Source: Chthoniobacteraceae bacterium | GTDB taxonomy: Bacteria; Verrucomicrobiota; Verrucomicrobiia; Chthoniobacterales; Chthoniobacteraceae | Reading direction: 5' to 3' | Assembly (NCBI GenBank): GCA_031409655.1 | Contig: JANNXQ010000107.1 | Span: 64,001-128,000, forward strand | Length of the DNA: 64,000 nucleotides | Part shown: piece after piece, positions 1 to 64,000 of the stretch | Layout of the letters: each line of letters starts with the position of its first letter | How positions within the stretch are numbered: position 1 is the first letter of the stretch | The notes under the pieces: generated by a model | The model's input: only the letters and a program-made list of their open reading frames with translations | The model's database searches: none | What the model was told of the DNA's origin: nothing | Position numbers and translations under genes: made by a program

Positions 1-85
1 TTTGCGGAGGTGCTGCTGCGAATGTGTCACGCCCCGGCTTTCTTCCCGGTGCGCGTGGCGCGTTCCGCCTCCTGACTTTCGATCC

Positions 86-1237
86 GTGCTCACGGATTTC
101 CTCGCCCGTCTTTTGCCACGCCCGGTGCGGCGCGCGCTGCGAGCACCGGCGGATGCAGTTTCGCGCAGGAGGTTTCGCGCGCAGCTCGCAGCGTCGGATT
201 TCACCCTGGCGCAGGGCGCGCCGGCTCTCCACTACGGCGGCGCTCTGCCGCGCGGCTCCGGCGCACTCGTGAGCGGTGGCCGGGTGAAACTCACGCACCT
301 CGACCGTGCCTTTCCCGAACAACACACGAGCTATAATGTGCTCTACCTCGTCAGCAGCGCGATCCCGGCGCAGGCGCTGGAACTCGTGCGCTGGGCCAAG
401 TCGCGCGGAGTGCGCTTCGTCTGGAATCAAAACGGCGTCGCGTATCCGGCGTGGGCGGGAAAGTTCACCCGCGATGTGAATGATCCGATGCGGGCGCTGC
501 TGCAGGCGGCGGACTTCGTGGTCTATCAAAGCGAGTTCTGCCGCGAATCCGCGGATCGACACCTCTGCCGCGCGAGCTGCGAATCCGCGGTGCTTTTCAA
601 TCCCGTCGATCATGCCGTCTTTGCGCCAGCGCCAACTCCCCTGCCCCCCAGCCCGCTGCGACTGCTCACAATGGGCACGCACACCTACGCCGATCGCGTG
701 CTGGTGACGCTGCGTTGTCTGGCGGACCTCCGACGCGGGGACCGCGATGCCACCCTCACGATCGCCGGACGGCTCCAGTGGGAGAACGCAGAGTCCGACG
801 TGCGCGACGAAATCTCCAAGCTCGGCCTGCGCGAGCACGTCACGCTGCGTCCCGCGTTTTCCCAGGCGGAAGCCGCGGAACTGTGCCGATCGCATCACCT
901 GCTCCTGCATGCGAAGTACATGGACCCATGTCCCACCGTAGTGATCGAGGCGCTCGCGTGTGGCCTTCCCGTGGTCGGCTTGGAAAGTGGCGGCCTGCCG
1001 GAACTGGTGGATGCGCGGAGTGGGCGGCTGATTCCGGTTCCGCGGGATTGGGACACCATGCATACGCCGTCTCCCACGCAGTTCGCGCGAGCGGTAAAAG
1101 AGATCGCGGATCGCCGGCCCGAATTTAGCGCGCACGCGCGGCGGGGCGCCGAGGAACGATTCGCGGCAGAGCGATGGGTGGACCGGCATCGGGAGATTTT
1201 CACGCAAGTCCTCAAGTCCGCGAAGGTGTCCGCTTGA
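86..1237 (+). CDS. Glycosyltransferase family 4 (GT-B)
   Basis: DPCPTVVIEALACGLPVVG..SGGLPELV GT4 C-terminal motif; start placed at in-frame GTG 86 (ORF track runs from 2). Confidence 0.85.
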   Translation: MLTDFLARLLPRPVRRALRAPADAVSRRRFRAQLAASDFTLAQGAPALHYGGALPRGSGALVSGGRVKLTHLDRAFPEQHTSYNVLYLVSSAIPAQALELVRWAKSRGVRFVWNQNGVAYPAWAGKFTRDVNDPMRALLQAADFVVYQSEFCRESADRHLCRASCESAVLFNPVDHAVFAPAPTPLPPSPLRLLTMGTHTYADRVLVTLRCLADLRRGDRDATLTIAGRLQWENAESDVRDEISKLGLREHVTLRPAFSQAEAAELCRSHHLLLHAKYMDPCPTVVIEALACGLPVVGLESGGLPELVDARSGRLIPVPRDWDTMHTPSPTQFARAVKEIADRRPEFSAHARRGAEERFAAERWVDRHREIFTQVLKSAKVSA

Positions 1238-2700
1238 TGCCGCGGAAAAGCTTCATCTGGCTCGCGGCGCTCTTGGCGCTGATCGCCGCTGGATCGCTCA
1301 CCCACCGGTCGCATCGCAAGCACGAGAAAGCCCTCGCGGCAGCCCAGAAGAAGGCCGCGAAAGCCGCGAAACCCCGGAAATTTCAACGCGCCGCAACGCC
1401 TGTCATCTCCCGCGACGGGCTCCCGACGCTCGCGCGAAAGGTCCAGGCTGAACAACCGTTGAGGGTCGCATTCCTCGGTGGTTCGATCACGCAGAACGCC
1501 AGCCGCGGAGGCTTCGTCGCGGAAGTGAAGGCGTGGCTGGAGCGCTCCGCTCCCGGTGTTTCCGTGGAGGTGGTAAACGCAGGCATCGCCGGCACGGGCT
1601 CGGACTTCGGCGCGCAGCGCGTGGATCGCGATGTCCTCGAGCAATCCCCGGATGCGGTCTTCGTGGAGTTCGCGGTGAACGACTCGGATCGCGAGTGTAC
1701 CGCCGACATGGAGCGCATCGTGCGGAAGACGCGCCTCGCGAATTCGGCCACAGATCTCGTCTTCATCTACACCGTCACCAGTGAATCGCTTCCGATGCTG
1801 GAGCGCGGGAAATTTCCGCCCTCCGTGCTGCGACACGAACGCGTGGCGGAGCACTACGGCATCCCGACCGTGGCGCTCGGCTCGGAAGCAGCGCGAAGAA
1901 TTCGGGCGAACGAGTGGACGTGGAGCAATTTCTCGGCGGACACCTGCCACCCGACGCCAGCGGGATACGCGAGCTACAATACGGACATCGCTGCCGCACT
2001 CGAATTGCTCCTCCAAGCTCCCGCTCAGCGCTCGGGCTCGCTGCCTCCCAGCATCACACCAGACCTCTTGTTGCGCCCGCCGCCCGCCACCGCCGTATCG
2101 CAGACAGAGCCGGCACCGTTCGTGGGCAGCGATGGAAAACCTGCCCTCGAAACAAGCGAACTCCCGCTCTTCGGCGTCCACTGGATCGAAACCCCAACCT
2201 TTGCGAACCAATGGGAGCTTTTCTACCGGCCTCTCGATCGCACCGTCCCCGACGCGCAAGACCGCCAAACCTGGAAGCGCGCCCGCTGGTTTGACGAATT
2301 GCGCTGGTTCACCGGCAGCACGTCGCACGCGCTCGCACGCTCCAACGTCGAGTCGGAGAATTTTTTCGGCTCCAGTCCCACCGAGGCCGCGGTGCTGACC
2401 TGGCGCGCAAAAGCTCGCGGGCGCCACGTCGTTCGCGTGGCCGCTGCCACGCTCGAAGGTCCGCGTGCGAGTGAGGTTGCAAAGTGCGAAATCCATCTGC
2501 TGCATTTTCCCCACGGCGAACGCACAGGCTCCACGGTCGCCGCAGAGGCCACCGACGGCGCTTTCGACTTCACCCGCTCCTTGAATCTCGAGCCAGGCGA
2601 CGAACTCGCATTTGCGATCGATCCACGAGGCTACAAATTCGCGCACTACCGCGGATTTCGGGTGACGGTCGGCTACTTCGGAGAAGCGCCAACGCCTTGA
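1237..2700 (+). CDS. SGNH/GDSL hydrolase with N-terminal signal/anchor and C-terminal extension
   Basis: FLGGSIT (block I), NAGIAGT (II), EFAVND (III), DTCHP (V); ATG overlaps upstream TGA. Confidence 0.85.
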   Translation: MPRKSFIWLAALLALIAAGSLTHRSHRKHEKALAAAQKKAAKAAKPRKFQRAATPVISRDGLPTLARKVQAEQPLRVAFLGGSITQNASRGGFVAEVKAWLERSAPGVSVEVVNAGIAGTGSDFGAQRVDRDVLEQSPDAVFVEFAVNDSDRECTADMERIVRKTRLANSATDLVFIYTVTSESLPMLERGKFPPSVLRHERVAEHYGIPTVALGSEAARRIRANEWTWSNFSADTCHPTPAGYASYNTDIAAALELLLQAPAQRSGSLPPSITPDLLLRPPPATAVSQTEPAPFVGSDGKPALETSELPLFGVHWIETPTFANQWELFYRPLDRTVPDAQDRQTWKRARWFDELRWFTGSTSHALARSNVESENFFGSSPTEAAVLTWRAKARGRHVVRVAAATLEGPRASEVAKCEIHLLHFPHGERTGSTVAAEATDGAFDFTRSLNLEPGDELAFAIDPRGYKFAHYRGFRVTVGYFGEAPTP

Positions 2701-3713
2701 GCAGCCCTGCCATCACGGTGCTGATGACGATGTTCAATGCGTCGCGGCATCTCCGCGCGGCGGTCGACAGCATCCTCCGCCAGACCTTCGCCGACTTTGA
2801 ATTTCTCATCATCGACGACGGCTCGACCGACGACTCAGCGGAGATCGTGGGCAACTACGACGACGATCGCATTCGCCTCATCCGCAATGCGACGAACCGA
2901 GGCCAGACGCCCTGCCTGAATCAAGGACTGGAGCTCGCTCGCGGGGAGTGGATCGCGCGTCAGGATGCGGACGATCTCTCACATCCGCGGCGGCTCGAAC
3001 GCCAGATCGCGAGGCTCCGGGTGGACGAAACTCTCGCCCTCCTCGGCGCGCAGGCGTGGATCGTGGATGACCGCGGGCGCTTCAGCGGCATGCTCACGGT
3101 CCCAACGGAAGCGGACAGCATTGGATGGGCGATGCTTTTTGAGAATCCCTTCATCCACACCGCAGCCGTCTTCCGGCGCGATGTGGCGCAAAGGCTCGGC
3201 GGCTACGACGCGGCATTCCGCATCTGCCAGGACTACGATCTTTGGTTGCGCATCACGGCAGCCCATCGCGCGGCGAATCTGCCGGATCGGCTCGTCACCT
3301 ACCGCCACTCCCCATCATCGCTCCAGCACGCGAGCCGGGATGTGGTGCGCGCGGAGTCTGAGAATGTGGTGAGGCGCGCGTGGGCTGCGGCCTTTACCGA
3401 ACGCCAACCTTCGCAGGCGGAGATAGAAACGTTGCTCAGTTTTCGCACCGGCATCGCGCCCAATGATGTCGAGACGTTTCGCGACTTCTACGGCTCCACG
3501 CTTACAGAATATCTCCGCGCGCATCGTGGTCGTTCACTTCACGATCTGCGGCGGACGGTGGCGCTGCATCAGGCGAAGATTGGCCGTGACGTGGCTTCGC
3601 TCGACCGAGCCAAGGCCGCGGCTTGCCTCACCCGCACCTTTACCGAGCACCCTGCGGTGCTGACTCGGCTCGCGCTCGAACGGCTCGCGGGACCATTCCT
3701 CGTGCAGCGGTGA
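2697..3713 (+). CDS. Glycosyltransferase family 2
   Basis: ITVLMTMFN, IIDDGSTD, ARQDADD, QDYDLW motifs; TTG start overlapping upstream stop. Confidence 0.9.
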   Translation: MSSPAITVLMTMFNASRHLRAAVDSILRQTFADFEFLIIDDGSTDDSAEIVGNYDDDRIRLIRNATNRGQTPCLNQGLELARGEWIARQDADDLSHPRRLERQIARLRVDETLALLGAQAWIVDDRGRFSGMLTVPTEADSIGWAMLFENPFIHTAAVFRRDVAQRLGGYDAAFRICQDYDLWLRITAAHRAANLPDRLVTYRHSPSSLQHASRDVVRAESENVVRRAWAAAFTERQPSQAEIETLLSFRTGIAPNDVETFRDFYGSTLTEYLRAHRGRSLHDLRRTVALHQAKIGRDVASLDRAKAAACLTRTFTEHPAVLTRLALERLAGPFLVQR

Positions 3714-4819
3714 AGTTTCTCTTTCTCTCCAGCCATGCGCATCTCGCGCTCGATCCTGATGCGAAGCAGGTCTCCGGCGGCGCCGAGTTGCAAGTCGCAC
3801 TCCTTGCGGCCGAGCTGGCTGCGCGCGGGCACGAGGCGATCATCGTCGGTGGAGATACGGGGCAGCCGGATCAGCGCACCTTGCGTGGCGTGCGGACGCG
3901 GCTCGGTGGAAAGTTTCACACCGGCGGTTTGGCGGACACCTTCGCCGCGCTGCCCATTGTGTGGCGCATTCTGCGCGAAGAGCGGCCGGACTACGCGCTG
4001 ATCCTTGGCTGGACGACGTGGATGTTTTTCCTCGGAGCGATGAAGCGTTTTGTGCCCACGAAGACGGTCTTCATCTGCGGTCTGGATACCGAGGTGAATG
4101 GCGAGTTTCGCCGCGCGAATCCGGTGCGGGGCGCGCTCTTCGAATACGGCGTGCGGCACGCGGAACTCCGCTACGCGATGACGGACTATCAGCGCGATCA
4201 ATTCCACCGCGCCGGTCTCGACTGCGGCCTTTACCGCAATCTCATTCTCCCGCGAACCACGCCCGCGAGTGCGGCCAAGGACATCACGTTCCTGTGGGTC
4301 GCACGCTGTCAGCCCATCAAACGTCCGCACCTCTTCCTCGATCTCGCGGAGCGTTTCCCCAGCGCACGCTGCACGATGATCTGTCCCGATGAAGATCGCC
4401 CTCTTTGGGAGACGCTCGAGGAGCGTGCCGGCAGGCTGCCGAACGTCAAATTCCTGAAGCGCGTGCCCTATCACGAGATTCAGGGGATCTACGATCGCGC
4501 GGCGATCTTCGTGAATACTTCGGTCGCAGAGGGTTTCCCGAACAGCTTCATCCAGGCAGCGATGGGCGGCGCGGCGATCCTTTCACTCGCCGTCGATCCC
4601 GATACGGTACTCGCACGCTTCGGCGCCGGCCTCTGCGCAGGCGATGACGCCGCAAAATTCCAAGAATGCGCGGCGCGACTGCTGGCCGATCCGGCGGAGC
4701 TCTCGAAGTATCAGCAGCAGGCGGTGCGTTTCGTCACCAAGCTTCACGACAACGCGAAAAATGTGGAAGCCTTCCTCGCCGGGCTCCAGCCGGCGGGCAT
4801 TCAGCGCGCCCGCTCGTGA
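3710..4819 (+). CDS. Glycosyltransferase family 4
   Basis: SGGAELQ, KRPHLF, NTSVAEGFPNSFIQA; GTGA overlap with upstream gene. Confidence 0.85.
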   Translation: MKFLFLSSHAHLALDPDAKQVSGGAELQVALLAAELAARGHEAIIVGGDTGQPDQRTLRGVRTRLGGKFHTGGLADTFAALPIVWRILREERPDYALILGWTTWMFFLGAMKRFVPTKTVFICGLDTEVNGEFRRANPVRGALFEYGVRHAELRYAMTDYQRDQFHRAGLDCGLYRNLILPRTTPASAAKDITFLWVARCQPIKRPHLFLDLAERFPSARCTMICPDEDRPLWETLEERAGRLPNVKFLKRVPYHEIQGIYDRAAIFVNTSVAEGFPNSFIQAAMGGAAILSLAVDPDTVLARFGAGLCAGDDAAKFQECAARLLADPAELSKYQQQAVRFVTKLHDNAKNVEAFLAGLQPAGIQRARS

Positions 4820-5922
4820 ACGCGGCGCGCCAAATCCGGGTGCTGCATGTGATCGACAGCTTTGACCTCGGCGGCGCGCAGACGGCGCTGCTCAATCTCG
4901 TCCGCGCGATGGACCGCACCCGTTTTTCGGCGGAGATCGCCTGCATGCATGGGCGCGGGGTTTTCTGGGAAAATTTCTCGGCGCTCGGCGTCCCGGTGCA
5001 TTCGCTCTCGCCGGCAAAGTGGCTGCCGCTCTACGTTCCGCGGCTGATGCAACTCATCATTCAGCGTCGCTTTGATGTCGTGCATTGCCATCTTTTCGGC
5101 GCGAACTGGATCGCGAAACCAGTGGCCGCAGCGATGCGCGTGCCGGTGCTGGTGAATCACGATCAATGCAACGATCGCCTGCGCCACGACAGCAGCGGCG
5201 CGCGCTGGATCGACACCGCGACGAATCGACTCTCGAGTCACGTGTGCGCCGTCTCGCGCTCGACCCGCGACTTTCTCATCGAACAGGAACACCTGCCAGG
5301 CTCCCGCGTGTCCGTCGTGTATAACGGAGTGGACACTGCGCACTTCACACCCGCGCCGCGAATCGCTCCGCCAGAGGCCGGAGCGTTGATCGCCGGAGTC
5401 GGGCGTCTGCATCCGCAGAAGGATTTCACGCTCTTCCTCGATGTCGCCGCGGCCCTCGCAAAGCAGCATTCAACCGTGCATTTCCTGATCGCCGGCACCG
5501 GACCGGAAGACGCTGCGCTCCGCGACCACGCCGCCGCGCTCGGTATCGCGGATCGCGTGACCTTCGCCGGCCACGTCTCCGATATGCGCGAGGTGTATGG
5601 AAAGGCCGACCTGCTCCTCATGACTTCGCGCTACGAAGGCACGCCACTCACCGTGCTCGAAGCCATGGCCAGCGGCGTGCCGGTGGTAGCCTCGCGGCTG
5701 GACGGCATTGCGGAAGTGATCACCGATGGCGCGGATGGCTTCCTCATCACGCCGGGTCTGCGCGATGAATTTGTGAGGCGGGTGTCGGCGGTGCTGGCGG
5801 ATGCGGAGTTGCGCGGACGTGTCGCGCAGGCGGCGCGGGAGACCGTCGTCGCCAATTTTTCCGCCAAGGCCATGACCGCGCAGGTCGAAGCCATCTACAC
5901 CGAATGCCTCGCGGCGCGATGA
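4816..5922 (+). CDS. Glycosyltransferase family 4
   Basis: VLHVIDSFDLGGAQ, GRLHPQK, SRYEGTPLTVLEAMASGVPVV; GTGA overlap. Confidence 0.9.
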   Translation: MNAARQIRVLHVIDSFDLGGAQTALLNLVRAMDRTRFSAEIACMHGRGVFWENFSALGVPVHSLSPAKWLPLYVPRLMQLIIQRRFDVVHCHLFGANWIAKPVAAAMRVPVLVNHDQCNDRLRHDSSGARWIDTATNRLSSHVCAVSRSTRDFLIEQEHLPGSRVSVVYNGVDTAHFTPAPRIAPPEAGALIAGVGRLHPQKDFTLFLDVAAALAKQHSTVHFLIAGTGPEDAALRDHAAALGIADRVTFAGHVSDMREVYGKADLLLMTSRYEGTPLTVLEAMASGVPVVASRLDGIAEVITDGADGFLITPGLRDEFVRRVSAVLADAELRGRVAQAARETVVANFSAKAMTAQVEAIYTECLAAR

Positions 5923-6410
5923 ACGGAATTTTCCAAGACTGGGACGCGAACGCCGGAAACCCGAAAGGCCAACTCGTGCTGGTCCTTTTTCGGCTGGCCC
6001 AGTGGGTGCGCGGCTGGCCCGATCCCTGGTGGCTGCTCGGCGCGCCGTATCTCGCGTTTTACCGCGTCGCGGTCGAGTGGGTACTCGGCATCGAGCTGCG
6101 CTTCAAGACGCGCGTCGGTCCGCGGCTGCGGCTCTTCCACGGTCAGGGACTCGTGGTCAATGAAGGCACCGTGATCGGCGCGGAAGTCTCGCTCCGCCCG
6201 AACACGACGATCGGCAGCAAGACGCTGCGCGATGGTTCGGAGAGTGGTTGCCCGGTGCTCGGAGACCGCGTGGATGTCGGGGCAAATGTGGTGATCATCG
6301 GCGCGGTGAAGATCGGCGAGGGCGCGGTGATCGGCGCGGGCTCGGTGGTGGTGAAGGATGTGGCGGCAGGGACGGTGGTGGCCGGCAATCCGGCGCGGGT
6401 CTTGGTCTGA
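5919..6410 (+). CDS. WcaB/serine-acetyltransferase-like hexapeptide O-acetyltransferase
   Basis: Left-handed beta-helix repeats (VDVGANVVIIGAVKIGEGAVIGAGSVV) ending VAGNPAR; ATGA overlap. Confidence 0.85.
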   Translation: MNGIFQDWDANAGNPKGQLVLVLFRLAQWVRGWPDPWWLLGAPYLAFYRVAVEWVLGIELRFKTRVGPRLRLFHGQGLVVNEGTVIGAEVSLRPNTTIGSKTLRDGSESGCPVLGDRVDVGANVVIIGAVKIGEGAVIGAGSVVVKDVAAGTVVAGNPARVLV

Positions 6411-6460
6411 AACCACGAAAAATCCCGGCGGCATTCGCCATTCGGGAACAGTCGGTTCCG

Positions 6461-8230
6461 CTACGGTTTCGCGGGCCGCGTAAACACTTCGAAGCGGTCG
6501 CTGCTCACGGGGAAGGTTCCCTGCCCTTCGTAGTTCTGCTCTATCCAAGCCCGGGCAGCGCCTGCCCAGGCGCTGAAACGCGACTCATCGTGCCCATTCA
6601 CGGCCCACTCACTCAGGATGATGACGGCCGGCCGGTTTTGCTCGATCCGCGCGATCGCCTCCTGGCTCCAGCGCGCGCCGCGCGTGGCGTTGTCCACATA
6701 GACATCGCGCTCATAGGTCCGGAGGTTCGAGAGAAGATTCAGCGCCGGGTGATACGGGTACGCGACGAGATAATCGCCCGGCTGCGAGTGCGCGCGGATG
6801 GTCTCGCGGAGCGCGGCGAGGTTGAGCGCCTCACGTTTCGTGAGAAAAACGCGGACGCCATTTTCCGCTTCAAAGAGCGTGCGGCGATCCTTTCGCACCC
6901 AGATGGTGCCGGCCCAGCGATCCGGCCACATCCGCCAGAGGAAGATGGCGGCGTGACCGAGCAGCAACGCCGCGCAGAGGCGCGCGGTCCAGCCACGGAG
7001 ACCGAGCAGAAAGGGCGCGGTGGCGACCGCCGCCCAGAATGCGGGCGAAAATTCTGAGAGGTGCGGCGAGTCCGGACGGAAGAAAAAATACTGAGGAAAG
7101 ACAGTCAGCGCACCGCCAATCACGAGCAGCGCGGCGAGCGCCCTCGGGGCGGCATCCGGGACGGTTGACCCGAGCGCGCGGACCCACTGCCCCAGCGCTC
7201 CGATGGCGAGCGGCACCAGGCTGAAGAGGGGCAGATAGAGCAGCACCGCGAGCAGGCGTTGGTCTGCCGTCGGCGCGGCAAAGATGTCGCGCCAGCCTTT
7301 GCGGCGGAGGATTCCGCGACCGGCTGCGGCTTTCGCGATCGGCGCCTTGGCCGCTACGGGCTCCACAGGCGCGACTTTGGCCGCAGGCAGGGCAGGGCGC
7401 GGGGCCGGCGCGAGTCTGCGCAATTCGCCCACCATCATCTTCGGCCAGAGCGAATACTGCGCCGTGAAGGAAGCATCGTAGCCGCGCTTTCTCGCATCCG
7501 CGTAAAACGGCAGATGACACGCTACGACGATGCCAGTAAGCGCGAGCGGAGCACCGAGCACCGAGGTGATCCTGGCCCGTGCCGTGAGGCCGCGGTGGAG
7601 CGCACCGAGGATGCCGCCGCCCAGCCAGAGCGCGGTGAAAAAAATCCCGAGATCGACGCGGATCAGCCACGTCGCACCGAGGACGCCGCCACCGACGACC
7701 AGCCGCCACCACCGGTCGCGCCCTGCGAGCGTGAAGCCGAGCAACGCGGCGCTGTTCGCAACGGCCAGCAGCGGCATGTAATTCTTAAACGTCATGCCCG
7801 GCACGAGCACCGCCATGGTCGCGACGAGGAAGGCGAGCCACGGACGACGACTGGCGCGATCCACCATCCAGAAGACGAGCAGCGCCGTGATCGTCGCCAG
7901 CACAAAGCAGAAGGCCCGCAACGCCACGAAATCCACCCCGACCGTCTTGAAAAGACCGACAACCGGCCAGAACCAGAGCACATTGTAACCGCCGAGCGCG
8001 ACGTCGGTGAACGGGCGTTCGCCCGCGAGCATCCTCTGGGCGACGAGGGCCACCGTGCCCCCCTCGTCCCGGAAGTTCAGCCCGTGCTGGAAGTAGCTGG
8101 CGTAGTGGCTGACGGCGAAGATGCAGAGCAAGGCGAACCAGGCGCGCCGACTGGCGGCAAGTTGACGGAGGCGACCGTGCGAGGGTTGTTCAGTGGCGCA
8201 CGGCGCTCCGGCGCTGGGCGCATCGTTCAT
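6461..8230 (-). CDS. Polytopic membrane protein, GT-C (ArnT/PMT)-like
   Basis: Many TM segments, DEG motif after first TM (NFRDEGG), soluble C-terminal domain; adjacent to polysaccharide genes. Confidence 0.55.
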   Translation of the reverse strand: MNDAPSAGAPCATEQPSHGRLRQLAASRRAWFALLCIFAVSHYASYFQHGLNFRDEGGTVALVAQRMLAGERPFTDVALGGYNVLWFWPVVGLFKTVGVDFVALRAFCFVLATITALLVFWMVDRASRRPWLAFLVATMAVLVPGMTFKNYMPLLAVANSAALLGFTLAGRDRWWRLVVGGGVLGATWLIRVDLGIFFTALWLGGGILGALHRGLTARARITSVLGAPLALTGIVVACHLPFYADARKRGYDASFTAQYSLWPKMMVGELRRLAPAPRPALPAAKVAPVEPVAAKAPIAKAAAGRGILRRKGWRDIFAAPTADQRLLAVLLYLPLFSLVPLAIGALGQWVRALGSTVPDAAPRALAALLVIGGALTVFPQYFFFRPDSPHLSEFSPAFWAAVATAPFLLGLRGWTARLCAALLLGHAAIFLWRMWPDRWAGTIWVRKDRRTLFEAENGVRVFLTKREALNLAALRETIRAHSQPGDYLVAYPYHPALNLLSNLRTYERDVYVDNATRGARWSQEAIARIEQNRPAVIILSEWAVNGHDESRFSAWAGAARAWIEQNYEGQGTFPVSSDRFEVFTRPAKP

Positions 8231-8303
8231 GCATTCTGAAATAGGTGGGCAGGGGCGGCGTGTCCATGCCGCACGCAGGGCTTTTCCGCTTCAGGCCTGG
8301 GGT

Positions 8304-8340
8304 AAAAAAATGGGCGGCCCGGTTTTCACCGAGCCGCCCA
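8304..8340 (-). terminator. Rho-independent terminator of thioredoxin gene
   Basis: Minus strand TGGGCGGCTCGGT-GAAA-ACCGGGCCGCCCA hairpin followed by T7, 31 nt after the stop at 8372. Confidence 0.85.
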
Positions 8341-8371
8341 CCCAACCAATCAGGAAAATTTTACCGGGCGC

Positions 8372-8815
8372 TTATTTGCTCTTCAGTTCGTCGAGCTTCG
8401 CGAGGAAGGCTTTCGGTCCACCCTCCATGTAACCAAGTTGGCCGACCTTTTTCCCCTCGGGATTCAGGACGACGATCGTCGGATAGCCCCTCACGCTGTG
8501 CTCTTTCTGGAGCTTTTCATTTTGCTCCACGACCTTCTTTGGGAGCTTTTTGCCCTGCGGAAAATCGACCTCGACCAGGACCAGATTGTCCTTCGCGTAG
8601 GCTTTGAAGTCCGCCTTCGAGAAAACCTCCTTGTCGAGCTTGATGCACCAGCCGCACCAGTCCGAGCCGGTGAAATCGAGGAGCACCATTTTCTTCTCCG
8701 CTTTCGCCTGAGCGACGGCCTTTTCATAGTCATCGCCCCAGCCCGCAGCGGCCAGAGCAGCGGAGGTCAGGAGGGAAAGCACCGCGAGCGACGAAAGCAT
8801 GGATTTCATGAACAT
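8372..8815 (-). CDS. Exported thioredoxin-family protein
   Basis: Signal peptide, FTGSDWCGWC active site, cis-Pro motif RGYPT. Confidence 0.9.
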   Translation of the reverse strand: MFMKSMLSSLAVLSLLTSAALAAAGWGDDYEKAVAQAKAEKKMVLLDFTGSDWCGWCIKLDKEVFSKADFKAYAKDNLVLVEVDFPQGKKLPKKVVEQNEKLQKEHSVRGYPTIVVLNPEGKKVGQLGYMEGGPKAFLAKLDELKSK

Positions 8816-8928
8816 AGAGTGAATGGAAGTGAGGCTGAGACGCTCCCTTCTTTGGCCTGTTCAAAACTTTCCGGAAAAACTTTCCAGCCGCCTTTCCTCC
8901 TCCTCAAAAGCAGGAACTTTCCCGCCCG

Positions 8929-9588
8929 CTACACGCGTTCGCGCAACGGCTCAAAACCGATGTCGAAGAGATTCCCAGCGTTCTCCATCATCGTCGGCAC
9001 GGACGAGAGAAAGGATTCCCAGTCCTGCTCATTCACAAACTGCGTATCCCACATCGCGAAGACGCCGTCCGGCACCACATTGGAGGACTCGATCATCACG
9101 CGGATGTCCTTTTCCCAGTCCGCGATCTGGACGTAGCCGAGCACCGCGGACCGGCTGATGAGCGGACTGTAGGAGAAGCGCCCGAGCCAGGCGTCGCGCT
9201 CCTCCTGGGAGGGGAATTTCGCGTGGACGTGCGCGGACAGGGAGGTCACCGAGGTCGCCGGGAAATCCAGGAGCGCGTAGAAGCGCTGGAGCAGGTCGCA
9301 CATGATCTTCCAATCTCCCGCCGTGCGCGCGTTGCGGACGCCGAACTTCACCCGTTCCGCAGTGCGGCTGAAGGTGCCATTTTCGCCAAAAAACTGCGCC
9401 GAAAGCTCGTAGCCGAAGAGTTCATCCCAACGCTTCGTGCGCATCTGGTCCACGCGCAGGTTCAGCCCTTTGGCCGGGTCACAAAGCTTTGCGCCGAATT
9501 CCTCGAGCCGCGCCTGATTAAAGCCAACTGGCGAAAGAAAAGGGACATCGACGTTGATGCCGAAGATGTCGATGGGGACGATTTCCAT
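8929..9588 (-). CDS. Hypothetical protein
   Basis: 219-aa ORF with protein-like composition; no motif recognised. Confidence 0.6.
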   Translation of the reverse strand: MEIVPIDIFGINVDVPFLSPVGFNQARLEEFGAKLCDPAKGLNLRVDQMRTKRWDELFGYELSAQFFGENGTFSRTAERVKFGVRNARTAGDWKIMCDLLQRFYALLDFPATSVTSLSAHVHAKFPSQEERDAWLGRFSYSPLISRSAVLGYVQIADWEKDIRVMIESSNVVPDGVFAMWDTQFVNEQDWESFLSSVPTMMENAGNLFDIGFEPLRERV

Positions 9589-9683
9589 GGGGCGGAGAGG
9601 CTACGGAAGACCGGTCTTTCTGCACGCTCAAATTTCCCCGGCGCGAGCGAAGTCTCGCAGCGTCCCGAGTCGCGCGCCGTTTT

Positions 9684-10016
9684 TCAGATGCCCATGTTGG
9701 AAAGCGTCACCGCGATGCGATTGACGATTTCGACGAGCCGCGGATGGGATGCCTCGAAGCCCTCCACCGAAGCCGTGAGTCCCTTGAGCGCCGCTTCCGT
9801 CTGGTCCGGCTTGCGAGCCTGGCGCGTGGCCTCGTGGACGGAGGCATCCGTGAAGCGCGCGATGCTCTGCGCGTCCTCGCGGTGGTCGCCCGTCAGCGGC
9901 GCCACCTCGGCTTTGAGGTCCGCGAGCAGGCTCAGAAGTTCGGCCCGTGTGGCCTCCGGCAAATTCCCCGCGCTCTGGAGCGTGGCTTCGATCTTCGCGA
10001 TTCGGTCTTGGATCAT
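9684..10016 (-). CDS. DUF4404-like small helical protein
   Basis: C-terminal FEASHPRL...LSNMGI typical of DUF4404. Confidence 0.8.
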   Translation of the reverse strand: MIQDRIAKIEATLQSAGNLPEATRAELLSLLADLKAEVAPLTGDHREDAQSIARFTDASVHEATRQARKPDQTEAALKGLTASVEGFEASHPRLVEIVNRIAVTLSNMGI

Positions 10017-10059
10017 GGATGAAAGGGTAAGTGATGCTGCGCGTTTGGCGAAGACCCGA

Positions 10060-10758
10060 TTAGCGCGGGCGGACGATCAGCTCTTCGACGATCGCGCGCG
10101 ATGGCAGATGAATCGCGAGCAGCGCGCACTCCGCGATGTCTTCGGGCTGCATCATCCGCGCCCGGGCGGCCGCGTCGGGTGGCGCGGGACGCTTGTCGAG
10201 GATCGGCGTATCGATGTCGCCGGGAAAAATGGAGGTGGCGCGGACGCCCCGGCCGCGCTCCTCGGCGTTGATCGCCTGCGTGAGTCCCGCCATGCCGAAT
10301 TTTGAAATAACGTAGCCCGGTCCAGCCTTCGGGCTCGCGATGCGCCCCGCCTCGGAGACGATGTTCACAATCGTGCCCGAGCCCCGCGCGCGCATGTCCG
10401 GCAGCACCGCCTGCACACAATAGTACGCGCCGTTCAGGTTCGCGTTCATCATCTCGTGGTAGTCCGCATACGTGAGCACCTCCAGCGAGCGCTGCGGGAC
10501 ATTGGTGCCGGCGGCATTCACGAGCACCTCCACGCTCCCGAGTTCGGCGAATACCTTGCGTCCCATAGCGTCCACGGCTTCCGCGTCACCAATGTCGCAG
10601 GGGCAAACGAATCCGCCACTGGCCTGCGCCGCGACGGCTTCGAGCACTTCGCGCCGGCGCCCGACGAGAGCCACGCGCCATCCTTCTTTCGCAAGCGCGC
10701 TGGCGATGGCAGCACCGACGCCGCTGCCCGCTCCGGTGATGAGAGCTGTCTTCGGCAT
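10060..10758 (-). CDS. Short-chain dehydrogenase/reductase
   Basis: TGAGSGVG, NAAG, YVISK catalytic motif. Confidence 0.9.
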   Translation of the reverse strand: MPKTALITGAGSGVGAAIASALAKEGWRVALVGRRREVLEAVAAQASGGFVCPCDIGDAEAVDAMGRKVFAELGSVEVLVNAAGTNVPQRSLEVLTYADYHEMMNANLNGAYYCVQAVLPDMRARGSGTIVNIVSEAGRIASPKAGPGYVISKFGMAGLTQAINAEERGRGVRATSIFPGDIDTPILDKRPAPPDAAARARMMQPEDIAECALLAIHLPSRAIVEELIVRPR

Positions 10759-10760
10759 AC

Positions 10761-11843
10761 TCAGGAGGCTGGCACTTCAACCCACGCGCCCGTTTCCGCC
10801 GAGCGCACTGCGGCATCGGTGACGGCTTGGGTGCGCACGCCATCGTAGAAGCTCGGAACGCACGGACGCTCATTGCGGATGGCATCGATGAACTCGAACG
10901 CCTGATCGTAGCGGAAGGTGACGAGCGGATCGCCTGCAAAGGGATCGCGCGGCGAGCCGGGCCACACCCAGAATTCCTCCGGCACGCCGATCGGCATCAA
11001 GCCCGGTCCGCCGCGCTTCCCATACATCAGCTTGCGCCAGTTGCCGGTCGTGAATTCGAAAGTGCCTTCGCTGCCGTTCAGCTCCACGGAATCGAGCGAA
11101 CGCCACGATTCATTCCGCCCGCTGGCCAGCTTCGAACTCTCCAGTACGCCCGTCGCGCCATTTTGAAATTCACCGAGGATCGCCACCCAATCGTCGAGGT
11201 CGCTCGGGTGTCCCTCCCGGTCGTGGACGAGATTTTTCGTCTGCGCCACGAGGCGCTTCATCGGTCCCACAAGATGCTGCGCAAAGTCGATCCGGTGCGA
11301 GAGCATGTCGCCGAGTTCGCCAGTGCCCGCGAGCTTCTTCACCTGCCGCCAGCCGAGATTGCGCGTGCCCCAATCCTGCAACCGGCAGGAGCGGTAGTGA
11401 TACGGCTGGCCGAGGTCGCCCCGCTTGATGAGGTGCCCGAGGTAGCGCATCGCGGGGACGAAACGATACGTGAAGGCCGTCATGTGCCGCACCTTCGCGG
11501 CGTCGGCAGCATCGGCCATCCCTTTCGCCTCCGCATGGCTCATCGCGAGCGGCTTCTCGGAGAGCACGTGTTTGCTGGCGGCGATCGCCGCGTGGGCGAT
11601 CGGCGCGTGCAGAAAATTTGGCGTAGCGATGATCACTGCATGGACGTCGTCGCGCTGCACGATCTCTTCGTAGTTCGTGGAAGTGACAGTGATGCCGGTG
11701 TCGCGGCTCGCGCGCTCGAGGGTCTCGGGATTGCTGTCGCAGAGCGCGATGACCTTGGTCTCGGCGCAGAGCGCGATACCGGGCAGATGGTTTTGCAGCG
11801 TGATTCCGCCGCAACCGACGATGGCGATGCCGAGGGGTTTCAT
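10761..11843 (-). CDS. Gfo/Idh/MocA oxidoreductase
   Basis: IAIVGCGGI, HVLSEKPLA, DMLSH; start reassigned to ATG 11843. Confidence 0.9.
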   Translation of the reverse strand: MKPLGIAIVGCGGITLQNHLPGIALCAETKVIALCDSNPETLERASRDTGITVTSTNYEEIVQRDDVHAVIIATPNFLHAPIAHAAIAASKHVLSEKPLAMSHAEAKGMADAADAAKVRHMTAFTYRFVPAMRYLGHLIKRGDLGQPYHYRSCRLQDWGTRNLGWRQVKKLAGTGELGDMLSHRIDFAQHLVGPMKRLVAQTKNLVHDREGHPSDLDDWVAILGEFQNGATGVLESSKLASGRNESWRSLDSVELNGSEGTFEFTTGNWRKLMYGKRGGPGLMPIGVPEEFWVWPGSPRDPFAGDPLVTFRYDQAFEFIDAIRNERPCVPSFYDGVRTQAVTDAAVRSAETGAWVEVPAS

Positions 11844-11884
11844 GGAAGCGCGCGGTTGTCGCAGTCGTGCCGGTGCGCCGCAAG

Positions 11885-13072
11885 TCAGCTTTTCTCCGCG
11901 CCGCCGCGGATCGTCTTCTGAAAAAGTTCGATGAGGGCGCGCGCCGCCCGCAGGCGTTCGTAGCGCGCGTCGAAGCAAGCGCGCGCCCGCGCCCGCATCT
12001 GCGGCTTCGCCGCTTCGTCGAGATCGATCCAGCGCTGCAGCAGCCGCGTGGTGCCCGCGAGATCGTCGCGATCGGCAAAGCCCGCGCCGTCGCCCACGAC
12101 CTCGCGCCAGATGTTCACTTGGTTTGAAGTGAGCACCGGTGTGCCGCAGGCCAGAGCTTCGACCACCGCGACGCCGAAATTTTCCTGATGCGACGGCAGG
12201 ATAAACGCATCCGCCGCGCGAAAGGCGCCCCACTTCGCCTCGCCGGAAACCATGTCGCCCCAAAGGATGTCGGGCGCTCCGGATTCGTTCCGCGACTTCT
12301 CCTCCAGCCGCGCGCGATAACCCGGATCGGCACACGGCCCCGCGAGCACGACGCAATATTTCTCCCGCTGCCACGCCTCCTGACTGCGCACGGCGCGGAG
12401 TGCTTCGACCAGCAGATCACATCCTTTCTTCTCGTGAATCCTTCCGAGAAAAAGCAGCACCCGGCGGCCTCGCGCCGCGGGCAGCCACTCGTGGAAAGCC
12501 TGCTTTTGCCGCTCCGCATCGCCCGTCGGCGCCGCGATCCCGAGCGGCACCACGGCCTTCCGACAGCGGAAGGGCGTAAAGGAGCACCGCGAATTTCGCC
12601 ACTCCTCATCGGACGTGAAAATGACCGCCGCAGCCTGCTCCATCGCGCGATGCTGCCACAGCCACCAATACACACATTTCTTCAGATGCTTCAGCGGGTA
12701 AGTGCGTCGAAACCAGACATCCAGCATCCCGTGCGGGAAGAGAAAATAGGGAGTCCTCGTGCCAGCCAGGGCTTTGGAAGTGCCGACGCTGTGGTGCTGC
12801 CAAACGCCATTCGCGATGACGACGTCGTATTCCCCAGCATGCTCGCGCAGCCACGGCACGAAACGCGCCGAGTAGCCAAAGCTCCCCTTGCCCGGCCCGA
12901 GCGCATGCACTTTCACCGCGCACTGCCCGACCCACGGATCATCCGGCCTATCCAGCGAGGCGATCTCGACGCTGTGCCCGAGTTCCCGATGCGCCGCCGC
13001 CAATTGTACGACCGCCTCACTGGTCCCGCCGGTCGCGGGATTGATGCTATGGATGGTGTGCAGGATGCGCAC
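11885..13072 (-). CDS. Glycosyltransferase family 4
   Basis: GRIHEKKG, PSHQENFGVAVVEALACGTPV; start at GTG 13072. Confidence 0.9.
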   Translation of the reverse strand: MRILHTIHSINPATGGTSEAVVQLAAAHRELGHSVEIASLDRPDDPWVGQCAVKVHALGPGKGSFGYSARFVPWLREHAGEYDVVIANGVWQHHSVGTSKALAGTRTPYFLFPHGMLDVWFRRTYPLKHLKKCVYWWLWQHRAMEQAAAVIFTSDEEWRNSRCSFTPFRCRKAVVPLGIAAPTGDAERQKQAFHEWLPAARGRRVLLFLGRIHEKKGCDLLVEALRAVRSQEAWQREKYCVVLAGPCADPGYRARLEEKSRNESGAPDILWGDMVSGEAKWGAFRAADAFILPSHQENFGVAVVEALACGTPVLTSNQVNIWREVVGDGAGFADRDDLAGTTRLLQRWIDLDEAAKPQMRARARACFDARYERLRAARALIELFQKTIRGGAEKS

Positions 13073-13170
13073 GAAGGCGGGATGAGGTGACGGACGGAAA
13101 TGCAGCGGCACTTTCTCGGTGAGAAATGCACCGCCCGTCGAGCCCGCCGTGGCAACCCCGCGATCCGCCC

Positions 13171-15396
13171 TTACTTCGCCGCCACCGTCGGCGCGACCGG
13201 CGAGAAGGTCTCGATGTAGCCGATCATCATCTCCTCATACGTCTGCTGCCCCCAGTGGACGGTCTTCGTCGGATCGGGGTTCGCCTTGTTCGCGGGGCTG
13301 TTGTCAAACACGGCCGTGACGCGCAGGGTGCTGCCGCGCGGAATGAAACGCGGCTCGGCGAGATCGTAGCGGATCTGCCAGTTGAAATCGTAACGCGGAA
13401 TATCGAGCAGCGTCTCAGCGGTGCCGTCGGCCTTCATCAACTCGTATTTGAAGGCTTTCCCGCGCACATGCATGTGCGCGACAAAGGCCATCACGTTGAG
13501 GTCGATCGGCACTTTCCGCGACGCGGTCTCCACGTGGTCCGCGGCTCCCGGTGGAATGTTCAGATCGCGATCCGGCAGCGCGACGGTCTCGACCAGATAA
13601 CGTGGCGTCTCTTTCGCGAAGATCAGGCCCATGCGCAATTGGTCCTGAGTCGCCTTGCCACTCGGGGTGTAATGAATCTGAAAGCTCACCCTGCTCCCTG
13701 CGGGCAGCTTGCGCGCAAAGCCCGAGGGATAGACCTGCGAGCCATTCCCCGGGACATACGCCGCCCAATAACCACCAAGGCCTTCCTCCCGGTCGCGCAC
13801 CTTACCGGTGCCTTTCGCGTGTACGTTCACGATGACGTGATGCACCACACTGCGATCCGTCGGGAGGATCTCGTAACCTTGCACCCATTTATCTTCAGTC
13901 AGTGTCGTCTCCGCGGTGATGAATTGATAAGGCATATACCCCTCCGCCTTCACCGCGATGGGTCGCGGTAGTTGCACAATGTAATCCGGCTTCCCGATCG
14001 TCCACTCTTCTGGAAAGACGAGCTTCGCGGGGGCCTCGGCGGGATTTCCCAGCGGACGATCCGCCGACCCGATCCACGCGAGCAGGTCCGCCTTGTCGCG
14101 TTCGGCAAGAGAGCAGTCATTCGCCCAGGGGTTCGGCGAGCCCGCCTTCACCGGCGCGGCAAACCACGGCGGCATCGTCCGCTCCGAGACCACGCGTTCG
14201 ATGACCTTCGCGCGATCCTTCACTTCCGCGAGGTCATCAAGAGGGAAAGGCGCGATGCCCTGGTCGCGATGGCACGTCACGCAATTCAGCTGCAAGATCC
14301 GCGCGACATCGCGGTGATACGTCACCTCAGTCGTCGCGCGATTTCCCGCCTCCGGAATGTCCAGTTCACAGCCCGGAGCTTCGGTCGCGACGATCGCGGG
14401 CCGCTGGCTCGCGAGCATCGCGGTGACCGCGTCGCGGAGATACTTCGTGCGCGGAGCGTCGAGGTTGTAATTCACGCCATACTGATCATCGAGCGCACCG
14501 CGGTAGAGCAGCGTGCGCGTCGCATCGAGGAGGAAAACCTCCGTCGTCGTGCGAGCACCGAGCGCAGTGGCGAGCTTCTTTTCCTGGTCACGCACATAAG
14601 GTGCCGCAAGCCCGGCCGCCATGAGTTGCGCCTGGATGTCCTCCCGGCGATCGCTCGCATAGGGATTCACGAGCAAAAGCCCCACGCCCTGCACCCGCAG
14701 ATCCTTCTCCAGCGTCGCCAGCGAAGGCGCATAGCGTTTACTCACCGGGCACGTCGCACTCGTCATCGCGATCACCAATCCATTTTTCCCCGCGACCTCG
14801 CTCAGCTTCCGCGGCGCGCCCTGCAGATCCACAAAGTTCAGCTCCTCGATCATCCGGCCCACGCCGACATCTCCGCCTTTCAAGATCCGCGGCCCACTCG
14901 TCACCGGCTGCGCCACCGCAGGCGCCGTGCTGGCGGGAGTCGTCGGCAATTCGCCACCGAGTCGGCTGTACCTTTCCAGTGCCTCCGATGCCTCAGCACG
15001 CGTGATGCGGCCATCACCGTCACCGTCCACCGCGAGCAGTCGCCGGGCCTTTCCGGGCAGTTCATCGGCCGTCAGCGCGCCATCGCCATTTGTGTCCAGA
15101 TATTTGAAAAGTTGTTCTCCCGTTTGCTTTCCGGAGTCCGACTCCGCCGGCGAGACCGCGCCGGCCACCAACCCACGCGTCGTCTCCTCGAGCGTGATCA
15201 CTCCGTCCTTGTCCCGATCAAATCGCGCGAAGGTCGCCGCGTCCGGCAATTCGTCAGGAGTCACCTTGCCGTCGCTGTTTTTATCAAAGCGCTTAAAGAC
15301 CGCACCCACCCCGCCCAGCCCCTGGGCATTTGCAACATGGGAGGCCGCGAGGGCGGCAACGACGAGGAGTGGCAATTTCAGGCGTGGAAAGTTCAT
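13171..15396 (-). CDS. Secreted EF-hand + redoxin + c-type heme + Cu type II monooxygenase-like fusion
   Basis: Signal peptide; EF loops DKNSDGKV, DRDKDGVI, DTNGDGAL, DGDGDGRI; TCPVS redoxin with YRGALDDQ; CVTCH; VHH, HMH, EEMM. Confidence 0.8.
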   Translation of the reverse strand: MNFPRLKLPLLVVAALAASHVANAQGLGGVGAVFKRFDKNSDGKVTPDELPDAATFARFDRDKDGVITLEETTRGLVAGAVSPAESDSGKQTGEQLFKYLDTNGDGALTADELPGKARRLLAVDGDGDGRITRAEASEALERYSRLGGELPTTPASTAPAVAQPVTSGPRILKGGDVGVGRMIEELNFVDLQGAPRKLSEVAGKNGLVIAMTSATCPVSKRYAPSLATLEKDLRVQGVGLLLVNPYASDRREDIQAQLMAAGLAAPYVRDQEKKLATALGARTTTEVFLLDATRTLLYRGALDDQYGVNYNLDAPRTKYLRDAVTAMLASQRPAIVATEAPGCELDIPEAGNRATTEVTYHRDVARILQLNCVTCHRDQGIAPFPLDDLAEVKDRAKVIERVVSERTMPPWFAAPVKAGSPNPWANDCSLAERDKADLLAWIGSADRPLGNPAEAPAKLVFPEEWTIGKPDYIVQLPRPIAVKAEGYMPYQFITAETTLTEDKWVQGYEILPTDRSVVHHVIVNVHAKGTGKVRDREEGLGGYWAAYVPGNGSQVYPSGFARKLPAGSRVSFQIHYTPSGKATQDQLRMGLIFAKETPRYLVETVALPDRDLNIPPGAADHVETASRKVPIDLNVMAFVAHMHVRGKAFKYELMKADGTAETLLDIPRYDFNWQIRYDLAEPRFIPRGSTLRVTAVFDNSPANKANPDPTKTVHWGQQTYEEMMIGYIETFSPVAPTVAAK

Positions 15397-15497
15397 CGGG
15401 TACTTGAACGCCGGTCACGGCCAACGGTTACGCGCAACGAGTATTTAATTCCAACCCGCCAGCCTTGGACCCAATCCGCAGCGGCCAAGCTCCCCTC

Positions 15498-16415
15498 TCA
15501 TTTTCGCGCCTTTTGACCCGCTCGCTGGGTCAGCGCCACAATGGCTGGGTGGGTGAGACGGCGCTCGGCGGTGATTGCGAAAAACTGGGTCACGATCGCA
15601 GGCGTCCGCCCGAGGGAGACGAAACCATACCGCTCGATGGCTTCCGCGGCGACGGCGGTGGGAATCACCACGAACCCCAAGCCATCCGTGCCCGCGATCT
15701 TGGCCAGCGCATGATCTTCAAACTCGCCCACCACGCGGGGCTCGATCGCCACGCTCCGGAACCATCGCTCAAGGTCCCGCCGGAGACTGCAATTTTGCGT
15801 GGGGAGCAGCCCCGGGGCTTCGTGAAGATTGCGGGGAAACCTTCCCTTCAGCGTCCGCGCGAGGCCCGGCATCGCGCAAAAGGTGATGTCGCTGCTGCTC
15901 AGCAAATGGTTGAAGACCTTGCCGCTCTGGCTCGGGGAAGCAGGCTCGTCGGAGAGCACGACATCGACCCGGTGCGTGGTGAGTTGGGCCAAAAGTTCCG
16001 CCAGCTTGCCCTCATGACAGGTGAGGTGGATGGGTGGGTCGTGCTCAAAGATCGGCCGCAGGATGTCGAAGCTCATCAGTTTCGGAAACGAATCGACGAT
16101 GCCCGCGTGCAGCCGCAGTGAACGCGCCGTGGGCGCCTGCTTCGCCGCGCGCAGCACTTCGCCCCCGAGGGTGAAGATCTCCTCCGCGTAGCCGAAAATG
16201 ATCTGCCCAAACTCGGTGAGCACCGACGACCGGCCACTCGGGCGGAAGAGATCTTCGCCGAGCGCCGTCTCGAGGAGCTGGATCTGGGTGCAAATGGACG
16301 GCTGCGAGACGTGCAACCTCTCCGCCGCGCGGCGGAGGCTGCCTTCTTTCGCCACCGTCCAAAAGTACCGCAGGTGGTGGTAGTTGAGAAATTCGGGAGC
16401 GGGCGAGTGTTCCAT
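15498..16415 (-). CDS. LysR regulator, NhaR-like
   Basis: FLNYHHLRYFWTVAKEGS..AAERLHVSQPS and ERRLTHPA tail resemble NhaR. Confidence 0.85.
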   Translation of the reverse strand: MEHSPAPEFLNYHHLRYFWTVAKEGSLRRAAERLHVSQPSICTQIQLLETALGEDLFRPSGRSSVLTEFGQIIFGYAEEIFTLGGEVLRAAKQAPTARSLRLHAGIVDSFPKLMSFDILRPIFEHDPPIHLTCHEGKLAELLAQLTTHRVDVVLSDEPASPSQSGKVFNHLLSSSDITFCAMPGLARTLKGRFPRNLHEAPGLLPTQNCSLRRDLERWFRSVAIEPRVVGEFEDHALAKIAGTDGLGFVVIPTAVAAEAIERYGFVSLGRTPAIVTQFFAITAERRLTHPAIVALTQRAGQKARK

Positions 16416-16498
16416 TTAGCAGAAGTGTTCGTGAGTGAGTTCGTCATATTCAAACCACGGGAGTCTGTCGAGATTGGCGCCCTTCCAAAATCCATCCG

Positions 16499-16852
16499 AT
16501 GAAACTCGTCCTCAAACATCTCCATCACACGCCCTCCGCCTCCCTCAATGCCTTGATCGACAAGCATCTGGAAGAATTCGGGAAATCGCTGCAGATCGAA
16601 GAAGCACGAGTCGTGGTCGAGCGCCGCCTCAACGCGAGTCCCGCCTTTCACGTCAGCGTGCATTTCGTCACACCCGGCCCGGATGTCTTCGCGGAGGCGA
16701 TGGACCACACCCTGCGCGCCGCGCTGCAAAAGACGGTCGAGAAACTCGAGACCTCCATCGGTCACCGGCACGACAAGCAAAAGCGGCCTCCTCGCGCCTC
16801 TCTCAAGAGCGCGCCAACGGCCCGGATCACATCCGCTGCAACTCGCCGCTGA
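16499..16852 (+). CDS. HPF/RaiA (S30AE)-like ribosome-associated protein
   Basis: Size and beta-alpha pattern, FHVSVHFVTPGPDVFAE..DHTLRAA. Confidence 0.65.
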   Translation: MKLVLKHLHHTPSASLNALIDKHLEEFGKSLQIEEARVVVERRLNASPAFHVSVHFVTPGPDVFAEAMDHTLRAALQKTVEKLETSIGHRHDKQKRPPRASLKSAPTARITSAATRR

Positions 16853-16885
16853 TCGCGAATACTCACCCACACTTCACCCATCTTC

Positions 16886-17848
16886 ATGACTAATACCCTC
16901 TGGCTCTGGATCGGCTTCAATGTCTTCGTCCTCCTCATGCTCGCGCTCGACCTTGGCGTCTTCCATCGGAAGGCGCATGTGGTCTCCTTTCGCGAAGCCA
17001 TCGCCTGGACGATCGCCTGGGTCACCCTGGCCATGCTCTTTAATATCGGCATTTGGTATTATGCCGGAGCGCAGAAGGCCCTGGAATTCACCACTGGCTA
17101 CGTCATCGAATACTCGCTCAGCGTGGATAACATCTTCGTCTTCGCGATGCTGTTTTCGTATTTCGCGGTGCCGCCGCTCTATCAGCACCGGGTGCTCTTC
17201 TGGGGCATCCTCGGCGCGCTGGTCCTGCGGGCTCTGATGATCGTCGCGGGCACCGTGTTGATCACGAAGTTTGCGTGGATCATCTATGTCTTCGGCGCGT
17301 TTCTGATCATCACCGGCATCAAAATGATCGTTAAGCGCGAGGAGGAGATTCACCCCGAGCGCAACCCGGTGGTGCGCTGGTTTAAGAAACTCATGCCGGT
17401 GACCAGCGACTATCGCGGCGATAAGTTCTTTGTGCGCGAAAACGGCGTGCGCATGGCCACGCCGCTCTTCGTGGTGCTCTTGCTGGTGGAAGTCTCCGAC
17501 GTGATTTTCGCGGTCGATTCCATCCCGGCGATCTTCGCGGTCACCAAGGATCCATTCATCGTCTATACGTCGAATGTCTTCGCCATCCTCGGTCTGCGCT
17601 CGCTGTATTTCGCGCTGGCGGGAGTGTTGGACAAATTCCACTACCTCAAGATCGGTCTCGGTGTCGTGCTGACCTTTGTCGGCGTGAAGATGCTGCTCGG
17701 GCACACCGCTTACAAGATCGACACGCTCGTCTCGCTCGGCGTGATCGTCGGCGTGCTTGCCGCGTCGATTATCGTGTCGCTCATGCGGCCGAAGAAAGCG
17801 GAGCTGCAGCTCGGCCACGCTCCAGATGTGACCCCTCCGCAACCCTGA
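16886..17848 (+). CDS. terC: TerC/Alx membrane protein, copy 1
   Basis: LALDLGVFHRK, EYSLSVDN, DVIFAVDSIPAI, TSNVFAILGLRSLYF. Confidence 0.9.
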   Translation: MTNTLWLWIGFNVFVLLMLALDLGVFHRKAHVVSFREAIAWTIAWVTLAMLFNIGIWYYAGAQKALEFTTGYVIEYSLSVDNIFVFAMLFSYFAVPPLYQHRVLFWGILGALVLRALMIVAGTVLITKFAWIIYVFGAFLIITGIKMIVKREEEIHPERNPVVRWFKKLMPVTSDYRGDKFFVRENGVRMATPLFVVLLLVEVSDVIFAVDSIPAIFAVTKDPFIVYTSNVFAILGLRSLYFALAGVLDKFHYLKIGLGVVLTFVGVKMLLGHTAYKIDTLVSLGVIVGVLAASIIVSLMRPKKAELQLGHAPDVTPPQP

Positions 17849-17937
17849 TGCGCATTGCCCTCGCCGTCCGCGCGCTATTTTAAAGCACCGCAGATCGCGG
17901 CCAACTTAGCCATACTTCCACACTCCCATCGTAACTA

Positions 17938-18900
17938 ATGACTAATAACCTCTGGCTCTGGATCGGCTTCAACGTCTTCGTCCTCCTCATGCTCGCGCTC
18001 GACCTTGGCGTTTTCCATCGGAAGGCACACGTCGTGACTTTCAAGGAGTCGATGGCGTGGACCGTCGTCTGGGTCACGCTCGCGCTGATCTTCAACCTCG
18101 TTGTGTGGCACTACATGGGGCCGCAGAAGGGGCTCGAGTTCTTCACCGGCTACGTCATCGAGAAGTCGCTCAGCGTGGATAACGTCTTCGTCTTCGCGCT
18201 CCTCTTTACCTACTTCGCGGTGCCGGCGCTTTATCAGCACAAGGTGCTCTTCTGGGGGATCCTCGGCGCGCTGATCATGCGGGCGATCATGATCTTCCTC
18301 GGGGCGGCTCTGATCGAACGCTTCACCTGGATCATCTACATCTTCGGCGCGTTCCTCATTCTCACGGGCATCAAGATGATCGTGAAGCGCGAGGAAGAGA
18401 TTCATCCCGAGCGCAACCCGCTGGTCCGCTGGTTTAAGAAGCTGATGCCGGTGACGAACGACTATCGCGGCGACAAGTTCTTCGTGCGGGAAAACGGCGT
18501 CCGCATGGCCACCCCGCTCTTTATCGTGCTGCTGCTCGTCGAGTTCTCCGACCTGATTTTTGCGGTCGATTCGATCCCCGCGATCTTCGCGGTCACCAAG
18601 GATCCGTTCATCGTCTATACGTCGAACGTCTTCGCCATCCTCGGCCTGCGCTCGCTCTATTTCGCCCTCGCCGGAGTGATGGACAAATTCCACTACCTCA
18701 AGATCGGCCTGGGTGTCGTGCTCACCTTCGTCGGCGTGAAGATGCTGCTCGGGCACACGCCTTACAAGATCGACACCCTGGTCTCGCTCGGCGTCATCGT
18801 CACCGTGCTCGCCGCCTCGATCGTCGTGTCGCTGCTGCGACCCAAGAAAGCAGTCATGAAAATCGGCCACGCTCCGGGGACGACCCCTGAGCAACCCTGA
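17938..18900 (+). CDS. terC: TerC/Alx membrane protein, copy 2
   Basis: Same motifs with EKSLSVDN; 320 aa like copy 1. Confidence 0.9.
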   Translation: MTNNLWLWIGFNVFVLLMLALDLGVFHRKAHVVTFKESMAWTVVWVTLALIFNLVVWHYMGPQKGLEFFTGYVIEKSLSVDNVFVFALLFTYFAVPALYQHKVLFWGILGALIMRAIMIFLGAALIERFTWIIYIFGAFLILTGIKMIVKREEEIHPERNPLVRWFKKLMPVTNDYRGDKFFVRENGVRMATPLFIVLLLVEFSDLIFAVDSIPAIFAVTKDPFIVYTSNVFAILGLRSLYFALAGVMDKFHYLKIGLGVVLTFVGVKMLLGHTPYKIDTLVSLGVIVTVLAASIVVSLLRPKKAVMKIGHAPGTTPEQP

Positions 18901-20237
18901 TGAGCATCGTCCTCGTCGAGATTCTCATTGTGCTTGCGCTGTTCATTGCCAATGGGGTTTTCGCCATGAGCGAGATGGCCGTCGTGTCGTCGCGAAAGTC
19001 GCGGCTCAAGCAGATGGCTGCGGACGGCAACGCCGGTGCGACTGCCGCGCTCCGTCTGGCAGAGGCCCCGAATCGTTTCCTGCCCACCGTGCAAATTGGC
19101 ATCACGCTGATCGGCCTGCTGGCCGGTGCCTTCAGCGGCGCCACGCTGGCGGGCGAGTTGGCCGCGAGGCTGAAACCGCTGCCTGGCTTCGCGCCGTTTG
19201 CCGATGCGGTCAGCGTGGGGCTCGTCGTGGTCGCGCTTGGGTTCCTGTCGGTCATCATCGGCGAACTCGCGCCAAAGCGCATCGCGCTGGCGGCCCCGGA
19301 GAAGATTGCCAGCCGGCTCTCGCGACCGATCGAGTTAATTAGTCGCCTCGCCCAGCCAGTTGTCGAACTGTTGAGCGGCGCAACCGGCCTCCTGCTCCGC
19401 ATGTTACGGATCAAGCCTAGCCAGCCGGACGGCGTTTCCGAAGACGAAGTGCGGCTGCTTTTGCATGAAGGCCGGGAAAGTGGCGTCTTTCTTAGGGAAG
19501 AGCCGCGCATGGTCGAGTCCGTGCTCTCGTTTGACCGTCGTCCGGTCCGGGAAATCATGACGCCGCGGCCCAAGCTTGTCTTTGTAAGCCTGGCCGATAC
19601 GCAGGAAACGCTGTGGCATAAGATCGTCGTGTCCGGTCATTCGAGTTACCCGGTCTGTGCGGAGGATCGCGATCATATCGTCGGCGTGGTCACGGTGAAA
19701 TCCGTCTATGCCAACCTCGCGGCTGGCACCCCCGTTCGCGTGATCGACCTCCTGACCAATCCGCTCTTCGTCACGCCAGACGAGCCGGTGCTGGATGTCC
19801 TGAACCATTTCAAGCGCACCGGCGTGCATCTCGCCGTGGTCCGTGAAGCCGACGGTCGCTCGGTCGGACTCGTTACGCTCGTGGATGTGCTCGAAGCCAT
19901 CGTCGGCGACATTCCCTCTCTTGAAGATCGGCTGCGGCCCGAAGCCCGGCAGCGCCCGGATGGCTCCTGGTTGGTCGATGGCCAATACCTTCTCGAGAAA
20001 CTCGCCGCCCTGCTCGGCGTCGCCTTCGCATCGCCGACCTCCGATGCGGGCGCCACGCTTGCCTCGTTTGTCGGCGATCAACTTGCCAGCCATCCCCGCG
20101 AGGGCGATTGCTTCGACTGCGCCGGCCTGCATTTTGAGATCATCGATATGGACCGCACCTCCGTGGACAAGGTCCTGATCCACGCCACACCTGCGGCAGT
20201 AGCGCCTCGGACCACGGAAACCTCGGTCGCCGAATGA
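18900..20237 (+). CDS. CNNM/DUF21-CBS-CorC (HlyC/CorB-type) transporter
   Basis: NGVFAMSEMAVVS, TVQIGIT, GELAPK, CBS pair (IMTPR, LEAIVGDI), CorC tail. Confidence 0.9.
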   Translation: MSIVLVEILIVLALFIANGVFAMSEMAVVSSRKSRLKQMAADGNAGATAALRLAEAPNRFLPTVQIGITLIGLLAGAFSGATLAGELAARLKPLPGFAPFADAVSVGLVVVALGFLSVIIGELAPKRIALAAPEKIASRLSRPIELISRLAQPVVELLSGATGLLLRMLRIKPSQPDGVSEDEVRLLLHEGRESGVFLREEPRMVESVLSFDRRPVREIMTPRPKLVFVSLADTQETLWHKIVVSGHSSYPVCAEDRDHIVGVVTVKSVYANLAAGTPVRVIDLLTNPLFVTPDEPVLDVLNHFKRTGVHLAVVREADGRSVGLVTLVDVLEAIVGDIPSLEDRLRPEARQRPDGSWLVDGQYLLEKLAALLGVAFASPTSDAGATLASFVGDQLASHPREGDCFDCAGLHFEIIDMDRTSVDKVLIHATPAAVAPRTTETSVAE

Positions 20238-21070
20238 CGCACCTTGCACAGCGCCTCGTCGCTTCCAGGTCGTTCCGCGCATTAATCATCGCGGTGATCC
20301 TCCTCGCTGGCGTGCTCGCGGGCGTGGAAACCAGCGCCGCCATGCTCGCGCAATACGGCCCGCTCCTGCACGCGCTCGACTTGGCGGTGCTCACCATCTT
20401 CATCATCGAGATCGTGTTGAAGCTCACCGCCTGCGGCCGCCGGCCGCTCGACTACTTCCGCGATGGCTGGAACGTCTTCGACTTCACCATCGTCGCGCTC
20501 TGCATCCTGCCCGTCGGCGGACCGTTCGCCGCGGTGCTGCGCCTCGTCCGCACGCTCCGCTTGCTCCGGCTCGTCACCGCGCTGCCGAAGCTGCAGCTCC
20601 TCGTCGGCGCACTCATCAAGAGCCTGAGTTCCATGGGTTACGTCGGACTGCTCCTCGGGCTGATTTTCTACATCTATGCCGTCACCGGGGTTCACTTATT
20701 CGGGAAGGCATCCCCCGAGTATTTTGGAAGCCTCACCGCCGCCCTGCTCGCGCTCTTCCAGATGATCACCCTCGATGACTGGAGGACCATGTATGACAGC
20801 GCGCAAGCCGCCGCGCCCTTCGCCGCCACCCCTTACTTCGTCAGCTTCATCCTGCTCGGCACGATGATCATGCTGAATCTCTTCATCGGCATCGTTATGA
20901 ACTCCATGGCCGAGATGCACACCGAACTCGACGAATTGAAGGAGGCCGCCCGAGCCACTACGGAAAAGGGCAGCGTTCTCAGCGACGTGACCGCGCTCGA
21001 CCAGCAGCTCGCCGCGTTGCGCTCCCAACTCGATGCGCTCCGGGCGAAGCTTTCGCAACCTTCCTCATGA
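20234..21070 (+). CDS. Bacterial voltage-gated cation channel (BacNav/Cav family)
   Basis: YFRDGWNVFDF, S4 RLVRTLRLLR, pore TLDDWRT, S6 LNLFIGIV, C-terminal coiled coil. Confidence 0.9.
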   Translation: MTHLAQRLVASRSFRALIIAVILLAGVLAGVETSAAMLAQYGPLLHALDLAVLTIFIIEIVLKLTACGRRPLDYFRDGWNVFDFTIVALCILPVGGPFAAVLRLVRTLRLLRLVTALPKLQLLVGALIKSLSSMGYVGLLLGLIFYIYAVTGVHLFGKASPEYFGSLTAALLALFQMITLDDWRTMYDSAQAAAPFAATPYFVSFILLGTMIMLNLFIGIVMNSMAEMHTELDELKEAARATTEKGSVLSDVTALDQQLAALRSQLDALRAKLSQPSS

Positions 21071-21312
21071 AAACCAAACACTGGCTTCTCGCGCTGTGGG
21101 TGCTGATCGTCTTCGCGCTCCATCAGGATGTGTGGAACTGGACCAAGTCCAGCCCGCTCCTCTTCGGCTTGCTGCCTCCGGGGCTGACTTACCACTTAGG
21201 TTACTCTGTGCTGGCCGCTTTCACCATGGCGCTGCTCGTGCGCTTTGCCTGGCCCACGCATCTCGAAGATGAAGCGCCCAACGACCAACAGCCTCCCGCG
21301 ACGAAGCCATGA
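21067..21312 (+). CDS. DUF3311-like small membrane partner of sodium:solute symporter
   Basis: Two TMs, LHQDVWNW, GLLPPGLTYH; coupled to symporter gene. Confidence 0.75.
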   Translation: MKTKHWLLALWVLIVFALHQDVWNWTKSSPLLFGLLPPGLTYHLGYSVLAAFTMALLVRFAWPTHLEDEAPNDQQPPATKP

Positions 21313-22880
21313 TCCCCGCGATCGTCGTCTTCATCTATCTCGCGATCATCCTCTACGTGGGGATGTTTGCCTTCCGCAAGAGCACCGGCTCGAAGGAGGA
21401 TTTCTTCCTCGCGAGCCGGTCGCTCGGGCCGTGGGTTTTTCTGCTCACGGTCTTCGGCACAAACATGACGGCCTTCGCCATCCTCGGCAGCTCGGGCCTC
21501 GCATATCAGCGCGGCATCGGCGTTTACGGGCTCATGGCTTCGTCGTCCGGGCTGATTATTCCGCTCACCATTTTCCTCATCGGCACGCGGCTGTGGTCGC
21601 TCGGGAAAAAGCATGGCTATATGACGCAGGTGCAGTATTTCCGCGACCGCTGGGAGTGCGATGCCATCGGCACGCTCATCTTCGCCGTTACCGCGCTGAT
21701 GATGATCCCGTATGTCGTCATCGGCATGATGGGCGGCGGCCACACGCTCGATAGTCTCAGCGATGGATGGGTGCCCTACTGGCTTGGCGGCGCGATCGTC
21801 GCGGTTGTGGTGATGCTCTACGTTTTCTTTGGCGGCATGCGGGGCGTGGCGTGGGTGAATGCGCTCCAAACCGTGCTCTTCCTGTGCTTCGGCGCGATCG
21901 CCTTCTACCTCATCTCGCGCAACCTCGGCGGCTACGACCGGATCATGGCCGAGATCGCCGCGAACCCGAAGGACTCCACGCTGCTCACCCGCGCGCGCAT
22001 CTCGCCGCAGGAGTTCTTCAGCTACACCTTCATCCCGCTCTCCGCGATGATGTTTCCACACATGGCTATCATGTGCATGACGGCGGAAAAGGTGACGTCC
22101 TTCAAGCGCACGGTCATCTGGTATCCCATCTGCATCCTGCTCATCTGGCTGCCCAGCGTGTATCTCGGCGTCATCGCCGCGCATCAGTTCCCCGGCCTCA
22201 AGCTCGGCGAATCCGACGACGTCATCCTGCGCCTGCTCAGCGACAACACCGATGTCGTCGTAGCCGGCATTCTCGGCGCGGCGATCATGGCCTGCGTCAT
22301 GGCGACCGATTCGCAGATCATGGCGCTGAGCACCATGTTTAGTCAGGATGTCTTCGCGCACTACGGCGGCGCGAAGAAATACGGCGAGAACGTGCAGGTC
22401 TGGATGGGTCGCGCGTTTGTCATCGTCATCGCCATCGTCAGCTACGCCCTCGCGCTCGCGCTGGAGGGACAGAAATCCATCTTCGATCTCGCCATCCGCT
22501 TCGGCTTCTCCGGCTTCGCTGCACTCGCACCGGTGATGCTCGCCGCGCTCTTCTGGCGGCGGAGTAATAAATGGGGCGCCCTCGCCGCCGTGCTCTGGGT
22601 CGTCTCCTCCATGACCCTGCTCTGGTGGCTGCAACTCCACTCCAACGGTCTCGCACCCAAACCCGGCCAGCCGCCCGTGCCCATCTTCGCCGAACTCGGC
22701 AGCCTCTTCCTCCGCACGCCGATGAACGTGACCATCTTCGGCTACATGCCCGTGATGTTCATGTGCCTCGGCTCCGCGTTCTGGATGGCGCTCGTGAGCC
22801 TGCTCACACCCGCTCCTTCACGACCCACGATCGAGAAATTTTTCCCATCATCCAAACCCAAGCTTCTTCCCGCCGCATGA
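21309..22880 (+). CDS. Sodium:solute symporter
   Basis: DFFLASRSLG, GGMRGVAWVNALQ, about 13 TMs. Confidence 0.9.
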   Translation: MIPAIVVFIYLAIILYVGMFAFRKSTGSKEDFFLASRSLGPWVFLLTVFGTNMTAFAILGSSGLAYQRGIGVYGLMASSSGLIIPLTIFLIGTRLWSLGKKHGYMTQVQYFRDRWECDAIGTLIFAVTALMMIPYVVIGMMGGGHTLDSLSDGWVPYWLGGAIVAVVVMLYVFFGGMRGVAWVNALQTVLFLCFGAIAFYLISRNLGGYDRIMAEIAANPKDSTLLTRARISPQEFFSYTFIPLSAMMFPHMAIMCMTAEKVTSFKRTVIWYPICILLIWLPSVYLGVIAAHQFPGLKLGESDDVILRLLSDNTDVVVAGILGAAIMACVMATDSQIMALSTMFSQDVFAHYGGAKKYGENVQVWMGRAFVIVIAIVSYALALALEGQKSIFDLAIRFGFSGFAALAPVMLAALFWRRSNKWGALAAVLWVVSSMTLLWWLQLHSNGLAPKPGQPPVPIFAELGSLFLRTPMNVTIFGYMPVMFMCLGSAFWMALVSLLTPAPSRPTIEKFFPSSKPKLLPAA

Positions 22881-22957
22881 ATGGAGCGCCGCGAGTGCGG
22901 GCACCGTTTTCAAGTGCGCGAGCAAAAGTTCGTCGAGTGAGTGGTCGAGCATGGCGT

Positions 22958-23373
22958 TTAGTCCTCCGGCTCGACGACGAGCACGATCATCGGGAATTGC
23001 GGGTGGTCGGTGACTCGCGTGATGCGGTAGGTCACGCCCTGGAACGCCAGCGTTTCGCCGAGCTTGGGCCGATCCGCACCAAGCTCAGAGCGCAGCACCT
23101 TCATCGTGCAATCACCGTTGCCAGCGACTCGCCCACCCGCCCACCTCCCTATTCCCTTCCTCCTCCTCGGCCTTCCGGCGCGGCCCTTCGGGCTGCCTGC
23201 GGCAGGCTGTCTCGCTCCGCTCGGCTCGCATCGAATCCACCAAGGCCGAGGTCTTGGCTCAGCGGGTTATCGGACACGAGCGCGTGAAGCGTTCGCCCCT
23301 TCCAAACAATTTCCTCGCCAATGGCGGCGAGAACCTCGGCGAGCGCGGCGGCTTTTTCATCGTGAAGACTCAT
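22958..23373 (-). pseudogene. Disrupted phage head-tail joining-like gene
   Basis: MSLHDEK...GGFDA then ~110 nt of repeat DNA with a stop; another frame resumes GDCTMKVLRS...GETLAFQGVTYRITRV...VVEPED*. Confidence 0.55.
23121..23171 (-). repeat. ~52-nt purine-rich element, copy A
   Basis: 42/51 identical to 26491-26541 by manual alignment. Confidence 0.8.
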
Positions 23374-23432
23374 GCCGCTGCGCGGCTGTCAAAGGCTCCG
23401 TTTTCTGATCGCGGCGATTCGCCGCCTCCGCG

Positions 23433-24350
23433 CTATCGATTGAAGACTGGAATGGAATACGCGCGTGAAGACGTGCGGTATTCGCGGGGAGCGCTGCCGA
23501 TGTGCCGAGTGAAGCAGGCGGTGAGGTGGCTGTGGCTGGAAAAGCCGCAGTCGAGCGCGATGGTGGTGATGTCCTTTTGCGTGCTGATCAACTGGTGTTG
23601 TGCGCGACGCAGGCGCTGACGAATGATGTATTGGGCGGGCGTGCTGCCGAACGCTTTGCGGAAGGCGACGAGAATCTGGTGCGTGGTGAGGGCCGCGAGC
23701 GCCGCGAGTTCGGCCAGCGTGACGCGTCCGTCGAGACGGGCGTCGATGTGATCCCGCAGCAGGCGGATCGTGCGCGCATCGAGGCTGGGGCCACGTTCCC
23801 GTTTGCGATCCGCAACGAGTCCGTCGGGAGCAAGCGACCGCAGCAAGTGGAGGCCGATGCTTTGGCTGAGCGACTCGGCAAGCATCGCGGAGACATCGTC
23901 GCTCGAATGCGTGGCTGCGAGGAGTGCGCGCACGGCGTGGTGCAGGAAGTCATCCCGCACGCCGGCCACGGGCGCGATGTCCTGCCGCCCGTTCGTGGAG
24001 CCGCGCACGAGGTCACCCGCATCGGGTCGAAGGCGAAGCACCGCATATTCGATGGCCTGGCCGCACGCGTGGCTCGCATACCTGCGCCCGGCGGGAACCG
24101 TCCAGATTTCCCCCGGCAGGGCCGGACCGTTGCTGCCCCCGAATCCGTCGAGTTCCGTTTCGAGACGGTCCATGTGCCCGCTGAGATGGATGACGATGGA
24201 ATGCACAGGCTCGCAGATGCGCCAATCTGTAGGCCGACGAATGTCGTCGCCGCGGTGAATGACCTCGAGGCCGGGGAAACGCGTTTGCGTTTCCTCCAGC
24301 ACGACGGCGGCGGCACCATCGCCGATGCGGGTAGCGGGCTTGCGAGGCAT
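23433..24350 (-). CDS. AraC family regulator
   Basis: C-terminal HTH IALDCGFSSHSHLTACF; start chosen at ATG 24350. Confidence 0.9.
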   Translation of the reverse strand: MPRKPATRIGDGAAAVVLEETQTRFPGLEVIHRGDDIRRPTDWRICEPVHSIVIHLSGHMDRLETELDGFGGSNGPALPGEIWTVPAGRRYASHACGQAIEYAVLRLRPDAGDLVRGSTNGRQDIAPVAGVRDDFLHHAVRALLAATHSSDDVSAMLAESLSQSIGLHLLRSLAPDGLVADRKRERGPSLDARTIRLLRDHIDARLDGRVTLAELAALAALTTHQILVAFRKAFGSTPAQYIIRQRLRRAQHQLISTQKDITTIALDCGFSSHSHLTACFTRHIGSAPREYRTSSRAYSIPVFNR

Positions 24351-24466
24351 GGCCGGAGTGTGTGGTGCGCCATGTGCGCGGCAAGTTTGAAAGTGCGCCG
24401 GAGAAATTGAAAGCGGATCGCCGCCGCCGTCGCTAAAAGTGAATTTGAAACCCAAACAACAAACTT

Positions 24467-25240
24467 ATGAGCAAGCACAGCATCAAAGACAAAGTCGTCC
24501 TCGTCGGCGGCGGAGCCAAGAACCTCGGTGGCCTCATCAGCCGCGACCTCGCCGCGCAGGGCGCGAAAGCCGTGGTCGTCCACTACAACAGCGCTGCCAC
24601 AAAAGCGGCCGCGGATGAAACCGTCGCGGCAGTGAAGGCGCTCGGCGCGGGAGCCATCGCCGTCGCCGGAGACCTCTCGAAGCCCGCGAACAACGCGGCG
24701 CTTTTCGCCGCAGCGGTCAAGGAATTCGGCGGCGTGGACATCGCGATAAACACCACCGGCATGGTCATCAAGAAACCCATCGTGGATGTCACCGAGGATG
24801 ACTTCGACAAAATCTTCGCCGTGAATGCCAAAGCCGCATTCTTCTTTATGCAGGAGGCCGGCAGAAAGCTGAACGACGGCGGAAAAATCTGCACCATCGT
24901 GTCGTCGCTGCTCGCGGCTTACACGGACGGCTACTCGATCTATCCCGGCTCGAAGGCACCCGTGGAGCACTACACGCGTGCGGCCTCAAAGGAATTCGGC
25001 CCGCGCTGTATCTCCGTCACCGCCGTCGGCCCCGGTCCGATGGAGACGCCGTTCTTTTACGGTCAGGAAACGGATGCCTCGGCGAAATACAACCAGACCG
25101 CCGCAGCGCTCAGTCCCTTCACCAAGACGGGCCTCACCGACCCCGCCGACATCGTGACGCTCGTGCGCTACCTCGTGAGCGACGGCTGGTGGATCACCGG
25201 CCAGACCATCTTTGCCAACGGCGGCTACACGACACGATGA
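24467..25240 (+). CDS. Short-chain dehydrogenase/reductase
   Basis: GGAKNLG, YPGSK, GQTIFANGGY; divergent from AraC. Confidence 0.9.
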   Translation: MSKHSIKDKVVLVGGGAKNLGGLISRDLAAQGAKAVVVHYNSAATKAAADETVAAVKALGAGAIAVAGDLSKPANNAALFAAAVKEFGGVDIAINTTGMVIKKPIVDVTEDDFDKIFAVNAKAAFFFMQEAGRKLNDGGKICTIVSSLLAAYTDGYSIYPGSKAPVEHYTRAASKEFGPRCISVTAVGPGPMETPFFYGQETDASAKYNQTAAALSPFTKTGLTDPADIVTLVRYLVSDGWWITGQTIFANGGYTTR

Positions 25241-25241
25241 G

Positions 25242-25514
25242 ATGCACACGCTGCTAGTCGTTGCCGGGGGCTTCCTGCTGCTCGGGCTTTGCCTGCTCGT
25301 GGCGAAACTCATGGGTGGCGCACCCGCGGCGTTCGCGCGCGCCGCGCTCGTATTCCTTCCGCTCTGGTTCGTCGGCGCCGGCGTGAACCTGTGGATTGGC
25401 GTGGCCACAGCCGGCTACACCGTGCGTGAGGAACTGCCCATCTTCGCACTGGTCTTTACGGTGCCGGCTGCGGTTGCGATGCTGGTGTGGTTCGCGTATC
25501 GCGACAGACATTGA
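25242..25514 (+). CDS. Small 3-TM membrane protein
   Basis: Hydrophobic ORF filling the operon gap; NLWIGV..AGY..EELP. Confidence 0.7.
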   Translation: MHTLLVVAGGFLLLGLCLLVAKLMGGAPAAFARAALVFLPLWFVGAGVNLWIGVATAGYTVREELPIFALVFTVPAAVAMLVWFAYRDRH

Positions 25515-25517
25515 TTT

Positions 25518-26105
25518 ATGGAAAAAGGACGACTCGAAGCCTTCAGCGATGGCGTCATCGCAATCATCATCACGATCATGGTGCTGGAGATGAAAGTGCC
25601 GCACGGCGCGGACTGGGCCACGCTCCAGCCGCTGCTGCCCGTCTTTCTCTGTTATGTGCTGAGCTTTCTCTACGTCGGCATCTATTGGAACAATCACCAC
25701 CATCTCCTGAAGGTCTGCCGCCGCGTGACCGGCGGAATCATGTGGGCCAACCTGCACCTGCTGTTCTGGCTCTCGCTCTTTCCATTTGTCACCGGCTGGA
25801 TGGGTGAAAATCACTTCGCCGCCAGCCCGACCGCCCTCTACGGCGCGGCGCTCTTCTGCGCCGCCATCGCTTACTACATTCTGCAGAGGCTCATCCTCAT
25901 TCACCACGGCAATAAGTCGCGGCTGGCTGAGGCGATTGGCTGCGACTGGAAAGGCAAGCTCTCCCCCGTGCTTTATCTTGCCGGTATCGGCCTGTCGTTT
26001 TGGCAGCCTGTCCTGGCGGGCGCGATTTATGTTCTCGTCGCGCTGATGTGGCTCGTGCCGGATCGCCGAATTGAACGCGCAATCGAAGGTGGCGATGAAG
26101 GATGA
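25518..26105 (+). CDS. TMEM175/DUF1211 K+ channel-like protein
   Basis: RLEAFSDGVIAIIITIMVLE signature, YWNNHH. Confidence 0.9.
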   Translation: MEKGRLEAFSDGVIAIIITIMVLEMKVPHGADWATLQPLLPVFLCYVLSFLYVGIYWNNHHHLLKVCRRVTGGIMWANLHLLFWLSLFPFVTGWMGENHFAASPTALYGAALFCAAIAYYILQRLILIHHGNKSRLAEAIGCDWKGKLSPVLYLAGIGLSFWQPVLAGAIYVLVALMWLVPDRRIERAIEGGDEG

Positions 26106-26256
26106 AACCCCGCTGCCGTTTCCAGCAGTGGAGCTCGCAACCACCGAATGATGTCAGCCGCACTTACGGCTTCACGATGCGCTTGATGCCGCCGGCGATG
26201 GCCTGCTTCCAGCCGTAGAGGCACTCGACCGTGACGAAGATGCGGTTGCTGCTCGT

Positions 26257-26321
26257 TTGCCGCTCCGGCGGCTATGCAGTATCCGCTCCGCGTTTGTGGG
26301 AGAGCGCTTCCGCGCGGCGCA
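26257..26321 (-). repeat. 65-nt insertion element, copy 1
   Basis: TGC...GCGGAAGCGC...CGCGGAGCG...TGCA..GCCGCCGGAGCGGCAA inserted at CCGAA^AC. Confidence 0.75.
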
Positions 26322-26357
26322 TTCGGTGTAGCGCAGGTAGCCGAAGGTGAGGCCAGT

Positions 26358-26423
26358 TTGCCGCTCCGGCGGCCATGCAGAGAGCGCTCCGCGAGTTCGG
26401 CCGTGCGCTTCCGCGCAATTGCA
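26358..26423 (-). repeat. 66-nt insertion element, copy 2
   Basis: Same ends, internal motifs and CCGAA^AC context as copy 1. Confidence 0.75.
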
Positions 26424-26490
26424 TTCGGGGTCGGTGACGGCACCGGCCTCGTCGTATTCGGCGACGGGTTCGAGGTAGCGCATGGCGACC

Positions 26491-26541
26491 GCCGAGGAGG
26501 CGGAGGGGAATAAGGAGGCTGGTGGACGGGCGAGCCGCTGG
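26491..26541 (+). repeat. ~52-nt purine-rich element, copy B
   Basis: GCCGAGGAGGCGGAGGGGAATAAGGAGG...GGGCGAGCCGCTGG. Confidence 0.8.
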
Positions 26542-26580
26542 AGACGAGCGTTTCGAGGACGTTGAGCGCCGTCTCGCTCG

Positions 26581-26633
26581 CCTCGCTGCTCGCCCGCCCG
26601 CTGACTACCTCTATTCCCTTCCGCCACCTCGGC
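26581..26633 (-). repeat. ~52-nt purine-rich element, copy C (inverted relative to B)
   Basis: GCCGAGGTGGCGGAAGGGAATAGAGG...GGGCGAGCAGCGAGG. Confidence 0.75.
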
Positions 26634-26961
26634 GGTGTAGCTGCCGGCGAACTCGCTGGACTGCGACGGAGCGCCGACCACGGGCACGCGCACGGTGTCG
26701 AGTTTGTCCGCCGGTTCCGGCGAGAAGTTCGTGGAAAAGGCGCGCAGCGGGAGCAGTCCGGCCACAAGCTGCGACGGCATTAATGAGTCCAAGGACGCGC
26801 CCACGATGGCCCCGTCAGATGCGTTCGCGCCGCACATCAGGCGCTGCCGGCGGCACGGCGCATTTGCATCTCCAGACGGCGAACGGACGGTTGTGCTCTT
26901 GCGCGCGAGCGCCGATCAATAGGCTATTCTTATCATCCAAACCCACGCCGCTTCCATCCAC

Positions 26962-27885
26962 ATGAATACACTGACCACGACCGAAACCGAAGCCATCCTC
27001 ACCCTTTGCCTCATCGCGTCCTTCGCCGATGGCGACAAACACGAACGCGAACGCCAGCAACTCAAGAAGATCACCGACTCGCTCGCCGGCGGGGAGGTGG
27101 ACATCACCGCGCTCTATCAGCAAGTGCTGCTGAACAATCCCGACGTCGCCGCAGTCGCCGCGCGCCTGCTCACTCCCGGTGCCCGCCAGCTCGCCTACGA
27201 GATGGCCGTGTGCGTGTGCGATGCGGATGAAGTGTGCAACCCCGCCGAACAGCAATTCCTCGATGAACTGCGCACCGCGCTCGCCCTGCCCACCGCCAGC
27301 ACGCAACCGGTGGACGCCGAAGCCACCGCGCTCGCCACCATTCCCGTGGCCTCACCCGCGCCCGCGCAATCCGAGGAAACCGACGCCATGATCCTGCGCT
27401 ACGCCATCGTCGGCGGCGCTCTGGAGCTACTCCCGCAGACCCTGGCCACGCTCGCCATCGTGCCCATGCAGACCAAGATGGTCTATCGCATCGGCAGCCA
27501 GCGCGGCGTCGAACTCGACCGCAAATCCATCGTCGAGTTCATGGCCACGGTCGGCATCGGCATGGCCTCGCAAGTCTTCGAAGGCTTCGCGCGGCGGCTC
27601 ACCAAAGGACTTGGCAAAGCCGTCGCCGGCAAAATGGGCGGCAAGATCGGCGACGCCGTCGGTGGCATCGCCATGTCCTTCGGCGCCACCTACGCGCTCG
27701 GGCAACTGGCGAAACTCTACTACGACAGCGGCCGCAGCCTGAGCATGGAGACGCTCAAAGCCAAATACCCGCCGCTCCTCGCCGAAGGAAAAACGCTCGC
27801 GCAAAAATACACCACGCAGATCACCGAGCAGAGCCAGCGGCTCCAGGGGGCCGGCCTCAGCACGCTGTTGAAGAAGGTGATCTAA
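26962..27885 (+). CDS. TerB-like N-domain plus YcjF/DUF697-like C-domain protein
   Basis: ASFADG...AYEMAVCVCDAD...EQQFLDELR TerB pattern; Gly-rich C-terminal helices with ATYALG. Confidence 0.7.
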   Translation: MNTLTTTETEAILTLCLIASFADGDKHERERQQLKKITDSLAGGEVDITALYQQVLLNNPDVAAVAARLLTPGARQLAYEMAVCVCDADEVCNPAEQQFLDELRTALALPTASTQPVDAEATALATIPVASPAPAQSEETDAMILRYAIVGGALELLPQTLATLAIVPMQTKMVYRIGSQRGVELDRKSIVEFMATVGIGMASQVFEGFARRLTKGLGKAVAGKMGGKIGDAVGGIAMSFGATYALGQLAKLYYDSGRSLSMETLKAKYPPLLAEGKTLAQKYTTQITEQSQRLQGAGLSTLLKKVI

Positions 27886-28039
27886 ATGGACGCCAGCGAG
27901 GCCAGCCTGCTCTTGCCGGCAACACTCCCGCTGCGTGCCACAGCACCTCCTCCGCCGCGCTCCCATAGAACGCACGGCATGCGCGAAAAGCTCGCCCACT
28001 TCGGTCTCCACTCCGCCCAGGGGCAGGCGTAGATAGGTC

Positions 28040-28249
28040 ATGCGTATTGCCCTCAGCATCGCTGCCGGCGCGGCTATTTTTCTTGGCCTCTGGCTGATCG
28101 CTTCTGGATTCACCGAGTCCGCGCCAGAGACGGCACCATCCTCCTTAGTCGTCTCCGCACCGCCCCAGACTGCGACCCCCATCGTGCTTGGTACGGCCCT
28201 GCTCGCGGGCGGTGTCATTTTTCTCGTGCTGATTTTGAGGAGAAGGTAG
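28040..28249 (+). CDS. Small two-TM protein
   Basis: Two hydrophobic helices and RRR tail. Confidence 0.55.
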   Translation: MRIALSIAAGAAIFLGLWLIASGFTESAPETAPSSLVVSAPPQTATPIVLGTALLAGGVIFLVLILRRR

Positions 28250-28344
28250 CCCCGAAAAGGAAATCGCTCTTGCCTGCCGGAAGGACGGGGCGCGTCCGTC
28301 ATCCCATCTTCCGGCAATGACCTGACTGTTCGCGCCGTGAGAAC

Positions 28345-28470
28345 GGCGACATCGAGCCAGCGGCGTTCCGAGCGCTCGCCGAATTGCGGCGAGGCCAGCA
28401 GGCGATCCACGACATTCTCAAACGCCGCGGGCAAGGTGTCTCAGAGGAAGGCGCCGATCTCCTGCGGTCC
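28345..28470 (-). pseudogene. DUF1549 (planctomycete cytochrome c-associated) fragment
   Basis: [40 protein letters not shown] with in-frame TGA at 28441. Confidence 0.75.
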
Positions 28471-28538
28471 TTCCGCGGCGTTCCAAACCCTGCAACGCCG
28501 CAGAGTTTGCACTTCGTTTTTTCCGAAGGCCGGTGCGG

Positions 28539-29804
28539 CTAGGGCTGCGGGCGCAGCCGGTAGAAATGCCGCGCGGACAGCGGCGGCTCGAGGCGTTCGA
28601 GGAAGGGGCCTCCCGCCCACGGCAGCGGCGCCCACGATTGCAGATCGGGGGAGGTCTCGAGCGAGCCACCCTGCCAGTCGAGCTTCAGGAAATCTCCGGT
28701 GCGGGCGAGTGCGAGCGGACTCGGCGACGCGAGCGGTGGCAAGCCCACGGCGTCGATCGCCGTCCGCACATGGGTGAGGACGCGGAGATTGTTCAACCCG
28801 GTCGCGGAGAAACCGCTGGCTTGAAACAGGAAGATGATGCCGCGCAGATCGCGCTTCCGATCCACCCATGGAAATGTCCCGAACGCGCCCGGGCTGGTGA
28901 CTTCCTCGACGATACCGCTCACCGGATTCTGCGCGAGAATCCACGAGCCCATCCCGTAGTCCGGACGTTGCGGATAGGGGTAGTAGAGCGACGGCGGCCA
29001 AGGACTGTAATACTCCGGCAACCCAAGCGTCTGATTCGTGAAAAATTCCTGCACGCTACGGCTCGACATCACCGGCATCCCAGTCGTCGAAAGCCCGTTG
29101 TTCGTTACCATGCGAAGGAATTTCAGATAATCCTCCGCGCTGCAGCGGGCGCCGCCGGCGATGGCGGGATTCGGATCGAAGTAGAGGTAGTCCGCCGTCG
29201 TCATCCCGAGCGGATCGAACAGGATTTCGCGTGCGAGCGCTCCCCAACTCTTGCCAGTGGCGACTTCACAAATCCGCCCGACGACCTGCATCCCATCGCC
29301 CTCGTAGGAGAGCTGAGTGCCGGGTGGAAAAGCCACGGGCGTATTCTGCGCGATGAGATCGACGGATTGCGCCAGCGTCAGCGTGCGATCGGTCTCGTAC
29401 TCCGGCGCGTCGAGTTGCAGTCCCGACTTCATGGCAAAACATTGCCGGATGGTGATGTCGCCCTTTCCGTAAGTGTCGAAGATCGGGAGATAGTGCCCGA
29501 TGCGATCTTCGAGCCGGAAGTATCCGCGCTCCGCGCAGATGAGCACGACCGCGCCGGAAAGCCACTTGGTGCAGGAAGCAATGCCCGCCTTGGTATTCGG
29601 CCCGATCGCGCCCGCCTGAAAGCGAAAGATCTCGCCGCGGTCGCCCTGCTCGATGAGCGCGATCACGCGGTTGCCGTAGAGGGTCAGGTTATCCTGGAGC
29701 TGTGCGGTCGCGGCGGAGAGATCGTAAGTCTGCGCGCGGGCCCAATGATTCGTGAGCAGCGCAACGGAAGCGACCAGGATTGCGGAGCGAAAGTGCGGGA
29801 TCAT
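28539..29804 (-). CDS. Secreted serine hydrolase, beta-lactamase (AmpC-like) fold, with C-terminal extra domain
   Basis: SCTK (SxxK), FPPGTQLSY, SPGAFG; signal peptide; ATGA overlap. Confidence 0.85.
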   Translation of the reverse strand: MIPHFRSAILVASVALLTNHWARAQTYDLSAATAQLQDNLTLYGNRVIALIEQGDRGEIFRFQAGAIGPNTKAGIASCTKWLSGAVVLICAERGYFRLEDRIGHYLPIFDTYGKGDITIRQCFAMKSGLQLDAPEYETDRTLTLAQSVDLIAQNTPVAFPPGTQLSYEGDGMQVVGRICEVATGKSWGALAREILFDPLGMTTADYLYFDPNPAIAGGARCSAEDYLKFLRMVTNNGLSTTGMPVMSSRSVQEFFTNQTLGLPEYYSPWPPSLYYPYPQRPDYGMGSWILAQNPVSGIVEEVTSPGAFGTFPWVDRKRDLRGIIFLFQASGFSATGLNNLRVLTHVRTAIDAVGLPPLASPSPLALARTGDFLKLDWQGGSLETSPDLQSWAPLPWAGGPFLERLEPPLSARHFYRLRPQP

Positions 29805-30823
29805 GGCCGCGCAGACGGCGCCGGATGCGACGCGAAGAAACTCCAGATGGCGTCCGTGGCGTTCAGCCGGTTCGTCGCTTTGCCGAGGATGAATTCCGGG
29901 AGCGGCCTCTTCGCGCCAGGCCAGATATGACCGTGCCCGGCGATGGTCGTGAAGACGACTTCCGCTCCTTCGCGTCCGCCCCCATGGCGGACGCTGTTGA
30001 CCCCTTCCACGGAACACGCGAGCGGCTCCGCTTCCGCGGCTGCGCCGATGAGCTTAACCCACTCCGCCACGTTTTCGCGCACCGGCGGCTTGGCCTTTTC
30101 GGGCACGCCCTTGAAGCCTGCGCCGGAGGCCATCTTCGGCACGCCGCCTTCCATCGGGTTGATGGGATCGGCGGTGCCGGTGAGGTAGAGCAGCGACACG
30201 GGCCGCGCGCTTTTCGGCTCCGCAATCCAGAGCGCACCGGAGACCGGCGCGATGGCGGCGATGCGCTCGGAGAGTTCGAGCCCGACGCGGAAGGTCATCG
30301 ATGCGCCATTGGAAAAGCCAGTCGCGAAGACGCGGCGGCGGTCCACGGCAAATTTCGCTTCGAGGTGATCGAGCAGCGCGGCGATGAAAGCCACGTCGGC
30401 GACCTTGCGCTCGCCTGCGTGAAAGCGTCCGGAGCCGTCGTTCCAGGCAGGATTGTTGCGGCCAAACTTTGCCGGCTGCGTCGGGTCTGGTCGCGTCGCT
30501 TTGGGAAAGGCGACGATGAATCCCGCCGCATCCGCTTTCGCCACCCACTCCGTCTCCTTCACGCTCGCCTCGGGTGTTCCGCCCTTGCCGTGAAACATAA
30601 GCACAAGCGGCAGCGCCGTCTTGCCATCGTAAGCCGGTGGCAGGTGAAGGAGCGCGCTCCGCTCCAGATCGCCCGCCGTCAGCGCGACGGTCTGCAACTT
30701 CGCCGCCGCGAGGAACTCGGCGTCATCGCGAACTCGCTGCGCTCGCACCGCGGCCAAAGTGGTGATGACGAACATCCCGCAGCCGAGGACCGCGGCGGAG
30801 GCGCGAAGGGTGCAGCGTTGCAT
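29801..30823 (-). CDS. LpqC/PHB-depolymerase-like esterase
   Basis: PLVLMFHGKGG, GFSNG nucleophile, GTADP, GHIWPG. Confidence 0.85.
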   Translation of the reverse strand: MQRCTLRASAAVLGCGMFVITTLAAVRAQRVRDDAEFLAAAKLQTVALTAGDLERSALLHLPPAYDGKTALPLVLMFHGKGGTPEASVKETEWVAKADAAGFIVAFPKATRPDPTQPAKFGRNNPAWNDGSGRFHAGERKVADVAFIAALLDHLEAKFAVDRRRVFATGFSNGASMTFRVGLELSERIAAIAPVSGALWIAEPKSARPVSLLYLTGTADPINPMEGGVPKMASGAGFKGVPEKAKPPVRENVAEWVKLIGAAAEAEPLACSVEGVNSVRHGGGREGAEVVFTTIAGHGHIWPGAKRPLPEFILGKATNRLNATDAIWSFFASHPAPSARP

Positions 30824-30875
30824 GGTGAATGAGACGTTCAACCCACGTTGTGCGTTACAGTTTCCTGTCCGCGAA

Positions 30876-31904
30876 TCAGGGCGCGGGCTTGAGGTGCTGG
30901 TTGAACCATTCGAGTTCCAGCCGGGTTGCCTCCTCGAATCCCTCGCGATACACCCCGTAATGGGTGATGCCTTTGATCACTTGGTATTCCGCCCGCACGC
31001 CGCGCTCTTTCAACGCCGCGGCGATGCGCTCGACGTTCGCGTTGCTGCTCAGCTCTTCATTCTCCGCAACGACAAAGAGAATCGGCGTGGAGATTTTCTC
31101 CGCCGCCTCCGCGGGTGAGTAGCCGAGGCCCTTCGTCGGGTTCACGCGCATCTGCGTGTAGGTCGCCATCTTGCCCGTCATCTTCCCGGTCTCAAAGGGC
31201 ACCGGTTCGACTTCGCCGCGCGCCTGCTTGCTGAGATAATCAAAGGTGCGCGCGACGACTTGGGGCGTGCGCGGCGCACCCATGCCGGGAACTTGTGCGG
31301 CGGTGCATTTCACGCGCGGGTCGTTGCCGGCGGTCCACGTCACGAGACCGCCGCCGTAGCTGCTGCCCCAGCTGCCGATGCGCTCTTTGTCCACCTGCGG
31401 TTCGCCGGCGATGAAGCTGATCGCCGCGCGGATGTCCATGGCCTGATCGGCGAAATCCATCTGCCAGCGCACCGCGCGCGCCTTCACCTCGACGTTCCCA
31501 TCCGCGTCCGGGCGCGGCTGCTTTTCCGGGGTGATGAGCTTGCTGTCGCTCTCGCCCCAACCGCGATAATCGAACGCCAGCGCGACATATCCATGCTGCG
31601 CAAAGATCACGCCGAGCCGCGCTCCCGATCCACGCTTCGTGCCGCCCGTGCCCGCGCAAAGCACGATGCCCGGCAGCTTCGCACCCGCTCCGCGCGCCTT
31701 CGGAAAATAGAGATCACCCGCCAGGCGAGTACCATCGCTCCAGACGGTCACCGCGCGTCGCTCGACATCCGCCGGCAAGGTATCACGCGCCGCCACATCG
31801 CCATTGCGATCGAGCACCTTCACTCCGTCGGACAAACCACCATCTTGGGCGGAATTCGTCAGCGAGCTAATCGCTAGCGCAGGAATCAGGACGAGCATTT
31901 TCAT
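30876..31904 (-). CDS. Alpha/beta hydrolase (S15/CocE-like)
   Basis: FDYRGWGES, GSSYGG, THY catalytic His. Confidence 0.85.
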   Translation of the reverse strand: MKMLVLIPALAISSLTNSAQDGGLSDGVKVLDRNGDVAARDTLPADVERRAVTVWSDGTRLAGDLYFPKARGAGAKLPGIVLCAGTGGTKRGSGARLGVIFAQHGYVALAFDYRGWGESDSKLITPEKQPRPDADGNVEVKARAVRWQMDFADQAMDIRAAISFIAGEPQVDKERIGSWGSSYGGGLVTWTAGNDPRVKCTAAQVPGMGAPRTPQVVARTFDYLSKQARGEVEPVPFETGKMTGKMATYTQMRVNPTKGLGYSPAEAAEKISTPILFVVAENEELSSNANVERIAAALKERGVRAEYQVIKGITHYGVYREGFEEATRLELEWFNQHLKPAP

Positions 31905-32016
31905 CCCTCATCTATCCGGGAAACGCTTCGTGATTAGATACGGGTGAACGCTTCCACCGCACGCGATCCGTGAGCAGTCTTCAAGTTGCTCGCTCGGAGC
32001 CAGATTTCCGCTTCGG

Positions 32017-33624
32017 CTATTGGCTCGCCGCAAACCGACCCTTCCAATCTGTGCGCGGGGAGAGCGCCTGCGGCTTGATGTCGCCCAGGCGACGGCCGGC
32101 GGCGGTGCAGGTCGTGGAGAAAATGTGGTAGCCGCGGGTGACTGCAACGTAGGTGACCGGGCCGAGTTGGCCGAGGTCGCGGCAGAGGGCATAGTGGGGA
32201 TTCGTCCGCAGTTCGGCTTCGAGGCGGGCGGGAAGTTCGGGTGAGAAATCGCCTTCGGCGAAAAGGGTGTAGCACCAGCCTCCCTCGGCCGCGCACTCCG
32301 GGGCGAGCAGGGCGAAGCACGGCGCGCATCCGCAGGACGCGCACGCGGCCGCGATGGCGCGGGTGACAAACGTCTCGGTGAGTTTTTCGCCGCATAAGTC
32401 TGAGACGCTGGCGCCGCGGCCGAGGAAGCGCAGCGAGGGTGTCGCGCCGACGAAGCCGTCCACTTCCACGAGGTCGCCGAGCCGGTAGCGCCACAGGCCG
32501 CCGCTGGTGGTGACGATGACGGTGTAGCTCTCGCCGCTCCGCAGTTCGTGGGCGCGCAGCACGTCGCCGCGCGCGGCGGCGAACTCGAAGAAATGCGACG
32601 TGACGGCGAGTGGATGTTTTTCGCGAAAGGGAATCGAGACGAACGCTTCGGTGGCGAGCAAACCTTTGCTCTGCAACGCCACGCCGGGCAGCCGTCGCTG
32701 CAACTCGGCGAAAGGCAGCGCCGCCTGCGCATCGCCCCAGCAACTCACCAACCGCAAGTGCGGCCAGAGCGCGCGCGCGTCCGCCGGGCCGGCCCGCCGC
32801 AGTTCCGCAGCGCGGCGCGGGTGCGGCGGGGCATCCACGGCGGCGCGGATTTCTGGCGGTAGCTGAGCCGCGCGCTGGCAGCTCCCATTCGTCACATCAG
32901 CGACGCATTCCTCCCATCGTGCCGGAAGCGCATCCAGCAGCAGCGTGAAAAAGGAAGGGTGCCAGACCGATACGAGCCGCAACTCCGGCTGGCGCAGGAG
33001 GCAGAGCAGTGTGAGGTAGCGCGCCGTCTCCACATCCGCGACCAGCCGCAGCGCTGAAGGCACGGCGAAGGTGGACTCGGCGAGACGTTGCTGGAGGCCG
33101 CCGAGATACGCGCTGTCGTCATCGAAACCGATGGGCATCGCCGATGGCTCGTCGGAGGCGGGCATCGCGGGGGAGATGGACCAGTAGGCCGGGCCGAGCG
33201 GGACGGATGGATGTTGCCGGCAGAGGTCCGCCATCCACGGACCGATGGCGCGATTGAGTTCGCGCTGAAATGAAGCGGTGTAGGGGATGAGTTTTCGCCC
33301 GCCCGTCGAGCCGCTGGTCGGGACGAGGCGGGTGACGGGCTCGCGGGTGAGGACGGACTTTTCGCCGCGCACAATGCGCGCGATCCACGGCGCGAGATCG
33401 TCGTGGTCCACGATGGGCACGCGCTCGCGGAATTCCTCGTAGCTGCGGATGCTTTCAAAGCCGTGCGCGCGGCCATACGCACTGGCGGCGTCGCGCGCGA
33501 GCAGGCGGCGCAAAATATCCGCCTGCGTTTCCGCCGGACGCAGCAGCGCGCGGCGAAAGCGCTGCCACGCGCGGAGGCTGGTCGCGAGCCAAACCCCGTT
33601 CGCCAGCGCAGGGAACCACTTCAT
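32017..33624 (-). CDS. GH3-family acyl-adenylate/amido synthetase
   Basis: PTSGSTGGRKLIPY, LLATEA, GLWRYRLGDLV, GEKL; start at ATG 33624 (ATGA overlap). Confidence 0.85.
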   Translation of the reverse strand: MKWFPALANGVWLATSLRAWQRFRRALLRPAETQADILRRLLARDAASAYGRAHGFESIRSYEEFRERVPIVDHDDLAPWIARIVRGEKSVLTREPVTRLVPTSGSTGGRKLIPYTASFQRELNRAIGPWMADLCRQHPSVPLGPAYWSISPAMPASDEPSAMPIGFDDDSAYLGGLQQRLAESTFAVPSALRLVADVETARYLTLLCLLRQPELRLVSVWHPSFFTLLLDALPARWEECVADVTNGSCQRAAQLPPEIRAAVDAPPHPRRAAELRRAGPADARALWPHLRLVSCWGDAQAALPFAELQRRLPGVALQSKGLLATEAFVSIPFREKHPLAVTSHFFEFAAARGDVLRAHELRSGESYTVIVTTSGGLWRYRLGDLVEVDGFVGATPSLRFLGRGASVSDLCGEKLTETFVTRAIAAACASCGCAPCFALLAPECAAEGGWCYTLFAEGDFSPELPARLEAELRTNPHYALCRDLGQLGPVTYVAVTRGYHIFSTTCTAAGRRLGDIKPQALSPRTDWKGRFAASQ

Positions 33625-34340
33625 CGCCGGGAAAGCGCGGCCATCCGCCGGCCAGCGGGCGTCAGGTTGGCCTCGCTGATTTCCGTCAGGCACGCGAGCT
33701 CGTCGCCGTTGGCATGGCCGGGATTGCGCGCGAGGAAAAAGGCGATGTCGGCATCGGCGGTGCGTCCCTCCGGCACGTCGCGGAGTGGTCCGCGGAGTCG
33801 CTGGGGTTTGAGAAAGCGCACGATCCCGGCAGTGGCATCGTAGCAGTCGCCGTAGCGCGCGCGGGCGAGGTGCTCGAGCAGCGACTGGGTGCTCGTTGAC
33901 GCGCCGTGGCGGGGAAAAAACTCGCGCCAGAAAACCGGCAGGAAGCGGTAGGTGCGAAAGCCGGAGGTAAGCAGCAGCCAGTAGCAGGGCCGTCCCGGCG
34001 AGGCCGCGAGCAGATGATTCACGGCGGCGATCCAAGTGCGGGCGAGCGCGGGCGAGCCCCACGCCTCCGGCGCGACGATGGTGTCGCCGGAATAGATCGC
34101 GGTGAGCGGGCGACCGTCGAACTCTTCGCCGGAGACTAGGAGCGTGGAGAAGCCGAGCAGCCGACCGTCGCGCCGGATTTCCACCACCCAGTTTTTCTCC
34201 GCGAGATCGCGCTCGAACTGCTCTCGCGTCACCCCATCGAAATGTCGCGAGAGGAGCGCAAACATTTCGTCGCGCTGCGCTCCAGAAAGCGCGGCGCGCG
34301 GCAGCAGACCATGGACCGGCTGGGGCATCGTCCCGGTCAT
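33621..34340 (-). CDS. GNAT-fold-like protein
   Basis: LLGFST, YSGDTIVAPEAWG, SGFRTYR; operon-coupled. Confidence 0.6.
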   Translation of the reverse strand: MTGTMPQPVHGLLPRAALSGAQRDEMFALLSRHFDGVTREQFERDLAEKNWVVEIRRDGRLLGFSTLLVSGEEFDGRPLTAIYSGDTIVAPEAWGSPALARTWIAAVNHLLAASPGRPCYWLLLTSGFRTYRFLPVFWREFFPRHGASTSTQSLLEHLARARYGDCYDATAGIVRFLKPQRLRGPLRDVPEGRTADADIAFFLARNPGHANGDELACLTEISEANLTPAGRRMAALSRR

Positions 34341-35596
34341 AGCAGCGCCAAGTCGGGTAAAAATGCGCCGCACGTCTTCGGCGCAAGGAGCGGCGACATC
34401 CCTGTCGCCGACCCACCCACCGCGGCGGAGCCGCCCATATTTTCTGAAAGGAGATGGCTGTCACCAGCGAGCGCGGGGAGGATTTGGCGCTTCGCGCGAT
34501 CGGCAACGGCGACAGGGATGTCGCCGCTCCTTGTGGCGTCCGGCCAGCTCACGCGATATAGGCGGCTGCGCCAGGTGCGGGTGGAAAAGCGGCAGCGCAG
34601 CATGGGCAGACGCGGGTCGATGGTCGGGAGTGCGAGGGTGAGAAATTCCACACCCGCGCGGGCGGCCAGCGGGAAGAATACTTCGATGAAATCCGGCAGC
34701 ATCGCCTCCGCGCCTTCGGCGAAAGCGAGCGGCGAGAGGAACGCGTGGGCGAGCACCGCGCCCGGCCGCGGCAGGCGCGGCGTGCCGAGGACGCGGCTCG
34801 CGAAGTTCACGAACGGGCGAGCGACAGCGAGCGCGCGGGAATAGCCGTGAATCACCGTCTGCCGAAACCCGCGCTGATCCCAGAGCGCACCGCACGCGAC
34901 GACTTCATCGCCGTCGAATGCGAGAAGGAAACTCTCCAGTGGCAGGCCGTGCGTCGCCAACGCCGCGAGATTTTCCGCCGTCCATACCGCGGCGAGTTCG
35001 TGCCGCCGCCCGTGCTCGTTCAGCACGCGGAGCAAATCGGGAACGCGTTCCGGCGTCGCGGACTCGACCCGCAGCCGCGCGGTGCGGGGGCGACGCGGGA
35101 CGGCCACGAGCAGCGTGTCCAGCTCCGCGAGAAAGGCATACGCCGGCAGTCCGCGCACTCCGCTTTCCAGCAGCCGTCGGGCGCGCTCATTGTCGGCGGC
35201 GATGCTCGTGAAATAGACCGCTGCAGGGTCGTCGCGTTGCAACTCGTGGAAGAACTCGTAGCCGTCGCGCACGATCCCAAAGCGCCCGCGCGCCGCAGCA
35301 TCGAGACGCAACTCCGCGAGGTAACCGACCCGCGTTTCCCGCCCATCCACCCAGCACTCCCGCTCCGTGCAGCGCCCCATGCACACGAGCCGGGCGCCGT
35401 CATGCGCGATGATCGTTTGATCCACGCCGCCCGCGAGGTCCGCGCGGCGAAAGTAATCCGGCTCGCGCTCGAAGCCGACGCTCACCGCGCCGCGCATCGG
35501 GTTTTCGCGGAGCAGCCGCCGGAGCGCGGCATCGTCCGCACGCGTGGCGACGGCGAAGCGCGTCGTCAGTTCGCGAGGAGCAGCGGTCCCTGCCAT
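34337..35596 (-). CDS. GNAT-fold-like protein with in-frame palindromic insertion
   Basis: FEREPDYF, VGYLAELRL..AARG, SIAADNERARRL; start uncertain (ATG 35596 or CTG 35569). Confidence 0.65.
   Translation of the reverse strand: MAGTAAPRELTTRFAVATRADDAALRRLLRENPMRGAVSVGFEREPDYFRRADLAGGVDQTIIAHDGARLVCMGRCTERECWVDGRETRVGYLAELRLDAAARGRFGIVRDGYEFFHELQRDDPAAVYFTSIAADNERARRLLESGVRGLPAYAFLAELDTLLVAVPRRPRTARLRVESATPERVPDLLRVLNEHGRRHELAAVWTAENLAALATHGLPLESFLLAFDGDEVVACGALWDQRGFRQTVIHGYSRALAVARPFVNFASRVLGTPRLPRPGAVLAHAFLSPLAFAEGAEAMLPDFIEVFFPLAARAGVEFLTLALPTIDPRLPMLRCRFSTRTWRSRLYRVSWPDATRSGDIPVAVADRAKRQILPALAGDSHLLSENMGGSAAVGGSATGMSPLLAPKTCGAFLPDLALL
34384..34533. repeat. REP-doublet (REPIN-like) element, 27-bp perfect inverted repeats
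   Basis: CAAGGAGCGGCGACATCCCTGTCGCCG at 34384-34410, reverse complement at 34507-34533; span 150 bp. Confidence 0.9.
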
Positions 35597-36924
35597 GATT
35601 CGTCTCCGAGCGGGTAGTAGTCGCGCAGGCTCACGTCGCCGCGATGCATGGCGTTGATGAGGTAAAAATTCCGCCACATGAAACCGTTCGCGCGGTTCAC
35701 GGCATCGAGCCCTCGACGCATGATGCTTTTCCACGAATAGAACTGCCGCCGCGCGCCGAGGCAGCCGCGCTGCAACTCCTCCGCGCTCATGCCGTGCGGG
35801 ACAAACGGGATGCGGTTGTAGCTGTATCGGTCGTCGAGCCACCACGCGTCGTAGAGCAGGCGGCCTTCGTCCGCGAGGCGGCGGTAGAGCGGCGTGCCGG
35901 GGAAGGGCGTGAGGTGGTTGAACGCGGCGATATACATGCCGTGCTGCTGCGCGAAGTTCACCGTCTCGTCGAAGCTCGCGGGCGTGTCGCCGTCGTAGCC
36001 AAAGACGAACGTGCCGTAGATGCGGACGCGGTGCTTGCGGAGGTTCTCCAGCGCCTTCGTGAAGCCGCCGCGCGCCGTATTGAAGGTCTTGTTCATCGCC
36101 GCGAGGTTCGCGGGATTCAGGCTCTCGAAACCGATGAGCACGCCCTGGCAGCCGCTGCGCCGGAGCAGGTCGAGAAACTCCTCGTCGTGCGCCGCATTGA
36201 TGCTCGACTGCCCGACCCAGCGGATGCCGAGCGGGATCAGTTCGCGGAAGAACTCCTTCGCCTGTGCGAGGTTCGACGTGATGTTGTCGTCCACGAAAAA
36301 GAAGAGCTTCTTCGTGTCCTTGAGCGCGCGCAGTTCCGCGATTATCTCGTCCGCGGGCCGGCGCGTCTGGCTCTGCGAAAAGACCGTCTGCACCGCGCAG
36401 AAGTCGCATTTGAAATGGCAGCCGCGCCCCGCTTCCACGAGGCCGATGGGCAGGTAGCGCTTCCCGCGAAAGATCGAGCGGTCGGGCCGCAGTCCGCGCA
36501 GATCGGTGCGGCCGGTGGAGCGGTAGAATTTTTCCAGCCGACCGTGGCGGGCATCGTCGAGCACGCGCGGCCACAGCACCTCGGCCTCGCCGGTGACCAC
36601 CGCGTCGGCATAGCGCGCGACTTCATCCGGGCAGAGGCTCGGGTGGAAACCGCCCATGACCACCGGCACGCCTCGCCGCCGGTATTCGCTGGCGATCTGG
36701 TAGGCGCGTTTGGCGGTGTAAGTCTCCACGCTCATCGCCACGAGATCGGTCCGCTCGTCGAAGGGAATCGTCTCCATCCGATCGTCGTAAAACTTCACCT
36801 CCACATCGCGCGGCGTGAGTCCGGCGAGAGTGGCGGCGGGCAGCGGTTCCATCTGCCACGTGCGCACGTAATCGCGCTCGCCGCGCCGGCGCCCGATGCA
36901 GGGGTGGACGATGGTGAGTTTCAT
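35566..36924 (-). CDS. B12-binding radical SAM protein
   Basis: VVMGGFHPS, RGCHFKCDFC, FVDDN, PFPGTPLY. Confidence 0.9.
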   Translation of the reverse strand: MKLTIVHPCIGRRRGERDYVRTWQMEPLPAATLAGLTPRDVEVKFYDDRMETIPFDERTDLVAMSVETYTAKRAYQIASEYRRRGVPVVMGGFHPSLCPDEVARYADAVVTGEAEVLWPRVLDDARHGRLEKFYRSTGRTDLRGLRPDRSIFRGKRYLPIGLVEAGRGCHFKCDFCAVQTVFSQSQTRRPADEIIAELRALKDTKKLFFFVDDNITSNLAQAKEFFRELIPLGIRWVGQSSINAAHDEEFLDLLRRSGCQGVLIGFESLNPANLAAMNKTFNTARGGFTKALENLRKHRVRIYGTFVFGYDGDTPASFDETVNFAQQHGMYIAAFNHLTPFPGTPLYRRLADEGRLLYDAWWLDDRYSYNRIPFVPHGMSAEELQRGCLGARRQFYSWKSIMRRGLDAVNRANGFMWRNFYLINAMHRGDVSLRDYYPLGDESWQGPLLLAN

Positions 36925-38285
36925 ACGTCGGCGGTTTCAAAAACCCGCACCGGTGCCGACGGCGCGCGGCCGATGATCCAGTCGCAGTTGTAAAAGCGGC
37001 TGAGATTGTGCGCGTAGAAACGGTAGCCGAGATTCGTGCCGATGCGCACCGGCCACGGCGCGGGCGAGCGACGGAGTCGGCGGAAGATGCTGCGGAAACT
37101 GTAGGCGTGCTTCCACGCCGTCTCGATGCCAGTTTGCAGCTCTTCCACGCTCATGTGCTTCGGCTGAAAGACGACGTGCTGCGCGTCATAAAGCTCCCAG
37201 TCCTTCGTGAGGATGCGGCCTTCGGCTTCGAGGCGTTTGTAGAGCGGCGTGTTCGGAAACGGCGTGACCACGGCGAAGCGCGGGAGGTCGATCCCGGCCT
37301 CCACGGCGAACTGGGCGGTCTTCATGAAGACGTCCGGCTTGTCGTCATCGAGCCCGAATACGAAGCACCCCTGCAGCGCGATGCCGTGCGCGTGCAGGCG
37401 CTCGACGACGCCCGCGTAGTCGCCGGGTGAATTGAAGCCCTTGTGGTTCTGCCGCAGGTTCGTTTCGGAGATGGATTCCAGGCCCATGAGCAGACCCTTG
37501 CACCCGCTCCGCCCGCAGAGTTCAAGCAGCTCGGGATCATCCGCGAGCAGCGTCGTGGCGAGGCCATACCATTGGAGCCGCAGCGGGATGAGCGCGGCGA
37601 AAAGCTCCAGCGCGTAGCCGCGATGCGCGATGAGATTCAGGTCCACGAAGATGAGTTTCCGCGCGCCGTGCTGGCGGATGTCGGCGACGACTTCGGCGAC
37701 GGGCTTGTGAAACGGCTTCCGTCCCCACGCCGTCGGCACCACGCAGAAATCGCAGCTATGCACGCAGCCGCGCGTCGCCTCGAAAACATTGCTGGTCAGG
37801 AAGTGCCGCGCGGGCAGCAGATCGCGCCGCGGAAAGGGCCGCCCGCCGATGTCGAGTCCCGGCGCCTGCTGGTAGCGCGCCCGCATTTCGCCCGCGGCGA
37901 AATCCCGCAAGAGCTGCGGCCACGTGTCCTCCGCGTAGCCGACCACGAGCGCATCGGCGTGCGGCTCCGCGTCCTCGGGAATGAGCGTCACATGCGGTCC
38001 GCCGAGCACCACCGCGATACCGCGCGCCCGGAAGTGATCCGCCAGTTCATAAGCCCGCCGCGCCGTGCCCGTGATGACCGTGAGCCCGATCAGATCCGCG
38101 TCCAAATCAAGCGGCACATCCGCGATGCCTTCGTCGATCAACTCCAACTCCGCCGGCACATCGTCCGGCACCAGCGCCGCGAGGGTCGTGAGCGTGAGCG
38201 GCTGGTAGCGCAGCGACTTTTTCCAAATCCCGCCGCGATGCCGGTAGAGCGGACCTTTGGGGGAAATGAGAGCGATGCGAATCAC
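36921..38285 (-). CDS. B12-binding radical SAM protein
   Basis: VVLGGPHVT, RGCVHSCDFC, PFPNTPLY; GTG start at 38285. Confidence 0.9.
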   Translation of the reverse strand: MIRIALISPKGPLYRHRGGIWKKSLRYQPLTLTTLAALVPDDVPAELELIDEGIADVPLDLDADLIGLTVITGTARRAYELADHFRARGIAVVLGGPHVTLIPEDAEPHADALVVGYAEDTWPQLLRDFAAGEMRARYQQAPGLDIGGRPFPRRDLLPARHFLTSNVFEATRGCVHSCDFCVVPTAWGRKPFHKPVAEVVADIRQHGARKLIFVDLNLIAHRGYALELFAALIPLRLQWYGLATTLLADDPELLELCGRSGCKGLLMGLESISETNLRQNHKGFNSPGDYAGVVERLHAHGIALQGCFVFGLDDDKPDVFMKTAQFAVEAGIDLPRFAVVTPFPNTPLYKRLEAEGRILTKDWELYDAQHVVFQPKHMSVEELQTGIETAWKHAYSFRSIFRRLRRSPAPWPVRIGTNLGYRFYAHNLSRFYNCDWIIGRAPSAPVRVFETADV

Positions 38286-38391
38286 GCCGCAGAGGCTAGG
38301 TGTGAACGCAGGGCGCGGCAAAATTGAAAACGGCAATGCTGGAATCGATTTTTTGAATGCAACAATTCCCGAAGTGCCCGGGTATCTCTTG

Positions 38392-39336
38392 ATGAAGTCA
38401 ATGATCGCGACTCCTTCCACTCAGCCGCTGGCGGTGCCCAATCGGCTGAACCTTTGTCTCCTGCTTGGGCAGCTCGCCGTCATCGGCGTCTGCATGTTCA
38501 CGCTCAGAAGAGTCGAAAGTTGGTGGGCGCTCGCGGGGGTGGCCGTGATTTTCGGTATCCTGATGAACTCGGTCTATTCGATCATCCATGAGGCGGAGCA
38601 CGCGATGCTGTTTTCCAGTCGCCGATGGAATGACCTCGCAGGCAGCTTGATGGCGCTGTTTTTTCCTGCGCCTTTTCATCTCATCCGACAGGGGCACCTC
38701 GGGCATCATCTGCGCAATCGTTCGGACGATGAGGCGTTCGATTTCTACTTCGAGGAGGATCACAAGCTCTGGAAAATTCTCGTGCTCTACGGGATTCTGA
38801 CCGGCCTGTATTACGTCGTCGTAGCGTTGAGTAATGTCGTGTTCCTCGTGCTGCCGTTTCGAGATGATAAGAAATACTGGCACGTGGATCAGGCTTCGAC
38901 CGCTTTCATGGAGTCACTCAATCTGCGTTATCGTTTGGTAATCCGGCTCGAATGTGCGGCTGCGATCGCGCTGCACACCAGCATCGTGTGGCTGCTGGAG
39001 ATTCCGATCGGGCACTACCTCGTCATGTATGCGGGCTTCGGGCTGATGTGGTCGGGGATGCAATACGTGCATCACTACGGCACCGAGCGGCACGTCACCC
39101 GCGGAGCGCGGAATCTGTGGATCTGGAAGCCGCTCGATCTGCTGTGGCTGAACCACAACTGGCATCTTACTCATCACCTGCACCCATCCGTGCCGTGGCT
39201 GTATCTGCCGGAGACTGGTGTGGAGGGAAATGCGCAGCGCGGCTTTCTGCTCACGGCGTATCTGAAAATGTGGCGCGGGCCAAAGCTGGCGCCAGGGCGC
39301 GTGCCGAATCAGCACGCGGGCAAGGTTATCTCCTGA
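38392..39336 (+). CDS. Membrane fatty-acid desaturase/hydroxylase
   Basis: His boxes HEAEH, HLGHH, HLTHH(LHP). Confidence 0.85.
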   Translation: MKSMIATPSTQPLAVPNRLNLCLLLGQLAVIGVCMFTLRRVESWWALAGVAVIFGILMNSVYSIIHEAEHAMLFSSRRWNDLAGSLMALFFPAPFHLIRQGHLGHHLRNRSDDEAFDFYFEEDHKLWKILVLYGILTGLYYVVVALSNVVFLVLPFRDDKKYWHVDQASTAFMESLNLRYRLVIRLECAAAIALHTSIVWLLEIPIGHYLVMYAGFGLMWSGMQYVHHYGTERHVTRGARNLWIWKPLDLLWLNHNWHLTHHLHPSVPWLYLPETGVEGNAQRGFLLTAYLKMWRGPKLAPGRVPNQHAGKVIS

Positions 39337-40231
39337 GCGCGGCAGCGACGATGCCCGTCAAAAGCGGGAGCACATCCCACGGTGGCATGAGGTAGTGATC
39401 CGCGCCCCAGATCGGGCAGACGATGCCTGGTAGTTTCGGGCAGTCGCCGAGCAGGATTCCGCCGCCGTCATTCGGGCCGAGCGGCGCAAGACGCCTGTAT
39501 CCTCGGGTAGCCCACGGGTGCGCGAGATGCCTCCGGATCGGAAACCCGCAGACGCGGACGCTGCGCAAATGCGCCGGGAGCGCGGGCCACGCCAGGGTCG
39601 CGTCATACCGGAGGTCGTCCAGCGCCCGTGCGCTGTGCCCGTGCCACCAAAGCCACATCCGCACGCTCCACCAGCGCAGTGGGTGACGCCGCAACCAGTC
39701 GATCAGGGGCGTGCCATGCACGATGCCGCTGAAACTCACCCACGCGAAGGTCGTGGCGAAAGCCGATGCAGCTTCCGGTAGGGAAAGAGCCCGCTTCACC
39801 TCAGTCCCGCCCTTACTGAGGCTGATGAGCGCAACGTTTTTGCCGCGATGCGCGGCGAGCCAGTCGAGTATCACGCGGGCATTTTCATTCAGCGTCCCGA
39901 AGCTTCCGGTCGGGATCACCTCGGCTACGCAGCCCAACTCGCACGCGATTGCGAGCACCCGCGCACCAGCCGCGCCGGTGTTCCAAGGCTCGCGATGAAA
40001 AGCGCCGGGCACGATACCGATCAGGTCGGCGCAGAAATTCTCCGGTCGCCGCATTTCGTGGGCAGAATGAAGAAATGCCGCATTCGCCGGCACCCGCAGG
40101 ATGCGGTCGTGGAGGAGCGCGGTGGCAAAGTCCAATCCTTCGCCCCGCGCCAGTTCCACGAGATCGCCTTCCTGGCCGGTCCACGCCGCGGCTCGCGCAA
40201 GCAACCGCGCATCCTCGTCCGCGAGGATCAC
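39326..40231 (-). CDS. Lipase-like alpha/beta hydrolase
   Basis: IVPG, SLSKGG elbow, NDG, ADH; GTGA overlap. Confidence 0.65.
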   Translation of the reverse strand: MILADEDARLLARAAAWTGQEGDLVELARGEGLDFATALLHDRILRVPANAAFLHSAHEMRRPENFCADLIGIVPGAFHREPWNTGAAGARVLAIACELGCVAEVIPTGSFGTLNENARVILDWLAAHRGKNVALISLSKGGTEVKRALSLPEAASAFATTFAWVSFSGIVHGTPLIDWLRRHPLRWWSVRMWLWWHGHSARALDDLRYDATLAWPALPAHLRSVRVCGFPIRRHLAHPWATRGYRRLAPLGPNDGGGILLGDCPKLPGIVCPIWGADHYLMPPWDVLPLLTGIVAAALRR

Positions 40232-40827
40232 GTGTGGCCTGTTTTCCGGGTGACGAGGCGCGAAACCACGATACCCAGCAGCAAGCCCACCGCGCCTCCA
40301 CCAAGGCCCAGCCACAGCGCGATCTTGCGCGTGGCCAGTGCGAGCACGGGATTTTCAAACACGCTGACGGAGGTGTGGAAAGCCGTGACGAGCCAGCGAT
40401 CGCCGCGCTTGGCGATGGTGGCGGTGAAGACACTGTTGAAAGGGAGGTCGGAGCCATCGGTGAGCACAAAGTGATCGCGCAGATTTCCCCAAGACACCGC
40501 CCAATCGCCGTAAATATGCCGCCCGAGCACCTCCGGCTCCGATTTGATCTCGCGCACCACGCGTTTGTCGCCGGTCATCATCCGTCCGTAAAAGGCATGC
40601 ACCGCCTCCGGACCGCGGCAGACTTCGCCATTTTGCCAAGTCACTACGACATCGGGATCGAGATGAGTGAGGAGGCCGTCAATGTCACCCTTGTGGAAAC
40701 TAGCTGTGAGCCCGTCGCGCAACCGGGTGATCGCGGCAGCCGCCTCGTCCGCATTCGCCGGTGGAGGGGACTCGCAGAGGCCGGGAACGAGCAGGGCGAG
40801 GAGGAAGGAAACGATAAGCCTTTTCAT
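40228..40827 (-). CDS. Exported NTF2/SnoaL (DUF4440)-like protein with C-terminal TM
   Basis: Signal peptide, GDIDGLL, RGPEAV, WLVTAFHTS. Confidence 0.75.
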   Translation of the reverse strand: MKRLIVSFLLALLVPGLCESPPPANADEAAAAITRLRDGLTASFHKGDIDGLLTHLDPDVVVTWQNGEVCRGPEAVHAFYGRMMTGDKRVVREIKSEPEVLGRHIYGDWAVSWGNLRDHFVLTDGSDLPFNSVFTATIAKRGDRWLVTAFHTSVSVFENPVLALATRKIALWLGLGGGAVGLLLGIVVSRLVTRKTGHT

Positions 40828-40844
40828 GGAGATGCGGACTTCGG

Positions 40845-41840
40845 CTAACGATGGATGTTTTGCAGCCAGCCGAGGTATTCGACCAGTACTTTGTCCGCTG
40901 CGATCATGCGGTCCGGACGAAAGCGGATGCCTGCCGAGCGGTTCACATCAGAGCGCACAAACGCACGGATGAAAGACCGCCGGATGAGCGCGTCCACGGG
41001 ATCGACCAATAGGCGTGCGATCCGATTTTCGCTGCGCGGCACGCAGACGATGTTCCGCACCTTCGTTCGATCTTTGTCGAGCGGAGTGAAGCTGACGATT
41101 CCGTAGCTGGTCGTGCGCCGAAACTTTGCGGTGACCAGGACGAGATTTCCGCCCCAATTTTCCACGGTCATTTCCACTTCTGAACCCGAAACCCAGCGAG
41201 TGAGTCGATCGCGGAACGATTCACCCGTCACTTGAAACCTCGCCCGCAAGCGCCAAGCGAAAGGGTGCGGAGAATCAACGATCGGCTCGCCGAGCAAAGT
41301 GCGATCGTGCGCGCAACGGAAATGCTGCACGTCGAAACCATTCGCGCTGACGAGATACCAGGGCGCATCCACCGTGAACTCGAACGGCCGCGCCGCGAGC
41401 AGGTCGGTTTCGCACGATCCGGCGAAAAACGGGAATTCGAACCGGGCCTGCGGGCGATTGAAAAAGAACACGTGTCCGCCGCGCACCGTGATCGGAAAAC
41501 TCGGCTGCCGCGCGAACAACGGGATTTCCTGAGAGTTTGGAATGTGTTCGCAAACTCCAGTGTTCGCGTATTCCCAGCCGTGGAGTGGGCAGGAGATGCG
41601 GCCACCTTTCACGCAACCCAGCGAGAGATCTGCCCCCATGTGACTACAGCGTCCCCCGAGCACGGCCACGGGCTGTCCCGGAGGTTGAAACGAGACGTAG
41701 GTGTGGCCACCCGGAAGATCGAGTCGGCGCGGCCCGGCTGCGATTTCGCGAACGCTCCCGAAGTAATACCAAGACGCCGGGGCCGGGGCGAATCCCCAAA
41801 GGCTTGCGTCGTCATGAGAATACTCGCAGGAATCTTTCAA
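40845..41840 (-). CDS. Rieske non-heme iron oxygenase alpha subunit
   Basis: CSH...CPLH Rieske motif and NGFDVQHFRCAH iron motif; start uncertain (TTG 41840). Confidence 0.85.
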   Translation of the reverse strand: MKDSCEYSHDDASLWGFAPAPASWYYFGSVREIAAGPRRLDLPGGHTYVSFQPPGQPVAVLGGRCSHMGADLSLGCVKGGRISCPLHGWEYANTGVCEHIPNSQEIPLFARQPSFPITVRGGHVFFFNRPQARFEFPFFAGSCETDLLAARPFEFTVDAPWYLVSANGFDVQHFRCAHDRTLLGEPIVDSPHPFAWRLRARFQVTGESFRDRLTRWVSGSEVEMTVENWGGNLVLVTAKFRRTTSYGIVSFTPLDKDRTKVRNIVCVPRSENRIARLLVDPVDALIRRSFIRAFVRSDVNRSAGIRFRPDRMIAADKVLVEYLGWLQNIHR

Positions 41841-41904
41841 GGTCGTGATGCAACCAACACCGCAAAGTTTCAGCAAGGACGGTCCCGGCGGATTGAGTAA
41901 CGTG

Positions 41905-42552
41905 ATGGCAAAGCGGCAGTTTTTCGCCTGGCCGGGCTGGTCGCACCTGCGTTTTGCCTGGCTGCTTTCGGCATTGAGCGCGGCGTGGTTCGCCAGCATT
42001 TACATCGGCTGCAACTGGGTGACGACGCACCGGAGCATGCGCGTGCCGATCCATCTCCCCTCCGAGCTTTCCATCCCGTTCATCCCCAGCGCGGTCTCCA
42101 TCTACATGAGCATCTACGTGCTCTTTCTCGCCGGCCCCTTCATCGTCCGCGATCGCCGTGAATTCGCCGCACTCATCCGAGCTCTCGCGCTGGCGACGTT
42201 TATCGGCGGGGTCGGATTCCTGCTCATCCCATCACAACCCGCGTTTGCGCCACCCAGCGACCTCGGCATTTGGAAAGACCTCTTCCACTTCGCTGACCGA
42301 ATCAATCTTGATTGCAACATGGTGCCCTCGCTCCACGTCGCGCTCTCCGTCTGCTGCATTGCCGCTTTTGGCCGGCACACTTCTCTGCGTGGGCGCACCG
42401 TGCTTTGGATATGGGCGGTTACGATCGCGCTTTCAACTCTCTTCACTCACCAACACCACGTCCTCGATGTCGTAACTGGCTGGGCAGTGGGGATCGTCAG
42501 TTCTCTAGTCATACGGCTCGGCAATGTGAATTTGCTGAAACTCCACGGTTAG
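41905..42552 (+). CDS. PAP2/Aur1-like membrane phosphatase or phosphotransferase
   Basis: PSLH and HQHHVLDV motifs, about 6 TMs. Confidence 0.8.
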   Translation: MAKRQFFAWPGWSHLRFAWLLSALSAAWFASIYIGCNWVTTHRSMRVPIHLPSELSIPFIPSAVSIYMSIYVLFLAGPFIVRDRREFAALIRALALATFIGGVGFLLIPSQPAFAPPSDLGIWKDLFHFADRINLDCNMVPSLHVALSVCCIAAFGRHTSLRGRTVLWIWAVTIALSTLFTHQHHVLDVVTGWAVGIVSSLVIRLGNVNLLKLHG

Positions 42553-42766
42553 ACCACACGCTCAGCGCCAGCCGCGATCTCGAGTTTTCATCCGGGCGCG
42601 GGCACTCGGAGTGATCCAGCGCGCGGAAGAAATGCTCGAACAAATCCTGCGCGAAGTGCTTCGCGCCCATATCGCAAGGCACACGAAATAGTTCGCCCAT
42701 GCAAAGTCCATGTTGCTGAATCCATTCCCGCGCTACTTTTTGCCCATCGGATTCCCCCCCAATCCC

Positions 42767-45700
42767 ATGAATGCGATCGCCTACCACAATCGCGCACGGA
42801 CCGGATGGCTGGCCGGTGCGCTCTGGATAGCCTGGCTCACTGCGCTCGGTGCGCAGGTCGTCCCTTACGACATCGTCTATGTGCGGCAGCCGCGCTTTGG
42901 CGATGGCACGAACACGACCTGGCCGGAGGTCTTTCATCCCGCGCGCATCGACCCCGGCGCGGACCTCATGCTGCTGCATCCCGATGGGTCGGAGGAAGTG
43001 CTCGTCGCCGGCGGGGATGGCGCGGTCACCGATCCTTTCCTCTCCTTCGACGCGCAGTGGTGTTATTACGCGCTGCTGCCGGATGTGCGGCCTTCGGCGG
43101 TGAACTATCAGCGCGGCGATCTGCCTTACGCAGGCAGCGACATTTACCGCATCCATCTCGGGACGCGCGTAGTGCAGCGGCTCACTCATCAGGAGTGGAC
43201 GCCGAACACCGCGGCCGGCCACTGGCACCCGACCGATCCGGTGAATCCACCGTCCACTTACAACCGCCTCGGCTACGGCATCGTGAATCTCGGGCCGTGT
43301 CCCCTGCCGGGTGGAAAGATCGCGTTCACCAGCAATCGCAATGGCTTTCAACCAACGAAGACTTTTACGAATCCGTGTCTGCAACTTTTCGTGATGGATG
43401 AAGATGGCGCGAACGTGACGTGGATCGCGCCGATGAGCTTTGGGAGCGCACTACATCCGACGATCCTGCGCGATGGGCGCATCATGTTCAGCAGTTACGA
43501 GAGCCAGGGCCTGCGCGATGAGCGGCTGTGGGGCATCTGGGCGATCTGGCCGGATGGGAGGCAATGGAAGCCGATCGCGAGTGCGTTCAATTCACCGCAG
43601 GCGTTTCACTTCATGACCCAGTTCGGCAACGGCGACCTCGTGGTCTGCGACTACTACAATCTGAATAACAACGGCTTCGGTGCGCTCTATCGCTTCCCGG
43701 TCAATGCGCCGCCGGGACAGCCGGACTTTCACTCCGCCTTTATGACGGATGCGCCCGCCATCCGGCAGACCGTTGGCGCGGGCTACGAGTATCCACTGAA
43801 GTTTCCCTTCGAGCCGCGCGGGATATTTTCGCTCACGCCTTTCACCACCGGTCAGGATGAAGCGGCGCCCGTGGGCGCGGGCGGCGTGCGCGTGGGAAAA
43901 TTCACGCAGCCCAGTGCGGCTCCGAATAACGATCTGCTGGTCGTCTGGACGCCCGGCCCGGCGAATGATCTGAACCGCCCGACCACGCTGCCTGCTTACA
44001 ACGCCGGCATTTATCTCATGCCCGGCGGGAATCCCGTCGAAAGCCCGCAAGGGCTCGTGCTGATCAAGAACAGCCTGGCTTACAACGAGGCGTGGCCGCG
44101 CGCGGTGGTGCCGTATCGCGCTGTGCATGGCATCGCTGAACCCGCGCGCCTGCCGTGGCTGCCGAACGCTGGCACCGTGCATCCCACGTTGCCGCGCGGC
44201 ACGCCGCACGGACTCGTCGGCACGAGCAGCTTCTACAAGCGCGAGAGTTTTCCCGGCTATGTCTTGACCTACGACGATCACTTCAATGGCCTCGACGCCT
44301 TTAACACCGATCAAAACGGACAAAGTTCAAATTGGTTCTATCAGGGCTCGGACGCCGGGCGTTACGCGAACTCCGAAGTTTACGCCGTGCGCATCCTTGC
44401 CATGGAGCCAGGCAGCCATCGAAGCTACGGGCCGAATGAAGGCGCGCAATTCTACAGCCACGCCAATGAGCGCCTGCGCATCCTCGGTGAGATCCCGCTG
44501 CGCAAGCCAGGCGTGACTGATCCGGAAGGAAATCCGGACACGAGTTTCCTCGCGAAGATTCCCGCGGATACGCCGTTCACCTTCCAAACGATCGACCGCG
44601 ACGGCATCGTGCTGAACATGGCGCAGACGTGGCATCACGTGCGGCCCGGCGAGATGCGCGTCGATTGCGGCGGCTGCCACGCGCACAGCCAGCAGCCGCT
44701 CGCTTTCTCTCAGACCGCCGCAGGCCAGCCTGGCTTCACACCCGTGGATCTCACGGCGATCCAGACCATGCTCACGAAAGATGCCGGCGGTGCCACCGTC
44801 GTGCAGACCAACCCGGCCGGTGCGCGCAATGTGGAATTCCTCCACGACATCCGCCCCTTGCTCACGCGGAGCTGCGTGCCCTGCCACAACACCGCCACCG
44901 CCGCCGGCAATCTCGTGCTCGATCAACTCACCTCCGTGCCCGGGTCGAATGGCCGGCCCGCGCTGCCCGGCGACTACGCGCGCCTCGCCGCGGATCAAAG
45001 CGCGAACTGGGGTTACCCTCCGATCATCGGCAATCGCACCTGGCGGCAGACCAATGCGAGCCGCTACGTCCGCATGTTTCAAAGCCGCCGCTCCATGCTC
45101 ATCTGGAAAATTTTCGGCCGTCGTCTCGATGGTTGGGCAAACTCCGATCACCCCACCGAAAGCACCCCGGGAGTCGCTGCAACATTGCCGTCCGGGGCGG
45201 ATCGCAATGCCGCCGACCTCGACTACACCGGCACGCCGATGCCGCCGCCCGGCAGCGGCGTGCCCGCACTGAGCGAGGATGAAAAGATGAACTTTGCCCG
45301 CTGGGTCGATCTCGGCTGCCCGATCAATGTCGGCCAGCTCGAGAGCGCGCAGGCCGGCGCACTCGGTTGGTTCCTCGATGAAAATCGGCCCACGCTCACC
45401 GTCTCCTCACCGCGGCCAAACATTAACGCTGGCCCGCTCAACGAAATCCGCATCGGCATCGCCGACGCCTACACCGGCGTGAATGCCGCGACGCTATCAG
45501 TCACGGCAGACTTCGTCGTGAACGGCCGCGGCGCCGGAGCCCAGCTCGCCGATCTCGCGACGACCGTCGCACCAGGCGTCTATGCGATCCCACTTTCACC
45601 ACCGCTCGCGAATCTCGCCGCCAGCCACATCACCGCCAGCGTCGCCGATGGGCAGGGCAATGTGACGCGGATCGACGTCCGCTTCTCCGTCCTCCCCGAC

Positions 45701-45940
45701 GCGCTCGAGCTGCGCCACATCGCGCGCTTCGCCGGTCGGGTCCACCTGCGCTTCTACGACACTCGGCCCGACTCCCGCCGCCACATCCGCTACAGCGCCG
45801 ACCTCCTCACGCCACGCGCCACGTGGCTCGAGGCGCCCGTGCTCTCAGAATCCTGGACGGCCACCAACGAATGCACCGCCGAGATCGCGCTCCCGGCCAG
45901 CCTTTCGAGCCGCGGCTTCTTCGTCATCGAACGCGAGTGA
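42767..45940 (+). CDS. Secreted hydrazine-synthase-alpha-like beta-propeller heme protein
   Basis: TolB-like repeats (GKIAFTSNR, DGRIMFS), FLAKIPADTPFTFQTID, CGGCH and CVPCH, Ig-like tail. Confidence 0.75.
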   Translation: MNAIAYHNRARTGWLAGALWIAWLTALGAQVVPYDIVYVRQPRFGDGTNTTWPEVFHPARIDPGADLMLLHPDGSEEVLVAGGDGAVTDPFLSFDAQWCYYALLPDVRPSAVNYQRGDLPYAGSDIYRIHLGTRVVQRLTHQEWTPNTAAGHWHPTDPVNPPSTYNRLGYGIVNLGPCPLPGGKIAFTSNRNGFQPTKTFTNPCLQLFVMDEDGANVTWIAPMSFGSALHPTILRDGRIMFSSYESQGLRDERLWGIWAIWPDGRQWKPIASAFNSPQAFHFMTQFGNGDLVVCDYYNLNNNGFGALYRFPVNAPPGQPDFHSAFMTDAPAIRQTVGAGYEYPLKFPFEPRGIFSLTPFTTGQDEAAPVGAGGVRVGKFTQPSAAPNNDLLVVWTPGPANDLNRPTTLPAYNAGIYLMPGGNPVESPQGLVLIKNSLAYNEAWPRAVVPYRAVHGIAEPARLPWLPNAGTVHPTLPRGTPHGLVGTSSFYKRESFPGYVLTYDDHFNGLDAFNTDQNGQSSNWFYQGSDAGRYANSEVYAVRILAMEPGSHRSYGPNEGAQFYSHANERLRILGEIPLRKPGVTDPEGNPDTSFLAKIPADTPFTFQTIDRDGIVLNMAQTWHHVRPGEMRVDCGGCHAHSQQPLAFSQTAAGQPGFTPVDLTAIQTMLTKDAGGATVVQTNPAGARNVEFLHDIRPLLTRSCVPCHNTATAAGNLVLDQLTSVPGSNGRPALPGDYARLAADQSANWGYPPIIGNRTWRQTNASRYVRMFQSRRSMLIWKIFGRRLDGWANSDHPTESTPGVAATLPSGADRNAADLDYTGTPMPPPGSGVPALSEDEKMNFARWVDLGCPINVGQLESAQAGALGWFLDENRPTLTVSSPRPNINAGPLNEIRIGIADAYTGVNAATLSVTADFVVNGRGAGAQLADLATTVAPGVYAIPLSPPLANLAASHITASVADGQGNVTRIDVRFSVLPDALELRHIARFAGRVHLRFYDTRPDSRRHIRYSADLLTPRATWLEAPVLSESWTATNECTAEIALPASLSSRGFFVIERE

Positions 45941-45958
45941 CCCCGCCGCGTCGCGCGG

Positions 45959-46414
45959 TCAGCGTCCGGCCGTTTTGACGATGCCGTGCAGCATGCCCGT
46001 GCGGTCGCCGCCGCTCCATGTGCCACTGTAGGTCGCACCGTGGAATAACACCCGCGCCGAGTAAGTGCCGCCACCGGGAATCGCCAGTCCATCCACGATC
46101 ATGATCGCCGCACCACCCGTCCATTGCACCCGCACCGGGATCGGCGCCACGATGGTCTGTTCCTGACACTTCAGCTTCGCATTCACGATCCACTTGTCGC
46201 CGTCGGCCTTTTGCACGCTCACGATCTCATAACTCTCGTCCCGCTCCGGAGTGAGTTGCCCCTCTCGCACAAGACACCAGCGCCCGACGAGCTTCGCATT
46301 CGTGAGCAGGGTCGTGAACTGCTTTTCCTGATCCGCGGCGCTCGCCTCCTGAGCGGGCGCGAGCGATGGGCAAAGCAGGAGGAGAAGCAAGGCGAGGGTG
46401 CGGGAGAAGTTCAT
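45959..46414 (-). CDS. Exported hypothetical beta-rich protein
   Basis: Signal peptide; YSARVLF...YSGTW. Confidence 0.7.
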   Translation of the reverse strand: MNFSRTLALLLLLLCPSLAPAQEASAADQEKQFTTLLTNAKLVGRWCLVREGQLTPERDESYEIVSVQKADGDKWIVNAKLKCQEQTIVAPIPVRVQWTGGAAIMIVDGLAIPGGGTYSARVLFHGATYSGTWSGGDRTGMLHGIVKTAGR

Positions 46415-46542
46415 GGCGGAGAGTTTCAGCAAAGGGGTTTGAGAACGCACTGGAAAACTTCGCCGGGGCGGAAAGGTCGCGGTTCTTGGTTGCGCTCGGA
46501 GTTTCCAGCTAAGACGGTCGCCGTCCTCTGCTCACCCTCCCT

Positions 46543-47823
46543 ATGAAACTCCTCTCCCTCTTCGCCTGCCTCGTCATCGCCTCCGTCGCGTCCGCCGCCG
46601 ACGCGCCGCCCAACGTCGTGATGATCATCTCCGACGATCAGGCCTGGGGTGATTACTCCTTCATGGGGCATCCCCAGATTCAGACGCCGCATCTCGACCG
46701 CCTCGCCCGCGAAAGCGTCACCTTCCCCCGCGGCTACGTGCCCTCCAGCCTCTGCTGCCCGAGCCTCGCGTCGATCATCACCGGCAAATTTCCGCATCAG
46801 CACAAAGTCGCGACCAACGATCCACCGACGCCCAACGTGCCGCCGGCCAAACGCCAGAACTCGCCGGAGTTCGCCGCCGGGCGCGAGGTCATGAATCAAT
46901 TCATGGACGCTCAGCCGACCTTGCCACGGCTCCTTTCGAAACATGGTTACCTCGCCTTGCAGACCGGCAAATGGTGGCAGGGCAATTTCACCCGCGGCGG
47001 CTTCACCCACGGCATGACCAAAGGCGCTCGCCACGGCGACGAGGGGCTCGACATCGGCCGCAAGACCATGGACCCGATCTACGATTTCGTGCGCCTGGCA
47101 AAGAAGGAGCAGAAGCCCTTCTTCGTCTGGTATGCACCCATGCTGCCCCACGATCCGCACACCCCACCGGAGCGTCTCCTGGCGAAGTATCGCGACAAGA
47201 CCCCGAGCGAACACGTCGCGAAATATTGGGCGATGGTCGAGTGGTTCGACGAAACTTGCGGGCAGCTCCTCGACTTCCTCGAGAAAGAAGGCGTGGCGAA
47301 AAACACGGTCGTCACCTACGTCACCGACAACGGCTGGATTCAGGATCCCGAGAAACCGCGCTACGCACCGCGCTCAAAGCAATCCCAATACGACGGCGGC
47401 CTGCGCACCCCCATCATGATCCGCTGGCCCGGCCATGCCACACCGAAGATGTCGGACAAGGTAGTAAGTTCCCTCGATCTCCTGCCCACGCTCCTCGCCG
47501 CCTGCAAAATCTCCGCTCCCGAAGGTATCGCCGGCATCAACTTACTCGACGAAACTGCCGTCGCCGCGCGCAAGTCCGTCTTCGGCGAATGTTTCACCCA
47601 CACCGCCATCGATCTCGAAACCCCCAGCGCCAGCCTGCGCTGGCGCTGGGTCATCTCCGAAGATTGGAAACTCATCGTCCCCGCTGCACAAAACGAGCCG
47701 AACGAAGTCGTGGAGCTCTACAACCTCAAGGCTGATCCCACGGAGCAGACGAACCTAGCCAAAGACCAACCGGATCGCGTCGGGAAACTCCGCGCCATCC
47801 TGGACGCCTGGTGGCGCGGTTAG
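46543..47823 (+). CDS. Sulfatase-family protein
   Basis: PNVVMIISDD, CCPSLASIITG, GKW, PHDP, DNG, ELYNLKADP. Confidence 0.9.
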   Translation: MKLLSLFACLVIASVASAADAPPNVVMIISDDQAWGDYSFMGHPQIQTPHLDRLARESVTFPRGYVPSSLCCPSLASIITGKFPHQHKVATNDPPTPNVPPAKRQNSPEFAAGREVMNQFMDAQPTLPRLLSKHGYLALQTGKWWQGNFTRGGFTHGMTKGARHGDEGLDIGRKTMDPIYDFVRLAKKEQKPFFVWYAPMLPHDPHTPPERLLAKYRDKTPSEHVAKYWAMVEWFDETCGQLLDFLEKEGVAKNTVVTYVTDNGWIQDPEKPRYAPRSKQSQYDGGLRTPIMIRWPGHATPKMSDKVVSSLDLLPTLLAACKISAPEGIAGINLLDETAVAARKSVFGECFTHTAIDLETPSASLRWRWVISEDWKLIVPAAQNEPNEVVELYNLKADPTEQTNLAKDQPDRVGKLRAILDAWWRG

Positions 47824-47835
47824 GTCCGCTGAAAA

Positions 47836-49179
47836 TCACTGCTGGGGCGGGCGACGCCCCGGCGGACGTTTGCGCGGCTCGAACTTTCCAGACTCCAGCG
47901 CGGCGCATTTCTGCTCGCCGAGGCCGGCGCGGACGTGGGCCTTCAGCTCGGCGAGGAGCTGCGCGGTGATGGCAGACTTTCCCATCGCGAGATTGTTACG
48001 TTCACCGAGGTCGGTGGAGAGGTCGTAGAGGAAATCTTCCTTGGTATCCCAGTAGTGCAGGAGCTTGAGGTTGCCCTTGCGCAGCGCGGTCTGCGGGTGC
48101 TCGATCTCCACGTCGTGATGCCAGACGAGGCGGTCGATGGGGCGCTGCACTTTGCCAGTGCCGCCATTCAACAAGACAGGCTTCCAGCTTCCACCTTCCA
48201 CACCCTTTGGCAGTGCAAAACCAGGCGCGGCGAAGTCGAGCACGGTGGGCAGGATGTCGTAGCCGATGGCCGGTTCGTTGCAGTAAGTGCCGCCGCGGAT
48301 GCCCGGTCCCTGAACGATGAGTGGGACGCGGATGCCGCCTTCGTCGCAGAGGGCCTTGCCGCCCTTGAGCGCCTCGGAGCGCCCGCCATTGTCGGACGAA
48401 TAGATGACGTAAGTGTTCTTCGCGATGCCGAGCGCCTGGAGTTCCTTGAGCAGGACGCCGATGCAGGTGTCGAGATCTTCAGTCATCGCGGCGACGATCG
48501 GTCCCCCACCCTTGCCGCGTCCGCCGCCACCGCCCGCGCCCTCGTATTTCTTCAGCGTGGCGGCGAGGGCCTGCGGCTGCTGATGCACGGCGTAGTAGGA
48601 GATCTGGAGGTAAAAGGGGCGCCCCTCCTTCACCTGCTTTTCCATGTAATCCTGCGCGCGGCGGGTGAGGCCGAAGGATTGTTTCGGGTCCTCGGGATCG
48701 CGCGAGTCGCCGTCCTCATTCATCGTGATCCCGTCACTCGCGTCATAGCCCATGGACTCGGGTGTCTGCGCCCACTGCCATTTGCCGAAGTGCGCGGCGC
48801 GGTAGGCGGGGTTGGCGCGCTTCAGCGTATTCGCGAGTGAGTCGCTCGCGGGCGCGTTCCAGGTGCGGGATTGTTTGGTGACGGCGTTCAGGCTGGTGGT
48901 GCTGCGGCCCATGAGCAAAGCGGCGCGCGAACATTCACACTTCGGGTGGCTGGCGTAGCCCTGCGAGAAGACCATCCCCTGCGCGGCGAGGCGGTCGAGA
49001 TTCGTCATCTGGAATCCGGCAGTGCGGCTGAAGTCCTTACCCGGCATCATCGGCACCGATGTGCCGCTCCAGCCCTGGTCATCGACGAAAATGAAGAGGA
49101 AATTCGGAGCAGGCGTCGCTGCCAGCGCGCGAACCAAACCAAGGATCGCAAAGACGATCAGGAAGATTTGGCGTTTCAT
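47836..49179 (-). CDS. Sulfatase-family protein
   Basis: PNFLFIFVDDQG, CECSRAALLMG, GKW, SDNG, EGGIRVP. Confidence 0.9.
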   Translation of the reverse strand: MKRQIFLIVFAILGLVRALAATPAPNFLFIFVDDQGWSGTSVPMMPGKDFSRTAGFQMTNLDRLAAQGMVFSQGYASHPKCECSRAALLMGRSTTSLNAVTKQSRTWNAPASDSLANTLKRANPAYRAAHFGKWQWAQTPESMGYDASDGITMNEDGDSRDPEDPKQSFGLTRRAQDYMEKQVKEGRPFYLQISYYAVHQQPQALAATLKKYEGAGGGGGRGKGGGPIVAAMTEDLDTCIGVLLKELQALGIAKNTYVIYSSDNGGRSEALKGGKALCDEGGIRVPLIVQGPGIRGGTYCNEPAIGYDILPTVLDFAAPGFALPKGVEGGSWKPVLLNGGTGKVQRPIDRLVWHHDVEIEHPQTALRKGNLKLLHYWDTKEDFLYDLSTDLGERNNLAMGKSAITAQLLAELKAHVRAGLGEQKCAALESGKFEPRKRPPGRRPPQQ

Positions 49180-49901
49180 CGGGTGAAGTAGCGATGGCTC
49201 TCAGCGAATGGGCGAGCTCGAAACATCAAGATCGGGCTTCTCGATTTTCGTGCGGAAGATGACCGTGTTGTAAAGGTCCAGTTCCTCGGTCCAGATGAAC
49301 TTCGCGCCTTTGAAATCCGCCTCGAAGTAAGGCTGCTTCGGGTTGATGCGCTCCTCGGTGTATTCGGTCGAGGTGGACGCCGATCGTCCGCACCGGCACC
49401 ACCTTCGCGGCGCGGTGGACGCTGGCCTTCCTCGGATGCGCCCCCGCTGCGCGTGTAAACGACATTGAGCGACGAACTGGCGAGCATCATGTCTTTCATC
49501 GCCGCGAGCAGGACTTCGCGATTCACTCCGCGCGGCGACTGCGTGATCTGCAACGGCGACGAGAGTGGATAGACGGTGCCCACCATCATGTTGTGCGAGG
49601 GCAGGTCGTTGCTTTCCACATAAAGGAACTTTTCATCCCACCGCACGTTCACCTTCGGCGCGAACGCCTCGAACGGCACCGCTTGCGACGGTCGGTTCGC
49701 CCGCACTGCACGCGCGCCGGTCGCGGCGCAATTCTGCGTAACCGTCCCTTGCTTGAACAGAGGCTCCGGCGGCTTCAAGGTCCGATCGTAGCTTTGATGC
49801 GGGTCGTCGCTCGCGAGGTCGTGCCCGATGGCGGATTCCGAAAGGCCCAGTGAAAAACCGAGCGCAGTGCGAAGCCGCAGGTGTGGGAGTAGGGGTTTCA
49901 T
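49176..49901 (-). pseudogene. Deletion mosaic of YHYH-protein N-terminus, YbhB/PEBP-like C-terminus and a third fragment
   Basis: RWDEKFLYVESNDLPSHNMMVG fused to VYPLSSP..REVLLAAMKD..LNVVYTR; out-of-frame EERINPKQPYF..YNTVIFRTKIEKP. Confidence 0.55.
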
Positions 49902-49935
49902 ATCGCTAAGGAGTAAGGGGATTGTCAGCGCACCG

Positions 49936-52900
49936 TCATCGAGTGGCGTCAAAATTGTCAGCGTTTGGTGAGGTTTCGCGCACCGGCATCGGATGCAGAT
50001 CCCTTCCCCGGAGCCAAAGGAAGATGACCGGCGTGACGATGAGAATGTGGAGGAGGCTGCTGAGCATTCCGCCGATGACGGGCGTGGCGAGGGGCTTCAT
50101 CACTTCCGAGCCGGTGCGATGACTCCACATGATGGGAAGAAGACTGGCGACGATGGTGGCGACGGTCATCACTTTTGGGCGCAGGCGCAGGCGCGCGCCT
50201 TCTTTCACGGCGGCGATGAGATCCGAGTGGGCGAAGGCTGCGCCGAGTTGCTGGCGCTTTCGCTGCACGGCTTCTTCGAGATACACGACCATGACCACGG
50301 CGGTCTGGATCGCGGTGCCGAACAGCGCGATGTAGCCGACCCACACGGCGACGCTGAAATGCCAGCCGAGTGCGTATTGCAAAAACACGCCGCCGCTCAG
50401 TGCGAAAGGCACGGCGAGGAGGACGTGCGCGGCTTCGCGGGCTTTGCCGTAGAGCAGGTGGAGCAGCAGGAAGATGATGAAGAGCACGCTGGGCACGATC
50501 CACTTCAGCGTCTGCGCGGCGCGGATCTGGTTTTCGTATTCGCCGCTGTATTCGACGGTCATGCCTTGCGCGGCGAGTTGCGGGGCGATGTCGCGCTGCA
50601 CGCGCGTCTTCACTTCCTCGACGAAGCTGCCGAGGTCGCGTCCGTTCACGTTCGCCTGCACGTAGGCGCGGAGGCGGCCGTTCTCGCTCGCGATTTCGTT
50701 GGGTCCTTCGACGCGCTGGATGTCTGCGAGCTGGCCGAGGGGGATGACTTTCCCTGGCTTGCCGTCGGGGCCGGGCGGCGCGGTGACGAGCACGTCCTTC
50801 AATCGCGTGAGGTCTTCGCGTTCGCTGCGTTCGAGGCGCACTTGGATCGGGGTGCGATTGCGGCCCTCGATCGTGGTCGCGACGGTCTTCCCGCCGAGGC
50901 CGACTTCCACGACGTCGAGGACATCCTGCGCGCGCATGCCGTAGCGGATCATCGCGTCGCGGTTTACGCGGATTTCGAGGTAAGGCTTGCCCTGGATGCG
51001 GCTGGGCGCGACGCCGGTGGCTCCCGGGATTTCCTGCACGATGCGCTGCACGTCGAACGCGGCCTGCTGGAGCTTGCGCAGATCGTCGCCGAGAATTTTT
51101 ACGCCGAGCTGTGAGCGGATGCCGGTGAAAATCATCAGCACTCGCCCTTCGATGGGTTGCAGGAAACCCGGCACGGAGCCTGGAACCTGACGCAGTGCAT
51201 CCATCATTTCGGCGATGAGCTTTTGCTTCGTCATGCCGAGACGCCACTCGCTCTCGGGCTTCAGCATGATCGTCGTCTCGATCATCTCGGTCGGCGCGGG
51301 ATCGGTCGCGGTGTCGGCGCGGCCGAGTTTGCCGACGGCGGAGCGCACTTCCGGGAAACTCGCGAGGACTTGATCCTGCCAGGCCATCACGCGCTTCACT
51401 TCCGTGAGCGCGGTGGCGGGCACGAGGCTGGGCATGAAGAGCAGGCTGCCTTCATTGAGCGGCGGCATGAATTCGGTGCCCATGCGCGGGATGAGCGCAA
51501 GCGCGGCTGCGAGGATGATCGCTGCCCCGGCGAGCACGGTCTTGCGATGGCTCAATGCGAAATCGAGCACGGGGTCATACAGCTTCAGGAGGAAGCGCAT
51601 GACGATGTTGCGCTCCTCGGAACGGAACGGACCGCGCACCAGCCAGGTGCAAAGCACCGGCACGATCGTCATCGCGAGCAGCGTGGAGCCGATCATCGCG
51701 AAGGTCTTCGTAAACGCGAGCGGGCGGAACATTTTCCCCTCCTGCCCGGTCAGCGCGAACACCGGCACAAACGCGAGGATGATGATGGCCATCGCGAAGA
51801 AGATGGGCCGGCCGACTTGCTTCGCGGCGTGGAGGACGACATCCGGGTAGCACACGCGTCTCGCGTGTTGGTCGAGGCGTCCCGCCTCGACGGACTTCCC
51901 TGCGCTTTCGATATCGGTGGGTGCTTCGTGAGTGTGAACGCATTCGGAAGTTCGCGAAGGCGAGACGCCTTCGCCAACACGCGAGACGCGTGTGCTACCC
52001 GGAACCCCGCGCTCTGCTTCTTCGCAGCGGCGGATGACATTTTCCGTGAGCACGATGGCCGCATCCACCAGCACGCCGATGGCGATGGCGATGCCGGCGA
52101 GGCTCATGATGTTCGATGTGATGCCGAACTCCCGCATGAGGATGAACGAAATCAAAATGCTCACCGGCAGCGGCAGCGTGACGATGAGGATGCTGCGGAA
52201 GTGGAACAGGAAGATGATGTGCGCAAGCGTCACGAGCAGGATCTCCTCGGTGAGCGCGCGCTTCAGCGTGCCGATGGTGCGGTCGATGAGTTCGCTGCGA
52301 TCGTAGAAGGCTTTGATCACCACTCCCGGCGGGAGGCTCGACGAGAGCTGCGCGATCTTTGCCTTCACGCGCGTGATGACGTCGCGGGCGTTTTCACCCG
52401 TGCGCATCACGACGGTGCCGCCGACGACTTCGTGGCCATCCACATCGAGCGTGCCGCGGCGGAAGTCGCCGCCGAGTTCGATGCGCGCCACGTCTCTCAG
52501 GCAGATGGCCGCGCCGTCCTTCTCCATCAGCACGATCTTTCCGAGGTCCTCGGCACTCTCGATCAAGCCCACGCCGCGCACCACGAACTCCATGCCGCTT
52601 TCCTCGATGGTCTTGCCGCCGACGTTTAGATTCGAGCGCCCGACAGCCATCATCACCATGTCCAGCGACACGCCGACGGCGCGCATTTTCTGCGAGTCCA
52701 CCTCGATCTGATACTGCCGCACGAAGCCGCCGACGCTGCCGACTTCGGCGACGCCGGGCACGGAGTTGAGCTGGTAACGGATGAACCAATCCTGCAACGA
52801 ACGCAGCTCGCCGAGGTCGTAGCCGCGGCCGTTGGGCGACTTTGTCTGATCGACTTCGAGGTAGTATTGATACACCCAGCCGAGGCCGGTGGCGTCGGGT

Positions 52901-53289
52901 CCGAGCTTGGCGACCACGCCCGCGGGTAGCGCGCCGTCGAGGAAGTTCAGCCGCTCCAGAATGCGCTGCCGGGCGGCGGAATTCTCGACGTCTTCCTCAA
53001 AGATGACCGTGATCAGCGAGAAGCCGAACATGCTCGTCGCGCGCACCGTCTTCACGCCCCCGAGTCCCTGCAAATTCACCGACAGCGGATACGTGACCTG
53101 ATCCTCGACCTCCTTCGGACTGCGACCCATCCAGTCGGCGAACACGATGACCTGGTTTTCGCTCAGGTCCGGGATCGCATCGACGGGCGTGTGCTTGAGC
53201 GCGCGGATGCCGAACGCGATCAGGAACAGCGTGGCGCACGCGACGAGGAAACGATTCCTCAGCGACCACGTGATGAGGGCGTTGATCAC
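49936..53289 (-). CDS. cusA: CusA/CzcA heavy-metal RND efflux permease
   Basis: DAIPDLSENQVIV, LGPDATGLGW, AIGVLVDAAIV, RLRPKVMT; contains ~54-codon insertion. Confidence 0.92.
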   Translation of the reverse strand: MINALITWSLRNRFLVACATLFLIAFGIRALKHTPVDAIPDLSENQVIVFADWMGRSPKEVEDQVTYPLSVNLQGLGGVKTVRATSMFGFSLITVIFEEDVENSAARQRILERLNFLDGALPAGVVAKLGPDATGLGWVYQYYLEVDQTKSPNGRGYDLGELRSLQDWFIRYQLNSVPGVAEVGSVGGFVRQYQIEVDSQKMRAVGVSLDMVMMAVGRSNLNVGGKTIEESGMEFVVRGVGLIESAEDLGKIVLMEKDGAAICLRDVARIELGGDFRRGTLDVDGHEVVGGTVVMRTGENARDVITRVKAKIAQLSSSLPPGVVIKAFYDRSELIDRTIGTLKRALTEEILLVTLAHIIFLFHFRSILIVTLPLPVSILISFILMREFGITSNIMSLAGIAIAIGVLVDAAIVLTENVIRRCEEAERGVPGSTRVSRVGEGVSPSRTSECVHTHEAPTDIESAGKSVEAGRLDQHARRVCYPDVVLHAAKQVGRPIFFAMAIIILAFVPVFALTGQEGKMFRPLAFTKTFAMIGSTLLAMTIVPVLCTWLVRGPFRSEERNIVMRFLLKLYDPVLDFALSHRKTVLAGAAIILAAALALIPRMGTEFMPPLNEGSLLFMPSLVPATALTEVKRVMAWQDQVLASFPEVRSAVGKLGRADTATDPAPTEMIETTIMLKPESEWRLGMTKQKLIAEMMDALRQVPGSVPGFLQPIEGRVLMIFTGIRSQLGVKILGDDLRKLQQAAFDVQRIVQEIPGATGVAPSRIQGKPYLEIRVNRDAMIRYGMRAQDVLDVVEVGLGGKTVATTIEGRNRTPIQVRLERSEREDLTRLKDVLVTAPPGPDGKPGKVIPLGQLADIQRVEGPNEIASENGRLRAYVQANVNGRDLGSFVEEVKTRVQRDIAPQLAAQGMTVEYSGEYENQIRAAQTLKWIVPSVLFIIFLLLHLLYGKAREAAHVLLAVPFALSGGVFLQYALGWHFSVAVWVGYIALFGTAIQTAVVMVVYLEEAVQRKRQQLGAAFAHSDLIAAVKEGARLRLRPKVMTVATIVASLLPIMWSHRTGSEVMKPLATPVIGGMLSSLLHILIVTPVIFLWLRGRDLHPMPVRETSPNADNFDATR
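51842..52003. repeat. GTAG-type REP doublet, 30-bp perfect inverted repeats, in frame within cusA
   Basis: TCCGGGTAGCACACGCGTCTCGCGTGTTGG at 51842-51871, reverse complement at 51974-52003; span 162 bp. Confidence 0.9.
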
Positions 53290-54503
53290 GGCTTCGCCTC
53301 TGCTCCGCCGTCTTGCAGTGCGCTATCGAGCTGCGCCTGCCCGTCGATGAGCATGTTGCCCGATAGCACGACGCGCTCGCCTTCCTTCAGTCCATCGAGC
53401 ACTTCCCACAAGGCATCGCCTGCGCGACCGAGTTTCACGACCCGCTGCTCGTAAGCGCCGGGCGCCTGCTCGACATACACGCGCGGCTGCGCGCCTCGCC
53501 ACAGCACGGCGCTGCGCGGGATGGTCACGACTTCCGGCGCTTCGAGTTCGACGGTTCCCTCGGCGAACGTCTTGTTTTTGATGCGACGCTCGGGGTTTTC
53601 CAACACCACGCGCACCATTGCCGAGTGATTCATTTCATCGAGCGTCGGGTCGATGGATGCGACGCGGGCTTTCAGCGTCTGCCCTGGGAGGCTCGGGGTG
53701 TTCAAGCTGACGATCTGGCCGACTTTGAGAAAAGGCAGGTCCTGCTCGTAGGCGCTGAACATGAACCACATCTTCGTGAAATCCGCGACTTCGAAGAGCC
53801 TGTCGCCCTCCTTCACATACTGGCCTTCGCTCACGTAGCTCTTCACGATGGTGCCGGTGAGCGGCGCGAGGATGCCAAAGTAGAGATCGTCCGGCTGACG
53901 CGTGGGGATCGCGTTAATCTGCTCCCACACGAGGCCGTATTGCTCCAGCCGGCGCTTGGCTTGTTCGAGCGGGGCGCCGCCCTGCTCGATCGCGAGTTTG
54001 TAGTCACTGGCCGCGGCCAGCAGCGTGCGGCTAAAGATGGTGACGAGCGGTTGTCTGCGCGTGACCTGCTGTCCCGGATGGTTCATCGCGAGTCCGTCGA
54101 TGCGGCCCTCCACCGGCGCGCTGATGATCCCATGTCGCGACTCGTCTTCGCCGATCATCCCCGCCACACGAAGTGTGCGGACGAGCGGCTGTCTTTTCAC
54201 TTCCGCGGTCTTCACGCCGACGACATTCGGACTCCCGGGTGGCAGCATGACAACGTCGCTCGCAGCGTGATCAAAGTTCTTCCCGCCCTCGTAAACGGGC
54301 ACAAGATCCATCCCGCAAACGGTGCATTGCCCCGGCTTGTCCGATTTCACCCACGGGTGCATCGGACTCTGGTAGATCAGGATTTTTCGCCCTTCCGTCC
54401 CCTCGTCTTTCGATGGAGCGCCAGCCGGATGCCGGAAGTGGAGCGCGCCATACCAGCCGCACGCCGCGGCGATTGCGGCGATGAGAAAGTAGGCGGGTTT
54501 CAT
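53286..54503 (-). CDS. cusB: CusB-type RND membrane fusion protein
   Basis: YQSPMHP..PGQCTVCGMDL metal-binding domain; APLTG, EGQYV, GLKEGERVV. Confidence 0.9.
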   Translation of the reverse strand: MKPAYFLIAAIAAACGWYGALHFRHPAGAPSKDEGTEGRKILIYQSPMHPWVKSDKPGQCTVCGMDLVPVYEGGKNFDHAASDVVMLPPGSPNVVGVKTAEVKRQPLVRTLRVAGMIGEDESRHGIISAPVEGRIDGLAMNHPGQQVTRRQPLVTIFSRTLLAAASDYKLAIEQGGAPLEQAKRRLEQYGLVWEQINAIPTRQPDDLYFGILAPLTGTIVKSYVSEGQYVKEGDRLFEVADFTKMWFMFSAYEQDLPFLKVGQIVSLNTPSLPGQTLKARVASIDPTLDEMNHSAMVRVVLENPERRIKNKTFAEGTVELEAPEVVTIPRSAVLWRGAQPRVYVEQAPGAYEQRVVKLGRAGDALWEVLDGLKEGERVVLSGNMLIDGQAQLDSALQDGGAEAKP

Positions 54504-54565
54504 GAATCAGAATTACCGCGCCATTCTTAAGCACGGGCCGAGGCGTGCAACGCCATTCGGGTGGC

Positions 54566-57500
54566 TTACGGAATCGTGGGGATTGTCACGCGGTAAAAAC
54601 CCCGTGCCTGTCCGAGTCGCGTGGGATCCGTCTCGATGAAGGTCGCCGAACTGCCATCGCTGGTCACCGATCCAATATCCGTCCAGCTTCCGGTCGTCAT
54701 ATTCGGGGAATACTGGAGGGTGTAAGTCGTCCCGGGCGTGGCTTTGAAGTCGAGTTGGATCAGGCTGTTGTCACCCGTGCGGGTGAAGCTCGCGATGGCG
54801 AGATCCTCGATGGCGTTGTTGACCACGAGGAACTGTCCCATCAGTCCCTCGTCCTCGTGGTTGGAGAAGTGGCAGTGATACATGAAGGGATTGGTGTTGC
54901 TGGCGAAGCCGTCGAACTTTGCAATGAAGGTTACGGTTTGAAGCCGCCCAATGAACAAGGTATCCTTCCAGCCCGCCTCAAAAGCCTTGAGGCCAGTATT
55001 GCTCCCACCAGTCCGCCCGGTCATGTGGAATTGAATGTCGTGGATGTGAAACGAGTGACTGAAGGCCGAGTTATTCGTGATCGTCCATCGCTCGACCGCG
55101 TCGAGGTTCAGTGTCTGATTGATGACCGAGGGCGAGAATGGGAGGTTGTCGAATCCCCAATCCGTGGCGCCGTTGAAGCCTCCGGTGATTTGCAGTGCGC
55201 GATCGTTGGTCACATCGGTGCCGGTCCAAAACGCATTGGTCTTGAGGGTCGTGGGCCGGGTCGTCACGGGATTCGCGGTCGCCGGGCCTACGTTGATGCG
55301 GAGGATGCTGAAGGTCGTATTGTTTAACTGACTGCCAAACTGCCCGACCGTGGTTGGCTCGCTGCCGGGGAAGTCCACGGTCTGGCCTGAATTGAAGGCC
55401 TGTAAGTCCAGCGTCGATCCCTCGGTCGCTCCGGTGAGATCGACGAGAATCTCCGCTCGTTCACCGACCGCGAGCACCAGGCGCGTCAGCGGAATCGGTG
55501 CGTTCACGAGCCCGCCATCCGTTGCGATCTGATAGAAAGTGCGGCCATCGCTGAAGCCGAGGTTGTAGCTGCGCTCGATCTCGGCGTTCAAAATCCGCAA
55601 CCGGACATATTGCCGCGGCAGGGTGACCTGCGGGTTCATCGTTCCATTGACCACCATGTAGTCGCCGTAGGCCGAGTTGGCGGTGGCAAACTGATTGGTA
55701 TTTCCGCCCGCTGTCAAAAAGCGGCGGCTGGTGAGGGCGAGCGGAATGTCGTCCACCCCATAGGTGCGTGGAAGGCTGAGCGCGGCCTCCTCTGGATCAC
55801 GGATGATGATCAGGCCGCCGCCGCCGCGCGTGAGCTGCTGCTGCGTGAACTCATGCAGATGCGGATGATACCAGTAGAGGCCGGGATTATTATCCACCTT
55901 GAAGCTCGGCCTCCAGGTGGTGCCAGCGGGGATCGTCTGGTGCGGACCACCGTCCATGATCGCGGGGATGTGAAATCCGTGCCAGTGCGTGGTCGTGGTG
56001 TCGGCTAGGTTGTTGGTGACATTCATCTGCACCCAGTCGCCCTTGTCCATGATGAGCGTCGGACCCCAGAACAGCATGTTGTTGTAGGCGTAGGTGTTTG
56101 TGGCCACGCCGGGGAGGAACTGCTTTGTCGCGGTGTGCAGATTCAGATCGAACGTGGTGCCGGTCATCACCTCGGGGATGATGAGCGGGTTGTAGGTCTG
56201 CGCAGCGGTGAGCGTGACGAGGACGGGTGCAGTAGTCTTTACATTGCCCGCGCCGTCGTAGGCTACGGCAGTAATGCCATTCGTGCCGAAGCCGAGCGGC
56301 ACGGTGATGTTCCAGTTCGCGAAGCCATTCACGGTGCTCGCGGTGACGCCGTTTACGGTCATTTTGCTGATGCCCGAGATCGCGTCGGAACTGGTGCCGG
56401 TAACGGTGATCGTATTTGTGGCCGTCGAGGTGCCCGATGCCGGCGAAGTGATCGCGACGAGCGGCGCGCCGGTGTCCTGCGTGCTGGAGACGATGTTGCT
56501 GTAGAGCGACGAGCCGATGTTGTTCATGGCGAGGGCGCGATAGTAATACGTCACGCCGTTCGCGAGATTCGCGAAACTCCCGGTCGGGTTCGTGACGGTC
56601 TGCGACGCGAGCACCGTTCGGAAATCCGCAGTCGCCGAGATCTGCAGGGTGTAGCTTGTCGCCCCGGTCACGGCACTCCACGCGATCGTCTTCGACGCGC
56701 CCTGGCTGTAGGCCGGAAGCGCGGCGAGCACGGGCATAGCCGGCGGCGTACTGGAGTTCACCGTGAGGTTGACGGCGCGAGTGGTGTTTCCCGCGCCACT
56801 CGTGCTGTTGTTGAAGGTGATGGTGTCACTGTAGCCGCCGACGGCGAGTGTGTTGGCCGCTGCATTGATGCTGGCGGCGACGGTGGTGTTCGCACCCGCA
56901 GCGAGCGAGCCGCTGGTGCTGGAAAGGCTCAGCCACGACTGCGTTTTGCCCGCGATCCAGCTCATCGTGCCCGTGCCGTTATTGGTGAGCGTGTAGGTGA
57001 TGCTCGATGGCGTGAAGGTCCCACTGCCTGCCGCGCCCGCAGCGGAAAGCGTTGTCGCTGGCGTGACCGCAAGCACCGGCGCGGCGGTGCCGACCGTGTA
57101 GCTGCCGCTGGCCGTCGTGGTGCCGCCGAGGCTGTCCGTCGCGGTGATCGTGTAGCTCACGTTTGCGCCGGCGGATTGGAGCGGGATCGTCGCGCCATAC
57201 ACGCCATCGCCTGCCGCCCCATCGCCGTGCAATCCATCATCAAACATGGTGACGCTCTGCGGTGCCGCGCCCGTCGTGAGCGTCAGGCTGATGTCGTCGA
57301 TGTCACACGTCGGGTTTCGCGCGGGCTGCGTGGCCGTGCTGCCGCTCCATTGGAAGCGGAACTTCAAAGTCGAAGTCAGCTCACCAGCGCCAAAGTCATA
57401 GTGCTTCGACTGAAAGCCGTGATTGATCGAAGCTAGCGTCACACCGCTCGCCGATACGAAGTTCGCCGTGCTCAGCGTGAAGGACACGTTTGGATTGATC

Positions 57501-60346
57501 GCCGTGATGGTGATGTTGGCGTTGAAATAGTTCGCCAGCACGGTGATCGCCGCCGAATTGGTGGCGGCGTTGTTGAGGGTGAAGTTCGTGTTGGGCGTGA
57601 TGGCAGTGACGCGGCTGTTGTTCGGGATGCCATTGCCGCTGACGAACATGCCCACGAGGAGGCCCGTGGTGTTCGTGCAGGTTACGGTGGTCGTGGCGTT
57701 GGTGGTGCAGCTCAGCGGCAGCGCTGCGCCTTGCACGATGTTGCCGACGGTGAGCTTGCTGGTGTCGGAGCACGTCACTGTGGCCGTCGCATTGAGCGAG
57801 CAATTCGTCGCCGTGGCGTTCGCATAGCTCTCGCTGAGCCGCGTGGTCCAGTTCGCGCCGCCGGCGGGCGAGACTTGGAAGGCCCAGCCGTTGTTCGAGA
57901 CCATGTCCGCATTCCGCACATAGAAATCAATGCCGCCCGCACTCGCGCCGCTCGCGTTGATGGGATTCGTGATCGTCGCCATTGTGTCCGTGTAGGTTGC
58001 GTTGCCGACGGCAAACTCGAGTCCGCAACCGCTCGCGGTGAGAGTCGCGGGCACGGCGGTGACGGTGGAGTTCACGGTGAAGCTCGTGCCATTGGTGATG
58101 GCGTTCACAAGGGGATTCGGCGGATTCGTCGTGAGTCCGCCGCCTGCGATCCCCATGCCGATGGCGAGTCCCGTGGTGCTCGCGGTGTTGATCGTGGGAC
58201 TCGTTCCGAGCGAGCAACCCGTGAGCGACACGCCCGCCGCCGTGAGCGACAGACCAGTGCCGGTGCCTGTCCCGATGTTGGTGGTGAAGGCCGTTGCGCT
58301 CGTGACCTGGCTGATCGTGGTGCCAGCCGCGATGCCGGAGCCGCTGAGGTTCATGCCTGGCCACAAACCGTTCGTGCTGGCGCAGGTGACGCTGGTGGTG
58401 CCGTTCGTCGAGCAGTTCGTGAGCACGACGGGCACCGTGCGGTTTCCGGTGCTGCCGCGCTGCTTCACATCCGTGGCGGCGCGATTGGCCGTGGCAGTCC
58501 AGCCGTTGATCGCGCCGGCGAGTCCGCTGGCGGTGGAGCCATTGGAGAAGACCTCGCGGAATACGGTGCCCGCGACCTGGGTGCCGGTGTTGTAGCTGAG
58601 TTGCACGCTGGAAAGCGTAGTGCCACTCCCGGGTGTGATGTTCGCGGTCACGGTCACCGCATCGGTATTTGTCGGCGTCGCGGGATTGCGTGACACCGAG
58701 TTAATGGTCGTCGGCGCGCCGACAGTGAGCACAAAGCTCGATGTCGTGATGAAGGTGCCGTCGTTCGCACTCAGGGTGATGGTGGCCGAACCATTCTGTC
58801 CTGCGGCTGGCGTGACATTGACCGTGCGGTTCGCACCCGCGCCACCAAGAACGATGTTTGCGGTGGGTACGAGTGTGGTGTTCGACGAGGCGGCGGCGAC
58901 CGACACGATGTCGGTGGATAACTCCGCGTCGCCGATGGTGAAGGCGATGGGTCCGGTGGCAACGCCTTGTGGAGTGCTGCGATTCGCCACGGTGCTGACG
59001 GTGGGCGGCGTGTTGAAGTCAACAAGTTGCGTCGCGAGCGAGTTGTAGGCGGCTTGTCGCGGAGCGGTCATCGAGCCGAAGCCGCCCGCGATGAGGTTCG
59101 TGCTTTCATACGGATCGGCGTTGAGATCGTAGAATCGCTCGGGGCCGTTCTTGAGCCGCGTGAGCTTGTATTGCGTGTCGCGCAGCACACGACCACTGTC
59201 GGAGAGATTTGGGAAGGCGAAGTCCCAGTAGTCGTCGAAGACGCGGGGTCGCGTGACGCTTTGGTTTTGCAAAACGGGCAGCAAGCTCTGCGAATCAACC
59301 GCCGTGCCGCCGGGAACGGTGCTTCCGACATTGATGCCGGCGAGTTCGAGCACAGTGGAGTAAAGATCGACCACATGCGTGAGCACCGTCGAAGTGCGGC
59401 CTGGGGACACCACATCCGGCCCGCGAATGATGAGCGGCACGCGGATGCCGCCTTCATAGAGCGAGGACTTGCCTCGATTCGCCGGGAAGGGCGATTGCAG
59501 TGTGGTCGGCGGCGTGCCGTTGTCTCCGACGAAGATGACCGTGGTTGTGCTGAGGTTCACGCCGGCGAGCAGGCGGCCAATCTCGGTGTCCAGCGCCTCG
59601 ATGGCGGCGTTGTAGTGCATGAGTTCGTTCCCCGTGACGGGCAGCGAGGCCCAGTTCGCCACGGTGGTGTCGTAGCTGTGCAAGGCATCCGGCGGCTTGT
59701 GATACGGATCATGCGGGGCATTGAAGGCAACCCAGGTGAACCACGGTCTGCCAGCGGCCGTCTGGGTGCTAATGAAGGCGAGCGCGTCATTGACGTTGTC
59801 GGTCGTCGCATACGTTGTGACCGTGCTGGCAGCCGCTGTCGCGCCGTTGCCGGTGACCTTTGTCCAATTATAGAAATCCGCAACCTCCGGGCCAGTCGCT
59901 CCCGCATACGCAGGCCAGCCACCGATCAAACAAGGTGCGGTATTGGCACCGCCGAGATGCCATTTGCCAATGTGCTTGAGCTGATAGTCCAGCCCGCCGT
60001 TCGCGGCGAACGCCTCCGGCAGCGTGAACTCCGCCGCCTTTAGCGCATTGTTCGACGTCGCACCGCCAACCACGTTCGCCGTGCCGGTACGGGAACCGTA
60101 ACGCCCCGTGAGCATCGCCGAACGTGCCGGCGAGCACACCGTGTAGCTGTAGGCATTGGTGAACTTGATGCCGTTCGCCGCGAGCGACGCGATGTTCGGC
60201 GTCGGCGCGAGTTGCGCCGTTGGAGACGAGTTGAAAACCACGCTCGCATCCGTGCCGAAGTCGTCGGCGATGATGAGGAGAATGTTATTCGATGCGTGGG
60301 TAGGCAGCGTGAGCGCCAAGTATAGAGCGAAGAGCGTCCTTTTCAT
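54566..60346 (-). CDS. Giant secreted sulfatase / Ig-repeat / multicopper oxidase fusion (1926 aa)
   Basis: Signal peptide; CSPAR; MFDDGLHGDG..GDGVY; BACON- and FN3-like modules; HWHG, WYHPH, HSFHIH, HCHFSNH. Confidence 0.88.
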   Translation of the reverse strand: MKRTLFALYLALTLPTHASNNILLIIADDFGTDASVVFNSSPTAQLAPTPNIASLAANGIKFTNAYSYTVCSPARSAMLTGRYGSRTGTANVVGGATSNNALKAAEFTLPEAFAANGGLDYQLKHIGKWHLGGANTAPCLIGGWPAYAGATGPEVADFYNWTKVTGNGATAAASTVTTYATTDNVNDALAFISTQTAAGRPWFTWVAFNAPHDPYHKPPDALHSYDTTVANWASLPVTGNELMHYNAAIEALDTEIGRLLAGVNLSTTTVIFVGDNGTPPTTLQSPFPANRGKSSLYEGGIRVPLIIRGPDVVSPGRTSTVLTHVVDLYSTVLELAGINVGSTVPGGTAVDSQSLLPVLQNQSVTRPRVFDDYWDFAFPNLSDSGRVLRDTQYKLTRLKNGPERFYDLNADPYESTNLIAGGFGSMTAPRQAAYNSLATQLVDFNTPPTVSTVANRSTPQGVATGPIAFTIGDAELSTDIVSVAAASSNTTLVPTANIVLGGAGANRTVNVTPAAGQNGSATITLSANDGTFITTSSFVLTVGAPTTINSVSRNPATPTNTDAVTVTANITPGSGTTLSSVQLSYNTGTQVAGTVFREVFSNGSTASGLAGAINGWTATANRAATDVKQRGSTGNRTVPVVLTNCSTNGTTSVTCASTNGLWPGMNLSGSGIAAGTTISQVTSATAFTTNIGTGTGTGLSLTAAGVSLTGCSLGTSPTINTASTTGLAIGMGIAGGGLTTNPPNPLVNAITNGTSFTVNSTVTAVPATLTASGCGLEFAVGNATYTDTMATITNPINASGASAGGIDFYVRNADMVSNNGWAFQVSPAGGANWTTRLSESYANATATNCSLNATATVTCSDTSKLTVGNIVQGAALPLSCTTNATTTVTCTNTTGLLVGMFVSGNGIPNNSRVTAITPNTNFTLNNAATNSAAITVLANYFNANITITAINPNVSFTLSTANFVSASGVTLASINHGFQSKHYDFGAGELTSTLKFRFQWSGSTATQPARNPTCDIDDISLTLTTGAAPQSVTMFDDGLHGDGAAGDGVYGATIPLQSAGANVSYTITATDSLGGTTTASGSYTVGTAAPVLAVTPATTLSAAGAAGSGTFTPSSITYTLTNNGTGTMSWIAGKTQSWLSLSSTSGSLAAGANTTVAASINAAANTLAVGGYSDTITFNNSTSGAGNTTRAVNLTVNSSTPPAMPVLAALPAYSQGASKTIAWSAVTGATSYTLQISATADFRTVLASQTVTNPTGSFANLANGVTYYYRALAMNNIGSSLYSNIVSSTQDTGAPLVAITSPASGTSTATNTITVTGTSSDAISGISKMTVNGVTASTVNGFANWNITVPLGFGTNGITAVAYDGAGNVKTTAPVLVTLTAAQTYNPLIIPEVMTGTTFDLNLHTATKQFLPGVATNTYAYNNMLFWGPTLIMDKGDWVQMNVTNNLADTTTTHWHGFHIPAIMDGGPHQTIPAGTTWRPSFKVDNNPGLYWYHPHLHEFTQQQLTRGGGGLIIIRDPEEAALSLPRTYGVDDIPLALTSRRFLTAGGNTNQFATANSAYGDYMVVNGTMNPQVTLPRQYVRLRILNAEIERSYNLGFSDGRTFYQIATDGGLVNAPIPLTRLVLAVGERAEILVDLTGATEGSTLDLQAFNSGQTVDFPGSEPTTVGQFGSQLNNTTFSILRINVGPATANPVTTRPTTLKTNAFWTGTDVTNDRALQITGGFNGATDWGFDNLPFSPSVINQTLNLDAVERWTITNNSAFSHSFHIHDIQFHMTGRTGGSNTGLKAFEAGWKDTLFIGRLQTVTFIAKFDGFASNTNPFMYHCHFSNHEDEGLMGQFLVVNNAIEDLAIASFTRTGDNSLIQLDFKATPGTTYTLQYSPNMTTGSWTDIGSVTSDGSSATFIETDPTRLGQARGFYRVTIPTIP

Positions 60347-60451
60347 GATGGTGTGGAATTCAGCTGATTCAGTTTGAGAGGGGAATGGTCTTGCCGAACA
60401 GAAGTGAGCGAAGCGGGCTCGCTTTGGCTGGCGATTCCAAGGCCCGCGCGA

Positions 60452-63400
60452 TCACTGGGTTGTGACCTTCACGCGCGCAAATTTCTGCCCAGCGGTGCCT
60501 GCGGCGGGCAGGATGCGCACCGTGACGTCTTCGGTGATGCCATCGCCGATGGGGACGATGCTCACGACTTCGTACGCGGCACCGGGCGATGGCCATGTTT
60601 GCAGGTCATTGGAGATCTCTACGGTGTAAAGGAGGTCGAGGGCTCCGATGCGCCGGGGATAGGTGACCTCCAGGTAGTTCAGACCATCGGCCGCTTTTGT
60701 GACAATCCCGGCAAAAATGGGATTCGTCTCGAAGGCGTTCGGGTTCGTGTTGAAGGCATACTCGAGCAGGTTGCTGCGCCCATCCTTCTCGATGTCGCCG
60801 AGCGGGCCGTCGATGGGCGCGCTGGAGTTCGGGTCGATTCCATTCGCGGTCTTCCACGAGTCGGGCAAGCCGTCGTTCTGGGTGCTGACGGGCTTGATGA
60901 CGGTGAGCGCACCTGCGCCGCTCGTGACGGAGCCGTTGGTGCTGCTGACGGTCACGCTGTAGTTCGCGGTATTGGTGCTGTTCAGGTTCGTCAGCGTGAG
61001 CGTGGCCATGAAGACGCCGTTCACAGGAGTGCCGGCATCGGTGATTTGGTAGTAGCTGTTCGCGCCGCTGATGGGCGTGTTGTTTTTCCTCCACTGCACG
61101 CTCGGGACTTTGCCGTAGCTGGTGAAGGGGGCGTAAAGCGTGATGCTGCTACCTTGTGGCAAGCTCTGCGTCTTCGGTGCCTCACCGATGTGGGGGGGAT
61201 AATTCTCGGGCGTGATGTTGGTGATGGAGGTCGTGAGCGCGGTGACGATCGCCGAATAGGATGCCGCATTGGCGCCGAGCATCAGGTCCGTGGTTTCATA
61301 AGCATCATCCGTCATGTTGAAGAGCTCGTTAATGACGGGCGTGCCCCTGGTGCGGATGAGCTTGTACATCTTGCTGCCACCGACCACCGGATCGGTGAAA
61401 ATGTTGAACGCCGCGGGTTTGGCGACGGAAGTCACGAGCGTCGATGGGCGCTGCGGGCCATCCGGGTTGCCGCTGTCAATCGACTGCAGCGCAGGCCAGA
61501 GATTGAGACCGTCGAGCGGCTTGGTGTTCTGTGGCGTGACACCGGTGGCCGCGCAGAGGGTGGGGAAGATATCGCCGATCCAGACGTACTGATTACTGAC
61601 GACTCCCGTAGCCAGCACGCCCGGCCAGCGGATTGCGGCTGGAGTATGGATGTTGCCGCCGTCGTAGCTGTCCTGATTCTTGGTGCCACGCAGCGGATCA
61701 TTGATGGAGCCGGTGGGTTCGTTGCCGCCATTGTCACTCATGAAGACGACGATGGTGTTGTTGGCGATGCCTGCGGTATCAAGCGCGCCGAGCACCCGAC
61801 CCATGGCAACGTCCATGCAGTCCACGGCTGCCGCGAGCGTGCGGCGTGCCGCATTGGTGATTCCGAGATTCTGATACTTCGTGATATAACTCTGCGACGC
61901 CGCGACGCCGGCATGGACGGCATTGAAGGCAAGATAGAGCAGCAAGGGTTTCGACGGATCACGATTCTGAATGAGTGACACCGCCTTGTCGGCGAGCAGG
62001 TCCGTGGACTGGCCGCCATTGCCTTGCAGATCGGTCGTTTCGTCCTGCGTGATGCCGTTGAGCCACCAATCCACGCGATTGTTGAGACCGGGATCGTTGG
62101 TGCGGTGAGTGAAATAATTGATGGCGCCTCCATACTGACCGTAGTGGACGTCCCAGCCGCGATTGTGCGGCAGGTAGGCATCGCTCTCCTGAATCACGGT
62201 GAAAGTGGAACCGTTGAGCGTGGCGGTGTTGACGTTGTTCGCCCACCCTCCGATGTGCCATTTGCCGCACATGTAGGTCTGATAGCCAGCGGCTTTGAAG
62301 GTCTGGGGCATGATGTGCTCACTGAGGTCCAGGCCGCGGTTATTGCCGGTGGCCGTCCGGATCGTATTGCGACCGGTCAGGAGGCACGCGCGAGTGATAC
62401 TGCAAACTGGGGTGGCGTAGAACTTCTCCAGCCGGATGCCTTTGGTCAGGAAGCTATCCATGTGCGGCGTCTGAATCGGCACTTCCCCGGGCGGCGTGTG
62501 ATACCCGATGTCGCCCCAACCCTGATCATCGGTGAGGATAATCACGATGTTCGGTGCGGTTGCAGTGGTGACGTTCAGGGTGAAGGCCTTGGTCGCGATG
62601 CGGCCAGCGCTGTCAGTGACTTTGATGGTGACGTTGAAAGCACCTTGCGCGGCGGTCGTGCCGTTGATCACCCCAGCGCCGCTCAAGTTGAGTCCGGCGG
62701 GCAGCGCTCCAGAGACGAGGCTCCAGACATTACCGCCCGAACCGCCGGTAGCGGCGAGCGTGGTGGAATACGCGACGTTCGGGGTGGCATTTGGCAAGGT
62801 GGCATTTGTCGTGATCATCGGAGCCGGGGCGGTCGTGTAACTGCCCGCTGAAGTCAGTGTGGTGGTAGAGGTGGTGCTGTCAGTCGCGCTGATCGAGTAG
62901 CTCACCGTGGTGCCGGCGATCTGCGCGGGTAGTTGCACGCCATAGACTCCATCGCCCGCGGCGCCGTCACCGTGCAGGCCATCATCGAACATCGTGACAC
63001 TCACCGGCGTCGCGCCGGTGGTGAGCGTCACGACGATGTCGTCGATGTCCACCGCTGGCGCACGCGCGGGTCCGACGGCACCGGAGTATCCGCTCATTTG
63101 GAAACGCATCCTCATGTTCGCGCTCATGTCGGCTGCGACGAGGTCGTAGCGCTTCAATTGGAAGCCGTGATTGATCGACGCGAGCGTGATGCCGCTCCCG
63201 TTGTAGAAGGCGGCGGCGTTGAGAGTGAAGAACACGTTCGGGGCGATGGCGCTGACCGTGGCGTTGCCGGGCAGGTAGTTCGCGGTAAGAGTGGAGGTCG
63301 CCGAGAGCGTCGCAGCGGCGCTGATGGTGAAGTTCACCCCAGGTGAGATCGCGGTGATGCGCGTATTGTTCGGGATGCCCGCCGTGTTCGGACCGGTGAT

Positions 63401-64000
63401 AAACATGCCGACCGCGAGGCTGCCGGTGTTGACCGTTGTCACGGTGGTGGTCGCGTTCGTCGTGCAACTGGCCACGGAGATCGGAATGCCTTGGATGGAG
63501 TTCCCGACCGTCAGCCCACTGGTATTGCTGCAAAGGACCGTCGCGGTGGCGTTGAACGTGCAATTGGTCGCCGTGCTCGCAGCGAAGTTCTCAGACATGC
63601 GCGTGTTCCAAGTCGTGCCGCCATCGGGTGAGATTTGGAAGGTCCAGCCATTGTTCGAGATCAGATCCGCATTGCGCACCCAGAACTCCACATTGCCCGC
63701 CGTCGGCGCGGTGGCGCTGATCAAGCCGGTCGTCGCCATGGTGTCGGTATAATTCGCGGTGCCGTTGTTGAACTCGAGCCCTGTGCCGCTGGCGGTGAGC
63801 GTGACGTTCGAGGCGCCGGTCGTGACGTTGTTGTTTAAGGTGAACGTCGTGGGCGGAGTGATCGTGGCGACGACTGGATTCGGCGGATTGGTCGTTGCAC
63901 CGGTGACGCCCATGCCGACGACGAGCCCATTGGTGCTCAAGCAAGTGACCGAATTACTCGCTGACGTCGTGGTGCATCCCGTCAGCGTCACGCCCGCTGC
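60452..64000 (-). CDS. Giant repeat/Ig/sulfatase protein, 5'-truncated by window edge
   Basis: Same repeats as neighbour; GALPAGLNL (He_PIG-like Ig); PNIVIILTDDQG..CSITR; QWRKN Ig; DGLPDSW. Confidence 0.88.
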   Translation of the reverse strand, partial: AAGVTLTGCTTTSASNSVTCLSTNGLVVGMGVTGATTNPPNPVVATITPPTTFTLNNNVTTGASNVTLTASGTGLEFNNGTANYTDTMATTGLISATAPTAGNVEFWVRNADLISNNGWTFQISPDGGTTWNTRMSENFAASTATNCTFNATATVLCSNTSGLTVGNSIQGIPISVASCTTNATTTVTTVNTGSLAVGMFITGPNTAGIPNNTRITAISPGVNFTISAAATLSATSTLTANYLPGNATVSAIAPNVFFTLNAAAFYNGSGITLASINHGFQLKRYDLVAADMSANMRMRFQMSGYSGAVGPARAPAVDIDDIVVTLTTGATPVSVTMFDDGLHGDGAAGDGVYGVQLPAQIAGTTVSYSISATDSTTSTTTLTSAGSYTTAPAPMITTNATLPNATPNVAYSTTLAATGGSGGNVWSLVSGALPAGLNLSGAGVINGTTAAQGAFNVTIKVTDSAGRIATKAFTLNVTTATAPNIVIILTDDQGWGDIGYHTPPGEVPIQTPHMDSFLTKGIRLEKFYATPVCSITRACLLTGRNTIRTATGNNRGLDLSEHIMPQTFKAAGYQTYMCGKWHIGGWANNVNTATLNGSTFTVIQESDAYLPHNRGWDVHYGQYGGAINYFTHRTNDPGLNNRVDWWLNGITQDETTDLQGNGGQSTDLLADKAVSLIQNRDPSKPLLLYLAFNAVHAGVAASQSYITKYQNLGITNAARRTLAAAVDCMDVAMGRVLGALDTAGIANNTIVVFMSDNGGNEPTGSINDPLRGTKNQDSYDGGNIHTPAAIRWPGVLATGVVSNQYVWIGDIFPTLCAATGVTPQNTKPLDGLNLWPALQSIDSGNPDGPQRPSTLVTSVAKPAAFNIFTDPVVGGSKMYKLIRTRGTPVINELFNMTDDAYETTDLMLGANAASYSAIVTALTTSITNITPENYPPHIGEAPKTQSLPQGSSITLYAPFTSYGKVPSVQWRKNNTPISGANSYYQITDAGTPVNGVFMATLTLTNLNSTNTANYSVTVSSTNGSVTSGAGALTVIKPVSTQNDGLPDSWKTANGIDPNSSAPIDGPLGDIEKDGRSNLLEYAFNTNPNAFETNPIFAGIVTKAADGLNYLEVTYPRRIGALDLLYTVEISNDLQTWPSPGAAYEVVSIVPIGDGITEDVTVRILPAAGTAGQKFARVKVTTQ

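Follow-up and report, generated by a model that had tools for sequence, protein, structure and literature searches.

Described channels with acidic selectivity filters

The values given here for described channels come from excerpts of the cited papers. CavMr from Meiothermus ruber is the first native bacterial Ca2+ channel, and a 2026 paper names it as the sole prokaryotic Ca2+ channel identified (PMC12919392). Its filter, TLEGWVD, combines Glu3 with Gly4, the key determinant of Ca2+ selectivity, and Val6; the G4D change lowered PCa/PNa from 218 to 7.7, the filter of NavPp placed in CavMr gave 13.8, and CavMr without Asp7 was still Ca2+-selective (144), so that loss of Asp7 need not matter (PMC7041947). 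According to the same source, NavPp from Plesiocystis pacifica (TLEDWTD) has a PCa/PNa of 0.31 with block by Ca2+, was not turned Ca2+-selective by CavAb-like filters, and did not pass its Na+ selectivity on to CavMr. All Asp4 filters measured in the ancestor-like backbone gave PCa/PNa values of 0.3–14, with K+ permeating about as well as Na+ in three of four (PMC7041947, Table 1).

Double aspartates are known from the engineered Ca2+ filters TLDDWSD and TLDDWAD (PMC8677417), and in NaChBac the filter LEDWAS gave a PCa/PNa of 35 and LDDWAD one of 133 (PMC2229573). Under a 'beacon' rule, Asp4 brings Ca2+ selectivity or else Ca2+ block (PMC10120453). With Asp3 alone, NsvBa from Bacillus alcalophilus (TLDSWGS) is non-selective; equipped with TLDDWADG it reached a PCa/PNa of only about 30 and still passed K+ and Rb+, and Glu3 was required for the Na+ selectivity of both NsvBa and NaChBac (PMC4225499). 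In NavAb, S178G brought no Ca2+ selectivity, and M181A, which puts a small uncharged side chain at position 7, abolished selectivity but left an approximately 10-fold Ca2+ preference (PMC12919392). OsEukCatA1 (TLDAWAD) is described as non-selective between Na+ and Ca2+. CatSper is a heterotetramer, and CatSper3 and CatSper4 have Gly at position 4. The filter letters of CatSper1 are TLDDW. On these data, the backbone counts as much as the filter letters.

In the accessible text of the literature searched, no native TLDDW or other double-Asp channel was found, and the double Asp appears there only as an engineered construct; figures, logos and FASTA supplements may hold some. Searches on TFDDW, TLDNW, LDDW[ARKT], AnclNav/CavMr and post-2020 Ca2+-selective BacNav homologues returned no native double-Asp channel, and the literature yielded no measured channel with Asp3 and Asp4 in the ancestor-like backbone, nor one with Arg6. 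The channel described below belongs to a known family, within which its natural filter is an apparently uncharacterised variant.

The channel gene, its filter and its ancestry

In the window, that is, the whole 64,000-nucleotide stretch of DNA analysed, an intact ORF at 20234..21070 (+) encodes P0001, a 278-aa single-domain voltage-gated cation channel of the BacNav superfamily. Pfam Ion_trans (PF00520) covers residues 12–230 (E 7e-45). The AlphaFold2 model (mean pLDDT 83.5) has six long helices, with a P1 helix (167–178) and a P2 helix (183–193) on either side of TLDDWRT, and its closest solved folds by Foldseek are NavMs, CavAb (5klb, third in the list, 33%) and NavAb, at 31–40% identity. 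All three analyses agree on the six-helix plan with a P1-filter-P2 re-entrant loop, and CavMr is likewise a single-domain six-helix prokaryotic channel. S4 (20540..20569, +) has an arginine at every third residue (R103, R106, R109 and R112), matched by counter-charges in S2 and S3; the partner residues in S1–S3 are E32, D49, F56, E59 and D83, and no variation was seen at R103, R106, R109, F56, E59 or D83 among 86 aligned homologues. By analogy with BacNavs, a C-terminal helix of the model with a heptad-like pattern (approximately residues 250–274; 20981..21055, +) is probably a tetramerising coiled coil. The genome holds a single channel gene of this type (tblastn), and P0001, judged by its family, would form a homotetramer with a voltage-gated current. 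The GC content of the gene (63%) equals that of the genome, and the NCBI names of close homologues fall in Chthoniobacteraceae and Verrucomicrobiota, which makes a host from this group probable. The selectivity filter, T179-L-D181-D182-W-R184-T185 (positions 1–7; 20768..20788, +), stands in the sequence QMITLDDWRTMY, and the translation agrees with the sequence-only reading in both the TLDDW filter and the intact four-Arg S4.

In a set of 121 sequences, made up of the query plus its 120 best homologues, 88 have the filter TLDDW, 31 have TLDNW, and TLDAW and TLGDW occur once each, while Glu at position 3 occurs in none; because the motif is shared in this way, it is not a product of chance or sequencing error. 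The most frequent full filters are TLDDWRT (45), TLDDWKF (27) and TLDNWSD (24), and TLDNWRT, TLDDWRE and TLGDWRN occur as single intermediates in homologues. A survey of TLDDW frequency, proposed as a check in the sequence-only reading, showed that T[LF]DDW recurs in at least 89 channels from five phyla and not in one clade. The GTDB scan with the pattern L-F-[QRH]-x-x-T-[LF]-D-D-W matched at least 119 stretches, a lower bound without a denominator, and among the matches listed, 89 of 119 are channel homologues (54 TLDDW and 35 TFDDW). By record label, these 89 belong to Pseudomonadota (39, including 35 Alphaproteobacteria), Verrucomicrobiota (28), Chloroflexota (10, Dehalococcoidia), Bacillota (6) and Myxococcota (2), and four are without assignment. 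Within the host phylum, 30 of 401 genomes have a homologue, and the filters of 30 loci from those genomes are ESW (12), EDW (10), EGW (3), DNW (2), ENW (1) and DDW (2, one being the query). The DDW filter is therefore uncommon but recurrent, since it occupies 2/30 loci of the phylum, yet occurs in many lineages of GTDB. None of the 30 pattern matches in an IMG/VR viral survey encodes a channel, and a 50%-cluster search returned mostly four-domain eukaryotic channels, with about seven single-domain matches among 150. In one metatranscriptome, 0.09 of the words were present; its contigs were short, mostly less than 95% identical, and uninformative on channel expression.

These surveys also brought up several other channels. 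TLDDWTD filters occur in Alcanivorax-labelled and Gammaproteobacteria MAGs (L074, L053), TLDDWSN in Thioalkalivibrio sp. HK1 (L155) and TLDDWAN in a Roseomonas sp. (L145), all one residue away from engineered filters; L074 and the TLDDWAN group lie in the NavAb-like branch. A Myxococcota-labelled assembly of 1.4 Mb contains an approximately 526-aa two-repeat channel (L069/L210) with 2 x 6 helices and the filters TFDDWAA and TLDDWAA, possibly a prokaryotic two-domain channel or else a mis-binned eukaryotic contig. In genome G014 (L168), tandem paralogues with TLDDWRN and TLDDWRT have a CNNM gene between them and could form heterotetramers, and in genome G457 a TLEDWTD channel coexists with a TLDDWVV channel (L206 and L211). 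The unbroken four-Arg S4 pattern was seen in none of the Dehalococcoidia DDW channels. A Gemmataceae-labelled protein of 471 aa (P0130) has an apparently duplicated voltage-sensor domain followed by a single TLEDWTD pore, and two Bacilli channels (L224, L228), placed on different branches within the TLESWAS channels, have TLDSW filters like that of NsvBa.

The ancestry of P0001 was examined in two trees. Tree 1, a quick LG+G4 search with the filter columns removed, used the 91 representatives left after thinning 366 sequences at 65% identity; it resolves three groups, one with TLESWSM filters, one of Bacilli with TLESWAS and a large one with TLEGW/TLEDWTD, which match the three BacNav groups described in the excerpted PMC7041947, and the query lies within the TLEGW/TLEDWTD branch (54 rows, SH-aLRT 95). 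In tree 2, which contains 108 of 168 locus-derived rows, it falls in a 22-row clade of mostly TLD[N/D]W filters (support 98), joined by TLEGW[AV][DE] rows (97). In both trees the query is separate from the channels with TLESWSM and those with TLESWAS, and P0001 has neither this branching nor the TLESW filter with Glu3 of the canonical Na+-selective BacNavs. We infer that P0001 belongs to the ancestor-like BacNav (AnclNav) branch, a label that rests on proxies with the same filter motifs because neither tree contained CavMr or NavPp. The phylogeny called for in the sequence-only reading thus places the query with TLEGW/TLEDWTD sequences, in trees with no CavMr, NavPp or CatSper rows, and gives it no backbone kinship with CavAb/CaChBac.

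Elsewhere in the trees, Alphaproteobacteria have double-Asp filters in the NavAb-like group and Paenibacillus has them in the Bacilli group, and those of Dehalococcoidia stand next to TLEDWTD rows. A single origin of these filters was rejected, as a tree constrained to unite the 18 double-Asp rows is worse by 369 log-likelihood units (AU p 1e-48). Parsimony needs nine changes, and the number of origins is approximate because several double-Asp rows are long branches.

The CavMr filter type TLEGWVD is carried by the sister rows of P0001 in tree 2 (CavMr itself being outside the tree), but CavMr depends on Gly4, whereas the query has Asp3, Asp4, Arg6 and Thr7. NavPp shares the natural Asp4 and, by proxy sequences, the same broad branch; it differs in Glu3, Thr6 and Asp7. 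CavAb and CaChBac are identical to the query at positions 1–5, including Asp3 and Asp4, and have the same fold, but they carry a third acidic ring at Asp7, where the query has Thr185, and a small uncharged residue 6, where it has Arg, and they were built in NavAb and Bacillus backbones, neither of which is that of the query. The P2 region of the query is one residue shorter than that of NaChBac in the HMMER alignment. NsvBa shares the natural Asp3 and is linked to pH homeostasis under alkaline conditions, a role that is also proposed below for P0001, with Bacillus channels supplying cation/proton antiporters at high pH (PMC4225499); it differs in its Bacillus group, Ser4 and GxG motif. CatSper1 was absent from the 60 best PDB sequence matches to the query.

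Over positions 1–7, the net charge per subunit is -1 in the query and NavAb, -2 in CavMr, and -3 in CavAb and NavPp. Among 230 clade sequences, 108/115 with Asp4 have Arg/Lys6 together with a non-acidic position 7 (non-acidic position 7 overall, 112/115), whereas position 7 is acidic (Asp/Glu) in 114/115 sequences without Asp4. The net charge of positions 1–7 is -1 in 108/115 Asp4 and -2 in 110/114 Asn4 sequences. Position 10, which in P0001 is D188 of the P2 helix (20795..20797, +), is acidic in 76/115 Asp4 versus 7/114 Asn4 sequences, and over ten positions this acid returns 72/115 Asp4 sequences to net -2. Because Asp4 accompanies Arg/Lys6 and the loss of Asp7, the query clade has relocated negative charge in its filter and has not added any. 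The clade tree shows approximately eight changes at position 4 between TLDDW and TLDNW; because the sequences are kin, few independent events underlie the covariation, and only three independent pairs lie on well-supported branches (sign test p 0.5, not significant and underpowered).

So many swaps within the same cassette, together with the single intermediates TLDNWRT, TLDDWRE and TLGDWRN, would also be expected if selectivity were relaxed, with nearly neutral filter variants, a voltage- or pH-gated leak and a TLDDW/TLDNW difference without physiological meaning. Constraint is suggested instead by the near-invariant Asp3 and by how closely positions 4, 6 and 7 vary together, and we consider this explanation quite improbable.

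The best explanation, to which we give a probability of about 45%, is that P0001 is a Ca2+-permeable, weakly selective homotetrameric voltage-gated channel of the ancestor-like branch, with a PCa/PNa of approximately 1–30 and poor Na+/K+/Cs+ discrimination. It starts from what is established for P0001, namely an intact gene, a complete voltage sensor, the filter sequence, the tree position, the filter covariation and the conserved cassette. The short Asp181 ring would abolish Na+ selectivity, and the Asp182 ring would draw divalent ions, counteracted by Arg184 and the lost position-7 acid, which would leave a net -1 per subunit. In favour of weak selectivity are the low PCa/PNa values of Asp4 filters in the ancestor-like backbone, the behaviour of NsvBa and OsEukCatA1, and that of NavAb M181A. 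Several observations count against it: the values of 35 for Asp4 alone and 133 for LDDWAD in NaChBac (excerpt of PMC2229573), the 'beacon' rule (PMC10120453), the Ca2+ selectivity that CavMr kept without Asp7 (PMC7041947), and the position-10 acid that restores net -2 in most Asp4 sequences.

A divalent-selective channel had been proposed by analogy with the TLDDWSD filter of engineered CavAb and the TLDDW motif of CatSper1, with the caveat that Arg-Thr in place of Ser-Asp could lower Ca2+ selectivity. The excerpts confirm both the CavAb filter (PMC8677417) and the Asp residues at positions 3 and 4 of CatSper1 (PMC10120453), the caveat is probably right, and Ca2+ permeability is likely in a filter that is natural and conserved. 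The analogies themselves carry less far. CavAb is no predictor, because the query groups with TLEGW/TLEDWTD channels, where Asp4 lowered Ca2+ selectivity in CavMr and NavPp stands at 0.31 (PMC7041947), and the CatSper analogy is weak, since CatSper1 belongs to a eukaryotic heterotetramer with Gly4 in other subunits, whereas the query genome has one such channel gene.

The conserved gene cassette

P0001 lies in a same-strand run of genes for an HPF/RaiA-like ribosome-associated protein (16499..16852, +; PF02482), two TerC/Alx-family membrane proteins that are 84% identical (16886..17848, +, and 17938..18900, +; TIGR03718, 450 and 457 bits, cut-off 246), a CNNM/CBS/CorC-HlyC protein (18900..20237, +; profile match) whose stop overlaps the channel start, the channel, a DUF3311-like small membrane protein (21067..21312, +; PF11755, 24 bits, below the cut-off) that overlaps the channel stop, and a sodium:solute symporter (SSF; 21309..22880, +; profile match) found in close relatives only. 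Stop/start overlaps run from the second TerC gene onward. A TerB-like/DUF533 gene (26962..27885, +; profile match) is 4 kb off here and within the cassette in relatives. Divergent from the run is a NhaR-like LysR regulator (15498..16415, -), whose score for NF008284 (NhaR, 190 bits; next family 84 bits) lies below the cut-off of 219, which counts against NhaR-like regulation. Between the LysR and HPF genes lies an imperfect inverted repeat of the TTCG-N7-C[AG]AA type (16440..16454), which fits T-N11-A and is a candidate LysR operator; it recurs when the window is aligned with 17 intergenic stretches from related loci, one genome contributing two of these. Neither a yybP-ykoY riboswitch nor any other credible Rfam match was found in 14000–24000, where two weak matches were far below threshold. 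Two further genes nearby were seen beside no relative: a TMEM175-family K+ channel gene (25518–26105, +) approximately 4.5 kb downstream, and a gene adjoining that of LysR (13171–15396, -) for a protein of 741 aa that combines EF-hands and a redoxin domain with a copper-monooxygenase-like C-terminus and which, being absent beside relatives, gives no support for a Ca2+ link.

Neighbours were counted wherever 3 kb or more of upstream sequence was present, after removal of one duplicate stretch and with profiles made from the clade's own neighbours; many of the loci counted are closely related to each other, and such profiles may miss distant TerC subfamilies. TerC lies within 5.5 kb at 21/22 clade DDW loci, 11/11 DNW loci (one a fragment) and 4/5 TLEGWT[DE] loci, which form a separate branch, but at 0/32 DDW loci of other lineages, 0/11 other EGW, 0/6 ESW and 0/18 EDW loci with enough flank (the NavPp-type TLEDWTD). 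The 22 clade DDW loci further have HPF (17), LysR (14), TerB-like (10), CNNM (6), SbtA (4) and SSF (2) genes, and the 11 DNW loci have SbtA (6/11) and CNNM (4/11). The symporter, at 2/22 loci, was rejected as a core partner. Other neighbours in relatives encode a SbtB-like P-II protein, PurK/PurE (L071, L095, L170, L288), carbonic anhydrase (L270), Mrp/NuoL-type subunits (L170) and a cation P-type ATPase (L170, L079). The cassette also occurs without a channel, since a nhaR/raiA/terC set lacking one is annotated on a Pseudomonas plasmid; the set is absent beside a Burkholderia homologue (two of ten matches opened). A literature search on the cassette found nothing relevant.

Bicarbonate is used by PurK and SbtA, and NhaR responds to Na+. 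With its NhaR-like LysR, HPF, TerC, SbtA, PurK and similar neighbours, the cassette suggests a locus for ion and bicarbonate homeostasis at alkaline pH and low CO2, and not a specifically Ca2+-related one. Alx of E. coli exports Mn at alkaline pH, as the excerpt of PMC10197570 has it.

The Na+-coupled SSF, SbtA and the NhaR-like regulator among these neighbours could also serve a Na+-preferring channel like NavPp, with a low-affinity external Ca2+ block at the Asp4 ring and Na+ delivered to a cycle of Mrp, SbtA and SSF. Of the natural Asp4 channels only NavPp has been measured, and it prefers Na+ (PCa/PNa 0.31, PMC7041947); the net filter charge of the query also equals that of NavAb. Such a preference is nevertheless doubtful, as Na+ selectivity needed Glu3 in NsvBa and NaChBac (PMC4225499), where the query clade has Asp3, and that of NavPp was not transferable to CavMr (PMC7041947).

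TerC is also the most constant neighbour, and the sequence-only reading took the position after TerC and CNNM genes as consistent with a divalent-selective channel. The genes directly upstream are indeed two of TerC/Alx type and one of CNNM type. TerC adjacency was rejected as a sign of the double-Asp filter, since the TLDNW sisters share it and the DDW channels of other lineages lack it. The same counts bear on the proposal that P0001 is a strongly Ca2+-selective, or a divalent, Mn/Mg-passing, native channel, in which two Asp rings would act as in CavAb, Arg184 would point outward, Asp188 would serve as the outer acid, and metals would be exported by TerC/CNNM. For this proposal, Asp3 and Asp4 equal the engineered Ca2+ filters, Asp188 is frequent among Asp4 sequences, double-Asp filters arise repeatedly across lineages, and the sister clade has CavMr-type TLEGW[AV][DE] filters (SH 97), which makes a Ca2+-preferring ancestry plausible. 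Against it, the high Ca2+ selectivity of CavMr was lost with Asp4, NavPp was unmoved by CavAb-like filters (PMC7041947), and filters fail to transfer across backbones (PMC7041947, PMC12919392; excerpts), so that strong selectivity seems unlikely.

If P0001 is instead Ca2+-permeable and weakly selective, as we prefer, it would be co-expressed with TerC/Alx and CNNM under the NhaR-like LysR, and in relatives the co-expressed set would add SbtA/SbtB, PurK/PurE, carbonic anhydrase, Mrp-type subunits and a cation P-type ATPase. The channel would then act as a cation re-entry route in alkaline, low-CO2 stress, with TerC and CNNM taking the divalent load.

Meaning for the channel family

Sequence alone does not make P0001 a native Ca2+ channel, and it would not be the first in bacteria because of CavMr. 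It is rather unlikely that P0001 represents a second, mechanistically distinct native prokaryotic Ca2+/divalent channel type with double Asp rings. The engineered solution would then have been reached repeatedly (in Verrucomicrobiota, Alphaproteobacteria, Paenibacillus, Dehalococcoidia and Gammaproteobacteria), and would here form, with TerC/Alx and CNNM exporters, a voltage/pH-controlled module of divalent influx and efflux. As a natural CavAb, the TLDDWTD, TLDDWSN and TLDDWAN channels outside the clade (L074, L155 and L145) are better candidates than P0001.

Overall, T[LF]DDW filters occur naturally in each of the three BacNav backbones, so that filter charge and backbone can be tested directly against each other as the source of Ca2+ selectivity, and pairs of TLDNWSD and TLDDWRT channels at 70–80% identity can separate the roles of positions 4, 6 and 7. 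The NhaR-like/HPF/TerC cassette, in turn, gives the ancestor-like channels a testable physiological role.

Follow-up and report, generated by a model that had tools for sequence, protein, structure and literature searches.

The ten genes at positions 32017..42552 of the 64,000-nucleotide stretch of Chthoniobacteraceae DNA that we analysed (the window) are a genuine gene set common to several phyla. Its fixed core consists of two GNAT-fold genes and a GH3-family gene (GNAT1-GNAT2-GH3), and a pair of B12-binding radical SAM genes (rSAM1 and rSAM2) and five accessory genes are optional. In genomes that carry the core, the rSAM pair and a VanA-type Rieske oxygenase (RieskeB) replace each other. 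We tentatively favour, with slightly less than even confidence, a carrier-independent pathway that builds, oxidises and decorates an amide-linked lipid, in which the rSAM pair would serve as an oxygen-free oxidase and not as methyltransferases.

Gene content and boundaries of the cluster

All ten open reading frames are intact and tightly packed. ORF calls, Pfam, predicted folds and the profile of esterase MGS0156 confirmed the gene content and orientation given in the initial annotation:

32017..33624, minus strand: probable GH3 acyl-adenylating amide ligase, 535 aa, core (Pfam GH3, plant GH3 structures, nucleotide motifs)
33621..34340, minus strand: GNAT2, predicted acyltransferase with a single GNAT fold, outside any named family, 239 aa, core (AlphaFold, pLDDT 89)
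34337..35596, minus strand: GNAT1, predicted tandem GNAT, N-myristoyltransferase (NMT)-like, 419 aa, core (predicted structure, pLDDT 88)
34384..34533, no strand assigned: in-frame insert of 150 bp, bounded by 27-bp terminal inverted repeats, within GNAT1
35566..36924, minus strand: rSAM2, B12-binding radical SAM protein with DUF4070, 452 aa (Pfam, all three domains pass the cut-off)
36921..38285, minus strand: rSAM1, B12-binding radical SAM protein with DUF4070, 454 aa (Pfam, all three domains pass the cut-off)
38392..39336, plus strand: desaturase or hydroxylase of the membrane di-iron class, 314 aa, accessory (PF00487 FA_desaturase, E 2.4e-25)
39326..40231, minus strand: alpha/beta serine hydrolase or transacylase, 301 aa, accessory (profile match to MGS0156)
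40228..40827, minus strand: NTF2/SnoaL-fold protein, 199 aa, accessory (Pfam SnoaL/NTF2, E 8e-8)
40845..41840, minus strand, start approximate: Rieske non-haem iron oxygenase, clade A, accessory (Pfam Rieske, E 1.6e-15)
41905..42552, plus strand: PAP2-superfamily membrane enzyme, 215 aa, accessory (PAP2_3, E 2.2e-11)

Four junctions (rSAM1/rSAM2, GNAT1/GNAT2, GNAT2/GH3 and hydrolase/NTF2) are 4-bp overlaps. Intergenic gaps across the set are at most about 110 bp and therefore leave no space for an ACP, PKS, NRPS or precursor gene; as first noted from the sequence, none of these, nor a carrier protein, was found inside the cluster, and the recurring neighbours of related loci lack them too. The four flanking ORFs tested had no occurrences in the related loci examined, indicating that the cluster bounds are correct. 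The stretch was covered without indels by contigs of four DNA runs from one study, and none of the runs listed with it was an RNA run. Pfam gave no match above cut-off for the hydrolase or either GNAT-like gene; the hydrolase was recognised by its profile and the GNATs by their predicted folds, which upheld their earlier assignment. A promoter scan returned no sigma-70 matches, a result that is uninformative either way. The start of GNAT1 may lie about 10 codons downstream of the called one. Its 150-bp insert is missing from the seven aligned homologues displayed, has partial copies on 5 other contigs, and leaves the C-terminal motif untouched; residues 378-407 of the model, in the insert region, have a pLDDT below 50.

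A three-gene core with optional partners

Related loci were collected using either rSAM2 (best 80) or the hydrolase (80) as anchor. All ten families occur together in 16 of the 80 rSAM2-anchored loci, spanning three phyla and 8 gene orders, and in 11 of the 80 hydrolase-anchored loci. Because the ten families are co-located in those 16 loci, the five accessory genes are part of the same system. The ten-gene cluster originally described thus holds up as a set of co-occurring families but not as a fixed unit. The full set was present in 1 of 19 loci of an even phylum sample, and core genes were found in 15 of 21 hydrolase loci of at least 10 kb. Loci retrieved from 400 genomes of the phylum by GNAT2 alone contained GNAT1 in 19/19 cases and GH3 in 18/19.

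The GNAT2 marker is carried by about 2-8% of sampled genomes in four phyla (19/400, 20/300 counting strong matches, 20/240 and 4/240) and is also present in cultured Burkholderia, Citrobacter and Acinetobacter. Burkholderia arboris has the trio together with desaturases, PAP2, a hydrolase and a Rieske gene on a replicon with no rSAM2 match; its hydrolase has marginal similarity to that of the window (E 0.04). The Citrobacter core is located on a plasmid. All swap counts leave out eleven weak GNAT2 matches (27-96 bits, L210-L220) that lacked core genes in their vicinity, and the Azospirillum GNAT2 likewise lies in a different gene context.

The core enzymes

The GH3 protein matches its Pfam family at E 3.6e-54, with N-terminal and middle domains above cut-off (PF03321, 184.5 bits; PF23571, 63.6 over 23.6) and the third domain, PF23572, below it at 18 bits. 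Plant GH3 structures match it at E 6e-24. All three nucleotide-binding motifs, as listed in PMC12493201, are present at residues 103, 321 and 375, and motif I retains its Lys in 68/68 and its Ser in 62/68 homologues. The protein is likely an acyl-adenylating amide ligase, for which ATP-dependent amide formation is predicted. The initial annotation missed that a bacterial GH3 had already been characterised. OlsH of Singulisphaera acidiphila is the only bacterial GH3 enzyme of lipid synthesis to have been characterised (PMC12493201; OlsH/OlsI also PMC12971839), and OlsH/OlsI ornithine-lipid synthesis is the closest characterised pathway that we found. Both systems have a bacterial GH3 with three nucleotide motifs and an alpha/beta-hydrolase in the cluster, and both lack a carrier protein. 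However, the window GH3 is distant from OlsH (53.9 bits against an equivalog cut-off of 620), and the OlsHI operon has no counterparts of the two obligate GNATs, the rSAM/Rieske module, the desaturase, PAP2 or NTF2. The carrier-independent, GH3-made acyl-amide lipid first proposed for this locus is consistent with what PMC12493201 describes for OlsH.

Structure prediction for GNAT2 left several GNATs tied near Z 11, including LasI (Z 11.0, rmsd 3.4, 159 aligned). GNAT2 is fused to GH3 as one ORF in locus L082 and also occurs fused to MMPL; an apparent GNAT1-GNAT2 fusion in L024 is an artefact of an N-run. The predicted fold of GNAT1 comprises two adjacent GNAT domains and superposes on yeast NMT (2p6e; Z 21.4, rmsd 3.8, 304 aligned, 8..419 on 75..455), level with MAB_4324 (Z 21.8). 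Searches of PDB sequences and NCBIfam gave no matches for GNAT1 and lent no support to a possible likeness to bacterial ceramide synthase. The final residue is Leu in 129/140 homologues, and residue 419 aligns with yeast NMT 455; Eis-type chains likewise reach residue 419. In the model, the C-terminal Leu is therefore a positional match to the catalytic carboxylate of NMT, where yeast L455 is the proposed catalytic base according to PMC7048800 and PMC4964394. The tandem fold and conserved terminal Leu could also mean that GNAT1 acylates a protein or peptide like a true NMT, with the cluster supplying the acyl group. We consider this highly improbable: the identity of GNAT1 to NMT is 7-12%, small-molecule tandem GNATs score equally well, and conserved small target ORFs were absent among the genes of at least 70 aa in the loci. 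GNAT1 also differs from NMT in its bacterial origin, its overall identity of about 11% and the lack of any sign of a peptide substrate.

Several clues point to a lipid product: the relationship to OlsH/OlsI, the NMT-like GNAT1, and neighbours in related loci that encode MMPL, MacB/FtsX, EmrAB-TolC and a fatty-acid hydroxylase. Some of the same evidence bears on a small exported metabolite (a signal, surfactant or detoxified acid) made or conjugated by the core instead of a membrane lipid. In Acinetobacter baumannii, genes for EmrA, EmrB and a TolC-type channel are interspersed among those of the trio, GNAT2 is as close to LasI and FeeM as to other GNATs, and the cluster is patchily distributed (2/40 relatives, 0/3 of the genus). 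GH3 genes are also known from natural-product clusters, such as that for legionellol and a borrelidin-like cluster on a Streptomyces plasmid; the GH3 of the latter is presumably BorL. These clusters contain PKS or ACP genes and, unlike the window, no GNAT pair. The legionellol GH3 gene lol1 was dispensable, according to PMC5640695, and this, together with the distance of the window GH3 from OlsH, weighs against the GH3-lipid model. Recurrent membrane desaturases, PAP2, MMPL and the membrane-anchored NTF2 protein nevertheless make an exported metabolite distinctly unlikely, as does the 71-95% identity of rSAM2 over six phyla (80 best loci), which suggests a conserved substrate.

The radical SAM pair and RieskeB replace each other

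The two rSAM proteins are 38.5% identical, and rSAM1 accompanies rSAM2 at one locus in 78 of 80 loci. The cysteines of the CX3CX2C motif are invariant (97/97 rows for rSAM2, 73/73 for rSAM1). Among 40 core-bearing genomes, 28 have the pair only, 11 RieskeB only, 1 both (G658) and 0 neither. Two further phyla gave 9 loci with the pair only, 9 with RieskeB only and 0 with both out of 24; the genomes checked there as having neither contained RieskeB and no rSAM2 orthologue in 4/4 cases. On the GNAT2 tree, 6 independent pairs (switches) were all opposite (median p 0.031), a test that consists of those 6 pairs only and is biased toward a negative link because rows with neither trait were omitted. 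Genomes without cytochrome oxidase (PF00115) had the rSAM pair in 14/14 cases and an O2-dependent enzyme in the locus in 0/14, versus 16/25 of the others. Aerobes, including the organism that the window comes from, use the rSAM pair too. As exceptions besides G658, L195 has RieskeB and a divergent rSAM, and A. baumannii has the trio with neither the pair nor RieskeB. RieskeB homologues are frequent outside the system (82/301 genomes).

Since the pair interchanges with an O2-using enzyme, the rSAMs would oxidise without oxygen rather than methylate, and the earlier expectation of a methylated product is doubtful for the same reason. By analogy, the swap points to O2-independent oxidation as in BchE/AcsF or BciD/CAO, where one and the same oxidation is performed by a radical SAM enzyme in some organisms and by an iron enzyme that uses O2 in others; BchE is cobalamin-dependent and CAO is a Rieske enzyme (PMC7242693). 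Those systems act on tetrapyrroles with a single rSAM, whereas the window system has a conserved pair. Neither rSAM reaches any NCBIfam cut-off. BchE is the top NCBIfam match of both (94 and 76 bits against 481), with BchE and HpnJ the best for rSAM2, and the highest rSAM score against the BchE, HpnJ, HpnR and PhpK equivalogs is 94 bits, compared with cut-offs of 481-650. Among PDB profile matches AprD4 ranks first, and its NCBIfam name marks it as a dehydratase.

The pair might instead be cobalamin-dependent C-methyltransferases acting on the same amide lipid, with the exclusion of RieskeB reflecting two distinct end products. Both proteins have the class B methyltransferase features (B12-binding domain and CX3CX2C) and share the B12-binding, radical SAM and DUF4070 layout seen in HpnP and also in HpnP-like proteins; their NCBIfam and PDB neighbours include the methyltransferases PhpK, TokK, CysS and TsrM, all scoring far under cut-off, and certain related clusters carry at least 4 B12 paralogues. 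Hopanoid genes were not found in the related loci, and according to PMC10697835 activity is confirmed in the HpnP clade alone. Methylation leaves unexplained why nearly all core genomes have exactly one module, and the best matches, although far below cut-off, are the oxidative cyclase BchE and AprD4. We regard methylation as unlikely, though far from negligible, and prefer oxygen-free oxidation.

Accessory genes

The desaturase has three conserved His boxes and 4 predicted hydrophobic segments; its best, weak NCBIfam match is beta-carotene hydroxylase CrtR. The hydrolase aligns with the MGS0156 profile (PDB 5D8M, E 1.3e-12) at Ser, Asp and His, a triad invariant in 17/17 sequences, and occurs in just 2 of the 40 core-bearing genomes. 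An apparent AurF-hydrolase fusion in L172 is probably due to a deletion. The NTF2 protein is predicted to be periplasmic, with a hydrophobic N-terminus and a C-terminal membrane helix; by hydropathy, such stretches occur in 23/27 (N-terminal) and 22/27 (C-terminal) homologues. In ring-hydroxylating dioxygenases the beta subunit is soluble and pairs with the Rieske subunit in the cytoplasm; the two segments, identified by hydropathy only, speak against such a role for the NTF2 protein.

The Rieske protein of the window (clade A) is distinct from RieskeB, the VanA-type enzyme that takes the place of the rSAM pair in other genomes. Rieske oxygenases are marked by CxH / CxxH cluster ligands and a D-x-x-H...H iron site. 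In Rieske A the cluster and mononuclear-iron ligands are conserved, the second cluster motif and the D, H, H of the iron site in 30/30 sequences, and the closest solved relative is the steroid 9-alpha-hydroxylase KshA (E 5e-15, strongest over the Rieske domain). The PAP2 protein has PSLH and HxxxD (C2, C3) in 34/34 sequences, while the C1 motif K-x6-RP, the mark of PAP2 lipid phosphate phosphatases, is missing in 33/34; it is likely a lipid phosphotransferase. It weakly matches phosphoinositol dihydroceramide synthase (NCBIfam, E 0.001). The genome's second PAP2 gene adjoins a hydrolase gene in an unrelated two-gene pair, which we take to be ynbCD-like.

In L058, L080 and L193 a domain carrying DDxxD-type motifs is fused to PAP2, and L037 contains a squalene/phytoene-synthase-family gene. 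Together with the nearest named relatives, which act on isoprenoids (KshA, sterol monooxygenase SdmA, CrtR, HpnP, and Tes-like rSAMs in anaerobe loci), these would fit a polyprenyl, triterpenoid or carotenoid-like scaffold whose oxidation to an acid would precede amidation by GH3. Such an isoprenoid origin is improbable: every one of these matches is weak and under cut-off, a cyclase or prenyltransferase is never a regular neighbour in the loci, and the core is found in Acinetobacter and on the Citrobacter plasmid.

Proposed pathway and significance

From the observed genes, motifs, synteny and swap pattern we infer the product and all catalytic steps. GH3 would adenylate a carboxylic acid with ATP and couple the acid to an amine, in the way that OlsH links a fatty acid to ornithine. 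GNAT2 and the myristoyltransferase-like GNAT1, the latter perhaps using its own C-terminal carboxylate as base, would attach more acyl groups. A single oxidative step would be carried out by rSAM1 and rSAM2 here and by the VanA-type Rieske oxygenase elsewhere. In this aerobe, an optional membrane module would complete the product: the desaturase and Rieske A may desaturate or hydroxylate it, re-acylation may be the task of the serine hydrolase in an OlsI-like manner, PAP2 may transfer a phospho-head group, and the NTF2 protein may bind the lipid in the periplasm. No characterised pathway or description matching the cluster was found in the literature covered, which took in few subscription journals, in agreement with the initial view of an uncharacterised product; that interpretation as a whole is partly supported.

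More broadly, it is possible, though we hold it with some doubt, that the cluster represents a widespread, undescribed class of carrier-free bacterial amide lipids made by GH3 and a myristoyltransferase-like enzyme, in which the conserved cobalamin rSAM pair, the oxygen-free counterpart to a Rieske oxygenase, would oxidise an unactivated lipid carbon. If true, this would be a new pair of aerobic and anaerobic enzymes in a pathway other than tetrapyrrole or quinone synthesis; lipid oxidation without oxygen would itself be novel chemistry, and redox conditions might be recorded in the product. The swap provides a direct handle on the function of two highly conserved orphan B12 enzymes. Because the core is present in cultured Burkholderia, Citrobacter and Acinetobacter, a far-reaching lipid or metabolite could be searched for in strains that can be grown.

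Layout of the cluster

The initial annotation described ten genes on alternating strands at 32017-42552. This layout was borne out, with all ten genes intact and in the strands and order described:

within 32017-42552, minus strand: rSAM1, rSAM2 (B12-binding radical SAM proteins with DUF4070), GNAT1 (tandem GNAT), GNAT2 and GH3
within 32017-42552, plus strand: desaturase, beyond the five-gene minus-strand block
within 32017-42552, minus strand: Rieske-NTF2-hydrolase operon
within 32017-42552, plus strand: PAP2
34384-34533, inside GNAT1: 150-bp in-frame element with 27-bp terminal inverted repeats

Catalytic motifs are conserved and each gene is single-copy in the genome. The GC content is ~66-69% in the core half, ~61% in the accessory half and 63% in the genome. 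GH3 was found in just 2 of 40 relatives and in none of three members of the genus. Five other contigs contain partial copies of the 150-bp element, and sequencing depth spikes there in four of four DNA runs; it resembles a small mobile repeat that the coding sequence tolerates. Elsewhere in the window, a CusA-type efflux gene (49936-53289, minus strand) has in translation an apparent in-frame low-complexity insertion of ~50 residues, possibly another repeat element. The secreted-looking 1076-aa product of a gene at 42710-45940 (plus strand) has haem-binding-like CxxCH motifs and a hydrazine-synthase alpha middle domain; this gene is not conserved beside the cluster.

Accessory genes are part of the system and optional

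GTDB species were scanned with rSAM2, which gave at least 581 confirmed stretches. The best 80 of these, many ending at contig borders, were analysed; they come from Verrucomicrobiota, Gemmatimonadota, Acidobacteriota, Planctomycetota, Myxococcota and Chloroflexota (71-95% identity), and the nearest lies in a genome of the same family. Among these 80 loci we found rSAM1 in 78, GNAT1 in 76, GNAT2 in 71, GH3 in 67, desaturase in 39, PAP2 in 37, NTF2 and Rieske in 30 each, and hydrolase in 20. The co-occurrence check suggested by the initial annotation found all ten families together in 16 of the 80, in eight gene orders; two of the loci with all ten have every gene on one strand. Hydrolase-anchored metagenome loci of at least 10 kb contained core genes in 15 of 21 cases, and none within the fetched flanks in 6 of 21. 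The joint occurrence of all ten families and the core genes in these hydrolase-anchored loci show that the accessory genes are part of the system, and to this extent the view of the ten genes as one cluster stands. It needs amending in that the accessory genes are optional: in an even sample of 400 Verrucomicrobiota genomes, 19 had GNAT2 and one of those 19 loci had all ten families, and among 40 core-bearing genomes the hydrolase turned up in 2. AurF-like di-iron proteins, a hexapeptide-repeat membrane protein, extra desaturases and extra B12 radical SAM genes also recur as accessories.

Several related loci have further features. L058:17174-18550, L080:3533-5074 and L193:3576-5048 encode fusions of PAP2 with a domain bearing DDxxD motifs like those of isoprenoid synthases, and L037 has a free-standing gene of the squalene/phytoene-synthase family. 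In L036 and L102 the core is adjoined by a TPP enzyme and a cysteate sulfo-lyase-like PLP enzyme, the latter fused in L102 to a radical SAM; this is a hint that the head group of some versions contains sulfur. L086 and L089 are filed as plasmids, but are chromosome-like judging from their size (3.5 and 4.0 Mb).

GNAT1, GNAT2 and GH3 form the core

GNAT1, GNAT2 and GH3 are the true core, kept while all other genes vary. Acinetobacter baumannii has only this trio, interspersed with EmrA, EmrB and a TolC-type gene; an exported small molecule as the product is nevertheless improbable in our estimate. In Burkholderia arboris the trio is accompanied by PAP2, a hydrolase, a Rieske enzyme, a ferritin-like protein and three desaturase domains, and a search of that replicon gave no rSAM2 match. 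On a Citrobacter plasmid the trio is joined by PAP2, NTF2 and five radical SAM genes, and in locus L082 a single ORF encodes GNAT2 and GH3. A distant GNAT2 subfamily (L210-L220, L087) stands alone, with neither GH3 nor GNAT1 nearby. In L189 (Streptomyces plasmid NZ_CP027299.1), GH3 is part of a type I PKS cluster that also contains a P450 and a threonyl-tRNA synthetase, the layout of the borrelidin cluster.

GNAT2 is a single GNAT fold without a clear best relative. The GNAT1 model aligns with yeast N-myristoyltransferase (NMT) up to the last residue (419 on 455), and Leu is the final residue in 129 of 140 complete GNAT1 homologues. The catalytic base of NMT is its C-terminal carboxylate (PMC7048800, PMC4964394). 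We infer that GNAT1 is probably an active N-acyltransferase with the NMT mechanism; acylation of a protein is nonetheless very improbable.

The rSAM pair alternates with a Rieske oxygenase

Clusters without the rSAM pair have a VanA-type Rieske oxygenase (RieskeB) that differs from the window's own Rieske. The swap was tested in 40 genomes, namely this one, 19 of its phylum and 20 of the Myxococcota group with strong GNAT2 matches (31 of 301 genomes of that group have any match; 11 weak places were set aside, as was the seed genome). With cut-offs of E ≤1e-120 and ≥46% identity for rSAM2 orthologues and E ≤1e-56 for RieskeB, 29 genomes had rSAM2 and 12 had RieskeB; a single genome had both, and every genome had at least one of them. 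Since 82 of the 301 Myxococcota-group genomes contain RieskeB homologues, genome-level presence alone is weak evidence; at the rSAM-free loci of this group, RieskeB lay inside the fetched 20 kb in 8 of 10. The rSAM2 control gave orthologues in 11 of 301 genomes, every one with GNAT2. In an independent set of 24 Planctomycetota and Acidobacteriota group loci, 9 had the pair, 9 had RieskeB (these 18 scored at the locus only), none had both and 6 had neither within the locus; four of these six were checked genome-wide, and each of the four has RieskeB but lacks an rSAM2 orthologue. A GNAT2 tree of 70 rows shows six state changes, and 6 of 6 independent pairs go opposite ways (median p 0.031), an outcome favoured by dropping the rows with neither trait; the tree omitted Acinetobacter, Azospirillum, the six loci with neither module and the majority of the rSAM2-anchored loci.

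Fourteen of the 40 genomes had no match to the cytochrome oxidase marker PF00115, and all 14 use the rSAM pair; an O2-dependent enzyme was in the locus in 0 of 14 versus 16 of 25 others. Judging from their length and score, three weak PF00115 matches may be NO reductases. What anaerobe loci add instead are non-B12 radical SAM genes, some of them Tes- or TrsS-like but under the cut-off. Parallels are BchE/AcsF and BciD/CAO (PMC7242693). Against a shared oxidation, Acinetobacter has neither the pair nor RieskeB, aerobes including this organism also use the pair, and the rSAM domain layout is that of HpnP (PMC10697835). Methylation by the pair instead of oxidation is still unlikely in our judgement.

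Six loci (L092, L094, L098, L099, L100 and L103), mostly from genomes without cytochrome oxidase, have one to three inserted non-B12 radical SAM genes, often with a small membrane protein; one inserted gene is Tes/TrsS-like, with an HMPTM zinc ribbon. In the RieskeB-type loci L104, L183 and L206, two kinds of protein recur: FG-GAP/ASPIC-UnbV proteins, of which one is fused to both a desaturase and an RnfD-like domain, and an unnamed membrane protein of 170-200 aa.

Proposed pathway

We tentatively favor a pathway of GH3 amide formation, GNAT acylation, one oxidation by the rSAM pair or RieskeB and accessory finishing, all catalytic steps being predictions. GH3 would join an acid and an amine in the manner of OlsH, which joins a fatty acid and ornithine (PMC12493201). 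Acyl groups would be attached by GNAT1 and GNAT2, and a single oxidation would be carried out by the rSAM pair, or by RieskeB in other genomes. The accessory module could then provide desaturation or hydroxylation, re-acylation and head-group transfer, handling the product outside the inner membrane. Because PAP2 lacks the C1 motif of phosphatases, it may be a head-group transferase. An isoprenoid scaffold is improbable, slightly more so than an exported product.

The cluster is proposed to work like OlsH/OlsI, but its GH3 scores below the OlsH cut-off, and both rSAM1 and rSAM2 fall below every NCBIfam cut-off. Our literature searches found no publication on this gene set, and by term counts the accessible text of a 2026 amino-lipid review mentions neither radical SAM, GNAT nor Rieske. 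The gene set is a real, widespread and so far uncharacterised pathway, which we regard as a new version of GH3-dependent amide-lipid synthesis with predicted catalytic steps.
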